64,000 nt of DNA. Origin: an uncultured Candidatus Saccharimonas sp. (lineage in GTDB: Bacteria; Patescibacteriota; Saccharimonadia; Saccharimonadales; AWTP1-31). Where the stretch lies: NCBI GenBank assembly GCA_943354005.1, contig CALRBE010000003.1:30153-94152 (forward strand). Reading direction: 5' to 3'. The notes under the pieces were generated by a model, which worked only from the letters and a program-made list of their open reading frames with translations, was not told the DNA's origin and did no database searches. Of the stretch, positions 1 through 64,000 are shown piece after piece (within the stretch, counting starts at the first letter, position 1; each line of letters starts with the position of its first letter). A program made the translations under genes and the position numbers.

Positions 1-417
1 GAACTAAGTGCAGAAGCGTTGGACTTACATTATTTTATAAACTTACGGGCAGTAACTTTAATGTGTTCTGAGTTTGTAAAAGGTCACCAGAATGGGAAGC
101 AAGGCAATATAGTAAATGTAACTTCAGGGCAATCCATAAGTGCCATGAATGTAGACAAGATTCCTTATACAGTTACAAAAGCTGGTTTAGAAATGTTGGC
201 AATACAACTTGCACCAGGAATAATTAACCTGGGGATAACTATTAATGCCGTTGATCCAGGCCCGACAGATACCGGCTGGATGAGTGATGAAGTCAAGAAA
301 GAGATTCAAAAGAATTCCATAGTTAATAAACCAGAAGAAGTAGCAACCGCAATAGCAGCCTTGTTGCTTGACACGGGCAAGAATACGACAGGCCAAGTAA
401 TCCACGTTGGAAGATGA
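1..417 (+). CDS. short-chain dehydrogenase/reductase (SDR), C-terminal part; 5' end lies outside the window
   Basis: Frame is open from nt 1. The translation carries an SDR catalytic-region pattern (YTVTKAGLEMLAIQLA...NAVDPGPTDT). Confidence 0.7.
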   Translation, partial: ELSAEALDLHYFINLRAVTLMCSEFVKGHQNGKQGNIVNVTSGQSISAMNVDKIPYTVTKAGLEMLAIQLAPGIINLGITINAVDPGPTDTGWMSDEVKKEIQKNSIVNKPEEVATAIAALLLDTGKNTTGQVIHVGR

Positions 418-602
418 GAGTTTTAGTTTGATACTCAGACTATAAGTAAGGGAAAGATTATTCACTAAATGGTTTAATCATTGGTATAATCCGCACAAGG
501 GTTTACCACCTTACCATCTACAATTTCTAGACCAAGATTTACTAGTTTTGTACACATTAATACTATCGACCCCTGTAAAGTGTTCCGCCTGTGGGGGACC
601 GT

Positions 603-614
603 CCTAGCCATGAT
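603..614. repeat. 12-bp direct repeat CCTAGCCATGAT, left copy, flanking the RelE/Phd cassette
   Basis: An identical 12-mer recurs at 1356-1367, immediately after the tRNA-like 3' fragment. Confidence 0.5.
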
Positions 615-631
615 AATAATCAACTTCAGAA

Positions 632-895
632 CTATTTTTTATACACGTCCTTGCGATGCTTGATACTCACAACTTCAAGTGTTTCATCATGAACATCAAA
701 TAAGATCCGGTAATGTCCAATCCTAAAACGGAATGTCCCAATACTAGAACTAATTAACTGTCGAGCAAATAGCAAAGGATCGTCCTGCTTCAGAAAATAA
801 TCTAGTTTCTTGGCAATTCGATTTTTAGTAACCCCATCCAATTTATCTATATCTTTTCTGGCGCTCCGTGCAACTACCAGGCGATATTTGTTCAT
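632..895 (-). CDS. type II toxin, RelE/ParE family
   Basis: 87 aa. The C-terminal block GHYRILFDVHDETLEVVSIKHRKDVY is the classic RelE/ParE core. It overlaps the upstream antitoxin by ATGA. Confidence 0.7.
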   Translation of the reverse strand: MNKYRLVVARSARKDIDKLDGVTKNRIAKKLDYFLKQDDPLLFARQLISSSIGTFRFRIGHYRILFDVHDETLEVVSIKHRKDVYKK

Positions 896-1152
896 TACAG
901 AACATCCCCAAAAACCTCGTCAAAAGTATAAGTTTCACCACGCTTAATTTCTTCACGGGCTGAGGCAATAGACTTAATATAATCGGTATCTTGAAGCAAT
1001 AGTAGGTCCTCAAGGATTTCATCATCAATAATAACTTTACCAGTTAACTTGCCGCGACTTTTTATAAATAAGATGTCTTCTCTGCCGAGTCCCTTAATAG
1101 TAGCAGATAGATTATTGCGTAGATCGGTGGTATCGATTGTTTTAGTGCTCAT
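895..1152 (-). CDS. type II antitoxin, Phd/YefM family
   Basis: 85 aa. The architecture is Phd/YefM-like (N-terminal TIDTTDLRNNLSATIK; EDLLLLQDTDYIKSIASAREEIKRGETYTFDEVFG). It is translationally coupled to the RelE-like gene. Confidence 0.65.
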   Translation of the reverse strand: MSTKTIDTTDLRNNLSATIKGLGREDILFIKSRGKLTGKVIIDDEILEDLLLLQDTDYIKSIASAREEIKRGETYTFDEVFGDVL

Positions 1153-1330
1153 TGTGATTGTCCCTTCTAGGTTACACTGTTATTGTACACTGTGTTGTAC
1201 ATTTAAGTCAATAGTACGAACCCCTCATACTTAATCAGTCGATTCAAGGCCTGCGCCTTTTAAATTTAGATACTAACGATCCTAATTTAGATAGCCCAAT
1301 TAATTGAAAAGGCACTCTGTTCTGTTCCCA

Positions 1331-1363
1331 GGATCGGGGGTTCGAATCCCTCCGCCCTAGCCA
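1331..1363 (+). other. orphan tRNA 3'-half-like fragment (T-arm GGGGG-TTCGAAT-CCCTC plus 7-nt acceptor 3' strand, discriminator and CCA); no matching 5' half
   Basis: Canonical GGTTCGAATCC T-loop followed by CGCCCTA-G-CCA. The complementary 5' acceptor strand (TAGGGCG) is absent from the upstream 300 nt. The fragment's 3' end overlaps the right copy of the 12-bp repeat (1356-1367). Confidence 0.45.
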
Positions 1364-1454
1364 TGATTGACTTTATTAGTAATCAATACGAGGTTCTGTT
1401 GCTATTATGGTATTAGGGCATACAATACACATGCCCACATAATAAAGGCTTCGC

Positions 1455-2105
1455 ATGAATGACGATAAATCACAGAACCAAAACCAAAATGATCAAATAC
1501 ATACAAGTCCCGCTGCAAGGCCGCAGCATTTAGAACCAAAGCATGCTGAGATTAAGACAAGTAAAGGCTCTTTTTTAAAAAATAAGAAAGTCTTTATTGG
1601 TATTGCTTTAGCATTAGTGATTATTGGAGTAAGTACTTTCTTAAATCGTAACCCTGCAAAGTCGGACGCTAAACCTCTAGTAAACTATATTCTTAGTATT
1701 GGTGGACGTGAAATATGTAGTGAAGACAATAACGCCAAGGGTTTTCTAAATGCTGCGAGTGGGCCGTGGTTTATGGGCTACTATTACATACCTCAGCGTA
1801 AAAATATTGCTAATGAACTAAAAGAACAACTTAGAAAACAATCGATAGATATAATTTCAACACAAGATTTTAAGGCAAAACTAGGTGAAGATGGTCATGG
1901 CTTTCAGCTAAGACCAACCGATTCCGAGAACAAGAAACTAAATGAATATTACATTTACAAGTCAGACAAAGAGTATGCTGAGGTTAACCTAATAAACGAC
2001 GGGGCACCATTCTTGCGCTGTGCTTACGGCACTAGAAGCTATGAGCCTAAAGCAGGGGATGGCTACACGGTTATTGAGTTTACTTGGACTAAGTGGGGTA
2101 AATAA
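1455..2105 (+). CDS. hypothetical membrane-anchored protein (N-terminal TM helix, extracytoplasmic domain)
   Basis: 216-aa ORF with a hydrophobic segment FIGIALALVIIGVSTFL after a polar N-terminus. AAAGG lies upstream of the ATG. Confidence 0.5.
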   Translation: MNDDKSQNQNQNDQIHTSPAARPQHLEPKHAEIKTSKGSFLKNKKVFIGIALALVIIGVSTFLNRNPAKSDAKPLVNYILSIGGREICSEDNNAKGFLNAASGPWFMGYYYIPQRKNIANELKEQLRKQSIDIISTQDFKAKLGEDGHGFQLRPTDSENKKLNEYYIYKSDKEYAEVNLINDGAPFLRCAYGTRSYEPKAGDGYTVIEFTWTKWGK

Positions 2106-2205
2106 CCTGATAAATGCTATCCTTCAAAGCATAGTAATTTTTTTGTTTATTTAACTGTATTAATGTGCCGCTCATATATTAAACCTCGCGTGCTACACTC
2201 AACTT

Positions 2206-2841
2206 ATGAGAATTACATTTCCAGTAGAGTCGCAAACCTACACGGAGTATTGCGTATACTGCCATTCTCGTGACACATTACGAGCTGTTAGAGGAAAAGA
2301 TGGCCTGCAGTATGAATGTTCAAAGTGCAATAAGACTGCATCTCGCGCGATCATAATGGATCCAGATCTTAAGTGGAGCATAGATAGCGACAAAGAATAC
2401 GTGCATGAGTCTGTTGGTGTCTTTATTTTTAATGATCAGAAAGAATTCCTGATGTTTAAATTAAACAAGTATCCTTTTGGTGCCACAATTCCAGCTGGGC
2501 ATGTCGATAGAGATGAAGATCCAGAAAAAGCAATTCTTAGAGAAGTCGCAGAAGAGGTTCAGCTTCCAATTAAGAAGCTTACTGCTGTAGCAACCGTATC
2601 AATAGATAAAGACGGATGCAGAAGAGGCTCGGACCGTCATAATTGGACTATATACTGTGCAATTGTCGCCAGCACGCAAAAACCGATCGTCGATGAGAAA
2701 GAAGGTTCATCGCCCGAGTGGATATCACTTGAAGACGCACGGAAAAGAACAAATTGTTTTGCTATAGACTATATTTTGAAGAATTACTTCAATGAGATCA
2801 TATCGTATTCAAGTAACAAGATGCCTCCATCTAGTGATTAG
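2206..2841 (+). CDS. NUDIX hydrolase with N-terminal zinc-ribbon (NudC-like architecture)
   Basis: Nudix box GHVDRDEDPEKAILREVAEEVQL. The N-terminus has CVYC...C..C cysteine pairs. Confidence 0.7.
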   Translation: MRITFPVESQTYTEYCVYCHSRDTLRAVRGKDGLQYECSKCNKTASRAIIMDPDLKWSIDSDKEYVHESVGVFIFNDQKEFLMFKLNKYPFGATIPAGHVDRDEDPEKAILREVAEEVQLPIKKLTAVATVSIDKDGCRRGSDRHNWTIYCAIVASTQKPIVDEKEGSSPEWISLEDARKRTNCFAIDYILKNYFNEIISYSSNKMPPSSD

Positions 2842-2911
2842 TCTATAGGGACAAATACACTTTTAAACCTATCGCAGAGATACTATCAGATCTTATTGTA
2901 TTAAACTCTTT

Positions 2912-3679
2912 TTGTACTACAATACGAGTATGAAAAGAAAAGTGGGCATAGCAATCATCATGCTAATTAGCATTGGTGTTATATGGGCGCCAAAAGCATT
3001 TGCTGACTTACCACCTCAAGAGTGCGACTTTAATGAATCATCTCAGGAGTGTTATAACGCACGGGAGAAAGATAATTTCTGTAGCATAATTAGGGGTAAT
3101 CCGTCTGCTGCGACTGAAGAAGATCGTAAAGCACAGGAAGCACGGAGCCAGGATCCATATTGTGGAGGCTCCGGAGTAGCGCTAGATAGTTTCTGTCGGA
3201 TAAAAAGGAGTAATCCTGAACTGTATAGCGAGCAAGATTATAAAGCACAATACGAACGTAACGATGATCCACGCTGTAGAGTCTCAGGAAACGTCTTTGA
3301 TCTATATGGTATATTTAAACAATCTTGGTTCTACGTCAATCTGTTACTGACACTTATTATCGAATTAATTATCGTATTGTTCTTAATAAGGCCAATGTCA
3401 AGACGTAAAGTAATGACCGTTATTCTGGTCAACGTCGCAAGCTATGTACCGTTTATCATTCTTTTGACTATAATCGTTAACTATCTCAGTCGAGCTGGTT
3501 TTGCTGGCTTGTATTGGCCAACCGTTATTATTGGAGAAGTAGGAGTAATTATCTTTGAAGCTTTGATATTCAAAAAAGTACTAAAGCTAAAAACTAAAAA
3601 AGCTTTCGCTGTATCAATTATTGCGAATACATTGAGTGTCGCCGTTGGCTATTTCATTCGCGTCATCTATTTAAGTTAG
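2912..3679 (+). CDS. hypothetical membrane protein: signal peptide, Cys-containing tandem repeat domain, C-terminal multi-TM region
   Basis: N-terminal hydrophobic leader. Two ~38-aa repeats (NPSAATEEDRKAQEARSQDPYCGGSG / NPELYSEQDYKAQYERNDDPRCRVSG). Four or five C-terminal hydrophobic helices. Confidence 0.5.
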   Translation: MYYNTSMKRKVGIAIIMLISIGVIWAPKAFADLPPQECDFNESSQECYNAREKDNFCSIIRGNPSAATEEDRKAQEARSQDPYCGGSGVALDSFCRIKRSNPELYSEQDYKAQYERNDDPRCRVSGNVFDLYGIFKQSWFYVNLLLTLIIELIIVLFLIRPMSRRKVMTVILVNVASYVPFIILLTIIVNYLSRAGFAGLYWPTVIIGEVGVIIFEALIFKKVLKLKTKKAFAVSIIANTLSVAVGYFIRVIYLS

Positions 3680-3705
3680 GGGATTATGGATAGCTACCAA
3701 TCTCT

Positions 3706-4503
3706 ATGAAGTTAGTAAATAGCAGAAAGATGCTCGTGATTCTTGGCGTAGCTGCCATCCTTGTGGGATTACTAATTGCAATGTTCTATGTTGTCAGAAG
3801 AAACAATGTAGATATTGTAGATGCCCGCATGGCTCGCCTTATAGCATCATCGGGATCAGTTACAGACAAGCGAAGTCTTTCAGATCAGGTGCATAAAATT
3901 GGTCACGAGATTGGGGAATCAGACAATAGTGGTTCGCTAGATTCAGCGCTAAAAAAATGTGGAGATCCAGATTTTATTAAAGGTGGCTGCTTGCACGGCG
4001 TTGTCATGGGGCTTGAGCACCATTACACCAAAGAACAACTAGCTAAAAAATGTACAGAAAAAACTTTGTCAGATTTGCGGTTTAATAAAAACTGCGCGCA
4101 TGCAATTGGCCATATTCTATTTACTGAGCAAGATCAGCTAAATTCGTACCTCACATCATGCGATAGTCTTTTTTCAGTTGATTTGCGTAATGCTTGTTAC
4201 AGCGGAGTATTTATGGAATATATGTTAGCTTCTCACAGTATTGCAATGGGAGAGCCTAAAACAATCTTGAGAATACCAGACTGCAAAAAAGTTTCAGAAA
4301 GCTACACTATGATCTGTGCAGGATCAATTGGGAGCTACACGCAATATTACCCAAATGATTCACTTGAAAAAACAGTTAGTCTCTGTCAAGAATTGCAAAC
4401 CCAAGAACAACAGCAATACTGCTTTGACTCAGCCCGAGATCGCCTAAGATTGGCTTCCCAGGAGACGCAGTCAGCATTCTGCCGACTAATAACCTGTCAG
4501 TAA
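3706..4503 (+). CDS. hypothetical Cys-rich extracytoplasmic protein with N-terminal TM anchor
   Basis: 265 aa. TM segment LVILGVAAILVGLLIAMFYVV. About 14 Cys residues are spread through the soluble domain. Confidence 0.5.
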   Translation: MKLVNSRKMLVILGVAAILVGLLIAMFYVVRRNNVDIVDARMARLIASSGSVTDKRSLSDQVHKIGHEIGESDNSGSLDSALKKCGDPDFIKGGCLHGVVMGLEHHYTKEQLAKKCTEKTLSDLRFNKNCAHAIGHILFTEQDQLNSYLTSCDSLFSVDLRNACYSGVFMEYMLASHSIAMGEPKTILRIPDCKKVSESYTMICAGSIGSYTQYYPNDSLEKTVSLCQELQTQEQQQYCFDSARDRLRLASQETQSAFCRLITCQ

Positions 4504-4660
4504 TCTAGATTAGTATACTGGCGCTTAATTTATCCTCGGGTGTGTCAATATTTTAGATTTATGGAGCCTAAGTATATGCTAATGTTTATGTCATAGATAA
4601 GTCTATTGGTATACTAACCAATATAAATATTAAATAGTATGAATCTAAGGAGTTTTTACA

Positions 4661-4957
4661 ATGAACAATGAACAACAACAGCCAACTAAGATAGAACAGC
4701 CAAAGGCTGCTCCGAATACACCAGTAACTGGGCAGCAGAACCCGAGCGTTGAGCCTCCAATCTATAGAAGGTGGTTATACTTTGCACTTATTGCACTATT
4801 TGTACCCTTTGGACTCTTTTTTTGCTGGTACCTGGTATTTTCAGGAAATATTTATTATAAAAAAGCAGGAGTCTATATTCCACGCGATAAGAACCCAGTT
4901 ATAATCCTTTTGGCTGTTACTACATTTCTAGTTATTGCAGGTTTTACTAGTCTCTAA
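4661..4957 (+). CDS. small membrane protein (two TM helices)
   Basis: 98 aa. AAGGAG RBS sits 8 nt upstream of the ATG. Two hydrophobic helices. Confidence 0.45.
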   Translation: MNNEQQQPTKIEQPKAAPNTPVTGQQNPSVEPPIYRRWLYFALIALFVPFGLFFCWYLVFSGNIYYKKAGVYIPRDKNPVIILLAVTTFLVIAGFTSL

Positions 4958-5061
4958 TAAATAAAATATACCAAAGTATTCATACTAAAAGTTTGATTAC
5001 AAAAACATTTAGTCTCTAATAATATGCCTAGTATTAAATTATTAATACGCTTGTGCTTTAG

Positions 5062-5769
5062 GTGTTTTACGTCCATAGTATAGTGAAGCGAGGAAAAGCA
5101 TTGTATTACATTGACAGAACAGATTTGGGCAAAAAGATGGCCCTAAGAATTGGTGCACTTGGGAGCGTCCAACCTATAATTATTTGTCTTAATGAATCCG
5201 CCTTAAGCACATCGATTGCCCTTGCAAGTGAGCTTCGGGGGTGGATCTTTCCATTGATATCGGAAAATATACAGCTAGCTTCAGATGATAGAATTATTGG
5301 AGTAATAGATTCTGAGGGTCAATATACAGTTAATCCTCAGTTATCTTCATTTGAGCTGGAAGACATAATGTCAGAATATCACGGTATGGTTGATGATAAG
5401 AAAAGAGAAGCATTTAGTAAGATAAACAGGTTGGATAACTCTTACGCTAAAATAGATCCAAATATACTTAATGGCAGGCTAGTTATTTTGTGTGGAGATA
5501 TCGTTAGAAATCAACTACAAATTGGAGCGGTAAGAACATTATTGAAGCCTCACACACCAATTGATATCATCGGCGTTGCTGGAAACATTGACGTTAATGC
5601 AGCCGATTATCTAAGGCTTACTGCCAACAAGACTGAGATGTTCGACGTTATGACTTCAATGTTCGAGGATGACCATTATTTTGAAAAAAATGACGGTTAC
5701 ACGACTGAACAGAGGCATAATATAGCCGTTAATATTTCACAGTTCTGGAAACCAGCAACAAGTAAATAA
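5062..5769 (+). CDS. hypothetical protein, weak phosphoribosyltransferase-like motif
   Basis: 235-aa ORF. Hydrophobic stretch-GD-IV (RLVILCGDIVRNQ) is reminiscent of a PRTase PRPP loop but degenerate. Confidence 0.35.
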   Translation: MFYVHSIVKRGKALYYIDRTDLGKKMALRIGALGSVQPIIICLNESALSTSIALASELRGWIFPLISENIQLASDDRIIGVIDSEGQYTVNPQLSSFELEDIMSEYHGMVDDKKREAFSKINRLDNSYAKIDPNILNGRLVILCGDIVRNQLQIGAVRTLLKPHTPIDIIGVAGNIDVNAADYLRLTANKTEMFDVMTSMFEDDHYFEKNDGYTTEQRHNIAVNISQFWKPATSK

Positions 5770-5791
5770 TAGATACAATGAGGAGATTAAA

Positions 5792-6880
5792 TTGCAACCA
5801 ACACAGAATCCACCAACAACAGTAGCCCCAGGAGTAGCCACTCCAGCGACAGTAACCCAGCCAGGTAGTGCAGGTCAAAAAACATACCAAAGTGGCCTTA
5901 CCGCAGAAGAGCTTGCAAAAAGTAAAAATATTTTAGATACAATTACAGCTTCATATAAGAAAAGAATTGTCGGTCAAGAGAACCTAAAGATCTCCCTACT
6001 TGTTGGCTTACTGACAAGTGGACATGTTCTGATTGAAAGTGTTCCTGGACTGGCAAAGACAACTGCAGCGGCAACTTTAGCGGCAGTCGTACAGGGAAGT
6101 TTCCACAGAATACAGTGTACGCCCGACCTACTACCAAGCGATATCATTGGAACTCAAATATACGACTACACCAATGCAACGTTTAAAACTCAGTTAGGGC
6201 CAGTGCATGCCAATTTCGTACTACTAGATGAGATTAACCGTTCTAGTGCAAAAACACAGAGTGCTATGCTCGAAGCTATGCAAGAGAGGCAAACAACGAT
6301 TGGCGGCACTAAACATCCGCTTCCTACACCTTTCTTAGTATTAGCTACACAAAACCCAATAGAAGAAGAGGGGACATATATACTTCCAGAAGCGCAAATG
6401 GATAGATTCCTACTTAAAGAAATCATCGATTATCCTAATGCAGCCGAAGAACTAGAGATATTAAATAGGTTTGAGTCCGGCATGCTAACCCAAGAATCAC
6501 TAGAAAAGCTCACTGCAGTAACCCTCGAGGACGTAAAATATATGCAGCAATGTACCGAGAAGGTATATCTAGATGAATCTATCAAGAAATATATTGTTGC
6601 AGTTGTAGGGGCGACACGTGAACCAGGAAAGTACATCAGTGCTGATCAGGCCAAATATGTGCAGTTCGGATCAAGCCCACGTGCTAGCCTAGCCTTCATG
6701 CAAGTGTCTAGAGCCCTGGCTTTTCTAAATAACAGAGGCTACGTCATTCCTGAAGATGTTAAGGCTTTAAGATATAGTGTTCTGCGACATAGAATCAAAC
6801 TAAACTTTGAAGCAGTTGCTGATCAGATACACCCAGAAACAATTATTGACGCCATATTCAGCGCGATTCAAACCCCATAA
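5792..6880 (+). CDS. MoxR-family AAA+ ATPase (Bat-operon ATPase) with Pro/Thr-rich N-terminal extension
   Basis: Walker A GLAKTT, Walker B VLLDEINR and sensor region LVLATQNP are present. About 45 N-terminal residues are low-complexity P/T/A/V. Confidence 0.85.
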   Translation: MQPTQNPPTTVAPGVATPATVTQPGSAGQKTYQSGLTAEELAKSKNILDTITASYKKRIVGQENLKISLLVGLLTSGHVLIESVPGLAKTTAAATLAAVVQGSFHRIQCTPDLLPSDIIGTQIYDYTNATFKTQLGPVHANFVLLDEINRSSAKTQSAMLEAMQERQTTIGGTKHPLPTPFLVLATQNPIEEEGTYILPEAQMDRFLLKEIIDYPNAAEELEILNRFESGMLTQESLEKLTAVTLEDVKYMQQCTEKVYLDESIKKYIVAVVGATREPGKYISADQAKYVQFGSSPRASLAFMQVSRALAFLNNRGYVIPEDVKALRYSVLRHRIKLNFEAVADQIHPETIIDAIFSAIQTP

Positions 6881-6888
6881 GGAATACC

Positions 6889-7776
6889 TTGGCTAGCCTA
6901 CTAAAAAAAGTAAAAAGTAAAATGACAATCTACGCTCATCAAAAAGTAAGGGGCTTATTAGAGGGCGAGTACGGTTCCGTATTTAAAGGTCGTAGCATGG
7001 ATTTTGATGACTTACGTGAATATATCTTAGGAGATGACGTTAAGGATATAGACTGGAAAGCTACTGCGCGAAGTGGACAGACCTTAATTAGACGTTATGT
7101 TGCTATTCGAAAACATAATATATTACTCGTAGTAAACACCGGGAGAGCAATGAAAGCTGTCTCGCCGTCGTTAGAAGATAAGATGGATATTTCTGTTATG
7201 GTAGCAGGTGTAATGGGCTACTTAGCGCAAAAGCACAGTGATCTAGTAGCTTTGGTTGCTGGCGATCAAGATGGAGTACACTACATGCCATTGACTGAAC
7301 GTAATGTGCAGCTAGAACAAATGCTTCAGTATATAAATAATCGGGCTAAGCATGATGGGCCAAAAAGCAATACGCCTAGAGTTTTTGAATATATTGCCCG
7401 AAATATTAGGCGTAAAATGATTATTATAGTGATTGGCGATACAGAGCTAATTGACGACGAGCAAATTACTTTATTAAAAAGGCTAAGAGCACAACACGAA
7501 ATACTTTATGTAAGCATCGAGGATCTATCACCTACTGAGCAATCCCACTTAGATTCAGACATATACGATATTCAGGAACCAGTTGTTCTGACGCATTTTA
7601 TAAGATCTAATAAATCTTTAGCCAAGGAGCTAGATGAGGCCTACAATAAACGAAAACTTAGCAACGAAAAGAGTCTTCAAAGAATTGGAATTAATAGCAT
7701 AGTAATTTCTAGTGAAAAAGAAGTTATTACAGGACTTTTTAAACTTTTAGAGAAACAACGCCATGCAAAAAAATGA
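6889..7776 (+). CDS. DUF58-family protein (MoxR partner)
   Basis: Hallmark motif YILGDDVKDIDWKATARSGQTLIRRY. Lies directly downstream of MoxR. Confidence 0.8.
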   Translation: MASLLKKVKSKMTIYAHQKVRGLLEGEYGSVFKGRSMDFDDLREYILGDDVKDIDWKATARSGQTLIRRYVAIRKHNILLVVNTGRAMKAVSPSLEDKMDISVMVAGVMGYLAQKHSDLVALVAGDQDGVHYMPLTERNVQLEQMLQYINNRAKHDGPKSNTPRVFEYIARNIRRKMIIIVIGDTELIDDEQITLLKRLRAQHEILYVSIEDLSPTEQSHLDSDIYDIQEPVVLTHFIRSNKSLAKELDEAYNKRKLSNEKSLQRIGINSIVISSEKEVITGLFKLLEKQRHAKK

Positions 7777-8242
7777 CCTACTATCACCATCGGTTCAATA
7801 TAATATAATCTGGTTTATTATTGGTGCCGTATTACTTTTACTTATAATTGTTTTATACACGTATATATTCTGGACTACTAGAAAAAAGAAGATCCGTACA
7901 TTAGCCACACTGCCCGTTATCACTCAAGTCCATGTTTCAATTGATGCGCTTCGTGAAAAGTACCTAAAAATTATTACTACAATTGAATTCCAATATCAAA
8001 ATAAAGAAATAGACTTGCGACAATTACATTTACTCTTAAGCACAACTGTTCGTTTATTTGTTTACGAGGTAAAGGGTATATCCGTCCATAAGCTTACTCT
8101 TACTGAGATTAAGAATGCTGATCTAGTCAAGCTTTATGACGTAATTGTTAAGTACTATCCTTTAGAGTTCGATTCTCTACAGAATGGGGATGCTAATAAC
8201 TCTGTTGCGCTAGCTAAAGGAATGGTACAACAATGGTCTTAA
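7763..8242 (+). CDS. small TM protein of Bat operon (DUF4381-like position)
   Basis: 159 aa with one N-terminal TM helix. Overlaps both neighbours, suggesting translational coupling. Confidence 0.5.
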   Translation: MQKNDLLSPSVQYNIIWFIIGAVLLLLIIVLYTYIFWTTRKKKIRTLATLPVITQVHVSIDALREKYLKIITTIEFQYQNKEIDLRQLHLLLSTTVRLFVYEVKGISVHKLTLTEIKNADLVKLYDVIVKYYPLEFDSLQNGDANNSVALAKGMVQQWS

Positions 8243-9222
8243 GATCTCCATGGATGCTAATAGTCTGGCTCTTTATATTTTTGCTTTATTTTAGATACTA
8301 CAAAAAACGCAAGAAAAGTACCGGTAGTAAAAAACCTGTTGCTAATAGTAAATACATGACAGAACTTGAATCCTATAAAAAAGCGCTTAAAAAGTATACT
8401 TTATTAATAAGATTAATGGCTTTGTTTCTAGCATTTATATTTTTACTGATAATTATTTTAAGCGTAAGACCAGCAGTTAAAACAATTGAACGACCGGATC
8501 TAACTAATCGAGATATCATCCTGTGCCTAGATGTTTCGGGTTCAATGAGAGAGACAGATGCTAAAGTCGTAGAGAATTTTGCGGAACTAGCAAAAGGATT
8601 TAAGGGTGAACGTATTGGAATGGTAATATTTGATAGTACGGCAGCAACACTGTTCCCATTAACTAATGATTACAACTATGTTATTGATATACTAAATAAA
8701 ACTAAAGCTGCTTTTAATAGTGAAAATTATAGTGAATCCAATTATGATCTATTCACTGGAACTAATGAAGGGGAAGGCTCATCTTTAATCGGAGATGGGC
8801 TTGCATCATGTGTCCTACGTTTCGATAAATTGGGCACAAAGCGATCACGTTCAGTAATTCTAGCTACAGATAACTACGCAAATGGCGCTCAGATTGTAGA
8901 TTTAAAGCAGGCCGGTGCACTAGCAAAAAAGAATGATGTACGAGTTTACGGATTAAACCCCGATGATAGGAACGACGGAGATTATAAAGATAAAAATTCA
9001 ATAGAATTCCGAGAAGTAGTTCTTGGCACAAACGGTGACTATTATAAATTTGAAAGTCCCGGCTCAATACCAGGAATTATTAGTAAAGTATCTCAGCAGG
9101 AAGCAACACGGTTTAAGGGCAGTCCGGTGTTAGTAACCTCTGATAAACCCCAGCTAATCATCTTAATTATTGTTTTTAGTACTGTAATTCTACTATTCAT
9201 CGTATGGAGGCTAGGCATATGA
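8233..9222 (+). CDS. VWA-domain protein, BatA-like (N- and C-terminal TM helices)
   Basis: MIDAS motif LCLDVSGSM. TM helices at both ends. Confidence 0.75.
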   Translation: MVLRSPWMLIVWLFIFLLYFRYYKKRKKSTGSKKPVANSKYMTELESYKKALKKYTLLIRLMALFLAFIFLLIIILSVRPAVKTIERPDLTNRDIILCLDVSGSMRETDAKVVENFAELAKGFKGERIGMVIFDSTAATLFPLTNDYNYVIDILNKTKAAFNSENYSESNYDLFTGTNEGEGSSLIGDGLASCVLRFDKLGTKRSRSVILATDNYANGAQIVDLKQAGALAKKNDVRVYGLNPDDRNDGDYKDKNSIEFREVVLGTNGDYYKFESPGSIPGIISKVSQQEATRFKGSPVLVTSDKPQLIILIIVFSTVILLFIVWRLGI

Positions 9223-10223
9223 TACTTAAACCGATACTAAATCCAATCATATTACTGGTACTATTCTCGTTAATTGGCATAGGTATGGCTATAATTACCT
9301 TACGTCAACCAAAAATATATCGAAATAAATGGCTAATAAGATGTGCCATGGTATTTATATTACTGGTACTTTGCTTTAGGCCTTCTTTAGCTGGAGGGAT
9401 TAGCGAGGGAGGAATTACTAACCTAGATGTAACGTACTTGGTCGACACTACGAGCTCCATGGCTGCAGAAGATTTTGACGGAAATAAGACTCGATTAAGC
9501 GGCGTAGCCAAAGACATAGAAAACATAACAGAGAATCTTGTAGGTGCAAGATTCTCACTTATTTATTTTACTTCGAAGGGTTACTTAGCTTTACCATATA
9601 CTACAGATACTAATGCCGTTGACAGTCAAGCGAAAACACTGAATCAAGAAATTACTTTTTACGCAAAAGGAAGCAGTATCGATGCTCCAATTGACTTAGT
9701 GAAGCAGCAGCTAATTGAAGCAGAAAAAAATAGTCCTGAAAGATCAAGAACTATTATATATTTTGGCGACGGTGAGCAAACAGTAAATTCTAAGCCTAAA
9801 TCATTTGAACCATTGAAAAACTATATAGATGGAGGGCTTGTTCTAGGATACGGTACAGCCGCAGGCGGCAGAATGAAAGAATACAATGATTTCTCAACCG
9901 ACGAAGAGATTAAGTACATTGTAGATTATGGCCAGAGAATAAATCCACCTCCTGATGCGATTTCTAAAATTGATGAAAAAAATCTTAAAAATATTGCCAC
10001 TCAGTTGGGTGCAAAATATGAACAACGCTCAAAGAATACAGATACGGCATCACTTGTAAAAGCACTAAATACCGCCAAGCTAACTAAAAAGGCTAAAGAT
10101 GTTGCCGGATCAACTGATTTATACTGGATAATAATCATGCCTTTAGGACTTCTATTGCTCTTCGAAGCCAATCGAATTTTAAAATTATATTCTGAGATAA
10201 AGACAGGTAAAAAACATGAATGA
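9204..10223 (+). CDS. VWA-domain protein, BatB-like
   Basis: MIDAS-like motif YLVDTTSSM. Two N-terminal TM helices and one C-terminal TM helix. Confidence 0.7.
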   Translation: MEARHMILKPILNPIILLVLFSLIGIGMAIITLRQPKIYRNKWLIRCAMVFILLVLCFRPSLAGGISEGGITNLDVTYLVDTTSSMAAEDFDGNKTRLSGVAKDIENITENLVGARFSLIYFTSKGYLALPYTTDTNAVDSQAKTLNQEITFYAKGSSIDAPIDLVKQQLIEAEKNSPERSRTIIYFGDGEQTVNSKPKSFEPLKNYIDGGLVLGYGTAAGGRMKEYNDFSTDEEIKYIVDYGQRINPPPDAISKIDEKNLKNIATQLGAKYEQRSKNTDTASLVKALNTAKLTKKAKDVAGSTDLYWIIIMPLGLLLLFEANRILKLYSEIKTGKKHE

Positions 10224-10962
10224 TAACAAACCTTACGATTTAGAAAAATTAAATCCCGATAAATTAAGGCTAAAGAAACGCCATATTTTATTTAAAAGAT
10301 TCTTCGTGGCGACTATAATCATTGCAGTTATATCACTTAAACTAATGTCACTTTCTATACTAACAGGTGGTGCAATCTCATCATTAAAAGCAAACAATCC
10401 GGGCCAGGCAATTCAAAGGCTTTTACCCTTAAATATACTCAATATAATAGAAACATATAAGTTATATTTTAATAAGGGCAATGCGCTATTCATAAAAGGT
10501 GACTATCCTAATGCTGAAAAAAATTATAGAGAAGCTCAAAAATCAGCACCTAAAGAATTCCTATGTCAGATTACATTTAACTTGATACTTTCTATTGAAG
10601 CTCAGGCCGATAAAGCAGTTGAAGACAAGGATTATGATAAGGCCGTAGATAGATATGAAGAGATTATAGCCATAGTAAAGAACACTAAGTGCGGATTCAC
10701 AACATCAGAAAAATCAGCTGAAGAAAAAATGAAAAACTCAGCTAAGGAAGGTAAAGAAAAATCAGACAAGGCTAAACAAGATAGAAATGGTGAAAAGCAA
10801 AAAGTTAAACCGGACGAACAAAAGGATGAAGAGAATAAACCACCGACCGATGAACAACAAAAAAAACTAGATGAAAACAATCAAAAAAGTAATAAAAAAA
10901 GACAGGAAAATGAACAAGATAGAAGTTACAGTGAACGTGAATACGATGCAAAGAACTGGTAA
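10216..10962 (+). CDS. TPR-repeat protein, BatC-like, with Lys/Glu-rich low-complexity C-terminus
   Basis: TM anchor. TPR-like helices (YFNKGNALFIKGDYPNAEKNYREAQ). C-terminus is an EKS/KQ/DE-rich repeat. Confidence 0.55.
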   Translation: MNDNKPYDLEKLNPDKLRLKKRHILFKRFFVATIIIAVISLKLMSLSILTGGAISSLKANNPGQAIQRLLPLNILNIIETYKLYFNKGNALFIKGDYPNAEKNYREAQKSAPKEFLCQITFNLILSIEAQADKAVEDKDYDKAVDRYEEIIAIVKNTKCGFTTSEKSAEEKMKNSAKEGKEKSDKAKQDRNGEKQKVKPDEQKDEENKPPTDEQQKKLDENNQKSNKKRQENEQDRSYSEREYDAKNW

Positions 10963-11025
10963 TCATATTACTTTGATTTAATATTAAAAGATAAAAGAAT
11001 GCGAAACTATTAAAGAGAAAAATAC

Positions 11026-11676
11026 ATGACCCCAAAAAATGATTACTTTGCAGATCGACTACTCGTGAAACTTGATAAAGCAGATCCAGTCTACGCAGCT
11101 TTTGAAGCACAAGATATTTCAAGAGACGTAGGGTTTGATTTTGACAGTTTCCAAGATGTCATACCGAGAGCTTTAGATGAAATTCGTGAGACGAAAGAAG
11201 CCTATCTTGAAAAAGGTCCGGATGCTAAGGAACATTTTGGAGACGAAATTGCAGATATAATGTTTTCAATTATTAACTTAGCAAGACATGCAGGGATAAG
11301 AGACCTGCAAACTATAAAATCACAAATTGAAAAAGTCTCTCGAGATGATACAAAAGATCTAGATGCTATAACAATGATTAATGGTATAGGTACACTCATT
11401 GAAGAAGCTTCTGTAGTAGCATCTGAAAATCCTGAAGATACTAAGAAGGCTGCACAAGAGTTATTTAAAAAAGGAATGCGAGATTGTATTATTCTAGCCC
11501 AAAACAATGACTTTAATCCTGAAGATATACTAAGAGAAAACGTAAGAAAATATCTAATCCGTTGCCAAGCTATTGAAAAGTTAGCATTGAACGACAATAA
11601 GTCGTGGAATGACCTCGCTAGAAACAATGAAATTGTAAAGTACTGGAAAAAAGCAAAGACAATTACTAATAATTAA
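11026..11676 (+). CDS. MazG-like nucleotide pyrophosphohydrolase (putative)
   Basis: EHFGDEIADIMFSIINLARHAGI resembles the MazG EExGDxLxxxxxLA metal-binding helix. Confidence 0.45.
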   Translation: MTPKNDYFADRLLVKLDKADPVYAAFEAQDISRDVGFDFDSFQDVIPRALDEIRETKEAYLEKGPDAKEHFGDEIADIMFSIINLARHAGIRDLQTIKSQIEKVSRDDTKDLDAITMINGIGTLIEEASVVASENPEDTKKAAQELFKKGMRDCIILAQNNDFNPEDILRENVRKYLIRCQAIEKLALNDNKSWNDLARNNEIVKYWKKAKTITNN

Positions 11677-11707
11677 ACTTTAGTCAAAAAAGTGTAATCA
11701 TGATTGA

Positions 11708-11734
11708 TTGACATATAGTATATATTGTTATAAT
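11708..11734 (+). promoter_or_regulatory. sigma70-like promoter (TTGACA-15nt-TATAAT) upstream of the 11763 gene
   Basis: Perfect -35 hexamer at 11708-11713 and perfect -10 hexamer at 11729-11734, in an AT-rich intergenic region. Confidence 0.35.
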
Positions 11735-11762
11735 ATATACGTTAACTAGAGACTTAATATAT

Positions 11763-12497
11763 ATGGCCATTATTCACCCCACATTTGAACAAGTAGCAAA
11801 GCAAAACTATGCATTTGCTTCTGCATGCAGTGAGATGTTTAATACTCCGTCTTATACCTTCGCACAACCCAGCGACGTATATATTAATGATGAAAATAAA
11901 GGTTTTCCGCCAGAACCAAGTGAGATTCTTTCAGTAGTAGGATCATATATCGAGACTAACACTTCTACAGGTAAACCTGCAGTACGCACACAATACGTAG
12001 GCCTTACAGATAATCAACTTCCGGGTGAGATTGTTGGTGAGATCTATGGTAATTACATTGGATCACTTCAAGATAGTTTCAATTCATTACATCAGGGGAT
12101 GCTGAAAAGTGTTCCTGAGCTTGGCGAGGGATTACCTGGCATACGAGATTACTGTGTCAGATCTACAATCCGTGCAGAAGGTAGTTTAGTTGCAGCACAT
12201 CTAATAGCGCGAACTGTTAATGAAGGTAACTTAATCCAAGCGGTAGCATATCCTAAACTAATAGATAACGATATAGGCTTCGATGTACGAAACTATACAG
12301 TAAATATACTTCCAGACATTAATGCGCTGAGAACCAAAGTCGAGCAAAACGCCAGTGAAGAAGAGTTACAACAGGGTGACGACATAATACAATCTATTCT
12401 AAGAATGGACGGACGAATGAGAATAATGGGAACTATGGCAGCAGCTTCTGTACTTCCGGTAGCCACTACTTTCAAAGCTGCTATGAGCCAAAACTAA
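11763..12497 (+). CDS. hypothetical protein
   Basis: 244-aa ORF downstream of a consensus-like promoter. No recognisable motif. Confidence 0.45.
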   Translation: MAIIHPTFEQVAKQNYAFASACSEMFNTPSYTFAQPSDVYINDENKGFPPEPSEILSVVGSYIETNTSTGKPAVRTQYVGLTDNQLPGEIVGEIYGNYIGSLQDSFNSLHQGMLKSVPELGEGLPGIRDYCVRSTIRAEGSLVAAHLIARTVNEGNLIQAVAYPKLIDNDIGFDVRNYTVNILPDINALRTKVEQNASEEELQQGDDIIQSILRMDGRMRIMGTMAAASVLPVATTFKAAMSQN

Positions 12498-12576
12498 GCG
12501 GCTCCTGATTTTTATTTCCTTGAACCATAAGCAATAAGGCGTATAGTTAACTATTATAACTATAGGGAACACTCGT

Positions 12577-13257
12577 ATGGAAAAACCAGAAGAGCTAAAA
12601 GATCAACAAGAGCAACGACAAAAACCTAAATCAAATAAAAAAGATGCTGACCAAACTAAGAAAAAGGTATCCCTAATTCTTATCATTGTATTACTAATGG
12701 CGCTTTCAGCAGGTATAGTCTACTTCTGGAAAGACTCAAAAGCTAAAGATATAACTAAGAAAAAAGACGCTGAAATATCTAGCCTACAAAAAACTAAAGA
12801 CGATCTACAGAAACAACTCGATGAAAAAAACAAAACCTCTGAAACTAAAACAACTCCCGTAACATGCACCCCGAAGGCTCCAAGCGCCGATACTCTTACT
12901 AACATTAGGGAATCTATAACTTCACGTAATACTGCCGCCCTAGAAGGCTATATGGCCCCTACAGTAAAGGTTATTATCGCTGCTTCAGGTGGAGTCGGAG
13001 ATAGAACCCCAACTCAAGCGGTCAGTGATATAACAAGTTATATTTCTAGCTCAACAGACCCTTGGAACTTTGCTCTAGCTAAAACAGTGACCGACAATTA
13101 CGCTAAGGGTAATTACGCTCAATACTTCCCAAGTATTGCTGTAATAGGTAAATCAGCTAACGGTATCGTTATATCATTCTCCTTCGACTGTAACGGTAAA
13201 ATAAATACTGTCTTCATGGCCATTAAAGATTCTCTTTTGGATAATTTAGACACCTAA
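12577..13257 (+). CDS. hypothetical membrane-anchored protein with Lys-rich N-terminus and coiled-coil segment
   Basis: Polar K/Q-rich N-terminus, a TM helix LILIIVLLMALSAGIVYFW, then a coiled-coil-like segment KDAEISSLQKTKDDLQKQLDEK. Confidence 0.45.
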   Translation: MEKPEELKDQQEQRQKPKSNKKDADQTKKKVSLILIIVLLMALSAGIVYFWKDSKAKDITKKKDAEISSLQKTKDDLQKQLDEKNKTSETKTTPVTCTPKAPSADTLTNIRESITSRNTAALEGYMAPTVKVIIAASGGVGDRTPTQAVSDITSYISSSTDPWNFALAKTVTDNYAKGNYAQYFPSIAVIGKSANGIVISFSFDCNGKINTVFMAIKDSLLDNLDT

Positions 13258-13293
13258 ATTGCGCCTATTACTCGAATATGTAATACTTTATTC

Positions 13294-13764
13294 ATGTCTG
13301 ATGTTTACGTATATACTATATTCACGCTTGATTTTATATTAAATAATAAATCTTACGAAACAGGACAAAAAGTCCTCTTAATCGTATTGCTGTCTACTTT
13401 TGTTATCCTATTATTCACATACATTATTTGTTATACATATAACACCTGGCAACTCTTCAAAAAAGCACGTATGCACGGCTGGGCCGCAATAATTCCAATC
13501 TATAATTCAGTTGTATTCGCACGAATTGCTCAAAAGAATATCCTTCTAGGACTGGTTCTTGCAATAACTTCAATCCAACCACAAAGTAGCAGCTTATTCG
13601 CTAATCCAATAGCAATTATATCACTCTTGCTTTTTGTATATATATTCATGGGCTTTATTAAGCAATATAAAACTCCAAAGTATTTTTGGACATTTGCCAT
13701 TCTATTTCCATTTATAGCAATAAAAAAAATTAATTCCGTTGAATATATAAAAGAAATAAAATAA
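13294..13764 (+). CDS. hypothetical integral membrane protein
   Basis: 156 aa with 3-4 hydrophobic helices. Confidence 0.4.
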   Translation: MSDVYVYTIFTLDFILNNKSYETGQKVLLIVLLSTFVILLFTYIICYTYNTWQLFKKARMHGWAAIIPIYNSVVFARIAQKNILLGLVLAITSIQPQSSSLFANPIAIISLLLFVYIFMGFIKQYKTPKYFWTFAILFPFIAIKKINSVEYIKEIK

Positions 13765-13824
13765 TAATTTAGGAACACCAATAGTATTGCCCTTACAACA
13801 ACCTTGTTGTATAGTATATAGAAT

Positions 13825-14331
13825 ATGAAAAATATCCTTAACTCAAAAATATACGGCGATCCTCTATTCATGGATGCTATGTCCGGCGAGTTCACTTCGC
13901 ATACCGACCCTAAAATAGAGCGCACTCTTGGAAGACTTATTGTAGAGATATTCAATAAAGGCGAACAGGTCGCTACTTCTGCAGAAGATGAAACACTTGT
14001 TGGTAGTGCTGGTATTATCCATACAGTATCACTTCAACCTGAATGGGCTAATGGAATTGTTGCCAAGACTGTACTTAGGTCTAATAAGCACAGTCCTGCC
14101 TTTCAAGAGATAGCCGGTATAGCTCTTGCAGGACCAAAAAGATCTCTTTCCGTTGCTCTACTAAACGAAGATGCTGTTAACTATGGTTCAAACATCATTG
14201 CAGTATCTGCACAGGAAACAGGTAGCTCACTAAACTATATTCTAGAAAATGGCAGTCATAGTATTAATGAGGTACGTAGTATTGTTACTACTCAAGTTAG
14301 TGACTTCTTTAATATAGACGAGATTAAATAA
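13825..14331 (+). CDS. hypothetical protein
   Basis: 168-aa ORF. No motif recognised. Confidence 0.45.
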   Translation: MKNILNSKIYGDPLFMDAMSGEFTSHTDPKIERTLGRLIVEIFNKGEQVATSAEDETLVGSAGIIHTVSLQPEWANGIVAKTVLRSNKHSPAFQEIAGIALAGPKRSLSVALLNEDAVNYGSNIIAVSAQETGSSLNYILENGSHSINEVRSIVTTQVSDFFNIDEIK

Positions 14332-14358
14332 AGCCTTAACGGGATTTAACAAAACAAT

Positions 14359-14679
14359 ATGAATAGTCCAGAAAACCCATACAGACAAATGGATGAGACT
14401 GTAGTTAATACAGAATCCGTTAAAGAATCACTAGATATCCTAAAAGATCAGTTACTTCACGTAGCTACACTCCAAGCGATTGAATCATATATTATCAATA
14501 GAACAGATCTCGAATTACTAGGAGATAATGCAGTAATTGATGCTTTTGAGATACAACAAGATATTTCAGAAGGAAAGACAAAGCTAGACAATATACTAGC
14601 AGATGCATTAGGCGTCATGGGCATCGTATTCTTAGAACACCTAACAGAACGATTAGATAATCTACCCGCTGATAACTAA
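14359..14679 (+). CDS. hypothetical acidic protein
   Basis: 106-aa ORF. Confidence 0.4.
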   Translation: MNSPENPYRQMDETVVNTESVKESLDILKDQLLHVATLQAIESYIINRTDLELLGDNAVIDAFEIQQDISEGKTKLDNILADALGVMGIVFLEHLTERLDNLPADN

Positions 14680-15131
14680 ACTTGTCTAGACATAAGCCTG
14701 CGTTGCATAAGTGCATACAAGCTATAACAAAAGAAGATTCCGAGTAAACCTGCAATAGAATCAATAAAGACATCCCGCAGTTCACTACTTCTTCCAATTA
14801 CAAACTTCTGGTGAAATTCATCCGAAATAGCATATAAAAATACAAAGAGCAGGGAATAGAGTGTTCTTCTACGTTCACTAAGCTTAAATTCTCTACTTAA
14901 GCTATATACCATAATGCCTAATATGAAATAAAGAAACATGTGAGCAGACTTACGCACAAGGAATGTTGCAATTCCTTGCGACGCAGGTACATACGCTTCA
15001 ATAGGCTCAACAAATATCCTACTTAACGATGAAGAGTCCTGAGCTACCTGATTTGAAAATATAAAGATAGCTACTAACCATATTACTAATGAGATAATTT
15101 TAACTAATCGTAATATGTTTATATTTTTCAT
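14676..15131 (-). CDS. VanZ-family membrane protein
   Basis: RKSAHMFLYFILG...DEFHQKFVIGRSSELRDVFIDSIAGLLG matches the VanZ signature. Overlaps the flippase gene by ATGA. Confidence 0.65.
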   Translation of the reverse strand: MKNINILRLVKIISLVIWLVAIFIFSNQVAQDSSSLSRIFVEPIEAYVPASQGIATFLVRKSAHMFLYFILGIMVYSLSREFKLSERRRTLYSLLFVFLYAISDEFHQKFVIGRSSELRDVFIDSIAGLLGIFFCYSLYALMQRRLMSRQV

Positions 15132-16660
15132 GATACTTTCTTAGATAATACACGGGTCGTTTTGAGTATAAGCTCCCGGTAATAAGATAACTCTTCACTA
15201 TTTCGATATATCAGATAAAGTAGAGCATTAGGTAATGCTATGCAGATGACTGTATTAAATATAAATTTGTATAAATTGTTGCTAATTGGCACTGTTCGAG
15301 ATAGGGCAAATGTCGCAGCAGATATGAAGAATACGATCACGAGCTTTGAAAAGAAATCATAATAATACTGCTTATTACTCATCTTAAATAATGGCTTGTT
15401 AACAAATTTAGGATAGCTATACAAGTGCAGGATAAGTGTACTACAAGCTGTACCCAAAAATACCCCCGCTAGGCCAAATACTTTTAAAAACGCAATCGAA
15501 AAGATTAAGTTAGCAATTGATTCAATCACTGGTACGAACCTATCTTCATGGAATATTCCCCCAGCCTCTTTGAAGCTATTTACAGATGAGCGCATTAACA
15601 TCATGTATAGATTTAAACTAATGGCGACCAATACGCCAATTGGAAGCAAGAACTGCGAACCAAGCCAAAGTGTTATGAAGCTATTCATAATAACTAGTAG
15701 AGATGTAGTAGCGAAACAAGCCATCCAGAAATTTCCAAAGCGGATCTTTTTGTATACTTCAAATGATTTACCGTCTTTAACGCTAACCAACAAGTTGCCT
15801 ATACTAGCTGTCACTGCGGTAAATGCTTGGTTTATTAGCATGATAATAGCAGTTGTTACGAGGAGATAGTTACTGTATAGACCGACTGTAGTGATACCGA
15901 AAAATAAAGAGATAATAATATTATCCGTACCCAGAACTACATAGCCTGCTACTTTGTGATAAGAGAGCCCTCGCACTTTTTTATAAATGTCAGACTTAGT
16001 GGCTGAGTCAAGCGCAAGTACTTCCTTTTCTTTTAAGTATGGGTATTTTTTGTTTGTAATTATTGTTAGGACTATATTCTCCGCTAATCTCATCGCAATC
16101 TTGAGTACGAGGTATAGGTAAAAGTTACCAGTAATTAATAGTGCTGATATTTGTAATGCATTTAAAGAGATAAGGTATCCAAGGTGTACGGTACTAATTA
16201 TGTGGTTATTCTGTTCGACGTAGAGTACGGCTCTCTTATATGTAAGTAGGTACGAAAAAAAAACGTCTAGAAGAAACAGAAGATAGATTATGTATATACT
16301 CTCAGCGATATTCGTTTCACCTACAATTGAACTTAGAAGAGGAATGACTAATATACCTAGTGAGAAAACGGCGAGGGCGATGAGCCTATAGCATTTTTTA
16401 TAGAAATTAACTATAGATTGAACTTTCACCGTATCTTTTTCTGAAATAGGTTTGTATAAGTGAAAATATATTGCTGACCCGAGGCCCAGCTCAACAAGTG
16501 CAAGCATCGATACAATACTAGTAAACAATCCATTAATACCTAGATACTCAGTACCCAAAGTGCCAATAAAGACACTTTGGGCAATAAGCCCAATAAAGAT
16601 TGTTGCAATGCTCATTAAAAATGCAATCAAGGTATTGCGGATCGAATTTTTTGTACGCAC
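15128..16660 (-). CDS. wzx: polysaccharide/O-unit flippase, Wzx (MOP superfamily)
   Basis: 510 aa, about 12-14 TM helices. The N-terminal region is typical of oligosaccharide flippases. Confidence 0.75.
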   Translation of the reverse strand: MRTKNSIRNTLIAFLMSIATIFIGLIAQSVFIGTLGTEYLGINGLFTSIVSMLALVELGLGSAIYFHLYKPISEKDTVKVQSIVNFYKKCYRLIALAVFSLGILVIPLLSSIVGETNIAESIYIIYLLFLLDVFFSYLLTYKRAVLYVEQNNHIISTVHLGYLISLNALQISALLITGNFYLYLVLKIAMRLAENIVLTIITNKKYPYLKEKEVLALDSATKSDIYKKVRGLSYHKVAGYVVLGTDNIIISLFFGITTVGLYSNYLLVTTAIIMLINQAFTAVTASIGNLLVSVKDGKSFEVYKKIRFGNFWMACFATTSLLVIMNSFITLWLGSQFLLPIGVLVAISLNLYMMLMRSSVNSFKEAGGIFHEDRFVPVIESIANLIFSIAFLKVFGLAGVFLGTACSTLILHLYSYPKFVNKPLFKMSNKQYYYDFFSKLVIVFFISAATFALSRTVPISNNLYKFIFNTVICIALPNALLYLIYRNSEELSYYRELILKTTRVLSKKVS

Positions 16661-16709
16661 TAAATTTTACCTTTGTACTTAATTTTATAAATATAGATAC
16701 TCAACATGA

Positions 16710-17885
16710 TTATTTGGTTCTCCTAGATGCAGTATTCTTATCAATCAATATAGCATCGAGCGACCTAAAAGCTTTTTGCCAGCTTAGTTGTTTTGAAAGA
16801 ATTATTGATTTATTACTTTTTTCATCCCATCTATTCTTTTTTGTAAATATACCAACCTTTTTAGCAAAGTCATTAACGTCATCATAGTATATAGTAGCGT
16901 CATCGAGTAATTTATCGCGTCGCCAACTAGGTGATATGACAGGTAAGCCAAACGACATGTATTCTAGCTGTTTTGAAGAAAAACTGTTTTTACGTAGCGG
17001 ATCCTTACTAATAGTAATCAGCCCAAACTGATAATCTTGCATGATATCTTTTGTAGGAGCATAGCCTTTATAATTTATTCCGTATGATATTGGAGGCTTA
17101 GGACCACCAAAAACATCAATATTTTTATTACTTCGGCATAGTTCACCCAACAGACTAAGATTTACCCAGCTCCCCTTAAGAAGCCCCATAAATATAATTT
17201 TAGGCTCGGCATTATATTTTGCCTTGAACGATTTCTGATTTACGCCATATGACATATCTATGAAGTTAGCGCCATTATATTTGTGAGCTTTTACGTATTC
17301 GGCATAAGTATGCCAGTGAAACGAGATATGGTCTGCGCGAGAATACATTTTAACTTCATATTTTTTATACTTTCTGTAAGTTTTATTAGTGATTAGTCCT
17401 CCATAATATTTTTCTTCAGCTTGCGGTGAAGGTAGGTCAAGAATCTGTATATCCGCGACGCGTTTATGTTCTAAAAATGCAATATCTGAGTTATTTTCAC
17501 ATATTATAATGTCTGGTCTTTTGATACATAACAAGTCATGTACGATTTTACCCCTTAAATACAGAATTTTCATCAAAAACATAGAATTAGTATGGCGAGA
17601 TATTTTGTTTCCAGTAAATCTATTGAAGAGCGAACTTGCTACTTCAAGTACGTACAAAATAAATTTACGTGGCGAAGTACCCGGAAATGCAATTCCAATA
17701 CCATTTGACGAGAATCTGCTTAGATACCTTGTCGATACTAGCTCAGTATATATACCCTTACTGGTGAAATACGCTTCTAATTCCTTAGGTTTTACGGAAT
17801 TTGCAAATGCATCAATACTGCATAGTATAACAACTTTATTAATTGAATAATTATCTTTCATTCCATCTCTTTCTATTTTTACCAC
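16710..17885 (-). CDS. putative glycosyltransferase (GT1-fold, GT4-like C-terminal motif)
   Basis: QLEYMSFGLPVISP resembles the E-x7-E / FGLPxLEAM-GxPVI region of GT4 enzymes. Sits inside the polysaccharide cluster. Confidence 0.45.
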   Translation of the reverse strand: MVKIERDGMKDNYSINKVVILCSIDAFANSVKPKELEAYFTSKGIYTELVSTRYLSRFSSNGIGIAFPGTSPRKFILYVLEVASSLFNRFTGNKISRHTNSMFLMKILYLRGKIVHDLLCIKRPDIIICENNSDIAFLEHKRVADIQILDLPSPQAEEKYYGGLITNKTYRKYKKYEVKMYSRADHISFHWHTYAEYVKAHKYNGANFIDMSYGVNQKSFKAKYNAEPKIIFMGLLKGSWVNLSLLGELCRSNKNIDVFGGPKPPISYGINYKGYAPTKDIMQDYQFGLITISKDPLRKNSFSSKQLEYMSFGLPVISPSWRRDKLLDDATIYYDDVNDFAKKVGIFTKKNRWDEKSNKSIILSKQLSWQKAFRSLDAILIDKNTASRRTK

Positions 17886-18988
17886 TTTATACTCATGCTA
17901 GTAAGGGTGTACTCGGAAACTCCTAGCCACTCGGGTTTAAGGTATAGTTGCGCAAAAGAAATAATTAATAACGCGAACATAATTATTAATCTCAAGCTGC
18001 GTATATAAGGAGTCCTGGGGGTGTGCTTAAAGAAATCTGGTATTCCGGTTACGCTATACATTAAATACAAATTCGATATTCTACTTATTGAGTTTACCTT
18101 TACTGCAACAGCGCTAAACACTGTACTCAATAGTAAAATTTTTATATAAAATGATTTAAGAATATTATCTTTTTCAAAGTATGTAATATTGTTTAAGCGA
18201 TAGATCGTAAAGAGTAAAACAGTAATCATTAAAATTATAAGAAATGTAATTACACTACCTATACTAAAGCTATTCAATCTATCGACGTAGAAATAATACC
18301 TAGCGTTTGAACCGGCTAGCCCATAGATTATGTTATTTATCAATAAAAGTAAGGTTATCGTAGCTAGTGCGCTAACGGTCATATTGTGTTTAGATACTTT
18401 CTTGCCGTAAAGAAAATATGGTACTAGCATGAGTAGACTAGATTGATGAATTAACGTAGCTAATAATACCAGTGCTATGTATTTAATTAATTTTCTTTCT
18501 AATATATAACCGAAGCCCCAGGCTAGTACACCCATTGCGAGTGACTGCCTAAATGTATTCATTGTTCCAAAAAAGAATAATGAAATAAAAATTATCATAC
18601 TAAATAAATAGTCTGAGGAATATTTTTTTATAAATCTATAAAAAGAATAGTAAACAAACCCATACGATATTAAAAAATATGTTGTGAAAGACGAGAATAA
18701 ACTACCTATCGAATAAGTGTAGAAGGTAAACCCATTCTCAAAACCATTGACACTAAACAAGTTGACAATACTAACGCCATTGAGAGTTTTAATACCTTCT
18801 TCTTGAAGCAGTCTAAAAAACTGATAATAAGGAACTGTGTCTGCCCCAACGGTTAGCCCACGCAGGCTAGCAATTAACCATAGTATTATAAACGAGATAA
18901 AAAGAGCCGTAACATTAAGTTTTCTATACTTTTTAGTAGAAATCAGCAGTGCAGATATTACCAAAATAGTTACATAATATATAACCAT
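17879..18988 (-). CDS. EpsG/Wzy-like polysaccharide polymerase (multi-TM)
   Basis: 369 aa, about 10 TM helices. N-terminal LRGLTVGADTVPYYQFF resembles the EpsG family start. Confidence 0.5.
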   Translation of the reverse strand: MVIYYVTILVISALLISTKKYRKLNVTALFISFIILWLIASLRGLTVGADTVPYYQFFRLLQEEGIKTLNGVSIVNLFSVNGFENGFTFYTYSIGSLFSSFTTYFLISYGFVYYSFYRFIKKYSSDYLFSMIIFISLFFFGTMNTFRQSLAMGVLAWGFGYILERKLIKYIALVLLATLIHQSSLLMLVPYFLYGKKVSKHNMTVSALATITLLLLINNIIYGLAGSNARYYFYVDRLNSFSIGSVITFLIILMITVLLFTIYRLNNITYFEKDNILKSFYIKILLLSTVFSAVAVKVNSISRISNLYLMYSVTGIPDFFKHTPRTPYIRSLRLIIMFALLIISFAQLYLKPEWLGVSEYTLTSMSIKW

Positions 18989-18992
18989 AGTA

Positions 18993-20102
18993 TTAGACCT
19001 TTAGGCACCTTCTGTACTCATCAGTAGTTCTTTTGCTTATATAATCCCAGTTATGGTGTTTGCTGATATACAATCTGGAATTTTCTGACATCTTTTTAAG
19101 TACATTTTTATTTATACTTAGGTCGAGAATAACTTTTGCTATGACTACTGGATCATCTGATACCGCAAAACCCAATTTGCTTTTTGATATAGCTTCTTTC
19201 ATTGAAGTTCCTTCTGTAGCAATTGTAGGTATACCAAAACTCATAGCTTCTAGCATGCCCATTGGCTGACCTTCACTGCGCGACAACTGAACAAAACAGT
19301 CATGTTTAAGGAGTAATTGTATTTTGTCGTTACCAAAAACCGCTTCTTGAAGCTTAACTATTTTATCTAGTTCATACTTACGTATTGATTCTTGGATTAT
19401 AGATTTATTATTATCAAAGTCTGTGCCTGATATTGAAAATGTGATGTTACAGTCGTTCGTTTTGTTTTTTATAATACGAGCCACTTCTATTAATCTATCT
19501 AGTCCTTTTTGATTAATATCAAGCCTGCCAACATATACTAATTTTAGATCATCATTATTGAAGTTTGACTTTACTTCTTTAGGTAAAGCCATGCCGTTGC
19601 TAGAAACAAACGAGCTAGTGCTCCATTTAGCAGAGCTCTTTTTTTCGAATTCTGATAGATAATGTATGGCTTCTGAGCCTTTAATGAATCTATTAAATAA
19701 CAAAATGTTAGCAACTTGCTTTTTGTGTTTTTTAGAATATTGGGCTACATCAGTAAGAGATGAATGCGGGACTATAATATATGGGATCCCCCTTTTTTTT
19801 AGTTGTTTGCTTATTGTTATAAATACCGGCCAGTATACTTCGTGAAAAACTACAAGACTTGGGCTATTATGTGGTTCGGGTAATTTTGACACATTAGTAC
19901 CAAACCTTTGAATTGTATACACAGGATATTTTTCCTTCGACTCAGACGGGATATATTCATTTATGTTTAAAAGAGCAACATTTGCATACTTTGATTGGCC
20001 CTCTAGGTGCTTTGGCACAACAACACAAACTCCATTAAATTTTTGATCACGAATATTACCAACATGTACTATATTTAATTTTTTGTTATTTGTTTTGGAC
20101 AT
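18993..20102 (-). CDS. glycosyltransferase family 4 (GT-B)
   Basis: SEGQPMGMLEAMSFGIPTIATEG matches the EGFG..LEAMA.G.PVIAT motif. Confidence 0.8.
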   Translation of the reverse strand: MSKTNNKKLNIVHVGNIRDQKFNGVCVVVPKHLEGQSKYANVALLNINEYIPSESKEKYPVYTIQRFGTNVSKLPEPHNSPSLVVFHEVYWPVFITISKQLKKRGIPYIIVPHSSLTDVAQYSKKHKKQVANILLFNRFIKGSEAIHYLSEFEKKSSAKWSTSSFVSSNGMALPKEVKSNFNNDDLKLVYVGRLDINQKGLDRLIEVARIIKNKTNDCNITFSISGTDFDNNKSIIQESIRKYELDKIVKLQEAVFGNDKIQLLLKHDCFVQLSRSEGQPMGMLEAMSFGIPTIATEGTSMKEAISKSKLGFAVSDDPVVIAKVILDLSINKNVLKKMSENSRLYISKHHNWDYISKRTTDEYRRCLKV

Positions 20103-20103
20103 T

Positions 20104-20874
20104 TTACGCCCTCCTTAATATGGCATTAACTAAGTACCATGAAAAATTGTAAGTAGAAGATATGAATCTTAATTTCTCGATATCTCTATATAAATTCCAA
20201 GTTCTCTTTAACGCTGTAAGTTTATTAGCAGACAACGATTCTGCTGTACGACGATAATACGAAAATATCTCATTCAGACCATTAGCATTATCAATTGTCT
20301 TGAGAATCTTCCACCAAGTTGCAGTGTCCTGACCTCTCTTGATTAAAGGCATGTGAATTGTGTCCTTCTCTAATATATGAGTATCTAGCATGACAGTAGA
20401 GGTCCAGATCGTAGTATTCTTTAGTGCTTGTTTATACGTAATTGTTTCTGGCACGTGGACCTTCTTGCCATTTGGTTTACCATTTTCGTCTGCAAACTCA
20501 TATCCAGTAAAAGAGAAGGCTGCATTTTTTTCTTGCATGAATGCAACCTGAAGTTCTAGCTTATTCTTAACCCATAGATCATCTGCATCTAGAAATGCTA
20601 GGTAGCGGCCTTTTGCATTATCGATCCCAGTATTGCGTGCAATCGCCGCACCTGAATTTTCAGACAACATGAAAAACTTGATGCGTTTATCTTTTTTCAG
20701 ATACTTCTGAATAATTAGTACACTATCGTCGGACGAACAATCGTCGACTAGAAGCAGTTCCCAGTTTTGATATGTCTGGTTTTGTACAGTCTGGATAGTA
20801 TCATCCATGAAGCGAGCTGCGTTATATACAGGCACGACAATACTAACAAGAGGTTGTTTGCTTTCTTTTGCCAT
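20104..20874 (-). CDS. glycosyltransferase family 2
   Basis: LVSIVVPVYNAARFMDDTIQTVQNQTYQNWELLLVDDCSSDDS is a GT2 N-terminal signature including the DxD region. Confidence 0.85.
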   Translation of the reverse strand: MAKESKQPLVSIVVPVYNAARFMDDTIQTVQNQTYQNWELLLVDDCSSDDSVLIIQKYLKKDKRIKFFMLSENSGAAIARNTGIDNAKGRYLAFLDADDLWVKNKLELQVAFMQEKNAAFSFTGYEFADENGKPNGKKVHVPETITYKQALKNTTIWTSTVMLDTHILEKDTIHMPLIKRGQDTATWWKILKTIDNANGLNEIFSYYRRTAESLSANKLTALKRTWNLYRDIEKLRFISSTYNFSWYLVNAILRRA

Positions 20875-20878
20875 CCTA

Positions 20879-21490
20879 TTATCCTCGCTGATCCTTCAGG
20901 AGACTTAGTTCAGTATGGATACCGTGCTTCTCAATCTCACGACTACCTTTAGCTACAATTGCTTTGAACGTTAAGAATACTATCTTTGCATCTTCACGAG
21001 GCGAGATACGGTTAACGTATCCAAGATCGTAATCAATCTTTTTATAAATTGAAAGGCTATTTCTGCCATGTACCTGAGCTAGGCCAGTCATACCAGGAAG
21101 TACATCAACGCGGTGGCGTTGTTCTTTAGTCATAAACTCATAGTATTCAGGTATCCAGGGACGTGGTCCTATGAATGACATCTCACCCTTTACGATATTG
21201 ATAAGCTGCGGAATCTCATCCACTGACAGTGCGCGAACATACTTACCGACTGTAGTCAGTTGATTACCTTTAGTAATATCTCGTACATCGTTATTGTGTG
21301 TCATTGTACGAAACTTATAGATCTTAAAGTTCACGCCTCTAATCCCGGTGCGTTCTTGTCGAAACAGTACTGGGCCTTTGCTTGATAACTTGATCAGAAG
21401 GGCAGTGAACAGTGTAAGCGGTAGCGTAAGCACTATGACTGCTACTGCGAGCGTTATATCAAGTGGTCTTTTGACATAACGCTTATACAC
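20879..21490 (-). CDS. undecaprenyl-phosphate sugar phosphotransferase (bacterial sugar transferase, PglC/WcaJ C-terminal type)
   Basis: KRPLDITLAVAVIVLTLPL...GPVLFRQERTGIRGVNFKIYKFRTM is the conserved core of priming hexose-1-phosphate transferases. Confidence 0.85.
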   Translation of the reverse strand: MYKRYVKRPLDITLAVAVIVLTLPLTLFTALLIKLSSKGPVLFRQERTGIRGVNFKIYKFRTMTHNNDVRDITKGNQLTTVGKYVRALSVDEIPQLINIVKGEMSFIGPRPWIPEYYEFMTKEQRHRVDVLPGMTGLAQVHGRNSLSIYKKIDYDLGYVNRISPREDAKIVFLTFKAIVAKGSREIEKHGIHTELSLLKDQRG

Positions 21491-21495
21491 TTTAT

Positions 21496-22359
21496 CTACC
21501 TAGTGTTCTTTTTATCTTTTTCTTGGGTAGGAAGAATCGATTTAGCACGCTTAGATATGTAGCTGCCAAATGAATTAGTCTTCTTAGCCTTCTTGTCTAC
21601 GAAAGTACGGCCTGTAACCCATTTCTTGTCAGCAATGTTATTTGCTGCACGAGTTGTAGCTACAACTTGTGGTGCTGCTGCCTTAACTGTCTTTTTCTTT
21701 GCAGGTGCAGCTTTCTTTGTAGTTTTCTTGACTGGAGTAGCTTTTTTTACTGTCTTTTTCTTTGCAGTCTTCTTTGGTTTAGGGTTGTTTAAGCGGTAAT
21801 CGTAAAGGAAGAATAGACCTATGATAGAACCCATGAATCCAACCATGCTTGCAAGAATAAGTTGTAATCCAGTGCGTACGTTATACGGAGTAGAGCTATA
21901 GCTTGCTGTGTCTACAATCTTAATGTTTTCTTTGTTGTAGAGATTCTTAATTTCAGTTTTAAAAGTACTGATGATACCGTTAGTTACTTTTTCACTATCT
22001 TGAGGACTCTTAGTAGTTACATTAAGCTTAATAACTTGTGTATCTTTACTTGTAGTTGTATCTACAGAACCGGCAAGTGATTCGTAGCTTAGATTAATGT
22101 TATTAGAAGTAATAACATTTTCTAGAACTCTACGAGACTTAATAATTTCACTATAGTTATTGATAAGGGTAGCTGTACTAGCCGCATCTTTTACATCTGT
22201 ATTAATAACAAGAAGTGTTGCAGTACTCTTATACATTGGTACCTGAATGAAGTTGTTATATATAACTCCAGCTGACAGCCCAATGACTGTAGCAATTACT
22301 ATTACAAACCAATTCTTGGCGTAAAATTTTAACAGATGATATAAATTAATTTCTTGCAC
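21496..22359 (-). CDS. Wzz-like chain-length determinant / polysaccharide co-polymerase with lysine-rich C-terminal tail
   Basis: N-terminal TM, periplasmic-type domain and second TM. Then a tail KPKKTAKKKTVKKATPVKKTTKKAAPAKKKTVKAAAP resembling histone-H1 AKP repeats. Confidence 0.55.
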   Translation of the reverse strand: MQEINLYHLLKFYAKNWFVIVIATVIGLSAGVIYNNFIQVPMYKSTATLLVINTDVKDAASTATLINNYSEIIKSRRVLENVITSNNINLSYESLAGSVDTTTSKDTQVIKLNVTTKSPQDSEKVTNGIISTFKTEIKNLYNKENIKIVDTASYSSTPYNVRTGLQLILASMVGFMGSIIGLFFLYDYRLNNPKPKKTAKKKTVKKATPVKKTTKKAAPAKKKTVKAAAPQVVATTRAANNIADKKWVTGRTFVDKKAKKTNSFGSYISKRAKSILPTQEKDKKNTR

Positions 22360-22491
22360 AAATAGATCCTTACTTAAATCTCGACTATTTGTGTATTATA
22401 TTAACACTTATTTGCTTAAATGTAAACTAATCATCATCTTACGTGTTTATGAAATCATCTAAAGCCAAACGCATTATATTTTGATCAACTT

Positions 22492-23223
22492 TTATTGAGT
22501 CTTATTATTCTTGGTGGACTTGTATCTAAGAGTATCAGTACTTATATTTGAATTGATGCAACTCAGTAGAGCACTTTTGATTATTTCTGGCTCAAAATAA
22601 ATACTAGTAGTTTTTTTGAGTTCTCGTTTAAGGATCTTCGTTACATCTTCACAGTACAATAACTTTGCCATATTATTTGGCGAAAGTGCAATTGACCTTT
22701 GCCAATAAAGTTCATGAGCATCTTTCATGACAGATTTTTTGGTAAACAATACTAGTATTTCTGCAAAATCTTTCATCATTTTAGGGCTAGCATCTGTAAA
22801 TTCAATTGTGATCACTTTTTCAGTTCTGATTGGTTTCTCAAACATTACCCTATAAAATTGAAAAGATTTACCATTCGTAAGGATGATCCAGTCAATACCT
22901 TCATTTGTTGCATACGCCAAACTCTGACGCAAATGCCTCTCATTTAAGTCTAATTCGATTGACTTGACTTCAATTACAAATTGCTTTTTTCGTTTTAGCT
23001 GGATTACGTAATCTGCGTATTCTCCCCGTATATTGTACTCAGTCTTTATGTCATCAAGCTCTTTGTATCCTAAAACTTCTGTCAAAAATGAATTAATCAT
23101 TATTCGCGTAGCAGATTCATCTAAGTCACTAAACTGTTTTTTGATATATTTTTTCTTATATAATTTTAGCGCTTCAAGACACTTGTTTGTTTGAGTTAAT
23201 GTAGCCATGCCAATATTCTCCAA
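22492..23223 (-). CDS. HsdR-N-like (PD-(D/E)xK nuclease fold) standalone protein
   Basis: ESATRIMINSFLTEVLGY...GEYADYVI...FVIEVKS follows the type I R-subunit N-terminal nuclease-domain pattern (D...EVK). Confidence 0.5.
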   Translation of the reverse strand: MENIGMATLTQTNKCLEALKLYKKKYIKKQFSDLDESATRIMINSFLTEVLGYKELDDIKTEYNIRGEYADYVIQLKRKKQFVIEVKSIELDLNERHLRQSLAYATNEGIDWIILTNGKSFQFYRVMFEKPIRTEKVITIEFTDASPKMMKDFAEILVLFTKKSVMKDAHELYWQRSIALSPNNMAKLLYCEDVTKILKRELKKTTSIYFEPEIIKSALLSCINSNISTDTLRYKSTKNNKTQ

Positions 23224-23292
23224 TAGGTGTTAGATAATTCTATGGGCAATTATACACCTTATCCGGTATTAAACACTTACAGATCACATAAG

Positions 23293-23511
23293 CTATGAGA
23301 AAGAAGGGAATATTTTTTTGGACGTATTACATATTACTCGTACAGGATTATGGTATAGGCCTGCCTCATATTTTAACTTCTGCTTGATGCGCGTAGGTCG
23401 GGTAACTGCCTGAAATTGGCTTAAGCCGATTGAGCGCTTTGCCTGACGCTTAACCCGTGTGTACCCACTTAAGGTCCGGATAGATGGCTTACGATATCTA
23501 AATAGTTTCAT
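23293..23511 (-). CDS. small highly basic ORF (uncertain)
   Basis: 72 aa, about 25% K/R. No motif recognised. May be non-coding. Confidence 0.2.
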   Translation of the reverse strand: MKLFRYRKPSIRTLSGYTRVKRQAKRSIGLSQFQAVTRPTRIKQKLKYEAGLYHNPVRVICNTSKKIFPSFS

Positions 23512-23573
23512 ATAAGTAATAATACAGCATCTAATAGGATATTAACTTTGAGATTAAATGCTATTATTAAGCT

Positions 23574-24197
23574 ATGAAAATATGCGTCTTTGGTGCTAAT
23601 GGAAAAACAGGTAAACAAGTTGTCGACCAAGCCCTTCAGCAAGGAATATCAGTAGTTGCGTGCGATCTTTCTGACAGCAACATTAAAAGCTCAGATCCAA
23701 AGTTACAATTCATGCAAGGAGATGTGTTAGATCTTGCATACGTAAAACATGCTGTAGAGGGCTGTGACGCCGTTATCAGTGTACTAGGGGTAAAGATAGG
23801 CAATAGTAAACCAATCGTGTCTGAGGGCAACGATACAATAGTGAAGGCCATGAAAGATCTAAAGATAAAACGACTTATAACTCAGTCAGCATTCGGAGCC
23901 AAAGAATCATGGAAGTCACTACCATTTCTATATAAACTTATTCATAAATTAATTTTAGGCCCTGTTGCTAAAGATAAGAATCGTATGGAAGACATTGTTA
24001 GCGCATCTAATTTAGATTGGACTATCATCCGGCCAATCCGTCTCACTAACGGTCAGATGACAGGAAGATACAAAGCTGGCAAACAAGTATCCTTTGGTAT
24101 GAACCCTTACGTTTCAAGAGCTGACGTTGCTGATTTTATCTTGCGCGATATTTCAGACGATGAATATATTAAAAGTGCTGTTACTATTACCCTATAA
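23574..24197 (+). CDS. NAD(P)H-binding oxidoreductase (NmrA/BVR-B-like, SDR fold)
   Basis: MKICVFGANGKTGKQVV Rossmann motif. Size is 207 aa. Confidence 0.75.
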   Translation: MKICVFGANGKTGKQVVDQALQQGISVVACDLSDSNIKSSDPKLQFMQGDVLDLAYVKHAVEGCDAVISVLGVKIGNSKPIVSEGNDTIVKAMKDLKIKRLITQSAFGAKESWKSLPFLYKLIHKLILGPVAKDKNRMEDIVSASNLDWTIIRPIRLTNGQMTGRYKAGKQVSFGMNPYVSRADVADFILRDISDDEYIKSAVTITL

Positions 24198-24325
24198 GGA
24201 GATCAGATGAAAGAAACAAAAGTTGAGAAGGTTGAGAGAGAAATAAAACAAATTGGGCTAGATATTGTAATCGGGCTTATTATATTTTCGCTATTGTTCG
24301 GGTTCGCACTTGGTGTGATCAGTAA

Positions 24326-24727
24326 CTAGACGGTGTAACTAAGAGACTGTGTTTTTGGAATACGTGCAGGCTTTGCTGAAGTTTCTTTTGGTGTTTTATT
24401 GATACTCCGTAGGTCTACCATTGGCATTATTCTATATGATTCCAAAGCTTGGTCACGCTTGGCAATTTCAGTAAATAAGTCCCTAATTTCATCCCATTCA
24501 GCATAGTATTTATCTATGTCTTTGCGCTCTTGCTTGGCTGCAAAGCTAGCAATCATATATGCCGGTACACAGACAACTAAGAATGTTGCGGCTAGGCCCA
24601 TGAACGGAGCTAGTAAAATAATTAGGGAAGTAAGAATCAGATAACATGGCCAAAGACGCAGGTCACTGTATCCGACTTTAGTCGTATCTACCTTTGTTAA
24701 ATTTTGAATTTCTCTGTTGTTACCCAT
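24326..24727 (-). CDS. small membrane protein
   Basis: 133 aa with two adjacent hydrophobic helices. Confidence 0.4.
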   Translation of the reverse strand: MGNNREIQNLTKVDTTKVGYSDLRLWPCYLILTSLIILLAPFMGLAATFLVVCVPAYMIASFAAKQERKDIDKYYAEWDEIRDLFTEIAKRDQALESYRIMPMVDLRSINKTPKETSAKPARIPKTQSLSYTV

Positions 24728-24792
24728 AATGCTTATACTGTATCACAAGAAGCAATAGCGTGATTGGCAAATAGATGATATTACAACACTGA

Positions 24793-25338
24793 TTAATAGT
24801 TCGGTATACTAGCGATTAGCTCTAAGAGCTCCTGAGCTTCGCCCTCAGTAACGTTTTCATAGCGGTTAATTACCCTCGCTTCGTCGCGCGTTAGTTCAAT
24901 AGGATTGGGCAATGCTTCAGCGATCTCTTCTTCCGACATTTCTCCATCGAAAAGCTGATCACATTGAACCGTAACGGTAAATGTACCCCATGGATCTAGA
25001 ACGTAGAGTTTATCGAGATACATTGAGATTTCGTTGATGCCAATTATTACTTCGCCAATTGAAACACAATAATCTCGGCCTTGTCTATCTCCACGACTAT
25101 CGAAACTTTCTTTTGTTCTTATAGATACTTCTCGAAAATCGTCCAAGACACATTCAAAACCGTCTGATCCATCTATACTTATTTCAAGCTCGCCAAATTC
25201 AATCGGGCCTAATAGCTGATCTACATAACCAGAAAAACGGATCTTAGACTCAAGGGACACAGGAGTACCCAGATCCATATCCTGGAAATTGTTTGGAGTG
25301 TTTTCTCCATCTGGAGATTTGTTATAGAAATTAGACAT
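24793..25338 (-). CDS. hypothetical acidic protein
   Basis: 181-aa ORF. No motif recognised. Confidence 0.4.
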   Translation of the reverse strand: MSNFYNKSPDGENTPNNFQDMDLGTPVSLESKIRFSGYVDQLLGPIEFGELEISIDGSDGFECVLDDFREVSIRTKESFDSRGDRQGRDYCVSIGEVIIGINEISMYLDKLYVLDPWGTFTVTVQCDQLFDGEMSEEEIAEALPNPIELTRDEARVINRYENVTEGEAQELLELIASIPNY

Positions 25339-25492
25339 ATATTTACTTAATTAGTCGTTTAAAATAAACGCTGCACACTCATTTAATACGTAATATTATA
25401 TCATAAAAACTATAGCTAGGCAATATTAGAAAAAAAATATACTCTAGCTTATCCAATCACTCGAAGACAATTTAGTTTTTAGTTGTGGGTAT

Positions 25493-26041
25493 CTATTTTT
25501 TACTTTTAGTTTTTTTAACAGATGATTTTTCACCTGAGCCAGTGTAGTAGGATCGAATTTGGAACAAGAAGAATAGACCAATAATTGTACCGATTAGTGT
25601 CCCAACAAGGCTCATGACACTTCCATAGTCAGTAAATGCATTTACAACGCCATAGGCTAGATTAAGTAGTGCTGCGTAAAAAAGTAGGTTCCAACCGCTC
25701 TTTTTCTTTGCTTTTGTACCCGGATACGCTGCGATGTAAAGCACAGCTGTGGCTGCTGAAACAATTAAGCTTACCCAGATGAGCATTGAAAGCCTGTTAG
25801 GAATAGTTTCCTTACCGCCGTAGATTGCTGAGACAGTGTTTACATTATCAATTATACGAGTGGTAGTATTTGCCCAACTCCACAAGCTAAGCGTTGCAAT
25901 CAGCGAGAGGACACCAAGTACTAGGTTAACGATTGGTAAGTATTTTACGATAAACTTTTTAACGTTTTCAGGCAATTGTACAGGAGCATTCTTAGTAAAT
26001 GCTGGTACCAGCTTATCTTCTAATGTTTTTAAAGGGCCCAT
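25493..26041 (-). CDS. hypothetical integral membrane protein with Lys-rich C-terminus
   Basis: Four hydrophobic helices. Ends in SSVKKTKSKK. Confidence 0.45.
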   Translation of the reverse strand: MGPLKTLEDKLVPAFTKNAPVQLPENVKKFIVKYLPIVNLVLGVLSLIATLSLWSWANTTTRIIDNVNTVSAIYGGKETIPNRLSMLIWVSLIVSAATAVLYIAAYPGTKAKKKSGWNLLFYAALLNLAYGVVNAFTDYGSVMSLVGTLIGTIIGLFFLFQIRSYYTGSGEKSSVKKTKSKK

Positions 26042-26150
26042 TTATATTCTCCTTATAATAACTTTTTATAACTTAAGAATATTACTATCTATAGTATTTT
26101 GCAATTACTATTTGTCTGACTAAGGATGACTCGCTACACTAATAATTAAT

Positions 26151-29100
26151 ATGGGGACTTACGAACAATTCTACGCCGAACTAAACGAGCGCCAACGTGA
26201 AGCTGTCGATACTATAGACGGTCCCGTTCTGGTTATTGCTGGCCCGGGAACTGGTAAAACACAGCTGCTCAGCATGAGAGTAGCTAATATACTTAGAAAA
26301 ACCGATACCAGCCCTAACAGTATTCTTTGTTTAACTTTCACCAACAAAGCAGCTGTTAATATGAAGGACCGTTTAATACGACTTACTGGTGGTGAGGCCC
26401 GCGACGTCATGGTCAAAACCTTCCATAGTTTTGCAACTGAACTCATGAACACTCATCCAGACTACTTTTGGAATGGGGCAAAGTTATCAACTGCTCCAGA
26501 CGCTGTTCAAATCGAGATAATTCAATCAATTCTTAGCGCATTGCCCCTAGATAATCCACTGGCTCTTAAGTTCGCCGGAACATTCACTGCCGGCAGAGAT
26601 GTTAAAGAGGCGCTAAAACATGTCAAAGAGGCTGGATTAACACCCGACAAACTACAAGCTATAATTGAAGCCAATATACGCTATATTGATCTCATTGAAG
26701 ATGATTTAGTTTCAATTCTATCGAAACCACTTAGTGCCAAACGGCTGCCAGAAATTCGAGATGCTGTACATGCATTACCTAATCAGGGTGTCAGCGGGAA
26801 GATGCTACCACTTAAAGATCTAGGACTCTTCATGAAAGAGAGTCTTGATTTTGCTATATCGCAGGATGAAGGCACCAACAAGTCTACGAATACCGGCGAA
26901 TGGAAAAAGCGCTTTATCCAAAATGTTGAAAAAGTAAAAGCCATGCACAAAGAGCGTGATCGCAATGCTTGGTGGCTGGCACTCGTTGACGTTTACTCAA
27001 GCTACCGGACGGCACTGCATGAGCGTGGGCACTATGATTATTCGGACATGATCGTAGAAGTTATTACACAGTTACAAAATCATGCTTCGATGCGGGCTGA
27101 TGTTCAAGAGCAGTTTCAATATGTACTAATCGATGAGTTTCAGGATTCTAATGCGGCTCAGCTACAGCTGGCACACCTAATATCTGATCACCATGCCAAT
27201 GAGGGTAGTCCAAACCTTATGGCAGTTGGTGATGATGACCAATCTATCTACAAGTTCAACGGTGCCGAACTAAACAACATGATGTCCTTTGAAACAAGTT
27301 ATCCAACCACTAAACGTATCGTACTTGAAGACAACTACCGCTCTAGCCAAGACGTGCTTGATGCTGCGAGCAAAGTTATTACACTAGCCAACGACCGTCT
27401 TGTGCTTAGAGATAAGACAATGAGCAAAAATCTCAAAGCCCTTAATCCGCCCCTCACAAAAAGTACACTAGTACACCACAGTTATCCGACGCAAGAGCAT
27501 GAACTAAGTGGGGTCGCTCGACTTGTTGCCCAAGAATATCGATCGGGTGTTCATGACATAGCTATCCTAGCTAGAGGACATAGTAGCCTAGAAAGACTCT
27601 CAAGTATTTTATTAAGTCTTAATATTCCGATTCAGTACGAAAGACAGAATAATATTTTAGATAGTCCGGTAATAATACAAATTCACGCAATTACTTCACT
27701 AATCGTAGCAATTCAAGAAGGTGAATCGCGCAAGGTTACAGCGTTACTATCTAAAACACTTCGGGCACCAATGTGGAACCTTGAACCCAAGGTACTATGG
27801 GATCTTGCAGTTGCTAACCAGCGTGGAGCAAGCTGGCTAGATGGCATGCTAAAATCTTCGAGTCCTGAACTAAAAGAAATTGCTAACTGGCTCCTTTGGT
27901 TATCCTCCTTGTCCATGAATGAATCACTGCTCGTAACTACTGAGCACGTCATTGGACTTGCATCTAGCGAACAATACACTAGCCCCGTAAAGGCATACTT
28001 CATGCATAGCGAGTCAAAGGACAGTGATTACATGCAAGGCCTCTCAGCACTCCGTAAACTTCTTGGAATGGTACACGAGTTTTCGCGAACATCCAGCGGC
28101 ACGCTTAAAGATTTTGTAACTTTCATTCAGCTACTAATAGACACGAACGAAGTTGTTGCCGATGAATCTAATTTTGTGAGTGGAGATAATGCCGTACAGC
28201 TAATGACAGTTCATAAATCAAAAGGTCTTGAGTTTGAATCAGTCTATATTGTTGATGCTATTGATAAAAAGTGGCGACCAAAAAACAAAGGTCGTAAAGC
28301 ACCAATTAACGTGCCACTTAAACCAGAAGGCGATGATGGAGATGACTATGTCCGTCTGATGTACGTTGCAGCAACTCGAGCCAAACGTAATGTAATTGCT
28401 GCAAGCTTTAGGGAAGATATTAACGGAGCAGATGAACTAGTATCGCCACTTATTCATGAAGCCCTATCTCTTAAAGTTCATGAGCGGGATGATCTAGAGC
28501 CGGCAATTTCAGTGCTCGAAGAAAACCTTACCTGGCCACACCTTAATGATACGGATGAAAAGCGAATACTAAGAGATGCTCTTGAATCCTACGCAATTAG
28601 CGCTACTGCAGTTCTTGATTTCCTAGACGTCAGCAATGGTGGTCCAGAAAGATTCTTCGAAAGGCACCTACTAAGATTGCCTACTGTAACAACAACTAGT
28701 ATGGCCTTCGGAACTGCGATACACTCAGCCCTTGAGTATGCTCAAATTGCTACCAATACTGATTCGCTTTCATCAAAGAAAGTATTTGCAGCCTACGAAA
28801 AAGCTTTAATAGATCAGCAGCTATCGCCAACCGACGAACAACGATATCTTGAGCATGGAAGGTTATTACTCGATAAGCTATTAACTAGTGAAACGTTTTG
28901 GATAGGGAAGGGTGGAATTCCTGAACAAAAAATGCATGACATAGCCATAGGGCCGGCCCGCCTGAAAGGAACAATCGACCGTATCGATATATCTAAAGAT
29001 CATCTTACAATTGTTGATTACAAAACTGGTCTACCTCTAAATAGCTTTACCACTAACGATAAAGCGAAACAGCTTAAAGCCTGGAGACATCGCACTCAGC

Positions 29101-29363
29101 TTATCTTCTATGCACTTCTCGTGAAACACAGTCCCCGCTTTAAGTCCGCAGACATTAGAGGTCAAATGTGGTATGTTGAAGCATCCAGCGCCAAAGAACT
29201 AATTCGTGAGTATATTCCAACAGATACTGAAATAGATTATATGGAAAAGATCATATCGGCCATGTGGAAGAGTATTATGAATCTATCTTTTCCAGATACA
29301 ACTGGATATAGCCAAGACTACGCTGGTGTCTGCGATTTCCAAGCCGATCTTCTAAGTTCGTAA
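26151..29363 (+). CDS. UvrD/PcrA-like SF1 helicase fused to C-terminal RecB-family PD-(D/E)xK nuclease (AddA/RecB-like)
   Basis: N-terminal LVIAGPGTGKTQLL (Walker A) and helicase motifs. The C-terminus carries GTIDRID...IVDYKTG, a RecB nuclease motif. Total 1070 aa. Confidence 0.8.
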   Translation: MGTYEQFYAELNERQREAVDTIDGPVLVIAGPGTGKTQLLSMRVANILRKTDTSPNSILCLTFTNKAAVNMKDRLIRLTGGEARDVMVKTFHSFATELMNTHPDYFWNGAKLSTAPDAVQIEIIQSILSALPLDNPLALKFAGTFTAGRDVKEALKHVKEAGLTPDKLQAIIEANIRYIDLIEDDLVSILSKPLSAKRLPEIRDAVHALPNQGVSGKMLPLKDLGLFMKESLDFAISQDEGTNKSTNTGEWKKRFIQNVEKVKAMHKERDRNAWWLALVDVYSSYRTALHERGHYDYSDMIVEVITQLQNHASMRADVQEQFQYVLIDEFQDSNAAQLQLAHLISDHHANEGSPNLMAVGDDDQSIYKFNGAELNNMMSFETSYPTTKRIVLEDNYRSSQDVLDAASKVITLANDRLVLRDKTMSKNLKALNPPLTKSTLVHHSYPTQEHELSGVARLVAQEYRSGVHDIAILARGHSSLERLSSILLSLNIPIQYERQNNILDSPVIIQIHAITSLIVAIQEGESRKVTALLSKTLRAPMWNLEPKVLWDLAVANQRGASWLDGMLKSSSPELKEIANWLLWLSSLSMNESLLVTTEHVIGLASSEQYTSPVKAYFMHSESKDSDYMQGLSALRKLLGMVHEFSRTSSGTLKDFVTFIQLLIDTNEVVADESNFVSGDNAVQLMTVHKSKGLEFESVYIVDAIDKKWRPKNKGRKAPINVPLKPEGDDGDDYVRLMYVAATRAKRNVIAASFREDINGADELVSPLIHEALSLKVHERDDLEPAISVLEENLTWPHLNDTDEKRILRDALESYAISATAVLDFLDVSNGGPERFFERHLLRLPTVTTTSMAFGTAIHSALEYAQIATNTDSLSSKKVFAAYEKALIDQQLSPTDEQRYLEHGRLLLDKLLTSETFWIGKGGIPEQKMHDIAIGPARLKGTIDRIDISKDHLTIVDYKTGLPLNSFTTNDKAKQLKAWRHRTQLIFYALLVKHSPRFKSADIRGQMWYVEASSAKELIREYIPTDTEIDYMEKIISAMWKSIMNLSFPDTTGYSQDYAGVCDFQADLLSS

Positions 29364-29392
29364 AACAAAAAACCCCCTGGAAGACCAGGGGG
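29362..29392 (-). terminator. rho-independent terminator downstream of aquaporin gene (stem CCCCCTGG/CCAGGGGG, U-tract on minus strand)
   Basis: Perfect 8-bp GC-rich inverted repeat with a 4-nt loop, flanked by an A-run on the + strand (a U-run for the minus transcript). Confidence 0.6.
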
Positions 29393-29417
29393 CACAAACA
29401 ATAATTGTTATTATTAA

Positions 29418-30068
29418 TTATTTTTTTGTTTTCTTAGCCTTAGACTTAGGTACAGCTATGTCAGTGAATAGTAACATGTACATGTTCATTCCAAGTATTG
29501 ATCCAATCACAGGACCAGCTGCGTATGCCCAGTTGAATGAGTTAAGTCCAATTGCAACTGCAGGGTTTAGAATAGCGTTAGATGCTAGAGAGGCAACTAC
29601 GATACCGACAGTAAGTGATCCACCGACAGCAAACGCTAGCTTTCCACCTTCAAATTTACGATACACTGCATTTGCGACACCGAAGCCGAAGACAAGAGCA
29701 CCAATCGCTTCTGACAGTAGTACTTTCCATTCGAACTTACCGGCAATATTTTCAATAGGTTGTCCTACAAGATACTTAATTAGGTATAGTGCTGCAACAC
29801 CGCCAAGGACCTGAGCGACTACATACATAACAGCTCTTGCAGTGCTTATCTTTTTAATTGACCAAAGACCTAAAGTGATCGCAGGGTTAACGTGTGCACC
29901 AGTTTTTGGGCCAATTGAGAGAACAAGACCACCTACAGTTAGACCTGCTGCAATTGCTGCAAATAGCGGGAATGATGTTCGTGCGACCATGGCATATACT
30001 GCAGTCACCAGGATCATAACACCAAAAGCTTCAGCAATGGCAATAGTTACTTTTTGTTTATCTAACAT
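29418..30068 (-). CDS. MIP-family channel (aquaporin/glycerol facilitator)
   Basis: GAHVNPAITLG NPA box. 216 aa, six TM helices. C-terminal KSKAKKTKK tail. Confidence 0.85.
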   Translation of the reverse strand: MLDKQKVTIAIAEAFGVMILVTAVYAMVARTSFPLFAAIAAGLTVGGLVLSIGPKTGAHVNPAITLGLWSIKKISTARAVMYVVAQVLGGVAALYLIKYLVGQPIENIAGKFEWKVLLSEAIGALVFGFGVANAVYRKFEGGKLAFAVGGSLTVGIVVASLASNAILNPAVAIGLNSFNWAYAAGPVIGSILGMNMYMLLFTDIAVPKSKAKKTKK

Positions 30069-30144
30069 TTATATTCTCCTTATTTTGTTTATATCTAAAA
30101 CAATACTACTGGTTATAGAAATATGCAACAGTAGTCAGCAGTAA

Positions 30145-31113
30145 TTAGGCCGCGGCAGAGACAACAAATACAGGGAGGTCGCCCTTAGTAAGTGTTCCTG
30201 CTGTCGCAAGGGTATAGACTACCATGCTTATTAGAGCTTGTTTTTGTTCATCTTCGCTTTCCGGATAGAGACGTTCTGCTACTGTAGCTAGTCGAGGTAC
30301 ATCAACTCCAAAAACCTGTGCCTGTTCACTACTAATACTTCGGATGTGTTGCTGGTTTACTGTATAGCCAGGGACAGTATTTAGTACTATCGCAACTTCT
30401 TGATGAGCTCCAGTGAGTTCTTTGACTATTTTACCGTCTTCGATAATTTCTTCCATAACTCCAGAGCCCTTGTAGGCATCCTCATGATGATTCTGATGGT
30501 AACTCTTAAAGTTATCAATAACTTCCTGAACACCTTCATCATCACCAAGAATTAGTGCAGCGGCACCCTTAATCTTGTCTTCAAAAACTCCAACGTTTTC
30601 AATAATGCGTGGCGCTTTATCAATTGCCCCACAGCCACAGTTGTCACCTGAAGCATGATCATCTGTGTGTGCACCGAATGGTAGGTCATGCTTCGCAAGA
30701 TCACCAATTGCTGTTGAGAATAAATCTTGGAGATCATTGTCTTTACTTTTACCCTGGCCAACAAGCGCTGCTACTGCCATTGTTGCTCCGCCGCCAAATA
30801 TCTTTGCACGATGCAAGGATCGCTCTCGAACTTTAGTGCCTTCATAGATACTAGCTACTTCGCGGCCATCACCGCAGCCATCGTCATCGACTTGTCGTCC
30901 TTCTTTATCTTCGTCAATTTTAACAAGAATTTCTTCTGAATCTATAGCGGCTAAAACATCTTTAAGTACGTCTGTATCAACTTCGGCAGATGATATTGTG
31001 CCTTCTCCAAAGCCTAATCCTTCTTCAGCAATACAATTTACTTCAATATTCTGCACTATAATATCCTCTCCTTTTTTAATATCATGACTCATTGATAACT
31101 CTTTTTTTTCCAT
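30145..31113 (-). CDS. hypothetical acidic metal-binding-motif protein (CxDxR-like and HxxGDNCGCG motifs)
   Basis: DDDGCGDGR and HTDDHASGDNCGCGAID resemble the Cys/His zinc-ligand motifs of beta-carbonic anhydrases. Length (322 aa) and remainder are atypical. Confidence 0.4.
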   Translation of the reverse strand: MEKKELSMSHDIKKGEDIIVQNIEVNCIAEEGLGFGEGTISSAEVDTDVLKDVLAAIDSEEILVKIDEDKEGRQVDDDGCGDGREVASIYEGTKVRERSLHRAKIFGGGATMAVAALVGQGKSKDNDLQDLFSTAIGDLAKHDLPFGAHTDDHASGDNCGCGAIDKAPRIIENVGVFEDKIKGAAALILGDDEGVQEVIDNFKSYHQNHHEDAYKGSGVMEEIIEDGKIVKELTGAHQEVAIVLNTVPGYTVNQQHIRSISSEQAQVFGVDVPRLATVAERLYPESEDEQKQALISMVVYTLATAGTLTKGDLPVFVVSAAA

Positions 31114-31225
31114 TCAGCTCCCGATGATGCTTCATTTAAATTTTTGAAAATACTAAAAAAGTATACTCTTAGGAATAGGGAAGGTCAACAGGATTATGAT
31201 ATAATTTATACGGAGTTACAAACTT

Positions 31226-31552
31226 ATGACAGAACCGTCTAAATACGAGAAAATAATTGATTCACTACCGTACGATAAATTATTGATTGTTCATAATGAA
31301 GGTTCTCGAATGATGATTAATGCCTACTTACGTGATTTACGACCAAAAGTTCATGAAAGTGAACGTCGACTTACGACTTTTATATACAACGATCGAATCC
31401 CTCTTCTAGATCAAGACAATTCTGGACATAATTTTCATCTTACGGACCATGAGCTTAAAGCATGTATTGCTGCCGGGGTTATAGCCGGAATTACCAGCAC
31501 AGTTGAATGGGTCGGTGAAGCACTCTTACAAGAGCTACCTGGCGAAAACTAG
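31226..31552 (+). CDS. hypothetical protein
   Basis: 108-aa ORF in the gap between divergent genes. Confidence 0.4.
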   Translation: MTEPSKYEKIIDSLPYDKLLIVHNEGSRMMINAYLRDLRPKVHESERRLTTFIYNDRIPLLDQDNSGHNFHLTDHELKACIAAGVIAGITSTVEWVGEALLQELPGEN

Positions 31553-31554
31553 GT

Positions 31555-31979
31555 TTAGGATCGTTTACGGCGACGTAGTTCAGAAACGCGGAGTCGTATT
31601 GCTTGGCGATCTACTAAAGATTGAGCATGTTCTAAAGAGACGTCATCTTTTGCTTGGCCACGCAGATGTTTAGCAGCATCATGAGCTTTCTTTGTTTCTT
31701 GCTCATTAATTTCACTTTCGCTATCTGCTTCATCTACAAGTACCCGCACAATGTTGTGAGATATTTCAATGACACCACCGTTTGTAGCATAGTGTTCCAT
31801 TCGGGTGTCCGGATCACCCGCTTTACGCCTTACTGAGATAACTCCAGGGCTGGCTAGACTGATTAGTGGCATATGATTCAAGAACACAGCTATAGAGCCG
31901 TCAGGAGTCGGTAGTACGACCTCAAAGACGTTATCACTAACTTTAGTTCCGCTCAATGTCACTAGATCAAATCTTATCA

Positions 31980-31980
<1 letters not shown>
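31555..31980 (-). CDS. atpC: F1 ATP synthase epsilon subunit
   Basis: Last gene of the atp operon. Beta-sandwich N-terminus followed by a helical C-terminus, 141 aa. Confidence 0.85.
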
Positions 31981-33383
<1,403 letters not shown>

Positions 33384-33444
33384 TTAGTGGGTGGGGTGGT
33401 TATCTGTAATTCATGTTTCATATCTACGAAACGACGTTTTCTTA

Positions 33445-34311
33445 TCATTGTATGGCCTCCGCACCACCAGTAATTTCAGCCAGCTCTTGGGTAATTGCTG
33501 CTTGGCGGGCTGTATTAAAGGCAAGGGTAAGGTCGTCAATTAGGTCACTGGCATTATCGGTTGCGCTCTTCATAGCCATCATGCGCATAGACTGCTCACT
33601 AGCACTAGACTCCATGAAGGCCTGAGCAATTTGGGATTCAATTAATCTTTCAGTGACTGACTCGAGAACTTTCTTAGGAGATGGCTCAAAGACAGCGTCA
33701 CTAATGGATTCCTTAACATCATCTATTACGACTGCAGCCGGTAAAACTTGTTCCGTAGTTACTTCCTGCACAATACTAGATTTGTAATCAGTATAGGTAA
33801 CGCTAACTAGGTCAACGTCTTTAGTCTTAAAGGTAGATAGGACCTCATCAAGGATAGGACGGATTGTTTGAGTAGTTGGTTGCTCCGGAAAATCTTCATA
33901 GGCAGAAACGACTTCCACACCCTTGAATCGAATAATAAACTTAGCGCCTTGTTTACCGATAACAATAACTTTACTAGTAATGCCATTTTCCTTATCAGAA
34001 ATAAGTTCTTTAGTAATTTGTCGAAGAACATTACTATTGTAAGCTCCGGCTAATCCTCGGTTACTAGTAATGACAACGTGTAGTCGAGCTTTTACTTCAC
34101 GCTCGACGTATAAAGGATGCTTAGATACATCTGTTAATTCACGAAGTCTAGCTAAAATCTCTCGGGCTAAGTTTCGGTAGTCCCGACTCTTAACAGCCAG
34201 CTCTTGAGCACGACGCATTTTACTAGCGCTAACAAGTTCCATAGCTTTGGTTATCTGCTTGGTGTTCTTAACGCTTCCGATGCGTGCTTTAAGTTGCTGA
34301 CTGCTGGCCAT
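33445..34311 (-). CDS. atpG: F1 ATP synthase gamma subunit
   Basis: 288 aa. Conserved N- and C-terminal helices (MASSQQLKARIGSVKNTKQITKAMELVSASKMRRAQ). Confidence 0.9.
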   Translation of the reverse strand: MASSQQLKARIGSVKNTKQITKAMELVSASKMRRAQELAVKSRDYRNLAREILARLRELTDVSKHPLYVEREVKARLHVVITSNRGLAGAYNSNVLRQITKELISDKENGITSKVIVIGKQGAKFIIRFKGVEVVSAYEDFPEQPTTQTIRPILDEVLSTFKTKDVDLVSVTYTDYKSSIVQEVTTEQVLPAAVVIDDVKESISDAVFEPSPKKVLESVTERLIESQIAQAFMESSASEQSMRMMAMKSATDNASDLIDDLTLAFNTARQAAITQELAEITGGAEAIQ

Positions 34312-34313
34312 GT

Positions 34314-35843
34314 TTAGCTTTCCTTCAATCCTGTCACTGCATCATGTGCAACACTTAAGATAATCTTCTTGGTAGCGTCAGTTGGCTTGTCACCCTTATT
34401 GAGTTCATCCATAGCTTTTTTGTGATGCACACTAAGTCCGTTAAGTAGTGAATCTTGGGCTGATTTAATTTTTGTCACAGCAATACCGTCGAAGGCTCCT
34501 TCTGTTGCTGCAAAGAGAAGGGCAGTCTGTTCCCAGACACCTAGCGGGCTATATTGCGATTGCTTCAATAGCTCAGTTAATCTTTGGCCACGTTCGATCT
34601 TCTGTTTTGTTTCAGGATCAAGATCTGTACTGAACTGAGCGAAGGCTGCAAGTTCACGGAACTGAGCAAGGTCGAGTCTTAGACTTCCAGCAACGCTCTT
34701 AACTGCCTTGGTTTGTGCCGCTCCACCAACACGTGAAACAGATAGACCGACAGATACAGCTGGTCGAATACCTTGGTAGAACAAGTTTGTTTCCATGAAA
34801 ATCTGACCGTCCGTAATAGAAATAACGTTAGTAGGGATATAGGCGCTAATATCACCAGCCTGAGTTTCAATGATAGGAAGTGCAGTAAGACTACCGCCAC
34901 CTTTTTCATCGCTCATTTTAGCGGCACGTTCGAGTAACCTAGAGTGAAGGTAGAAAACATCACCTGGATAAGCTTCTCGTCCTGGTGGGCGTCGGAGAAG
35001 TAGTGACATCTGGCGATATGCAACGGCGTGTTTAGTAAGGTCATCGAAAGTAATGAGTGCATGCTGACCATTATCTCGGAAATACTCACCAATTGCTGCA
35101 CCGGCATATGGAGCTAAGTACTGCAAGCTGGCAGGATCTGATGCGCTAGTTGCAACCACAATAGTTTGGTCCATGACACCTTCACGCTTCAATCGTTCAA
35201 TTATACGTGCGACTTTACTTAGTTTCTGGCCAATAGCTACATATATATTAATAACACCAGTTTTTTGACGATGCTGGTTAATCATAGTATCGATAGCGAT
35301 TGCAGTTTTACCAGTCTGACGGTCACCAATGATTAACTCACGCTGGCCACGTCCAATAGGTACCATAGCGTCGATAGCTATAAGACCTGTCATTAGTGGT
35401 TCATTAACACTTTTTCGATCAAGTACGCCAGGAGCAGTTTGTTCGATTAAGCCTTTATGGCTAGTCTTGATTGGACCTTTATCGTCTAGTGGGTTTCCGA
35501 GTGGATCAACAACTCGTCCAATTAGTTCAGGTCCTACTGGAATCTGGAGAACTTGTCCAGTTAGCTTAACTCGCATGCCGGCTCGAACCTTGACGTCTTC
35601 ACCCATTAGCACTGCACCGATTTCACCTTCCATAAGGTTTAGTGCGAATGCTGGTACTGCACCATCTTCAGTTTCAATCTCAAGCATTTCATTATAGCCA
35701 CATTTTTGTAGGCCATAAATCCAAGCGATACCATCACCAATTCGTGTAACAATTCCAACGCTTTCAATATCCGGACTTGTTTTCAAGTCAGCTATTGCTT
35801 GTCTTATATCGTTGGATAGTTCTTTAATACTAATTTCTGCCAT
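34314..35843 (-). CDS. atpA: F1 ATP synthase alpha subunit
   Basis: [19 protein letters not shown]-loop region. 509 aa. Confidence 0.95.
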
Positions 35844-35858
35844 GTCTATTATCTCCTC

Positions 35859-36254
35859 TTACGCAGCACTGCCTTTTAGTCGTTGTAATTGCCGGCGTAC
35901 GGTCAAATCTAAACGATGTTCTGCTGTTTCACAGCGCACACCGCCAATTACATCTGGGTTTATTGTTTCTTCGAGATGAATATGTTTCGCATCACTTTGA
36001 TTACGGAACATATCGCTAATCTCTTCCTTGATTGCTGCACTCAAATCATGAGCTGACGTAACATGAACATAGAGCGTGTCATCCTGAACTAGTAATTGCT
36101 TCTCAATATCACGAATGATTGCACCAACGTCGTTCATGCGTCGTTCATCGATAAGGTACGAAGCCAGGGAAGCACTTACTCGAGCAATTGAGCGGCCAGC
36201 CTTAAGCTCACTAACTACAGCACGAGCGACAGTCTTGTTTGACTGCTTACTCAT
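35859..36254 (-). CDS. atpH: F1 ATP synthase delta (OSCP) subunit, short form
   Basis: Lies between atpF and atpA. At 131 aa it is shorter than typical (~180 aa). Confidence 0.65.
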   Translation of the reverse strand: MSKQSNKTVARAVVSELKAGRSIARVSASLASYLIDERRMNDVGAIIRDIEKQLLVQDDTLYVHVTSAHDLSAAIKEEISDMFRNQSDAKHIHLEETINPDVIGGVRCETAEHRLDLTVRRQLQRLKGSAA

Positions 36255-36787
36255 GCTCGTACCTTTGCTAGTGCACGCTGAATCAGGCTGGCATCTTTGG
36301 TCTTATCGAGCTTCTCTTGAATGATTATTTCAGTAGCTTCACTAACAAGAGTCAGCATTTCAGCTTGTAATTCTTGTCTAGCTGTCTGCATCTCACGTTC
36401 AATACGTAATGATGCATCCTTAAGCATACCGTCAATTTTTAGCGTCGCAGTATCTTCACCGGCTTTAATAATTCCACCGGCTTCTTGATGTGCTTCAGCA
36501 ATAATCTTTTCAGCTTCAACTCGGGCAGACTGTTGCATTTTCTTCAGCGAATCATCAAACTTGGACTTTTCGTCTTCCATCTCAATACCAAGCTCAACAC
36601 CCTTATCAATAGTTTGACGACGCTTTTCGAGCGTATCAACAATACCTTTGAGTGCGAACTTCTTGATAATCAAGAATAGAATTAGAAAGGTTCCAGCTTG
36701 CAGCAAAATAGCCTTGGGGTCTATACCAAGTACTGCGATGCCTTCTTTTTGTTCACTTGCGAAGAGCAAGATTAGGGGATTACCCAT
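36251..36787 (-). CDS. atpF: Fo ATP synthase subunit b
   Basis: N-terminal TM helix followed by a long charged helix rich in E/K/A/Q. Confidence 0.8.
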   Translation of the reverse strand: MGNPLILLFASEQKEGIAVLGIDPKAILLQAGTFLILFLIIKKFALKGIVDTLEKRRQTIDKGVELGIEMEDEKSKFDDSLKKMQQSARVEAEKIIAEAHQEAGGIIKAGEDTATLKIDGMLKDASLRIEREMQTARQELQAEMLTLVSEATEIIIQEKLDKTKDASLIQRALAKVRA

Positions 36788-36874
36788 ATATCGTCTCCTG
36801 ATTTTGTATTAGATCTACCATATGTACTACTCTCTGTAGCAAGTAATTGCTACAGAATTCTTTTTTTCAACTAC

Positions 36875-37141
36875 TTATTTAATAATAATTGCGCCCAAGA
36901 ATGCGAGCAGTGCTGTAACTTCGATCATAGCCGCGATGATAACGATCTGACCTGAGGCTTTTCCAGCTTCTGGGTTACGACCAATAGCATTCATATATGC
37001 GTTTCCGACCATACCTAGGCCAATTGCTGCGCCCAAGAATGCGATACCAAGCATGAATGCTTTTGCTGCAACTGGGTTCCATCCACCACGTACAGCTACT
37101 TCTACTGTTTCAGCGGCAAATCTTGTTATTGTTGGATTCAT
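36875..37141 (-). CDS. atpE: Fo ATP synthase subunit c
   Basis: 88 aa, two TM helices. Conserved carboxylate in IAAMIEVTALLAFLGA. Confidence 0.85.
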   Translation of the reverse strand: MNPTITRFAAETVEVAVRGGWNPVAAKAFMLGIAFLGAAIGLGMVGNAYMNAIGRNPEAGKASGQIVIIAAMIEVTALLAFLGAIIIK

Positions 37142-37196
37142 TTCTTTCTCCCTTTATTTACTTTTCCAAGCGTATTGTATACGACTTGTTCTTAAT

Positions 37197-38066
37197 TTAA
37201 TGTATAACATCACCCTCGAAGCGAGCCACAACTGGATCAACTTCGTGAGCTGTATGTTCATCATCATGGCCGTGCGATATAGCCAAGCCTAAGTATGTAG
37301 CGCAGAGCACTGTAAATACATAGGCCTGAATACAGGCGACCAAGATTTCGAACATCGCAATTGGTAAAATAGTGAACGACTGAAAATCTTTACCAATAAA
37401 GGCAAAGACTGCGATCAAGATTTCACCGACAACGGTGTTCAAAAACAAACGTAAACTTAAACTAATCAAACGGGTTAACTCACCAAATACTTCTAGCAAT
37501 CCAATAAACATATTAATTGGATTGAGAGGCTTATCTGTAAAGTAGTGCTTAAAATGGCCAGATGCACCTGATTCCTTAATGGAAAGAATCTGTAACGTAA
37601 TAATAGCAATAATACTCATCGCAATTGTGCCGTTTAAGTCAGCGGTGAATGCTCGTAGTAGTGGGAAAGTTCCCTCGGCAGTTGTCGCTGTGATACCAGG
37701 ACCAACCCATGGCATGATACCCATAATATTTATAAATATAATGAAAATGAAAAAGGTACCAAAGATTGGTGCGTACTTAGCAGCTTTCTTGCGGCTACCA
37801 AGTGGGCCTTCAATAAGTCCCATCACAAATTCCATTATCATTTCAAAGAACTGTGTAATACCAGCTCGTGCTTTTAGGCGCATATGCTTTCGTGCGAATA
37901 TACTGGCTGATAGCAATAAGAATACGCATATCAGGCCGTAGATCAATGAGTTGGTTATATTAAAACCACCGACGGTTAATACAACCTCCGGAGCTAATGC
38001 AATATGTGGTTCATCTCCGCCACTTGCAAGTAATGTCAGGGCGTTTAACATGCTACCTCTTGGCAC
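37197..38066 (-). CDS. atpB: Fo ATP synthase subunit a
   Basis: 289 aa multi-TM. Conserved Arg helix region LSLRLFLNTVVGE. Confidence 0.85.
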   Translation of the reverse strand: MPRGSMLNALTLLASGGDEPHIALAPEVVLTVGGFNITNSLIYGLICVFLLLSASIFARKHMRLKARAGITQFFEMIMEFVMGLIEGPLGSRKKAAKYAPIFGTFFIFIIFINIMGIMPWVGPGITATTAEGTFPLLRAFTADLNGTIAMSIIAIITLQILSIKESGASGHFKHYFTDKPLNPINMFIGLLEVFGELTRLISLSLRLFLNTVVGEILIAVFAFIGKDFQSFTILPIAMFEILVACIQAYVFTVLCATYLGLAISHGHDDEHTAHEVDPVVARFEGDVIH

Positions 38067-38220
38067 ACGGTAGTTGTCGTCATTGAAATGGCGGCATTTT
38101 TCTTCATCTTTAATAAAGTATAACAGGTGTCGCTACTCTGTTGCAACAGCTTTTTGCATAAAGTCAAAAGTACTGTTTTGCAGCAATTCAATTCATGACA
38201 AAATGGTGTACAATATTAAT

Positions 38221-38451
38221 ATGATTACGCTTTATACATCACCCGGTTGTGCATACTGCCATATGGCCAGAGAATACCTAAAATCTAAGAAGCAGAAATT
38301 TAAAGAATACGATATTAGTGATAATCCAAAAGCCTACAAATGGGTCATGGACCACGTACAACAGGCTGCGACTCCAGTTATAGATATCAAAGGTACAATT
38401 ATCCTTGGCTTTAACCGTGAACAGATAGATCTTGCGCTAAGATCCAAGTAG
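38221..38451 (+). CDS. glutaredoxin-like protein (NrdH/YruB-like, CxxC)
   Basis: MITLYTSPGCAYCHMAREYL carries a thioredoxin-fold CxxC. The ORF begins at 38074, but the conserved domain starts at Met 38221, and an extended -10-like TGtACAAT lies just upstream. Confidence 0.6.
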   Translation: MITLYTSPGCAYCHMAREYLKSKKQKFKEYDISDNPKAYKWVMDHVQQAATPVIDIKGTIILGFNREQIDLALRSK

Positions 38452-38534
38452 ACGCTACACCTAGTGTTCTTTATTTACATTTTGACACTATATGTGTAAC
38501 ATATAAGTAGTATTAAACGACTGCGAGGTTCAAA

Positions 38535-39053
38535 ATGCACGATTCAAATATCGAGAGTAACCCTGCCTTTCAGCCTTATGAACCCTCTACGCCACAACCA
38601 GACTATCCTCAAATACCTGAACTCCTGAAGTTACATGAACGAGAACTTTTCGGTGCACCAGGAGTTGGTGTCTTTGATCCAGTAGCATCTACCAGACATT
38701 CCCGCCTTGATGGCCTCCTTGGAGTTCTTGGAACTTTTGAGCAGTACCAAGAGTTCAATGACATGCCTCATGATAAGTTTCAAAAACTAAAGTTTAAAAT
38801 GAATAGCAAAATGCGGCTAAACGGCCAGTCGACAACAATTAGTGAAATACTTGATGGGGGCCATGAAGCATTTATGGAAATATACGAAGCGAAAGTTATG
38901 GAAAATGATCCACTAGCGCAGACACTCTATGAAATAAAGTGCCACGAACCTCCACTCAAAGAAAAAGCGTTTGAAGAGCTTATGGACGATGCCATCATCG
39001 TATTTGCTAAAGACTCACTGCAACGCATTGTTACTGAAACTACAAAACACTAA
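38535..39053 (+). CDS. hypothetical protein
   Basis: 172-aa ORF. No motif recognised. Confidence 0.4.
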   Translation: MHDSNIESNPAFQPYEPSTPQPDYPQIPELLKLHERELFGAPGVGVFDPVASTRHSRLDGLLGVLGTFEQYQEFNDMPHDKFQKLKFKMNSKMRLNGQSTTISEILDGGHEAFMEIYEAKVMENDPLAQTLYEIKCHEPPLKEKAFEELMDDAIIVFAKDSLQRIVTETTKH

Positions 39054-39588
39054 ACGTATATTCCCAACCAGGCTGCCAGGCTTGTGTCTTGCGCCAGTCA
39101 GTTTCAATAGACTGCTTCCATGTCTTACGATTAAGCAGCACCTCTAAAGCCAGTTGCGGTGCCTGATGGGCAACAATAGCGATATGACCATTAGGATACT
39201 TTTTTACTGCATCATTTAAAAAGTCTTTGATGCGTAACTCAACGTCCAGATAGCTTTCGCCATCAGGGTAGGGTATGTCAATGTATTCCTGTTCACGGCC
39301 TTTTTTAAAATCTAATGCTGGCGTACCGTCAAAAGATCCGTAATTGCATTCGCGAAGTCTTTGATCAGCATTTTTAGAAATATGTTTACCAAAAAATATA
39401 TCGGCTGATTCAATTGCTCGCTTCAAATCTGATGTGTAGATAGCATCGAAGGTTCTATGTTTGATGCGTTCATGAAGATCTTCTGCACGCCGTATACCTT
39501 CAGCCGACAATGAACTGTCTAGCCATCCGGTTGCAATACCGTTTTCATTATCTTTTGTAATGCTATGAGAAAAATATGTAATCTTCAT
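39040..39588 (-). CDS. histidine phosphatase superfamily protein (phosphoglycerate mutase-like), atypical SHS instead of RHG
   Basis: KITYFSHSITKDNENGIATGWLDSSLSAEGIRRAEDL follows the branch-1 histidine phosphatase N-terminal layout. Confidence 0.55.
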   Translation of the reverse strand: MKITYFSHSITKDNENGIATGWLDSSLSAEGIRRAEDLHERIKHRTFDAIYTSDLKRAIESADIFFGKHISKNADQRLRECNYGSFDGTPALDFKKGREQEYIDIPYPDGESYLDVELRIKDFLNDAVKKYPNGHIAIVAHQAPQLALEVLLNRKTWKQSIETDWRKTQAWQPGWEYTFSVL

Positions 39589-39693
39589 GACAGAATAGTA
39601 TCAAAAATATTATCAATCGATGTGAATATTGAACATTGGCGCGAGTATTGTTAGAGTAATCCAAAAAATAATAAATAGGATATACTAAAATAT

Positions 39694-40263
39694 ATGAGCT
39701 TTGAAGATTACAAAACAAAAGAATCCGTTGTCATTGTCTATACAGGCGAAAGTAAGGGAAAAACAAGCGCCAGCCTAGGCCTATTAGTCCGTGCATTAGG
39801 TAATCGTTGGAACGTAGCCTTTATTCAATTTATTAAATACTGGGGTGTTGGAGAGCATGTTTTTATTCGCGACATTATGCCGTTATATAAAGACCAGATC
39901 CATTTTCATAAAGGTGGTAAGGGCTTTTATAAGGCAGGGGACTTAAGTCCGCAGCACATTTCAGAAGATCAGCATAAAAAAGCTGCTCAGGAAACCTACG
40001 ACGAAGCATTACGTTCAGCAACTAGCGGAAACTACGACCTTGTAATCTGCGACGAAATAAACAATGCAGTGCATGACGGACTCGTTAGCGAAGCACAGCT
40101 TAAGAAACTTATTACAAGTCGCCATAAGAAAACCAGTCTCTGCATGACAGGACGCGATTTTCCTGAAAAGCTATTACCACTTGTAGACATTGCGACTAAT
40201 ATGACAAAGATTAAACACCACTTTGATGATAAGTTTCTGGCCAATCCTGGCATAGATTACTAA
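39694..40263 (+). CDS. CobA/CobO/BtuR-family P-loop protein (ATP:corrinoid adenosyltransferase-like)
   Basis: YTGESKGKTSASLGLLVRALG...AFIQFIKYWGVGE...LVICDEINNA matches the CobA family layout (GKGKTTAA ... QFxKG ... DE). Confidence 0.55.
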   Translation: MSFEDYKTKESVVIVYTGESKGKTSASLGLLVRALGNRWNVAFIQFIKYWGVGEHVFIRDIMPLYKDQIHFHKGGKGFYKAGDLSPQHISEDQHKKAAQETYDEALRSATSGNYDLVICDEINNAVHDGLVSEAQLKKLITSRHKKTSLCMTGRDFPEKLLPLVDIATNMTKIKHHFDDKFLANPGIDY

Positions 40264-40267
40264 TGGT

Positions 40268-40786
40268 ATGATGACACAAAAACCTACACTGTACCTAATG
40301 CTCGGCCATCCTGGTGCAGGCAAAACTACAGCTGCAAAACTGATAGCTAAACAAAGACACGCTTTACACATATGGGCTGACGAGCATCGCCGAACACATT
40401 ATCCGGAACCGCATTACAGTGAAGAAGAGAACCAAAAACTATATCTTAAATTAAACAGTCAGGCAGAGATATCCCTTAAGTCTGGTCAGAGTGTAGTCTA
40501 CGACACTGCCTTCAACCACTACGCCGACAGAAAAAAACTACGCTCAATAGCCAAAGAAGCAGGGGCCGATACCATAATAATTTGGGTACAGACTCCGCTA
40601 GACATATCTAAACATCGGGCATTAAACGCCGATCTACATACAGAGACGCGTATTCTTGGAAGCATGACAGGTCAAAATTTCGTCAGGCTTTCTGACAAGC
40701 TAGAAGAGCCTAAGGAATCTGAAAATACTATTACACTAGATGGCACTAAGCTAAGTGAACCATATATTGAACAGAAGTTAGCTTAG
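40268..40786 (+). CDS. P-loop NTPase/kinase (AAA_33-like)
   Basis: LMLGHPGAGKTTAAKLIA Walker A. 172 aa. Confidence 0.6.
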   Translation: MMTQKPTLYLMLGHPGAGKTTAAKLIAKQRHALHIWADEHRRTHYPEPHYSEEENQKLYLKLNSQAEISLKSGQSVVYDTAFNHYADRKKLRSIAKEAGADTIIIWVQTPLDISKHRALNADLHTETRILGSMTGQNFVRLSDKLEEPKESENTITLDGTKLSEPYIEQKLA

Positions 40787-41719
40787 CCAGCTGTCTTGCT
40801 TGCCTAAAGCTGTTACAAAAGCATCCAATGGCCACATTAGAAAACTTGCTATATAAAAGAGCGCAATTATGGGCCAGCCAATTGCAAACAACAAGAACCG
40901 TTTTAAGCCATAATAATCAAGCTGCATTGTCTTGAATGAACCTCGTTGTCGATGATAACTCCGTGTTTCATTGCGAAGCCGTGAATAGTATATAAGTTTT
41001 GGGAAATAGTGTTGCGCTTGGCTGTAACTCGTAAAGAACATCGTTTTACTATTCACCAATTTCTTATCATGCGAATGAAGGAGCAGGGAAATGTCTTGAT
41101 CCTCATGTACAACAGTCGCATCCTTGCAGACATCTTTTTTAATATCCTGCCAAGCCGTTGCTCGAACTGCCATATTGGCACCCCATAGTAATGGAACCCC
41201 GTAATATACATGCGACCAAATGAAATAGAGCTGACTCCAGATCATTGTCATGGGCCAACGAATACGAGGAAGCAATAGACTGTAGCTAGGCCCAGTTGCA
41301 CCCGCAACACTATTATCTTTGAATATCACTTTCACGTTATTTACCCATTCGGGGTTAATTATGCTGTCGGCATCTATACGCCCTAAAATATCGCTCTTTG
41401 CAACAGAAAAACCACGGTCTCGAGCAAATATCAGACCCTGTTTTTTTTCGTGAACTACACGAACGAACGGATACGAGCTAGCGATTACTACTGAGTTATC
41501 ACTAGAGTTATTGTCGACAACAATTACCTCATCGGGCATTTCATCTTGAGCCGCTATAGCGTCAAGACAAAAATTTAATCGATGCGCCTCATTATAAACT
41601 GGTATAATGATTGAAAGTGTTAATGCTTTTTTCATAAGGAAGCTGTATAAATAATAGCAAATGACAAAGAAAACCAAAGTACAAAAAGAAACAAAGAAAT
41701 CTCTTGCCGAAGAACGCAA
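40778..41719 (-). CDS. glycosyltransferase family 2 with TM segments
   Basis: LSIIIPVYNEAHRLNFCLDAIAAQDEMPDEVIVVDNNSSDNS. Confidence 0.75.
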   Translation of the reverse strand: MRSSARDFFVSFCTLVFFVICYYLYSFLMKKALTLSIIIPVYNEAHRLNFCLDAIAAQDEMPDEVIVVDNNSSDNSVVIASSYPFVRVVHEKKQGLIFARDRGFSVAKSDILGRIDADSIINPEWVNNVKVIFKDNSVAGATGPSYSLLLPRIRWPMTMIWSQLYFIWSHVYYGVPLLWGANMAVRATAWQDIKKDVCKDATVVHEDQDISLLLHSHDKKLVNSKTMFFTSYSQAQHYFPKLIYYSRLRNETRSYHRQRGSFKTMQLDYYGLKRFLLFAIGWPIIALFYIASFLMWPLDAFVTALGKQDSWLS

Positions 41720-42857
41720 GCTAATTAATAGTCGATGGGGAGCAAAAGAAAAACGATTCTATACCCGTTGGGCTAATCATCTTCGTCTCGAAAAACCACG
41801 CTATTGGTTTAAGGAAAGATCCATCTTTCAGAAGATCATGCTCATATTTCTTTCAATACTGATTTTTTTGGTTGGCTGCATGTATGGTATCGCTCAGTGG
41901 TACATAGCGAGCACTAAATCTCAAGAGTTTAAATTTGGTGCTACTTTCATACCAAGCTATGCCCGTTACTTCGGATTAGAGCCTAAGGATACTCTGCAGG
42001 CCATGATAGATGAGCTTGGGATTCGACACTATCGTTTCGTAAGTTATTGGGATGAGATCGAAAAGACTCCTGGTGTATACGATTTTAAAGAACTTGATTG
42101 GCAATTTGAAAAAGCCCGCGCTTCTAACTCCACCGTCACATTAGCAATTGGCCTTAGACAACCAAGATGGCCGGAATGTCATATGCCAACATGGGCATCA
42201 TCTCAGCCTAAGGATGTTTGGTATCCACAACTTAAGACTTTCATGACCAAAGTTATTGAGAGATACAAAGATGTGCCATTCCTGGAAAGCTACCAACTAG
42301 AAAATGAGTTTTTCTTAGATGTCTTTGGTATTTGCCCAGACTTCAGTAGAGATAGGCTGATAGATGAATATAACTTAGTGAAGTCACTTGATCCTAACCG
42401 AACACTTATTATTAGCCGTAGCAATAATGCGCTAGGACTACCTGTAGGCAAACCACGTCCGGATAAATTTGGTATATCAGTATATAAGCGGGTATGGGAT
42501 AGGACAGTTACAAAACGCTACTTTGAATATCCATTCCCAGCCTGGTTCTATGGTTTCTTAGCAGGTGCAGGCAAGATTGTGACAGGCAAGGACATGATAA
42601 TCCATGAGCTCCAAGCAGAGCCATGGGGCCCTGATTTAGGCATACCGGAAATGAGCATTGAGGAACAGAACAAGTCATTGGATGCACGTCGCCTGACGGA
42701 TCGTATTGCATACGGCAAAGCGACTGGCATGCGAGAAGTAGACCTCTGGGGCGTGGAAATGTGGTACTGGCGTAAGGTTAAACTCAATGATCCAAGTCTC
42801 TGGGAAGCAGGGAAGAAAGCTATAGATGACCAACAGTGTCGGGCATGCTACGAGTAG
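41661..42857 (+). CDS. membrane-anchored TIM-barrel glycoside hydrolase-like protein
   Basis: N-terminal TM helix. The Trp/Tyr-rich ...YQLENEF region resembles a clan GH-A catalytic strand. Confidence 0.4.
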   Translation: MTKKTKVQKETKKSLAEERKLINSRWGAKEKRFYTRWANHLRLEKPRYWFKERSIFQKIMLIFLSILIFLVGCMYGIAQWYIASTKSQEFKFGATFIPSYARYFGLEPKDTLQAMIDELGIRHYRFVSYWDEIEKTPGVYDFKELDWQFEKARASNSTVTLAIGLRQPRWPECHMPTWASSQPKDVWYPQLKTFMTKVIERYKDVPFLESYQLENEFFLDVFGICPDFSRDRLIDEYNLVKSLDPNRTLIISRSNNALGLPVGKPRPDKFGISVYKRVWDRTVTKRYFEYPFPAWFYGFLAGAGKIVTGKDMIIHELQAEPWGPDLGIPEMSIEEQNKSLDARRLTDRIAYGKATGMREVDLWGVEMWYWRKVKLNDPSLWEAGKKAIDDQQCRACYE

Positions 42858-42878
42858 CCACTCCACCGATACTCTCTT

Positions 42879-43367
42879 TTGCGGTACAATAGCTACATTG
42901 TGAAGAAGAAAAATACACAACCAAAGCTGATTTCCAACCGACGCGCTCGTCATGACTATGAAATTGACGATACACTTCTTGTTGGCATGCAGCTTACTGG
43001 AGCCGAGACTAAAGCACTGCGCCACGGGCACGGACAGCTTCGTGGTGCCTATATTACGGTAAAAGACGACGAACTATACTTACTTAATGCTACTATCTCA
43101 AGCTTGCCCGGAGTATCGATTCCTGAAGCAGAACAGACTAGAACACGAAAGCTTCTTGCAAAACGCAGCGAAATTAATAAACTTATTGCGCTTAAACAAC
43201 AGGGCAACGCAATAGTGCCGCTAGCAATACTAACTGGTAATCGCTACATAAAACTACGTATTGCAGCTGGACGAGGAAAGAAACAGTACGATAAACGCCA
43301 AACACTCAAAGCTAGAGATCAAAACAGGGAAGCTAACGCAGCGATTAAAGATAAGGTACGCTCATGA
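42879..43367 (+). CDS. smpB: SsrA-binding protein SmpB
   Basis: ISNRRARHDYEIDDTLLVGMQLTGAETKALRHG...LYLLNATIS is the canonical SmpB core. Confidence 0.85.
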   Translation: MRYNSYIVKKKNTQPKLISNRRARHDYEIDDTLLVGMQLTGAETKALRHGHGQLRGAYITVKDDELYLLNATISSLPGVSIPEAEQTRTRKLLAKRSEINKLIALKQQGNAIVPLAILTGNRYIKLRIAAGRGKKQYDKRQTLKARDQNREANAAIKDKVRS

Positions 43368-43870
43368 GTGAAGATGCAATAGTTCATATTTTTAACGAAG
43401 ATAATGTCAAAATAGGCGAGATTCCACGTAAGGATCTCACAATCGAGCATAAATGGCGGATTATTTGCGTATGGATTGAAAATGACAAAGGCGAAACCTT
43501 GCTACAGCAGCGATCACTAAAGAAAACACATGGCCCTGGTCTCTGGACGGTCGCAGTTGAAGGAACAGTTGAAAATGACGATTCATTTGAGGAGACAGCA
43601 AGAAGAGAAATCGAAGAAGAAATTGGACTTAAAGAATTTACAATGACAACAGCAAAACGTATTAGCTTTGAAGCCGCAACTGGCTGGAGAGATGCCCAAG
43701 GATATATCGTCCGATGTAACTGGCCAATAGAAAAATTTACTGTTCAAGCTAGTGAAGTCGAGAAGTTGCAATGGAAGAACAAAAAAGATGTTATTCGTGA
43801 AATGAAGGCTCAAGATCCTAAGTATCCAAAACAAGCCCCAATCTGGCTTGAAATGTTTGACCTTGTCTAG
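43364..43870 (+). CDS. NUDIX hydrolase
   Basis: Nudix box GTVENDDSFEETARREIEEEIGL. Confidence 0.75.
   Translation: MSEDAIVHIFNEDNVKIGEIPRKDLTIEHKWRIICVWIENDKGETLLQQRSLKKTHGPGLWTVAVEGTVENDDSFEETARREIEEEIGLKEFTMTTAKRISFEAATGWRDAQGYIVRCNWPIEKFTVQASEVEKLQWKNKKDVIREMKAQDPKYPKQAPIWLEMFDLV
43840..43870. repeat. 31-bp direct repeat, copy 1 (3' end of NUDIX gene including its stop)
   Basis: AATCTGGCTTGAAATGTTTGACCTTGTCTAG. An identical copy lies at 44762-44792, and flanking similarity extends the match to about 55 bp. Confidence 0.8.
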
Positions 43871-43906
43871 CGGACTGTTTTTCTAGTTATATTGCCCCTG
43901 GAGTAT

Positions 43907-44500
43907 TTAAGCCAAATCACTACTAAGATACTTCTTAAGCAAAGAAAAGGGATCAACGTCTTCAATTGATTTTAGGTATTCTTTCCACTCTTTATCATCT
44001 AGTTCAGCAAGGCTTTTATTTGGAAAGGTTGGATGGCCATATACATATAGTAAATCCGTCCACCCATGAAGATTTGTACCTTTTGGTTTATTAGTTATAA
44101 ATCCAACCTCGTTGGCAACTAGTACTTTATCCTTTTTGCCATCATAGTAAGCAACCGCGTATGAAAAGATAGCTCTTCGATCTTTTTCGTCTGCCATAAG
44201 CTTTATAAGTCCCTTATAGCTAAAACTATCAAGCAGTAATTTCACAAATGGCCCTGGAAAGCCATTAAGTGCAGGTATAAAAAAGCCTCTATCATCGACA
44301 ATGATTTTTTTATTTGGAAATGCTTTTTTTGCTTGAGCTAGTTTATATTTTGCGACAGCTTCTATACTTAATTCACGCCCCTCATCAAAGTCGTAAATCT
44401 GTTGCTTCAGAGTAATGCCGATTGAGCCCAACTGTTTTTTAAGACTCTCATATTTCTTTTTATTTGATGTAATAAAATATATATCTTGCGCCTGTTTCAT
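43907..44500 (-). CDS. Ham1/ITPase-family non-canonical purine NTP pyrophosphatase, divergent paralog A
   Basis: FITSNKKK (vs ATGNxGK) and DDRGFFIPALNGFPGPFVK (vs DDSGL.VDALNGAPGVYSAR) match the ITPase/RdgB core. Confidence 0.65.
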   Translation of the reverse strand: MKQAQDIYFITSNKKKYESLKKQLGSIGITLKQQIYDFDEGRELSIEAVAKYKLAQAKKAFPNKKIIVDDRGFFIPALNGFPGPFVKLLLDSFSYKGLIKLMADEKDRRAIFSYAVAYYDGKKDKVLVANEVGFITNKPKGTNLHGWTDLLYVYGHPTFPNKSLAELDDKEWKEYLKSIEDVDPFSLLKKYLSSDLA

Positions 44501-44761
44501 CTAATAATCTCCTTAATAAGTATATCCTCGTCCCAAATACCCCTTACTTTACGTCTAAGGTATAAGTAATATATTTTTAATGTAGAGTCGTAGACTTTAG
44601 TATCAATATCAGGGTTATTCACTTTAACTCCATACATTAAGATAAATATCATATTGAATACGAATATGCAATTCTATAAAAGTTAACTGCAATTGGTCAA
44701 TACAAAAGACGTTATTAGGTTAATGATAACTAAAGACCTAGTATTTCCAAAAGCAAGTAAC

Positions 44762-44792
44762 AATCTGGCTTGAAATGTTTGACCTTGTCTAG
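44762..44792. repeat. 31-bp direct repeat, copy 2
   Basis: Identical to 43840-43870. It preserves the reading frame of the last 13 codons of the NUDIX gene but has upstream stops, so it is a non-functional gene-end copy. Confidence 0.8.
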
Positions 44793-44834
44793 TGGGCTGT
44801 TTTTAGATATAATTTGACAGTTGTAGAACAATAT

Positions 44835-44909
44835 TCGGGAGTAGCTCAATGGTGGAGCAAGAAGCTGTTAACTTCGAGGTTGCCGGTTCGAGTCCGGCCT
44901 CCCGAGCCA
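44835..44909 (+). tRNA. tRNA-Asn (anticodon GTT)
   Basis: Cloverleaf: acceptor TCGGGAG/CTCCCGA, D-stem GCTC/GAGC, anticodon loop CTGTTAA (U33, GUU, A37), T-arm GCCGG-TTCGAGT-CCGGC, discriminator G, encoded CCA. Confidence 0.9.
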
Positions 44910-44914
44910 ATCAT

Positions 44915-44940
44915 AAGCACTTTTTAGGAAGTGCTTTTTT
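44915..44940 (+). terminator. rho-independent terminator after tRNA-Asn
   Basis: AAGCAC-loop-GTGCTT hairpin followed by TTTTTT. Confidence 0.5.
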
Positions 44941-44992
44941 CAATAGAATATAAATAATATACATATGAGTAAACTATATTTAAGAAATCTTT

Positions 44993-45832
44993 ATGGAAAG
45001 ATCTGAAATAATTATCCCTGTTTTTAATGGCGAGCGACATCTGGGCAGTCTACTGGAATCATTATCGCATCAGACTATAGAACAATACTCGGTAACGATC
45101 GCGGACAATGGATCAACTGACGGGTCGATTGCGGTCGCAGAAAGTTTTAGGGATATATTCGAGCTAAAAATTATTGATGCATCTCGCAAGCAGGGCAAGG
45201 CTGTTGCACTCAACGAAGCCGTAATAAAATCCTCTGCTCAAAAATTGATCTTTGTTGATCAAGACGATATGGTTAACACTTCATACGTTGAATCCATGGC
45301 TGAAGCCATCGCGCAAAATCCTTTAGTGGCATCAACTATGGACGGAGAATTGTTAAACAAGAAGTTCGAGGTAGCACCACGGATTATTACCCGCGATCAA
45401 AGACTAGGGCATTTTGCCATTACGACCGTCTCGGGTGGAACAATGGGCATGACTAGAAAGGCTTTTGAGCACATAGGCGGTTTTAATGAGGACTTTAATT
45501 ATTCAACTAATGATGCAGAATTTTGCCAACGAGCTTACGCAAAGGGTTATGATTTTAAGCTTGTCTATGATGCAACCTTGTTTTACCGATTGCGCGATAC
45601 TCTTATTGGTAATTTACAGCAGGGCATAGGATATGGCATAGGAAACTACCAACTTGCTAAAATTCACCCGGAAATGCGAGGCGACCAAGCTACATCTAGA
45701 CAACTGCTTCAGGAAACAATCGCACTAGCTGGAAACTTTATAGCTAATAAATCTAATAGGGCGCGTAACTCTCATCTTATTGGAAAAAATGTCGGGCAAA
45801 TGCAAGAAAAGTTACGAACTTTTCTTTACTAA
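44993..45832 (+). CDS. glycosyltransferase family 2
   Basis: IIIPVFNGERHLGSLLESLSHQT...ADNGSTDGS and a DQDD motif. Confidence 0.7.
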   Translation: MERSEIIIPVFNGERHLGSLLESLSHQTIEQYSVTIADNGSTDGSIAVAESFRDIFELKIIDASRKQGKAVALNEAVIKSSAQKLIFVDQDDMVNTSYVESMAEAIAQNPLVASTMDGELLNKKFEVAPRIITRDQRLGHFAITTVSGGTMGMTRKAFEHIGGFNEDFNYSTNDAEFCQRAYAKGYDFKLVYDATLFYRLRDTLIGNLQQGIGYGIGNYQLAKIHPEMRGDQATSRQLLQETIALAGNFIANKSNRARNSHLIGKNVGQMQEKLRTFLY

Positions 45833-46222
45833 ATAATTAAATACATCTACGTAGTAGGGGTCCATCGAGCTGTCTATTCCCCGAATAATTATTTCTTCTA
45901 CGCTAAGCCACTCATAGCCTTGATGTTCCCAGCTTAAGCGTACCGCTAAATCATTTTCACTAACATTCGCGTTAAAAAGTACGTGATTTACATTAGGGTA
46001 ATTTATTTCAAAAGCCTCACTTGTTTGACTGCTCGTAATTACGATGCCTGTTTCTTCTTGAATCTCACGGATAATTGCATCTTTAATTTGCTCTCCCTCT
46101 TCGACTTCACCACCCGGAAGGTCTAAGTGTCCAGGAAAATGTGGATGTGTCTTACCCCTATATAGCAAAAGTAGCTTTCCGTCTAAATTACGGACTAAGG
46201 CCTTAGCAACGATCTTCTTCAT
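45812..46222 (-). CDS. NUDIX hydrolase
   Basis: Nudix box GGEVEEGEQIKDAIIREIQEETGI. 136 aa. Confidence 0.75.
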   Translation of the reverse strand: MKKIVAKALVRNLDGKLLLLYRGKTHPHFPGHLDLPGGEVEEGEQIKDAIIREIQEETGIVITSSQTSEAFEINYPNVNHVLFNANVSENDLAVRLSWEHQGYEWLSVEEIIIRGIDSSMDPYYVDVFNYLVKKSS

Positions 46223-46275
46223 CTAACCAGTTTAGCATCCTTGCTAAATATATAGAAGTATGATAAAAATACCTT

Positions 46276-46917
46276 ATGAATTCAACAGAGGTGAAGTCAT
46301 TTTTCGAGTATGACGTAGAAAGTCGTATAATTAAATCTGATAAACTATCATGCAACATCGACGAAGCATTAAAAAGAGTCCAAGCATGGAAAAAAAATGG
46401 TTTTACAATAGTCTTTACTTCGGGGGTCTTCGACATTCTTACACTAAATCACCTACTGGGATTGTATCACTACAGAATGCTGGGTGGAGATAAAACTAAG
46501 CTTGTAGTATCCATAGATACCGATGAACGTGTTAAATCATCAAAAGCTTTCAATACTTCTAAGGGCGGGTCAGTTAAACCAATCTTGTCTTGGGATAACC
46601 GAGCACTGATGATTGCGAAGCAAGCCACTAACGAGAGTAACATACTAGTAGACCTAATTCTTCAGCACGGAAGTGACACCTGCAGAGGTGTATGTCCGCA
46701 TGACGATAACGTAAGTATTGCAGAAAATTTACAACCAGACTTAGTAGTAGTTAACAGTAAGAGTCGGGATACTATTTCGAAGCTAGAACAAAGTACTATA
46801 ATTTCAAGTAATAATATACTAATTATTCAAGAAGAAGAATTAGCATATGAAGATGAACTACTTGGTGGCAAAATCAGTAATGCCAAAATTATAAATAGGA
46901 TAAAAAATGGAAACTAA
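46276..46917 (+). CDS. cytidylyltransferase-like (HIGH-nucleotidyltransferase fold) protein with degenerate HxGH motif, paralog 1
   Basis: TSGVFDILTLNHLLGL aligns to the G-x-FD-x-x-H-x-GH motif with H replaced by T and G by N. The C-terminus LLGGKISNAKIINRIKNG resembles the ISST-x-I-x-RI motif of TagD/RfaE-type enzymes. Confidence 0.4.
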   Translation: MNSTEVKSFFEYDVESRIIKSDKLSCNIDEALKRVQAWKKNGFTIVFTSGVFDILTLNHLLGLYHYRMLGGDKTKLVVSIDTDERVKSSKAFNTSKGGSVKPILSWDNRALMIAKQATNESNILVDLILQHGSDTCRGVCPHDDNVSIAENLQPDLVVVNSKSRDTISKLEQSTIISSNNILIIQEEELAYEDELLGGKISNAKIINRIKNGN

Positions 46918-47617
46918 CGCAGAGTTAACAAATAACTTTATTAATCAGTCTATAAATAACCGTATCGTCAATTGGACTGGTGAAGATAAGTGTACTGCAG
47001 AAGCTACGAGTACACTTGTAGATACTTGGCATCGAACTGGAAGCTTTGTTGTGGCAAATGCTGGCGGCTATGACTCTATGGGCCTTAATCACCTGAGAGG
47101 CCTAATGCAAGCACGAATTATTGGTGCGATACACCTGTTAGGTGGCGAGGGGAGTGTAAACGATATTTATGAACTTGCAAGTTCAGAAGATATTCGACTG
47201 CTTATTTCACTAGATACAAACGATGCACTTGAAGAGAACAAATCATATAAAGCAAACGGTGCCTACTCTGTTCGGCCTTTACTCGATTGGGATACTAGAG
47301 CGCGCACCCTCGCACTTCAAGGATTTGGAGGCGGTCGTGAATTAGTAGACTTCATAACTAAGCATGGTCCACTTGCATGTAGCGTTTGCGTAGCGGAAAG
47401 TTGCAATCACTCAAGTAAAACATTCAATATTGCCGATAGTGGAGCAGATCTAATTGTATTGAAGGATATTAATACTGACCAATTAGCTAACTATCCAAAC
47501 ACTTCGTTTCATGTGATAGAAGAGACAGAGGGAGCCTTCCATGACAAATTACTCGGTGGGCAAATCAGTACCTCAGCACTTGTTCGGCGCATAATTCAAA
47601 AAGATAAAAAAATATGA
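46907..47617 (+). CDS. cytidylyltransferase-like protein with degenerate HxGH motif, paralog 2
   Basis: NAGGYDSMGLNHLRGL and C-terminal LLGGQISTSALVRRI are co-linear with the upstream gene (tandem duplication). The two genes overlap by 11 nt. Confidence 0.4.
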   Translation: METNAELTNNFINQSINNRIVNWTGEDKCTAEATSTLVDTWHRTGSFVVANAGGYDSMGLNHLRGLMQARIIGAIHLLGGEGSVNDIYELASSEDIRLLISLDTNDALEENKSYKANGAYSVRPLLDWDTRARTLALQGFGGGRELVDFITKHGPLACSVCVAESCNHSSKTFNIADSGADLIVLKDINTDQLANYPNTSFHVIEETEGAFHDKLLGGQISTSALVRRIIQKDKKI

Positions 47618-48597
47618 GTAGGCCGCTAGTTTCAATTCTTATTCCAGTTACAAAAAATGAAGCAGATTGTTTACCGGCAACACTTCATTCAGTCAGGGAG
47701 GATATAAAAAATTTTGGTAAAAAGTCAGAGATTATAGTCATCGCAAATAACTGTAAGGGAACAAGTGATCTGGTTGCAGAGGATGTATTCGGGAGTGAAG
47801 ATTTCAAAGATGATATGGCAGTTGGCAAAGTGATACATTGCGACACACCAGGTAAGATGTTTGCAGTCAACAAGGGCATCGATATTGCCGAGGGCAAGTA
47901 CCTAATCCTTATTGACGGCGATTTACTAATGGATCCGGGTTCAATCGCTTGGACGGTTGACGCGATAGATAAACCCGACGTCACGGTTGTAAGTATGCAT
48001 CACGTGCCAATTGAAGGTACGTTGCCGGAAGATGCAGATCTCGCTCGCGTAATAATGATGAACTCCTACCGTCGCCATTCTTTCCCAGAAAAGTACTGGC
48101 TACACGGCGCATATTTAGGATGGTCAAGCAGCTTCATGATTGAGGGTGAAACCCTTCGATTTCCTGCAGGTGCTCGTGTTCATGAGGATAATTGGTTAAC
48201 TGCAATTATTGCTAGAGATTACGGCTTTCATACAATACGAGTTACAAAGAACTATATGGCTCGTTTTATACCTCCGCAAACCTGGGAGGATTACTACCGT
48301 CAACAGTGGAGATATCAGTTTGCGCACAAAGACCTTGAGGAAAGTTTTCCAGAACTTGCTGAATTTATACCTACAATACGTCGGTGGACAAACAATAAAT
48401 ATCCAGAAGATTGGATCGACAGAGAATGGCGTGAAAAGTGTATCTTTGAGGGTATTGATTTTGATGAGTTTATTAGTATATATAATAAAGTACTCGCTAA
48501 AGTCCGCACGGGTCGTCAAGAGTCACGTGAGTTGCTTGATAAAAACGGAGTTTGGAAACAGCAAATTACAACCAAGCATGATAGGCGAAATGAATAA
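47614..48597 (+). CDS. glycosyltransferase family 2-like protein
   Basis: VSILIPVTKNEADCLPATLHSV... and a DGDLLMD (DxD) motif. Start overlaps the previous gene (ATGA). Confidence 0.6.
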   Translation: MSRPLVSILIPVTKNEADCLPATLHSVREDIKNFGKKSEIIVIANNCKGTSDLVAEDVFGSEDFKDDMAVGKVIHCDTPGKMFAVNKGIDIAEGKYLILIDGDLLMDPGSIAWTVDAIDKPDVTVVSMHHVPIEGTLPEDADLARVIMMNSYRRHSFPEKYWLHGAYLGWSSSFMIEGETLRFPAGARVHEDNWLTAIIARDYGFHTIRVTKNYMARFIPPQTWEDYYRQQWRYQFAHKDLEESFPELAEFIPTIRRWTNNKYPEDWIDREWREKCIFEGIDFDEFISIYNKVLAKVRTGRQESRELLDKNGVWKQQITTKHDRRNE

Positions 48598-48653
48598 CCA
48601 ATAGAGTCAATCCTAAAGATTTAATTCATTAATAGCCATAATGCTGCCGATTA

Positions 48654-48669
48654 GAGTCCGGCCTCCCGA
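48654..48669 (+). repeat. direct repeat of tRNA-Asn 3' end (putative att-type repeat)
   Basis: GAGTCCGGCCTCCCGA is identical to tRNA-Asn positions 44890-44905. It is followed by a hairpin plus T-tract, like the tRNA terminator. Confidence 0.6.
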
Positions 48670-48711
48670 TCCAAAATGATTTTGCTTAATGAACTTCGTT
48701 AGAAGTTATTT

Positions 48712-49329
48712 TTGTTTGATATAGTTATAACCATGAATATAGAAGAACAACAGCTATTAGATAAGTTAAGGTTGGCAGTAAAAGAGCGTTCCGACGATGA
48801 TAATTTCGTTCATCATAAATGGTTTATAAAATACCACTTGGAAATAGTAGAAAACATTGCCACCGAACTTTGTGAGAAATATTTGGATGCCAATAGATTC
48901 AAAGTATTGGTATTGACGTGGTTGCATGACTACGAAAAGATTATAGACTTTGACAACCAATATAATACAGAGCTTGAAGCGACTAAAGATCTTATGCGAA
49001 TGATTGGATTTAAGTCTGATTTTATTGAAGAAATAGCTATTGATCTCAATACGTATAATGCTAAAGAAAATCTACAAGTCGCATCGATAGAAATCCAAAT
49101 CGTTTCCTCGTCTGATGCTGCATCACATTCTGTCGGGCCGTTCGTGTGCCTTTATTGGTATGAAAATCCAACGCTTAGTGTTGATGAGCTTATGGCAGCC
49201 AACATTCGAAAAATTTCAGTTGATTGGGAAAAGAAAATTACGCTACCTGAAGTAAAAGAAGCGTTTGCAAAATACCGTGCCTTTAATTTGCAAGTTGCTG
49301 GTCAGCTTCCAGAAAAATACCTTATTTAA
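48712..49329 (+). CDS. HD-domain phosphohydrolase-like protein
   Basis: FVHHKW...H...LTWLHDYEKI fits an H...HD pattern. Confidence 0.4.
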   Translation: MFDIVITMNIEEQQLLDKLRLAVKERSDDDNFVHHKWFIKYHLEIVENIATELCEKYLDANRFKVLVLTWLHDYEKIIDFDNQYNTELEATKDLMRMIGFKSDFIEEIAIDLNTYNAKENLQVASIEIQIVSSSDAASHSVGPFVCLYWYENPTLSVDELMAANIRKISVDWEKKITLPEVKEAFAKYRAFNLQVAGQLPEKYLI

Positions 49330-49332
49330 TAT

Positions 49333-49479
49333 TCAAACAGCCAAAACATCCATAATTGTTTGTAGCTTTTGTTTATCAAAGTCTATACTTGCAGTTCGCA
49401 ACTCGTCAATAACTTTAGCGACTTTCTCGATAACCCAGATTTTTGTGTGAATATCGCCAACTGCCAATACTTTTCCCAT
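49333..49479 (-). CDS. small ORF (48 aa) with strong RBS; N-terminal segment duplicated as a remnant at 53425-53475
   Basis: Minus-strand ATG at 49479 is preceded by TAGGAGA. Protein is MGKVLAVGDIHTKIWVIEKVAKVIDELRTASIDFDKQKLQTIMDVLAV. Segment TKIWVIEKVAKVIDE recurs as TKTWIIDKVAKLIKD (no start codon) at 53425-53475. Confidence 0.3.
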   Translation of the reverse strand: MGKVLAVGDIHTKIWVIEKVAKVIDELRTASIDFDKQKLQTIMDVLAV

Positions 49480-49513
49480 ATCTTCAGTATCTCCTATAAA
49501 AGTTTAGCTATAC

Positions 49514-49711
49514 TTACCGAGTAATCTTTCGTATACGCTCTCGTATCGACTCTTGATACAGGACAGGATTTTGCATTTGGTGATATGCGCGAACGGCGAT
49601 AACCTCAAAACGATCATCATCAACGAGATAAATAACTGCGACTTTATGATTTTTCTTCTTAATCTTACGCACATCTGGGTCATCCTTAAACACAGAGTTA
49701 GATCGTGGCAA
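49514..49711 (-). pseudogene. RelE/ParE-family toxin C-terminal fragment (probable remnant)
   Basis: HKVAVIYLVDDDRFEVIAVRAYHQ matches the RelE/ParE core (xRIIYxVDDExxxVxILRIxHR). The ORF is only 65 aa and lacks the N-terminal half. No antitoxin lies upstream. Confidence 0.4.
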
Positions 49712-49732
49712 GTTTTGCAGGCTTGCTATAGT

Positions 49733-50482
49733 CTACATATCTGTTTCGTTCAACGCGTCTTGTATAACAACATTAGGGTTGAACTCATAATCTATTCCAC
49801 GGATTAGAACCGCTGGTTTGTTGGTGCCACGTTGCCCCATGATTAATGCAGCTGATGCTGCAACCATGTCGCACAAAGTCTCTTCAGCAACTTGTGTTTT
49901 ACCTTCATCGGATATAGACTCAGTTACTCTAAGTGGAGGTACACCATATACGCCAATTGCTAATTGTGTAGCGCCTTTTTTGTCTTCACGGCCATCACTA
50001 TCAGTAATGATTATGCCCACATTGATTCCTGTAGTTTCTAGGATTCTTTGGCCTATTCGCTTGGCACTTTCATCGGAATTTTCTGGTAACAATATGACAG
50101 TCTCGGCACTCATCTTATCTACGCCCGCGCTAGTAAGTCGCAAGCCGTTAGGCAACCAACCAGCAATATAATTACCCTGAATCTCCAATCTACTTCCATC
50201 AGGCTTACCGGTCTCATCAATCATGAGCTGTAAAGTACGTACGTCTTTACGTGGTACTCGTTCGTGTATTTGTTTAGCAATTTCTCCCGCATCAACATCT
50301 ACCAAATTAATTTGTCTTTGCTCAGCAATTGACACTGCTTTTGAGGCAACACAAATGATGTCATTTTCTTCCAATATAATGCCGGCTGATTTAATTGCAG
50401 TTAAGAGGATGTCTCCGATTTCTTGTCCAGACTCAATGTAGGGTATGTTTGGTAATGTTTCTACGGTTATACGGTCGCTCAT
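49733..50482 (-). CDS. CofE-family gamma-glutamyl ligase-like protein (F420-0:L-glutamate ligase homolog)
   Basis: Co-linear with CofE: LPENSDESAKRIGQRILETTGINVGIIITDSDGR and KPAVLIRGI match the family blocks LPENPDESA...GVIITDTNGR...PAVVVRG. Confidence 0.75.
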   Translation of the reverse strand: MSDRITVETLPNIPYIESGQEIGDILLTAIKSAGIILEENDIICVASKAVSIAEQRQINLVDVDAGEIAKQIHERVPRKDVRTLQLMIDETGKPDGSRLEIQGNYIAGWLPNGLRLTSAGVDKMSAETVILLPENSDESAKRIGQRILETTGINVGIIITDSDGREDKKGATQLAIGVYGVPPLRVTESISDEGKTQVAEETLCDMVAASAALIMGQRGTNKPAVLIRGIDYEFNPNVVIQDALNETDM

Positions 50483-50712
50483 AAGTTAACTCCTTGTTTA
50501 CTTAATAATAGTCGAGTTCTCATGATTGCGCGAGAGGACATCTTGAACTTATTATCTTTAGCATAAGTTTCAACCGTGACTAATGAATCGTTTTGGAAGT
50601 ATTTAAAAATCCTGTTGAGGATAGTATCGTAACCTACTTCTCCTTCTGTTACAGGTACGTATTCCTTTTGTCCGTTTGAGAATACATAGTGTTTTTTTGA
50701 TATACTTAACTT

Positions 50713-51255
50713 ATGAAAATATACTTTATAACTGGAAATGCCAGAAAAGTTGGCGAGGCGAAGCTTGCTTGTGAGCTCGCAGGAATAGAAATAGTTCAAC
50801 AGCAAGTAGAAATTGATGAAATCCAATCGACAGTTCCTCACGCTATATCTATTGATAAAGCCGAGAAAGCATACAATTTAATCAAGAAACCTCTGGTTGT
50901 AACGGACACCTTTTGGAGAATACCGGCACTTAATGGTTTCCCCGGAGCATACATGAAAGATATCGCTAACTGGTTTAGTAGTGAAGATTTCCTTTCACTT
51001 ATGGAAATGAAAGAAAACAGACAGATATTCTTTAGTGAGAATATTACTTATAAAGATACTGAAACCATTAAGCAATTCTCGCAGGAATATGAGGGAATTA
51101 TTGTCACAGAGCCTAGAGGAACGGGAAATAGTATAGAAAATGTTGCCCAATTCGAAGGATTCACCCTGGGTGAGAGACGTGAACAAGGTGGATACAGCCA
51201 TAAGCCTGAAGATTATGTTTGGAATGATTTCGTAAAATGGATTAACAAAAAGTAA
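50713..51255 (+). CDS. Ham1/ITPase-family NTP pyrophosphatase, divergent paralog B
   Basis: MKIYFITGNARK, TDTFWRIPALNGFPGAYMK and EPRGTGNS match the ITPase core. It shares the ALNGFPG(P/A)(F/Y)(V/M)K variant with paralog A. Confidence 0.65.
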   Translation: MKIYFITGNARKVGEAKLACELAGIEIVQQQVEIDEIQSTVPHAISIDKAEKAYNLIKKPLVVTDTFWRIPALNGFPGAYMKDIANWFSSEDFLSLMEMKENRQIFFSENITYKDTETIKQFSQEYEGIIVTEPRGTGNSIENVAQFEGFTLGERREQGGYSHKPEDYVWNDFVKWINKK

Positions 51256-51410
51256 TCGAATCAGTTCAAGCTATATTTTCTTAATTTAAAGCAATCTATT
51301 TTATCAATCTCATAGATTACAGTTCACAATGTTTTGCTAACGCGAGATAAGGCTAGAACTAAGATTAACAGAGTAGAAATACCTCAGTTTTTTTGGGTTA
51401 TACTGTAGAT

Positions 51411-52151
51411 ATGAAACTATACCTATCATCCTATCGTCTAGGGAACTTCAGTGAAGAACTTATTAAGCTAGTTGGTATACCGCAGGCAAAAGTTGCCATC
51501 ATATCTAACGCCGTTGATTGGTCTACGGATACTAAGAGAATCGAGGAAAGCATTAATAGTGAATTCAAAGATATGAAAAGTCTTGGATTTAAACCGACCC
51601 TACTGGACCTAAGAGATTATTTTGATAAACCTGGTCTTACAGAATATCTCAGCGGATTTGATATGGTCTGGGTAAGGGGCGGTAATGCATTTATCTTAGT
51701 TAAGGCGATGAAGCAAAGCGGATTTGATGATGTTATAGAGAAGCTTATAAAACCTGGAAAGTTAGTATACGCAGGTTATAGTGCTGCCTTTTGTGCAGTC
51801 AGTCCGTCTCTGAGAGGCGTCGAGTTAGTTGATGATGTAAATGCTAAAGCTAAGGGTTATAAAGATTTTGATGTCTGGGAAGGTTACGGCCTAATAGACT
51901 TTTATCCAATCGTCCACTTTAGATCAGATCACCCTGAGTCCGCAGACGTCGAAAAAGTATATGATTACGTTAAGGGTAAGGGTATGAAGCTTAAGACGTT
52001 TAGTGACGGTGATGCTTACATCGTTAATGGGGATTCTGAAAAAGTATTTTCCCGAAATATACCTCACACTTCCATCTCTACAGAGAGCCAAGCTAAAATA
52101 CTATGGGCGTTAGTAGTTATAGCCTCCTCAATCGTGGCGAGCCAGGCATAA
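51411..52151 (+). CDS. peptidase S51 family (PepE/cyanophycinase-like, class I glutamine amidotransferase fold)
   Basis: VWVRGGNAFIL...AGYSAAFCA matches the S51 GGNTF and nucleophile-Ser region. Start chosen at the Met preceding KLYLSSY. Confidence 0.6.
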   Translation: MKLYLSSYRLGNFSEELIKLVGIPQAKVAIISNAVDWSTDTKRIEESINSEFKDMKSLGFKPTLLDLRDYFDKPGLTEYLSGFDMVWVRGGNAFILVKAMKQSGFDDVIEKLIKPGKLVYAGYSAAFCAVSPSLRGVELVDDVNAKAKGYKDFDVWEGYGLIDFYPIVHFRSDHPESADVEKVYDYVKGKGMKLKTFSDGDAYIVNGDSEKVFSRNIPHTSISTESQAKILWALVVIASSIVASQA

Positions 52152-52178
52152 GCACTTTGTGAAAGCAAAGTGTTTTTG
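52152..52178 (+). terminator. rho-independent terminator after S51 peptidase gene
   Basis: GCACTTTG-GAAAG-CAAAGTG hairpin followed by TTTTT. Confidence 0.55.
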
Positions 52179-52197
52179 TTTGTGAGACAATGAATCT

Positions 52198-52569
52198 ATG
52201 CAAGTTTTAGGAATCGCACTATCTTTGTTTCTTCTGTTTTTTGCAGTATTCCAATTACTTTTGGTTATGGGAGCACCTTACGGCGAAGCTGCTTGGGGAG
52301 GACGGCAAGGAAAAATATTGCCTAGAAACTATCGCATCGCAAGTATATTCTCTTGCTTGTTCTTTATCTTTTCTATCCTGGTAGTCCTATCAGCAACAGG
52401 GATAATTGATTTGTTTAGTTCGTCATTTGTAGACGGCTACATGTGGTTTCTTACAGTATATTCAGGTTTGGGAATTATTATGAATGCAATCTCTAGGAGC
52501 AAAATAGAAAGATATTGGGCACCAGTTATAGCTGTGATGTTTATTCTGTGCCTTATGATAGTGCTGTAA
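52198..52569 (+). CDS. small integral membrane protein
   Basis: 123 aa with four hydrophobic helices. Confidence 0.45.
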   Translation: MQVLGIALSLFLLFFAVFQLLLVMGAPYGEAAWGGRQGKILPRNYRIASIFSCLFFIFSILVVLSATGIIDLFSSSFVDGYMWFLTVYSGLGIIMNAISRSKIERYWAPVIAVMFILCLMIVL

Positions 52570-52723
52570 TTATTTAACTGGCATCATGTCCACAACTGCG
52601 AGCCAAGCAGGAATAGACTAAGTCAGAAATGTTATTTCAGTTCTATATTATTTGTATGCCCTGAATAGTACTGAAACTAAATATATTACCTATTTACAGA
52701 TAAAGTACGCTACTATTAGTATT

Positions 52724-53413
52724 ATGAAATCAGTTGGAGTTATTGGCGGTCTAGGACCAGAAACAACCGCAGAGTTTTATCTGGAAGTTATTTTTAACTG
52801 TCAAAAGCAGAACTCTACTCAGCGACCACTGGTTGTAGTGTCTAGTGTTCCGCTATTGTTCGAAATAGAACGAAATCTTATTGAAAGTAATACCGGCAAG
52901 GAACGATATATCCCCTTTTTGACCACTGAAGCGCAGAGACTAGAGAAATCTGGCGTAGACTTTATTGTCATGCCATGCAATTCTCTGCACGTTTTTATTG
53001 ATGACATTCGTAAATCCGTAAATATTCCTGTCTTGAGCATAGTCGAAGAAACCGTAAAGTATCTAAAAGAAAAGGGACTCTCAAAAGTTGGTATAATATC
53101 TACCTCAGCAACAATCGCTAATCAAGTCTATGAATCAAAGCTTTTAGAGGCTGAAATTAAGTTCGTAACACCCGACAATCTACAAAAAGCAAAGATGGAT
53201 AAAATTATTCAACGCTTGATAGAGGGCCAGCACCTAAATAAAGATAGGGAAGCTATTATGGAAATCGCTCACGACCTTGCGACCCAAGGCGTTGACTGCA
53301 TTGCTTTAGCTTGTACTGACTTACAGTTACTATTGCCGAGCAGTGAAGAAGTTCCAGTATTCGATACTATGAAAATTCTTGCCAATGCAACGGTTCGAGA
53401 TATTTTGACCTAA
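52724..53413 (+). CDS. Asp/Glu/hydantoin racemase family protein (aspartate racemase-like)
   Basis: MKSVGVIGGLGPETTAEFY N-terminal motif and a later ...CTDL...-type cysteine region (ALACTDLQLL). Confidence 0.75.
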   Translation: MKSVGVIGGLGPETTAEFYLEVIFNCQKQNSTQRPLVVVSSVPLLFEIERNLIESNTGKERYIPFLTTEAQRLEKSGVDFIVMPCNSLHVFIDDIRKSVNIPVLSIVEETVKYLKEKGLSKVGIISTSATIANQVYESKLLEAEIKFVTPDNLQKAKMDKIIQRLIEGQHLNKDREAIMEIAHDLATQGVDCIALACTDLQLLLPSSEEVPVFDTMKILANATVRDILT

Positions 53414-53526
53414 CATTTGGCAGCCTAATTGTCTTTAATAAGTTTGGCGACTTTATCAATAATCCATGTTTTTGTTATAAACTAACTATGCATGATTAAT
53501 GTATTAAAACGTAAGCAAGAGTAACA

Positions 53527-54018
53527 ATGAACAAAAAAACACTAGTAATCGTAAGTATCGTTGTCGGAATATTTTTAGTTGGTGCAGGCGCATTAGCCTA
53601 TACAAGTGATCAAAATAAGAAAAAAGATGCTGCAAAAGGTGAAATGATGAAAAATGGTGAAGTGGCCATCGTAGAGAATGATGATATGGCCAAAGAAGGC
53701 GATGTCACTATGATCAAAGGCAGCTTTACAGATTATGACGTTGCTAAGTTAGCTAATGCTGAAAAAGGTGATGTTGTCTTATACTTTAGTGCTCCTTGGT
53801 GCCCAACTTGCCAAGAAGCAAACAAAAACTTTAATGCTTCGAGCGCCCCGGATGGCTTAACATTACTCAAAGTAGACTACGACAGCTCAACAGATCTTAA
53901 GAGAAAGTACGGTGTGACCTATCAGCACTCTTTTGTCCAAGTAGACAAAGATGGAAAATTGCTCAAAAAATGGAACGGCTCAAATACCTACGATCAGCTA
54001 AAAGCAGAAATTATATAG
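53527..54018 (+). CDS. membrane-anchored thioredoxin-like protein
   Basis: N-terminal TM helix. WCPTC active site in YFSAPWCPTCQ. Confidence 0.8.
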   Translation: MNKKTLVIVSIVVGIFLVGAGALAYTSDQNKKKDAAKGEMMKNGEVAIVENDDMAKEGDVTMIKGSFTDYDVAKLANAEKGDVVLYFSAPWCPTCQEANKNFNASSAPDGLTLLKVDYDSSTDLKRKYGVTYQHSFVQVDKDGKLLKKWNGSNTYDQLKAEII

Positions 54019-54052
54019 TCGATATAATCAATTTGGGGGGTAAACAAACAAT

Positions 54053-54802
54053 ATGCTACTACTGATAACATCATTCCTAGCTGGTATTCTGACAGTCTTC
54101 GCACCATGTGTCTTGATACTATTGCCAGTCATTGTTGGTAGCTCGCTTGCTACAGATGAGGATGAAGAAATTGATAAGAAAAAGCCCTACATAATTTCTT
54201 TTAGCTTGGGGGTATCTGTTCTATTGTTTACTCTACTGCTAAAAGCGAGCACAGCATTAATAAGTATCGATCCGCAAGTCTGGAAGATAATATCTGGCGG
54301 TATCGTTATTCTGTTAGGTTTAAGTCTGCTATTTCCAATGATGTGGGCCCGATTAAGTGTCATGGTTGGTCTAGAAAAAAAATCAAATACACTTCTTTCG
54401 AAAGCCTCAAAGAAATCTGGTATTGGCGGGTACATCCTCACTGGTGCGGCACTTGGTCCAGTATTTTCAGCCTGTAGCCCAGTCTATTTTTTAATCCTAG
54501 CAACGGTATTACCGGTCAATTTTGGGCTTGGATTAGTATATATGACTCTCTATGCAGCGGGATTAACCTTAGCTTTATTAGCCATTGCTCTAGCGGGTCG
54601 TAGATTAACAAAACGGATGAACTGGAGTGCTAAGCCCAATGGCTGGTTTCGCAGGTCGCTAGCAGTCCTACTTATATTGGTTGGGTTAGCTGTAATTACT
54701 GGCGTCGATAAAACAGTCCAGACTTGGATACTTACTAACTCGCCAATTAACAGCACTCAACTTGAAGAAAAGCTCATACCAAGCAGCGATACAAAACAAT
54801 AA
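54053..54802 (+). CDS. ccdA: CcdA/DsbD-transmembrane-domain family thiol-disulfide transporter
   Basis: Six TM helices. Conserved Cys positioned in TM1 (FAPCVLILLP) and TM4 (FSACSPVYF). Confidence 0.65.
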   Translation: MLLLITSFLAGILTVFAPCVLILLPVIVGSSLATDEDEEIDKKKPYIISFSLGVSVLLFTLLLKASTALISIDPQVWKIISGGIVILLGLSLLFPMMWARLSVMVGLEKKSNTLLSKASKKSGIGGYILTGAALGPVFSACSPVYFLILATVLPVNFGLGLVYMTLYAAGLTLALLAIALAGRRLTKRMNWSAKPNGWFRRSLAVLLILVGLAVITGVDKTVQTWILTNSPINSTQLEEKLIPSSDTKQ

Positions 54803-54886
54803 ATGAGCTGTCGTAAAAAATTATATTGGTAATTATCTGAGCTGAATACTACTAAAATAATATAGAGTGCGATATTATAAACAGTA

Positions 54887-55813
54887 ATGAAGTACGCAAT
54901 AGACGCCCAGAAACTTACTAAAAAGTTTAAAAATAATATAGCAGTTAATGGAATTGATTTAAAAGTTGCAGAGGGCAGTATCTACGGGTTTCTTGGACCA
55001 AATGGTGCCGGTAAATCAACTACAGTTAAGATGCTGATCACTTTGCAGACGCCAACAACAGGTGATGCAAAAATACTAGGAAAAAGCATTACAAAAGATG
55101 CCGACGATGTCCGACTAACTATTGGCGCCGCCCTCCAGGAAGCATCTTTAGATAATATGCAGACCGGTAGAGAGTTATTGCGAACTCAGGGGGCACTATA
55201 CGGATTGAGCTCAGCGGAAATTAATAGCAGAATTTCAGAACTGGAGAGTTTAATAGATATAGGTTCGGCACTTGACGATTTGATCAAGACATACTCAGGA
55301 GGCATGAAGCGACGGGTTGATTTGGCTGCAGCATTAATTCACAACCCTTCAGTGCTATTTTTAGACGAACCTACAAATGGTTTAGATCCTGCAAGTAGAA
55401 ACAAAATTTGGACAGAGATTAAAAAACTAAATTCAGATTTCGGAATGACTATTTTTTTAACTACCCAATACTTAGAAGAAGCCGATGAACTTGCAGATAT
55501 AATCGGAATTATCAATAATGGCAAAATTGTTGCAGAAGATTCACCAGCAAACTTAAAGATGCAAATAGGTAGTGACGTAATAATAATTGAACTAAAATCG
55601 GTGCTTAAGGATGTAAAAAAACTAGAAAAAATTTCTGGTGTTACTTCTGTCAAATCACAAGGTAATTCACTATCGATCTATGCAAAAAATGGTGGTGCCG
55701 TTATTTCTAGCGTTGTCAGTACCTTGCATGATTTGAATGCAACTATAGTGAACGTAGAAATCAGAAAACCAACACTTGATGATGTATTTTTGAAGGTCAC
55801 AGGGGAGGCATAA
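54887..55813 (+). CDS. ABC transporter ATP-binding protein
   Basis: Walker A GPNGAGKST, signature YSGGMKRR, Walker B LFLDEPT. Confidence 0.85.
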   Translation: MKYAIDAQKLTKKFKNNIAVNGIDLKVAEGSIYGFLGPNGAGKSTTVKMLITLQTPTTGDAKILGKSITKDADDVRLTIGAALQEASLDNMQTGRELLRTQGALYGLSSAEINSRISELESLIDIGSALDDLIKTYSGGMKRRVDLAAALIHNPSVLFLDEPTNGLDPASRNKIWTEIKKLNSDFGMTIFLTTQYLEEADELADIIGIINNGKIVAEDSPANLKMQIGSDVIIIELKSVLKDVKKLEKISGVTSVKSQGNSLSIYAKNGGAVISSVVSTLHDLNATIVNVEIRKPTLDDVFLKVTGEA

Positions 55814-55818
55814 GTAAC

Positions 55819-56607
55819 ATGAAAGATACACATATTACTGCATCATCGGCTAGTTTTTTTAAAGACTTAAAAACAGTAGCAAAGCGTGCGATTCGACTTG
55901 CGGGTCGCGAACCAGAAACACTAATACCGGCTATTATAATTCCATTGTTTTTCTTTATAGTTAATGTTGGAGCACTCAGTGATATATCTAATTTTGCAGG
56001 AGTAGACGACTACAAAGCATTCCAGTTACCAGTAGCGATTGTATTCGCTGTAACAGGCATTTCTAGAGCATCATCCTTAGTTTCAGATATCCAGAGTGGC
56101 TACTTTGACCGCCTTTTAATTTCTCCTGTCAGTAGACATGCACTCTTACTCGGCCTAATGGTTGCTGACATGTTGGTCGTGATTCTTCTAAGTATACCGG
56201 TAATAATACTTGGACTAGTCTTAGGTGTCAGTTTTGCATCTGGTGTACTAGGTATGCTGGTGTTTATATTACTTGCTGCTCTTTGGGGATTAGCGTTCAC
56301 TGGATTCCCATATGCTATCGCACTTAAAACGGGAAACCCTGGAGCCGTTAACTCGTCGTTTCTATTATTCTTTCCATTTGCGTTTTTGACCACAACATTC
56401 TTACCTAAAGAAGCCTTGACTGGTTGGCTTGCAACTGTTGCTACTTATAATCCAGTTACATACCTTTTAGAGGGATTACGTTCGCTTACGACTACCGGAT
56501 GGGTATTAGAAGACCTACTGCCAGCTATAGCTGCTATAGCTGCTGTTGGCTTATTGTCTCAGATACTTGCATTCAAAACCTTAAAAAGCCGTACCGCACG
56601 CAAGTAA
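55819..56607 (+). CDS. ABC-2 type transporter permease
   Basis: 262 aa with six TM helices. Directly downstream of the ABC ATPase. Confidence 0.7.
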   Translation: MKDTHITASSASFFKDLKTVAKRAIRLAGREPETLIPAIIIPLFFFIVNVGALSDISNFAGVDDYKAFQLPVAIVFAVTGISRASSLVSDIQSGYFDRLLISPVSRHALLLGLMVADMLVVILLSIPVIILGLVLGVSFASGVLGMLVFILLAALWGLAFTGFPYAIALKTGNPGAVNSSFLLFFPFAFLTTTFLPKEALTGWLATVATYNPVTYLLEGLRSLTTTGWVLEDLLPAIAAIAAVGLLSQILAFKTLKSRTARK

Positions 56608-56673
56608 AGATTGACCGCGTGAATATAATCACAAGGTTAAACATTATGTTGAAAAGCATGTATTATTAGATTA

Positions 56674-59172
56674 ATGTTTTGGTACAAAGAAAGTATTGAA
56701 GAAGTATTTACTACGCTTAGTGCGTCTCAAGATGGGTTAAGTACATCTGAAGCAGCTAAACGCATTATTAAATATGGCGAGAATAGGTTAGAGTTTCGCT
56801 CCAAGCCGATTTGGAAAATAATATTAGAACCATTTTCCAATATTTTTGTAATTGTTTTACTAGTAGCTACGGTTATTAGCTTGCTAAGCAACGAGATCGT
56901 AGATGCGACAATTATTAGTTCAATTATTCTAATTAACGCAATTATTTTTTATACACAGCAATATACTACATCTCGAGTTTTAAGAAACCTCAAGAATCAA
57001 ACTATACAAAAAAATACAGTACTGCGAAATGGGGCCTTTGTTAAGGTTAGCTCGATCCTACTGGTACCTGGAGATATTATTCAGCTGCAGGAAGGAGAAC
57101 GAGTTCCAGCAGATGCAAGAATTATCAAAGCTGAAGCCCTAGAGGTTAATGAATCCTCTTTGACTGGAGAGTCCATACCGGTATATAAAAGACCGGGTCA
57201 TTTTGAAGATAATAAAGCAATATTTGAACGCACAAATCTACTGTTCCAAGGCACTTATATTGTAGCCGGATCTGCAGAAGCAATAATTGTCGCAACAGCA
57301 AATAGTACCGAGTTCGGTAAAATTGCAGCCCTTTCGGTTCAAGAAAAATCGAAAAGTCCACTTGAGGAAAAAGTTAATAAGCTGATCAGTTTTATAATTA
57401 AAGTTATTGGTGTTGTTGCAGTCATAGTCTTTACACTTGCAGTAATAAGAGATATTCCATCAGGAGAAGCACTTCGTTTTGCCCTATCACTAACAGTGTC
57501 AGCCGTACCAGAAGGATTACCTATAGCATTAACTGTGATAATTGTTCTTGGCATGCGTCGGCTAGCTCGAAAAAAAGCGCTTGTTAGAAATTTTCAGGCA
57601 ATAGAAGACATTGGACTTGTGACCACAATTGCAACAGATAAAACAGGAACCCTGACTAAAAATCATTTATCAATTGCCGAATACTGGTCTCCTAATCAAT
57701 CGATTAAACTTGAGGAAATGGCTGGTAAAACAATTGATATGACCCAATCCCACCATGACCCGCTTGATATAGCAATATCCGAATCATCTAAATATAAGTC
57801 TGTTGTTTCAAAATACTATCCATTTGATATGAGTCTACGCATGAGCGGAGCATACGTTGCAGATGAAAAATACATTTATATCAAAGGAGCTCCCGAGCAT
57901 ATACTTAAAAATTCTAAAGTATCTGCTACCGATAAAGCTAAGGCTGAATCAAAAATGCACGAGCTAGCAGCTGAAGGCTACAGGGTTATTGCAATTGCTC
58001 GCTATAAAACTACAATTGTCCCTGATTCATTAAAAAAAATAACCATGCAGCATACAGAGTTTCTAGGGTTTATTAGTCTTGCAGATGAACTCAGAAATGA
58101 AGCCGCTCCAGCTGTGCGCTTAGCTCATGAAGCCGGCATAAAGGTACTGCTCATATCAGGTGATCATTACGAAACTGCATACAACATTGCAAAAAAGGTA
58201 GGTATCGCCCAGCACCCAGATCAAGTAATCTCTGGTGAAAATCTTCCGAATGACCATCGGGTTCTTGCTCAAACCGTAGCAACAAAAACGGTCTTTGCAC
58301 GCATTTTACCTGAAGACAAATTTAGAATATTACAAGCCTTGAAGCAGACTGAAATAACTGCAATGACAGGTGACGGTGTTAATGACGTCCCAGCAATCAA
58401 CAATGCCCATGTTGGTATTGCAATGGGTTCAGGGAGTGATATAGCCCGCGATGCAAGTGGCATAGTGTTACTTAATGATAACTTTGCGACAATCGTTACT
58501 GCTATAGCTGAAAGTAGAAAAATTTTCGGTAATATCAAAAAAATGCTTTTCTATCTATTATCTACTTCGCTTGGGGAAGTCATGACAATGATTGGGGCAC
58601 TACTTTTTGGTCTGCCGTTACCTGTAACTGCAATACAGATTTTATGGATCAACCTTGTGACTGATACGGCGATGGTTATTCCACTTGGTCTTGAGCCCGA
58701 AGAAAAAGATATCATGCAGCGACCCCCAAGAAGAGTAAAAGACCCTATACTTCAAAAAGTTCTCATTACACGCATGATTGCTGTGGCTAGCGCTATGGCA
58801 GTAGTAACATTGATTACCGTCTACATACTCTCTAATCGGGGCTACTCAACGGAATACATTCAAACGATTACATTTACTGCACTCATAGCAGCTCAATGGA
58901 TGAATGCCTTTAACGCACGTAGTGAATCAGAGTCATCATTGAAACGATTAGCCGTATTTAATCCCGGTATGTTGATTGGTTTAACAATTGGCTTTAGCTT
59001 GCAGATGCTCGTACTTTTTGGGCCATTAGGAAGCTACTTCAATATTCAAAAAGTTCCATTAATGTCTCTTCTGGTACCGTCAATTATAATGGTACTCGTA
59101 GTGTTTAGCGTATCGGAGATACATAAGCTAATCACAAACAAAAGTACTGATATAAAAACGGCGCCACGGTAA
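56674..59172 (+). CDS. P-type cation-transporting ATPase (type II, Ca2+/Mg2+-like)
   Basis: DKTGTLT phosphorylation motif, TGES actuator motif (SLTGES), MTGDGVNDVPA hinge. 832 aa. Confidence 0.9.
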   Translation: MFWYKESIEEVFTTLSASQDGLSTSEAAKRIIKYGENRLEFRSKPIWKIILEPFSNIFVIVLLVATVISLLSNEIVDATIISSIILINAIIFYTQQYTTSRVLRNLKNQTIQKNTVLRNGAFVKVSSILLVPGDIIQLQEGERVPADARIIKAEALEVNESSLTGESIPVYKRPGHFEDNKAIFERTNLLFQGTYIVAGSAEAIIVATANSTEFGKIAALSVQEKSKSPLEEKVNKLISFIIKVIGVVAVIVFTLAVIRDIPSGEALRFALSLTVSAVPEGLPIALTVIIVLGMRRLARKKALVRNFQAIEDIGLVTTIATDKTGTLTKNHLSIAEYWSPNQSIKLEEMAGKTIDMTQSHHDPLDIAISESSKYKSVVSKYYPFDMSLRMSGAYVADEKYIYIKGAPEHILKNSKVSATDKAKAESKMHELAAEGYRVIAIARYKTTIVPDSLKKITMQHTEFLGFISLADELRNEAAPAVRLAHEAGIKVLLISGDHYETAYNIAKKVGIAQHPDQVISGENLPNDHRVLAQTVATKTVFARILPEDKFRILQALKQTEITAMTGDGVNDVPAINNAHVGIAMGSGSDIARDASGIVLLNDNFATIVTAIAESRKIFGNIKKMLFYLLSTSLGEVMTMIGALLFGLPLPVTAIQILWINLVTDTAMVIPLGLEPEEKDIMQRPPRRVKDPILQKVLITRMIAVASAMAVVTLITVYILSNRGYSTEYIQTITFTALIAAQWMNAFNARSESESSLKRLAVFNPGMLIGLTIGFSLQMLVLFGPLGSYFNIQKVPLMSLLVPSIIMVLVVFSVSEIHKLITNKSTDIKTAPR

Positions 59173-59230
59173 TCTAATTTATTCTTTCTCAATTGCACGG
59201 ACGCCGTGGTAATCGGCTGTAGGGGAGTGC

Positions 59231-59611
59231 TTACGAAATTTCACTATACATGCACAAAATATAGCCATCAGGGTCTTGTATCGTGAATTCTCTATACCCC
59301 CAAGGGTAGTCTTTAGGGCTAGAAAGTGCCCGTATATCCTTCTGAGTAATCTGATCATAAAAAGTATCAACATCAGTAACATTAATCTGTAAATACGAGC
59401 CTACACCTTTTGAGGAAGCATTACTGTGTAGTTTGTATTCTTCCGTTACCACCTTGTCTATGCTAAGTAATTCAACCCAGAAATTCTGTAATCCAATAGT
59501 GATCGCAACATCAGGCACTGATTTAACTACTGTGAAACCTAAATCAGCATAAAACTTAGCAGAGCGTTCAATGTCTTTTACGAGCAATATAATTCCAGCT
59601 ACTTTTTCCAT
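59231..59611 (-). CDS. VOC-family (glyoxalase/bleomycin resistance) protein
   Basis: MEKVAGIILLVKDIERSAKFYADLGFTVV beta-alpha-beta-beta-beta start. 126 aa. Confidence 0.6.
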   Translation of the reverse strand: MEKVAGIILLVKDIERSAKFYADLGFTVVKSVPDVAITIGLQNFWVELLSIDKVVTEEYKLHSNASSKGVGSYLQINVTDVDTFYDQITQKDIRALSSPKDYPWGYREFTIQDPDGYILCMYSEIS

Positions 59612-59664
59612 AGCTTTATTTTACTACATGATTTGAATTAATAGCTCATACGTTTTACTATGTA

Positions 59665-59928
59665 TTATTTAGCACTCTTACGATGGGGACATCCAGACCA
59701 GCAACATGGTCTTCTCTTACCGGCTAGAAGTGCAGTAACCGTTCGCTGAATATGATTACTCCTAGTTTCAGGCCTCTTATTAGTGACTACCCAACAAATC
59801 CATTCATTACGTGCAAGGGGAGTTAGGTCTTCCCATCTTTCAATTACTGATTCGTCTTTTTTAAGTGCACCAAGTAAATCTTCAGGAATTGTGTGTACTG
59901 CTCCCTGGGATATTTTTTGTGTTTGCAT
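59665..59928 (-). CDS. YdeI/OmpD-associated family protein (putative)
   Basis: RWEDLTPLARNEWICWVVTNKRPETRSNHIQRTVTALLAGKR resembles the YdeI C-terminal pattern. Confidence 0.4.
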   Translation of the reverse strand: MQTQKISQGAVHTIPEDLLGALKKDESVIERWEDLTPLARNEWICWVVTNKRPETRSNHIQRTVTALLAGKRRPCCWSGCPHRKSAK

Positions 59929-59966
59929 ATTTATTATTTTAGATCAGCTAACTGACTTATACTACT

Positions 59967-60401
59967 CTAACTTTTTTTAGATTTAGAACAAACATTACAG
60001 AATCCATCAATTTCGAATTGGTGATGTCTTGGCGTGAAACTAAACTTATCGGTAACTGATTTTATAAATTCATTAATGTGCTGTTCGTCTTCAATATCAA
60101 TAACTTTGCCACAACTAAGACAGCTAAGGTGGTGATGGTGATCCATAAAGTTATCTGATAATTCAAGTTTATATTTCCATCCAACATAGATACGATTAAC
60201 AATACCTAGTTTTTCGAATAAATCTATGTTGCGATACATTGTTACACGATCGACCTTATCCTGTGACTTTGCGATTAATGTTGCCATGGATTGAGGTTCT
60301 GGGCTTAACAGTGCGGAAAAGGTATTCTCACGAGCTTTAGTAAGTTTATAGCCTTTATCAGATAAAATATTTTTCAAACTCTGAATATTAGTGACTTTCA
60401 T
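59967..60401 (-). CDS. Fur-family transcriptional regulator (Fur/Zur/PerR)
   Basis: Winged-helix N-terminus. HHHH...C..C...C..C metal sites (DHHHHLSCLSCGKV...CNVC). Confidence 0.8.
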   Translation of the reverse strand: MKVTNIQSLKNILSDKGYKLTKARENTFSALLSPEPQSMATLIAKSQDKVDRVTMYRNIDLFEKLGIVNRIYVGWKYKLELSDNFMDHHHHLSCLSCGKVIDIEDEQHINEFIKSVTDKFSFTPRHHQFEIDGFCNVCSKSKKS

Positions 60402-60421
60402 GTTTCAATTATACATCTAAA

Positions 60422-60436
60422 TGCAACAAAGTTGCA
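60422..60436. promoter_or_regulatory. perfect 6-3-6 palindrome TGCAAC-AAA-GTTGCA in the divergent fur / 60467 intergenic region (candidate operator)
   Basis: Inverted repeat seen directly. Located 31 nt upstream of the 60467 ATG and 21 nt upstream of the fur start on the other strand. Confidence 0.35.
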
Positions 60437-60466
60437 ATTACAAACCCATTATTTTAGTATTGAACT

Positions 60467-61309
60467 ATGTCTGAAATACTAACTCAATCAAAAGCCGAAG
60501 ATGCTATCTCAATAACACAAGACTTTCTACAAGAAGAACGTGGTGCTTATATTGATGGTGATTTCGCCAGCTTTCAAGTTGCTGAACGAATCACATCTAT
60601 TGGCGGTAGGGCTGAAACAGTGCTCACTAATACTCCACACCCTAGTCTAGAAGGACTTTACGTACCATTAAGTAAACATAACTCAGATACCTATGATGAG
60701 GCCGTTGCAGTTCTACCTGGCCACATGGTACTTGTACCATCAGCACTAGTTGAAAAAGGCACCTCATTTTTATACCCAGCAGCTGTAAGCGAAGATGGTT
60801 TAAAAACACAAACGATTCGACTTCATGTGCTCAAACAACCCTATAATCAAAAGATACAATATGGAGCGGCAATGATATTATCTGCCGCAGGCCAATCGGA
60901 GACTAAGGGAGTAGGGGTCCATGGCAAAAAAAGCAACGACGGCATCGAAGCCGAGCATTTCGCAACGCTTCTTGCCGCTGGAAGCGATAAGACAGTACAA
61001 GAAGCCTGGAAAGCTGGAGTTCATATAAACCACGCCTGGAGAGAGAAAGACTCTAATTCTGTAATAACTGAAGTATCTAGCAGGCTCTTCGGTAAGGATA
61101 TTCCTCAAGATACCATTACCCTCACAAAACATCAGATAGAAAGCGGTAGAGCTATGCTTTTATGGCATGAGGGTATGCGAAACGAAGCAGGGGATCCAGA
61201 AACTGCCACCCAAGCAAAAGCTCTTGTCGTGATTCAAAGTTTAGGGTTTGAAGCTTTACGAGCAAGTAGCCCTGACAGTATTGATAATGTTAAGGCACTA
61301 ATATCATGA
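60467..61309 (+). CDS. hypothetical protein (divergent from Fur-family regulator)
   Basis: 280-aa ORF. Overlaps the next gene by ATGA. Confidence 0.45.
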   Translation: MSEILTQSKAEDAISITQDFLQEERGAYIDGDFASFQVAERITSIGGRAETVLTNTPHPSLEGLYVPLSKHNSDTYDEAVAVLPGHMVLVPSALVEKGTSFLYPAAVSEDGLKTQTIRLHVLKQPYNQKIQYGAAMILSAAGQSETKGVGVHGKKSNDGIEAEHFATLLAAGSDKTVQEAWKAGVHINHAWREKDSNSVITEVSSRLFGKDIPQDTITLTKHQIESGRAMLLWHEGMRNEAGDPETATQAKALVVIQSLGFEALRASSPDSIDNVKALIS

Positions 61310-61755
61310 ACACTTTAGAACTTGAAAAACGTCCTGAGGCATCTGTTGAAGAAAATGCTATATTTGGTATGGAGTTTGATTTTGATCTCAACGCAGCCTT
61401 TCAGGGTGCAATATCCGGGGTCGCTAGCGACGCCGAACTTGCACTAGATGAAAAGGTCCGGCGGATGGAGGTCATAATAAATGAAGGAAATAGTGAAACA
61501 TACAGGGATTTTATTGACTTCAGGCAAATAGCTTCTCAAATGCAAATGATTTGCAGCCATGATCATGCACTAGGTCAAATGATGAACGCAAATGATTCTC
61601 TATCTTCTATTTTAGGAAAACATGATGATAATGATGGCCATAACCACAGCAGCCACTCACACGATGAAGATGACGATGACGAGGACGACAGTGACAAAAA
61701 GAAGAAAAGTAAATCACTAAAAAAACGTGGCTGGTTCAGCTATTTCTCTAAATAA
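61306..61755 (+). CDS. hypothetical protein with His/Asp-rich low-complexity region and basic amphipathic C-terminus
   Basis: HDDNDGHNHSSHSHDEDDDDEDDSDKKKKSKSLKKRGWFSYFSK. Confidence 0.45.
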   Translation: MNTLELEKRPEASVEENAIFGMEFDFDLNAAFQGAISGVASDAELALDEKVRRMEVIINEGNSETYRDFIDFRQIASQMQMICSHDHALGQMMNANDSLSSILGKHDDNDGHNHSSHSHDEDDDDEDDSDKKKKSKSLKKRGWFSYFSK

Positions 61756-61804
61756 TTATATAAACATCTTGGGCGAGTAAGGCCATATAGACTCGAGTAG
61801 TTTT

Positions 61805-62485
61805 TTGCTATATCATAAGCGTATTGTAAGAGAAAAAAAGATGCCAAAACAAATAGATAACAAAGAAAAATCTGGTAACAATAAACTGCCGATGAGTACG
61901 GCTAAAAAAGCTGCCATAGCTGTTCTTGCTGGAGCAGCCGTAGTGACTGGTTTTAATATGACCAATAAAGATCCAATTGAAGTACCTGAAAGAGCAGATG
62001 CAAAAACAGAATATGTCGCTCAAGGGTCTGAAGTAGAAATTCCTGGTCTTGAAAAAGGTGATACAGTTCAAATTTTTAAAGGTAATTTCATCCTAGATAT
62101 TGGGAAGGGTAATGTACGAAGTGGCCCATCGGTATATAATGACGCCCGTAATGGCGAAGACAACATTGTTAATTTCGATGGAGTTTTAGACAATAAGATT
62201 GAGCTACAAAATCCAATACTCTATGGAGAGTCAGAGCAAGGTTCAGAAAATCCAAATGGTCGCATTTTAATGTCCACTGTTAATGGTAAGACCATATACA
62301 TATTTGTGGATGCGGTTATAAAAGCAGGAGGAATTCTTGATGCTCAAACGGGTGAGCAAGCATCTTTCGATTCTACTGTCAGTGCTACGATAGATTCAAT
62401 AAGAGCAGACGGCGTGGTTGCTGGATTAGAGGACAACGAAACTATAAGTATAGCGTCTACGCATACTCTCCAAGCCCAGGAGTAA
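61805..62485 (+). CDS. hypothetical secreted/membrane-anchored protein (alternative start at 61841)
   Basis: TM/signal segment AIAVLAGAAVVTGF. A terminator follows the gene. Confidence 0.45.
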   Translation: MLYHKRIVREKKMPKQIDNKEKSGNNKLPMSTAKKAAIAVLAGAAVVTGFNMTNKDPIEVPERADAKTEYVAQGSEVEIPGLEKGDTVQIFKGNFILDIGKGNVRSGPSVYNDARNGEDNIVNFDGVLDNKIELQNPILYGESEQGSENPNGRILMSTVNGKTIYIFVDAVIKAGGILDAQTGEQASFDSTVSATIDSIRADGVVAGLEDNETISIASTHTLQAQE

Positions 62486-62501
62486 AAATTTTAAGATTTT
62501 T

Positions 62502-62531
62502 AAAAAAGCCTCTTTTGAAAGAGGCTTTTTT
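62502..62531. terminator. bidirectional rho-independent terminator (AAAAAGCCTCTTT-TGA-AAGAGGCTTTTT)
   Basis: Perfect ~11-bp inverted repeat flanked by an A-run and a T-run. Sits between convergent genes. Confidence 0.65.
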
Positions 62532-62554
62532 AAAAATGACCGTGCAGCTTGAAA

Positions 62555-62959
62555 CTATTTCTTATCGAAATATGCATCTGCTTTAGATGTGTGGAGCAAG
62601 AAGAGGACAAGTCCACCGAATGTTGCACCCATAACTGAAGTAGCTAGTTGGCTTCCACTGAGTACGATTGCACCCCAGATACCAAATGCAAGGTTACCGG
62701 CTGCAAAGATGCTATATAGTAAACGTACGCCTTTTGAACCGTTATATAGCGCATTCGCTAGAAGAAGTTGGATAACTCCTACGATTAGAACCATGACAGC
62801 AATACTAGTTAGCTCTGTGCGTGTGTAGTCTGTTTTAATTTGATATGAAAGACTGTTTCGCTCAAGCAATGTGAATATTGATGTAGCAATAGAACTTAGT
62901 CCTGATAGCGCGCCTAATGCAGCTACAGTAACGATTGATGATGGTACTTTATTAGCCAT
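62555..62959 (-). CDS. small integral membrane protein
   Basis: 134 aa with four TM helices. Confidence 0.5.
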   Translation of the reverse strand: MANKVPSSIVTVAALGALSGLSSIATSIFTLLERNSLSYQIKTDYTRTELTSIAVMVLIVGVIQLLLANALYNGSKGVRLLYSIFAAGNLAFGIWGAIVLSGSQLATSVMGATFGGLVLFLLHTSKADAYFDKK

Positions 62960-63027
62960 AATATTATTGATCCTATATTAATTATTAATACCTATATAAT
63001 ACACTTCTTAAACTGAAATATGTACTT

Positions 63028-63759
63028 TTAATTTCGTGATGCGAAGAGTAAACGAAGAATTGAGATATATAGCCAGATGAGCGTAACCATCAGACCAAAT
63101 GCTGCGAACCATTCAAACTCTTTTGGTAGCTCTTTTTTAGCTCCTTCATCTATGAAGTTAAAGTCTAGTAATAAGTTAAACGCCGCAATTAAAACTATGA
63201 CGCCTGCAATAACAACTCCAGATGTGCCAATCGTAAGTGAAGCATAAATGCTTGGACTAAATATACCAATTATCCAGGTTAGCAAGTAAAATACCAATAC
63301 ACCTACCGTAGCAATCAAAATAACTGAGCGTAATTTTTCAGTTACCTTAATTAAACCGGACTTATACAGAAATAGCATGGCCATTGTGACACCAATCGTC
63401 AACATAACAGCCTGCACGACAATACCTTGGTACTGATCGTTGAAAATATACGAAATACCACCGAGTACGATACCTTCTAGGGCTGCGTACACAGTAGTTA
63501 ACGTAGGGTTAGGCCCCTTGAAGATTATTACCAAACCAATGATGAAGGCTAAAATCATAGAGCCAATTACTAAACTAGCTCCTGAAGCTGGGTTATTGCT
63601 TGTTATGCCCCAAGATACGGCACCAAAAACCAAGAGTACGGCTAGCAGAAAAGATGTTTTTTGTAATGAGCCGTTAACGGTCATTGTTCCATTTGATTTA
63701 ACATTTTCTCTAACTCTAGCAATGTTAGCTTTCGAAAATACAGGATTTGATGATGCCAC
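63028..63759 (-). CDS. Bax-inhibitor-1/YccA-like seven-TM protein (putative)
   Basis: 243 aa. N-terminal NPVF...polar stretch followed by seven hydrophobic helices; topology and size are typical of the BI-1 family. Confidence 0.45.
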   Translation of the reverse strand: MASSNPVFSKANIARVRENVKSNGTMTVNGSLQKTSFLLAVLLVFGAVSWGITSNNPASGASLVIGSMILAFIIGLVIIFKGPNPTLTTVYAALEGIVLGGISYIFNDQYQGIVVQAVMLTIGVTMAMLFLYKSGLIKVTEKLRSVILIATVGVLVFYLLTWIIGIFSPSIYASLTIGTSGVVIAGVIVLIAAFNLLLDFNFIDEGAKKELPKEFEWFAAFGLMVTLIWLYISILRLLFASRN

Positions 63760-64000
63760 TTATATACTCCTTATTAATTACTTATTATTATAGCAAAATA
63801 CTCAGCCAAGTATCATAAATCTACAGCTATTTAATGAGAGGGCCTTAGTTAGTCGTAACTATAATGATATAATTGACTGCACTAAAGTATTTTTATAACA
63901 GATTGAGAAAAGCTTAATCATGATTGACTTTTACACTAAAATAGTATAGAATATGCAAAATGGAAAATATACCTCCGCCACAGGAACAAGCCCACGATTA

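Follow-up and report, generated by a model that had tools for sequence, protein, structure and literature searches.

Two tandem genes of a Saccharibacteria cassette encode HldC-related nucleotidyltransferase-fold paralogs with a conserved variant of the HxGH motif

ORF1 and ORF2, two overlapping genes in the window (the whole stretch of 64,000 nucleotides that was analyzed), encode the paralogous proteins CT-A and CT-B, both of which are predicted to have a HIGH/cytidylyltransferase-like nucleotidyltransferase fold. They belong to the HxNH proteins, which on the evidence of their sequences are an undescribed branch of the nucleotidyltransferase superfamily, sister to HldC/RfaE domain II. Our preferred reading, to which we give a probability of about one half, is that CT-A and CT-B together form a functional hetero-oligomeric, zinc-stabilized nucleotidyltransferase which supplies the coupled family-2 glycosyltransferase GT2b with a nucleotide-activated donor. 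As the altered motif is conserved and the pair is constantly accompanied by GT2 and NUDIX genes, it is probably an active enzyme. The features of the locus are as follows.

44835..44909, + strand: tRNA-Asn(GTT) (ARAGORN; Rfam 64.5 bits)
44993..45832, + strand: GT2a, family-2 glycosyltransferase, 279 aa (Pfam Glycos_transf_2, 1.4e-21)
45812..46222, - strand: MutT-like NUDIX hydrolase, 136 aa, complete Nudix box (Pfam NUDIX, 5.9e-19)
46276..46917, + strand: ORF1 (CT-A), 213 aa, ATG start
46351..46353, + strand: ORF1 Cys26 in the N-terminal helix, proposed metal ligand, invariant in the A and B families
46423..46452, + strand: ORF1 nucleotide-binding motif G50-V-F-D53-I-L-T56-L-N58-H59, equivalent of GxFDxxHxGH; T56-L-N58-H59 lies at 46441-46452
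46666..46701, + strand: ORF1 insertion H131-G-S-D-T-C136-R-G-V-C140-P-H142, proposed Cys3-His metal (Zn) knuckle
46858..46902, + strand: ORF1 C-terminal putative nucleotide-clamp motif LLGGKISNAKIINRI, residues 195-209, aligned to the STT part of (RTxG)ISTT
46907..46917, + strand: overlap of the ORF1 stop and the ORF2 start, 11 nt (sequence)
46907..47617, + strand: ORF2 (CT-B), 236 aa, ATG start
46991-46993, + strand: ORF2 Cys29, which joins the 47363..47410 insertion in the proposed metal site
47063..47092, + strand: ORF2 motif G53-G-Y-D56-S-M-G59-L-N61-H62; G59-L-N61-H62 lies at 47081-47092
47363..47410, + strand: ORF2 insertion H153-G-P-L-A-C158-S-V-C161-V-A-E-S-C166-N-H168, proposed metal site
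47549..47593, + strand: ORF2 C-terminal motif LLGGQISTSALVRRI, residues 215-229 (I220, S221 and T222 invariant)
47614..47617, + strand: overlap of the ORF2 stop and the GT2b start, ATGA (sequence and ORF table)
47614..48597, + strand: GT2b, family-2 glycosyltransferase, 327 aa, DGD motif (Pfam Glycos_transf_2, 4.6e-14)
48733..49329, + strand: 198 aa protein with a faint HD-domain resemblance (Pfam HD, E-value 0.056, below threshold)

When ORF1 and ORF2 were compared using BLASTP, they shared 27% identity over 232 columns with an E-value of 5e-29 and were co-linear over their whole length. This similarity is far beyond chance, and the two are therefore paralogs, as the initial annotation had proposed; the coordinates and the 11-nt overlap that it gave were also confirmed. 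The overlap is consistent with translational coupling.

Profile searches with single sequences remained below the cut-offs. Pfam CTP_transf_like (PF01467) scored 16.4 bits on ORF1 and did not reach its gathering threshold of 21, NCBIfam rfaE_dom_II (TIGR02199) matched ORF1 at model positions 3-73 with an E-value of 2.3e-7 and a score of 30.8 bits (cut-off 181.5), and TIGR01518 (TagD) gave 12.1 bits against a cut-off of 165.4. ORF2 matched neither CTP_transf_like nor TIGR02199, while three bona fide RfaE-domain-II controls (P0164, P0154 and P0184) passed the TIGR02199 cut-off. When ORF1 was aligned over its full length with bona fide RfaE-domain-II/HldC proteins using hhalign, a probability of 99.6% and an E-value of 1.2e-23 were obtained. 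Superfamily homology is thus established by profile-profile comparison despite the sub-threshold Pfam scores. In this alignment the canonical H/G/H corresponds to T56/N58/H59, K74 to K90, R78-P79 to K101-P102, R86 to R109 and STT to IS(N/T).

The AF2 model of ORF1 had a pLDDT of 85.9 and that of ORF2 a pLDDT of 72.2, with the loop at residues 112-121 below 50. The top Foldseek matches of both models were HldC, CCT, ECT and PanC at a probability of 1.00. The best PDB match was HldC for ORF1 (5xf2; E-value 4.8e-8, TM(target) 0.70-0.75) and CCT for ORF2 (3hl4; E-value 8.5e-5), for which HldC followed at 2e-3. ORF1, whose nucleotidyltransferase fold relates it to HldC, falls into the A subclade of the paired clade. 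ORF2 falls into the B subclade and carries an extra helical insert of about 20 aa after the motif helix. The HIGH-superfamily assignment made from the sequence therefore holds. Of the checks suggested with it, structure prediction supported the fold, and the PF01467 profile scored below threshold or gave no match. The G-x-(F/Y)-D and C-terminal patterns that had been cited for this assignment are present, except that four residues and not three separate IS from (I/V)-x-RI.

The replacement of HxGH by T-L-N-H and G-L-N-H could be read directly in ORF1 and ORF2. The canonical H-x-G-H after G-x-F-D is found in neither protein, and only the last His is canonical. Among 29 ORF1 orthologs G50, F52, D53, N58 and H59 are invariant, and G53, D56, N61 and H62 are invariant across 24 ORF2 orthologs, in which the first motif position varies (G, T or S). 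The C-terminal segments (GGKISNA in ORF1 and GGQISTS in ORF2) share a conserved I-S aligned to the canonical STT; I200 of ORF1 is invariant and S201 occurs in at least 90% of orthologs. TagD has an Arg-Thr before its ISTT-type clamp, and this Arg-Thr is absent here.

The same variant extends across a whole family. An exhaustive search of 1.84 billion representatives yielded about 100 clusters (50% identity) that are separate from the canonical enzymes: matches within the family covered the full length with E-values no higher than about 1e-8, whereas canonical enzymes appeared from about 1e-6 and at the N-terminus only. The glycine position of HxGH is occupied by Asn in 62, Asp in 11 and Gly in 4 of the 85 full-length members, and the second His of the motif is present in 85/85. 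By comparison, HxGH was found in 43 and HxNH in none of 50 weaker matches outside the family. We defined the family signature as G-x-[FY]-D-x-x-[HTQGS]-x-[ND]-H together with K90, [KR]101-P102, W106, R109 and D193. All signature residues are found in ORF1 and ORF2, and both proteins keep the family-wide invariant G, F/Y, D, H, K90, P102, W106, R109 and D193; ORF2 is without the family K96. When ORF1, ORF2 and ten distant relatives were scanned against Pfam and NCBIfam, only sub-threshold RfaE-II or CTP_transf_like matches were obtained, so that no existing family fits, and a literature search found no work on the HxNH CT-like family.

The initial annotation had called the motif degenerate and considered a pseudo-enzyme pair. 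This view was not sustained, as Asn58 and His59 (and their CT-B equivalents) are invariant throughout both paralog families, and the alignments indicate that T/G-L-N-H is a conserved family signature under purifying selection and not the result of decay. Its other suggestion, a variant nucleotidyltransferase family rather than ordinary TagD, HldC or CCT orthologs, agrees with our data. Within the superfamily, PPAT (CoaD) is active with T-x-G-H, in which the first His is replaced and the last His retained, and ATP sulfurylase is active with H-x-x-H, in which Gly is replaced and the last His retained; however, these enzymes use other substrates, belong to other subfamilies and show no A/B pairing. 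To our knowledge, no HIGH-type enzyme has both Asn in place of the Gly and a missing first His. The wider family demonstrates that HxNH or HxDH can take the place of the textbook HxGH throughout a family of enzymes.

The paired clade has a feature of its own in a set of Cys and His residues. In the A family, H131, C136, C140 and H142 are invariant, and hhalign shows their segment to be an insertion relative to HldC. The invariant residues of the B family (C29, H153, C158, C161, C166 and H168) follow a pattern common to A. C26, C136 and C140, with a fourth His or Cys, are invariant in all A/B members and absent from all other clades. This Cys3-His/Cys site is probably a structural zinc site.

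A search recovered 28 homologs of ORF1 and 24 homologs of ORF2, the latter in every case sharing a contig with A. The A and B genes adjoin in every paired-clade locus long enough for both (L001-L010 and L021), as they do in the window, where they carry the Cys26/Cys136/Cys140 plus His/Cys site and are immediately followed by GT2b. The same 11-nt A/B overlap recurs in L001, L003, L008 and L010, which represent four lineages. In addition, NUDIX, A, B and GT2b are all present in 7/7 independent full-length cassettes with differing genomic settings. A monophyly was recovered in 85/100 bootstraps and A+B monophyly in 82/100, while A-type and B-type proteins of known cassettes formed separate groups in 84/100. 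Every examined cassette contains a separate ortholog of each paralog, and A-type proteins group with the A-type proteins of other genomes. Thus, of the tandem duplication that had been proposed, the paralogy stands and a recent origin is not supported; the phylogeny places the A/B duplication as an old event in Candidatus Saccharibacteria.

GT2 genes lie on both sides of the pair, as had been described. No gene of the cassette is better conserved than GT2b: CT-A and CT-B are 36-59% identical across Saccharibacteria genomes in which GT2b is 67-76% identical. Pfam recognized no membrane or export domain in GT2b and gave no match to its C-terminal approximately 100 aa, and a PDB sequence search with GT2b returned no match. 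GT2a is accessory, with orthologs of 43-46% identity in L007 and L008 and none beside the cassette in L003 and L010. The NUDIX gene, divergent from ORF1, is a core member with 40-50% identity across cassettes. Its best PDB sequence matches were the MutT-related 3grn (1.4e-15), MutT, Ap4A hydrolase and CTP pyrophosphohydrolase, and it looks more like an NTP pyrophosphatase (MutT) than an NDP-sugar hydrolase.

The locus had also been described as a tRNA-flanked islet, and this part of the description had to be abandoned. ARAGORN and Rfam searches over 64 kb found no tRNA besides tRNA-Asn, which is upstream of the cassette, and the G+C content of the cassette (0.36-0.42, compared with 0.386 for the whole window) shows no anomaly. 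The tRNA-Asn is the upstream edge of the cassette here and in the close relatives L001 and L002, and in other lineages it does not precede the cassette, which is placed at unrelated genomic sites there. A genomic island was rejected on the basis of the single tRNA, the unshifted G+C and the differing sites. No enrichment over shuffled sequences was observed in a promoter and terminator scan. Neither a HIT partner nor the NUDIX-like accessory protein of 160-176 aa that other cassettes carry was found in the window, and none of the cassette genes encodes a kinase, mutase or isomerase that would make a phospho-sugar or phospho-alcohol acceptor.

The data show the fold, homology, conservation and synteny, and from these we infer that the two proteins form a heteromer and bind metal, which reaction they catalyze and what the GT2 and NUDIX proteins do. 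CT-A and CT-B would pair like the homodimers of HldC, TagD and CCT or like the two-CT-domain pseudo-dimer of ECT, with the Cys3-His/Cys site, probably holding a structural zinc, stapling the N-terminal helix (Cys26/Cys29) to the insertion loop. Each subunit would keep a Rossmann-like NTP site, in which the second motif His (H59/H62) may stabilize the alpha-phosphate transition state, K90/K112, K101/R123-Pro and R109/R131 may bind the phosphates, and the C-terminal I-S-(T/N) loop may clamp the nucleotide. The Asn that this family has instead of Gly could contact a group of the substrate that is not recognized by canonical enzymes. The predicted reaction is NTP + X-phosphate -> NMP-phospho-X + PPi, and its product would serve as donor for the translationally coupled, putatively soluble GT2b, and for GT2a where present. 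The MutT-like NUDIX would hydrolyze surplus or wrong nucleotide-linked species, a task that the orthologous HIT protein would perform in single-copy relatives. The gene neighborhoods of these relatives are a weak hint that the nucleotide is a pyrimidine one.

HldC, the D-glycero-beta-D-manno-heptose-1-phosphate adenylyltransferase also found as RfaE (HldE) domain II (TIGR02199; PDB 5xf2/5x9q), is the best structural match for ORF1 and is homologous to it over the full length by profile comparison. It shares with ORF1 and ORF2 the N-terminal helix with a conserved Trp, GxFD, the second His, the Lys, the Arg/Lys-Pro, the Arg, VDxV and a C-terminal loop resembling S-T-T. However, the HxNH proteins have Asn/Asp for the Gly of HxGH, a 7-residue insertion with K96-G97 and a family-invariant Trp106, and the window proteins have lost the first His, carry the Cys/His insertion, are longer (213-236 aa against about 160 aa) and occur as an A/B pair. 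TagD and CCT, dimeric cytidylyltransferases for glycerol-3-phosphate and choline-phosphate, respectively, which provide CDP-activated alcohols for envelope polymers, have the same fold and motif layout but lack the variant motif and the metal-site insertion, and their sequence similarity is confined to the N-terminal half (E-value about 2e-3). ECT/Pcyt2 (ethanolamine-phosphate cytidylyltransferase; PDB 3elb) is a structural match for both models and consists of two diverged cytidylyltransferase-fold units in a pseudo-dimer; there, however, a single eukaryotic polypeptide contains the two units, each with HxGH, whereas here two separate bacterial genes encode T/G-x-N-H. NadM-Nudix, a bifunctional NMN adenylyltransferase/ADP-ribose pyrophosphatase, also ties a HIGH-fold nucleotidyltransferase functionally to a Nudix hydrolase. 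However, it is one fused protein with canonical HxGH and no GT2, and the window NUDIX is closer to MutT, with weak matches to the NadM-Nudix NCBIfam models (E-values of 3e-5 to 4e-3).

The single-copy relatives of the family may point to a different function. All non-paired loci (10/10) have an adjacent, orthologous HIT gene (39-52% identity among the HIT proteins), for which a PDB sequence search gave generic HIT matches only. NMP-X conjugates are cleaved by HIT and NUDIX enzymes alike, and such a pyrophosphatase gene adjoins the CT-like gene throughout, as HIT in the non-paired loci and as NUDIX in all paired cassettes including that of the window. A dCTP deaminase and a thymidylate kinase also occur at 4/10 single-copy loci, in the order CT-like, HIT, dCTP deaminase, thymidylate kinase in L015 and L031/L032, and in the order DCD, HIT, CT-like, Tmk in L014, with ThyA and DHFR. 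Further nucleotide-related neighbors are ThyA and a dCMP-deaminase-like gene in L027, a uridine-kinase-family gene and a PRTase in L028, SHMT in L023 and Maf in L030. As the relatives in these dTMP/pyrimidine-salvage operons have no GT2, the ancestral role may lie in nucleotide metabolism instead of the synthesis of glycan donors. The HxNH family and its HIT/NUDIX partner could then act on free nucleotides, making or recycling pyrimidine (d)NMP-X or dinucleoside polyphosphates or interconverting NDP and NTP with PPi, and the GT2 link of Saccharibacteria would be secondary and lineage-specific. The MutT-, NudG- or CTP-pyrophosphatase-like character of the window NUDIX, and the two Ham1/ITPase genes and second NUDIX that flank the cassette, agree with such a role. 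We nevertheless consider it rather unlikely. Small genomes pack housekeeping genes tightly, so that neighborhood is weak evidence, and other single-copy loci adjoin the envelope genes LtaS and LCP. The GT2b link is absolute in the paired clade, translationally coupled and centered on the most conserved gene, which is hard to explain without a glycosyl or related donor, and the closest characterized relatives (HldC, TagD and CCT) all make NDP-activated sugars or alcohols.

CT-B could also be a non-catalytic scaffold or regulatory subunit beside an enzymatic CT-A, since its first His is lost, K96 is missing and its model is of lower confidence. In known cassettes the first His is missing from every B protein (G, T, S or Q in its place), while basal A members have H-x-N-H; B is without the K96-G97 pair, and its extra insert and poorly modeled 112-121 loop point in the same direction. 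However, N61, H62, D56, K112, R123-P124, W128, R131, D213 and I220-S221-T222 are invariant in B, the mean column identity is 63% in B and 54% in A, and PPAT is catalytically active with a Thr where the first His would stand. We regard a non-catalytic CT-B as improbable. Several orthologs were named 'bifunctional ADP-heptose synthase' by JGI, and RfaE domain II and HldC come out as the most similar entries in NCBIfam and the PDB, but it is very improbable that the proteins are ordinary ADP-heptose synthase (HldC/RfaE domain II) orthologs: the TIGR02199 score falls far short of its cut-off and covers the N-terminal third only, the family is cleanly separate from canonical HldC in the exhaustive search, and GmhA, HldA and GmhB are not found among the cassette neighbors in seven independent loci. 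The non-canonical HxGH motif might instead mark both proteins as dead enzymes, which we judge just as remote given the strong purifying selection on the motifs.

A broader and speculative version of the nucleotide-handling role, which we also hold to be unlikely, is that HxNH plus HIT/NUDIX is a new two-enzyme module of reduced-genome bacteria that was duplicated in Saccharibacteria into a zinc-bearing heteromer coupled to GT2. Such a module might both form and hydrolyze a pyrimidine nucleotide conjugate of an unusual kind, or fill a gap in (d)NTP supply, and the Saccharibacteria cassette would then make or consume a nucleotide-linked compound new to any organism. CT-like plus HIT is in any case a two-gene module absent from curated databases.

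The conservation of the cassette, above all of its GT2, indicates a function under strong constraint, for example in modifying the envelope, proteins or small molecules. Saccharibacteria and related bacteria with reduced genomes are host-dependent and have many conserved genes without assignment. Once the substrate is identified, about 100 clusters could be annotated, perhaps with a new nucleotide-activated donor, and the 'ADP-heptose synthase' annotations could be corrected.

Downstream of GT2b lies the 198 aa protein, whose position behind the cassette is shared by the close relatives L001 and L002 alone; its membership is therefore doubtful. When a phage collection was searched by tblastn with ORF1 and GT2b as queries, just weak partial GT2 and CT matches were obtained, which gives no sign of a phage origin for the cassette. 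The CT-like and GT2 proteins matched no defence-system model in PADLOC (PADLOC-DB); the sole match was that of the window NUDIX, a generic one, to PDC-S07.

In the ORF table and the raw sequence, the two genes under study overlap by 11 nt and lie between two glycosyltransferase genes, as the initial annotation had stated. Both of these belong to family 2 (GT2), and a minus-strand NUDIX gene sits between GT2a and ORF1.

44993-45832 (+), GT2a, family-2 glycosyltransferase upstream of ORF1
46276-46917 (+), ORF1 (CT-A, A-type), 213 aa
46907-47617 (+), ORF2 (CT-B, B-type), 236 aa
47614-48597, GT2b, family-2 glycosyltransferase downstream of ORF2

ORF1 and ORF2 share 27 % identity across 232 co-linear columns (BLASTP, E-value 5e-29) and are therefore true paralogs. 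All of the motifs listed in the initial annotation were found: G50-V-F-D followed by T56-L-N58-H59 in ORF1, G53-G-Y-D followed by G59-L-N61-H62 in ORF2, and the C-terminal pattern (LLGGKISNAKIINRI in ORF1 and LLGGQISTSALVRRI in ORF2), although four residues, not three, separate IS from (I/V)-x-RI. The proposed tRNA-flanked islet was not confirmed: the whole window holds only one tRNA (tRNA-Asn, 44835-44909; ARAGORN and Rfam), the G+C content of the cassette (NUDIX, CT-A, CT-B and GT2b; 0.36-0.42) matches that of the window (0.386), and other genomes hold the same cassette at unrelated positions.

Against Pfam CTP_transf_like, ORF1 scored 16.4 bits, under the 21-bit threshold, and ORF2 gave no match; NCBIfam rfaE_dom_II gave 30.8 bits against a cut-off of 181.5, over the N-terminal third only. 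The AlphaFold model of ORF1 (pLDDT 85.9) matched best to HldC of Burkholderia pseudomallei (5xf2; E-value 4.8e-8, TM 0.70-0.75 on target), followed by CCT, ECT and pantothenate synthetase, and the ORF2 model (pLDDT 72) matched CCT (8.5e-5) and HldC (2e-3). Set against the profile of bona fide RfaE domain II/HldC proteins (above the TIGR02199 cut-off), the joint alignment profile of the two paralog families matched over the full length with 99.6 % probability (E-value 1.2e-23). The canonical H-x-G-H corresponds to T56-x-N58-H59 of ORF1, K74 to K90, R78-P79 to K101-P102, R86 to R109 and S-T-T to I-S-(N/T). Since the similarity is clear by both structure and profile-profile comparison, the nucleotidyltransferase fold assigned earlier stands. 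Both proteins are HldC-related and conserve the predicted nucleotide-binding and catalytic residues. They would work as the same type of nucleotidyltransferase as HldC, TagD and CCT. By curated score cut-offs, HxGH motif and pathway neighbours they fall outside these families.

Word-indexed searches returned 28 ORF1-type and 24 ORF2-type homologs. N58/N61 and H59/H62, with many further residues, are invariant within each set, and 21 positions are invariant over both sets together. When the joint profile was searched exhaustively (HMM) against 1.84 billion representatives, 248 matches were obtained at E ≤ 1e-3 and 80 at E ≤ 1e-10; about 100 matches were full-length (230-296 aa), and canonical cytidylyltransferases first appeared at an E-value of about 1e-6, matching at the N-terminus only. 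Of 85 full-length family members, 63 have His and 13 have Thr at the first motif position; where HxGH has its Gly, 62 have Asn, 11 have Asp and only 4 have Gly; and the last His is present in all 85; K90, K96-G97, R/K101-P102, W106, R109, D126, D155, D193 and R208 are also conserved. HxGH was found in 43 of 50 weaker matches outside the family, and HxNH in none. Ten distant members that were scanned gave no Pfam or NCBIfam family above threshold. This conservation inside the family, with HxGH outside it, argues that H-x-[ND]-H is a family motif under purifying selection, so that the Asn/Asp and His of the motif formerly described as degenerate represent a signature rather than decay. ORF1 and ORF2 additionally lack the first His; PPAT (TxGH) also replaces this residue and stays active.

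Neighbour joining, with canonical RfaE-II proteins as the root, gave three groups. The first is the Saccharibacteria paired clade, consisting of an A (ORF1-type) and a B (ORF2-type) subclade, the second carries a VPHPNH-type motif, and the third is made up of proteins of 270-280 aa bearing HLDH or HxNH. Bootstrap values were 85/100 for A monophyly, 82/100 for A+B monophyly, 84/100 for the separation of A-type from B-type proteins of known cassettes, and 42/100 for B monophyly. A-type proteins cluster across genomes, apart from the B proteins encoded alongside them; thus the duplication is older than the split of these lineages. The loci from GTDB species representatives bear the names Candidatus Saccharibacteria or Saccharimonadales, except one "uncultured bacterium". 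Basal A members have H-x-N-H (e.g. L007_A and P0055) or H-x-S/T-H (L021_A and P0056), and the first motif position of known-cassette B-clade proteins is G, T, S or Q.

Every A- and B-type protein has the invariant Cys C26/C29 in its N-terminal helix, together with the segment H-G-x-D-x-C-(x)n-C-x-H/C, an insertion relative to HldC in the profile alignment; both features are absent from every member of the other clades. The site residues are H131, C136, C140 and H142 in ORF1 and H153, C158, C161, C166 and H168 in ORF2. Being common to A and B, the site arose before the duplication. Its pattern of three Cys plus His/Cys suggests a structural zinc site tying the N-terminal helix to the insertion.

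Seven independent contexts share the set NUDIX, CT-A, CT-B and GT2b: the window, L001/L002 (same species), L003-6, L007, L008/9, L010 and L021. The pairing of A with B is obligate, and GT2b and NUDIX are coupled to it. The 11-nt A/B overlap recurs in L001, L003, L008 and L010, and in the window ORF2 ends and GT2b begins within a shared ATGA. The core genes lie on one strand in L007 (GT2a, A, B, GT2b, NUDIX) and L021 (A, B, GT2b, NUDIX); GT2a is found in some lineages only. Identities to the window proteins in the same genomes are 67-76 % for GT2b, 37-59 % for CT-A, 36-55 % for CT-B, 40-50 % for NUDIX and 43-46 % for GT2a, which makes GT2b the most constrained component. GT2b contains a DGD-bearing GT2 domain; the Pfam scan recognised no membrane domain and no match in its C-terminal ~100 aa, and a PDB sequence search gave no relative of solved structure. 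The NUDIX protein is MutT-like (best matches 3grn (MutT-related), MutT, Ap4A hydrolase and CTP pyrophosphohydrolase).

The 3' ends of GT2a (+) and NUDIX (-) overlap by 21 nt (45812-45832), and a convergent overlap of 48 nt is present in L008. Other Saccharibacteria cassettes contain a conserved 160-176 aa protein with a faint, degenerate NUDIX resemblance (NUDIX_4, E-value 0.002; L003 9711-10193, L008 8673-9188, L007 9970-10482 (-) and L021 8268-8798 (-)). It was looked for in the window and not found; at that position lies a protein of 198 aa that faintly resembles an HD domain (48733-49329).

Single-copy relatives outside the paired clade were observed at ten distinct loci, and in 10/10 an orthologous HIT protein (~142-155 aa) directly adjoins the relative, mostly with overlapping stop and start codons. 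The CT-like and HIT genes form an undescribed two-gene module.

L011 1154-2346
L012/13 (L012 5334-6571)
L014 5536-6768; order ThyA, DHFR, DCD, HIT, CT-like, Tmk
L015 3033-4261; order CT-like, HIT, dCTP deaminase, thymidylate kinase
L016 3386-4653
L023/24 (L024 671-1913); SHMT as neighbour in L023
L027 3997-5268; neighbours ThyA and a dCMP-deaminase-like gene
L028 5971-7278; neighbours a uridine-kinase-family gene and PRTase
L030 166-1391
L031/32 (L031 604-1823); order as in L015

The HIT partners carry CxFC and HQHTHL and are mutually 39-52 % identical; three of four tested passed the Pfam HIT threshold, one of these also passing DcpS_C. Several of the loci are pyrimidine-nucleotide operons (4/10 with dCTP deaminase and thymidylate kinase), and others adjoin LtaS and LCP envelope genes. 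Enzymes of the HIT and NUDIX families alike split NMP-X compounds at their pyrophosphate or phosphoramidate bond; thus the HxNH/HxDH family apparently requires a partner of this kind, and in Saccharibacteria the non-homologous NUDIX appears to stand in for HIT.

We give a probability of about 0.5 to a heteromeric A/B nucleotidyltransferase that feeds GT2b, with NUDIX for clean-up. A and B would assemble like the HldC, TagD and CCT homodimers or the fused ECT pseudo-dimer, with zinc stabilising each subunit. The complex would move NMP from NTP to a phosphorylated acceptor with release of PPi, GT2b would take the product as donor, and NUDIX would clear nucleotide species that are incorrect or in excess. 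The genes around the relatives, as well as the NudG-/CTP-pyrophosphatase-like NUDIX, hint weakly at a pyrimidine nucleotide. The main rival, tentative and clearly less probable, places the core role of the family in nucleotide metabolism with a hydrolase partner, the GT2 link being secondary. That only A is catalytic and B is not has a lower probability still; what speaks for it is that B lacks K96 and the first His and gave a model of lower confidence. Because both window proteins retain every family-wide invariant residue, the pair of dead pseudo-enzymes considered in the initial annotation is unlikely, and together with ordinary HldC orthologs it is the least probable reading.

The ORF1/ORF2 family fits best as a new subfamily within a known superfamily, characterised by the H/T-x-N/D-H signature and an obligatory HIT or NUDIX partner, and in Saccharibacteria by an ancient A/B pair with the Cys/His site and a coupled GT2. 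The HxNH/HxDH family has no curated Pfam/NCBIfam model, a literature search found no paper describing it, and the automatic name "ADP-heptose synthase" for orthologs is probably wrong. The finding is real and conserved, and it leads to a testable question, that of a nucleotide-activated compound in bacteria that depend on hosts; the enzyme type itself is well known, and this is a variant of it.

Around the cassette, two Ham1/ITPase paralogs (43907-44500 (-) and 50713-51255 (+)) and a second NUDIX (43364-43870 (+)) form a local cluster of nucleotide-sanitising enzymes. A CofE-like F420-0:gamma-glutamyl ligase (49733-50482 (-); Pfam 2e-44) and an ATP:corrinoid adenosyltransferase CobA/CobO (39694-40263 (+); 9e-47) are also present, and no F420 or cobalamin pathway is visible within the window. 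A polysaccharide-cluster-like run (15128-22359 (-); flippase-like, GT2 and sugar-transferase-like, judged from N-terminal sequences only) lies upstream of an ATP synthase operon recognised by eye only (~31.5-38 kb). In L001, a close relative with an ORF2 100 % identical, there is ~4.7 kb more between Ham1 and tRNA-Asn (3330-7807 versus 44500-44835 in the window), with guanylate kinase, BpsA_C, AdoMet decarboxylase, ferric reductase, cytochrome b5 and DUF4352 genes, and the downstream region is without the CofE and Ham1 genes; between the two, the cassette is constant and the flanks vary.
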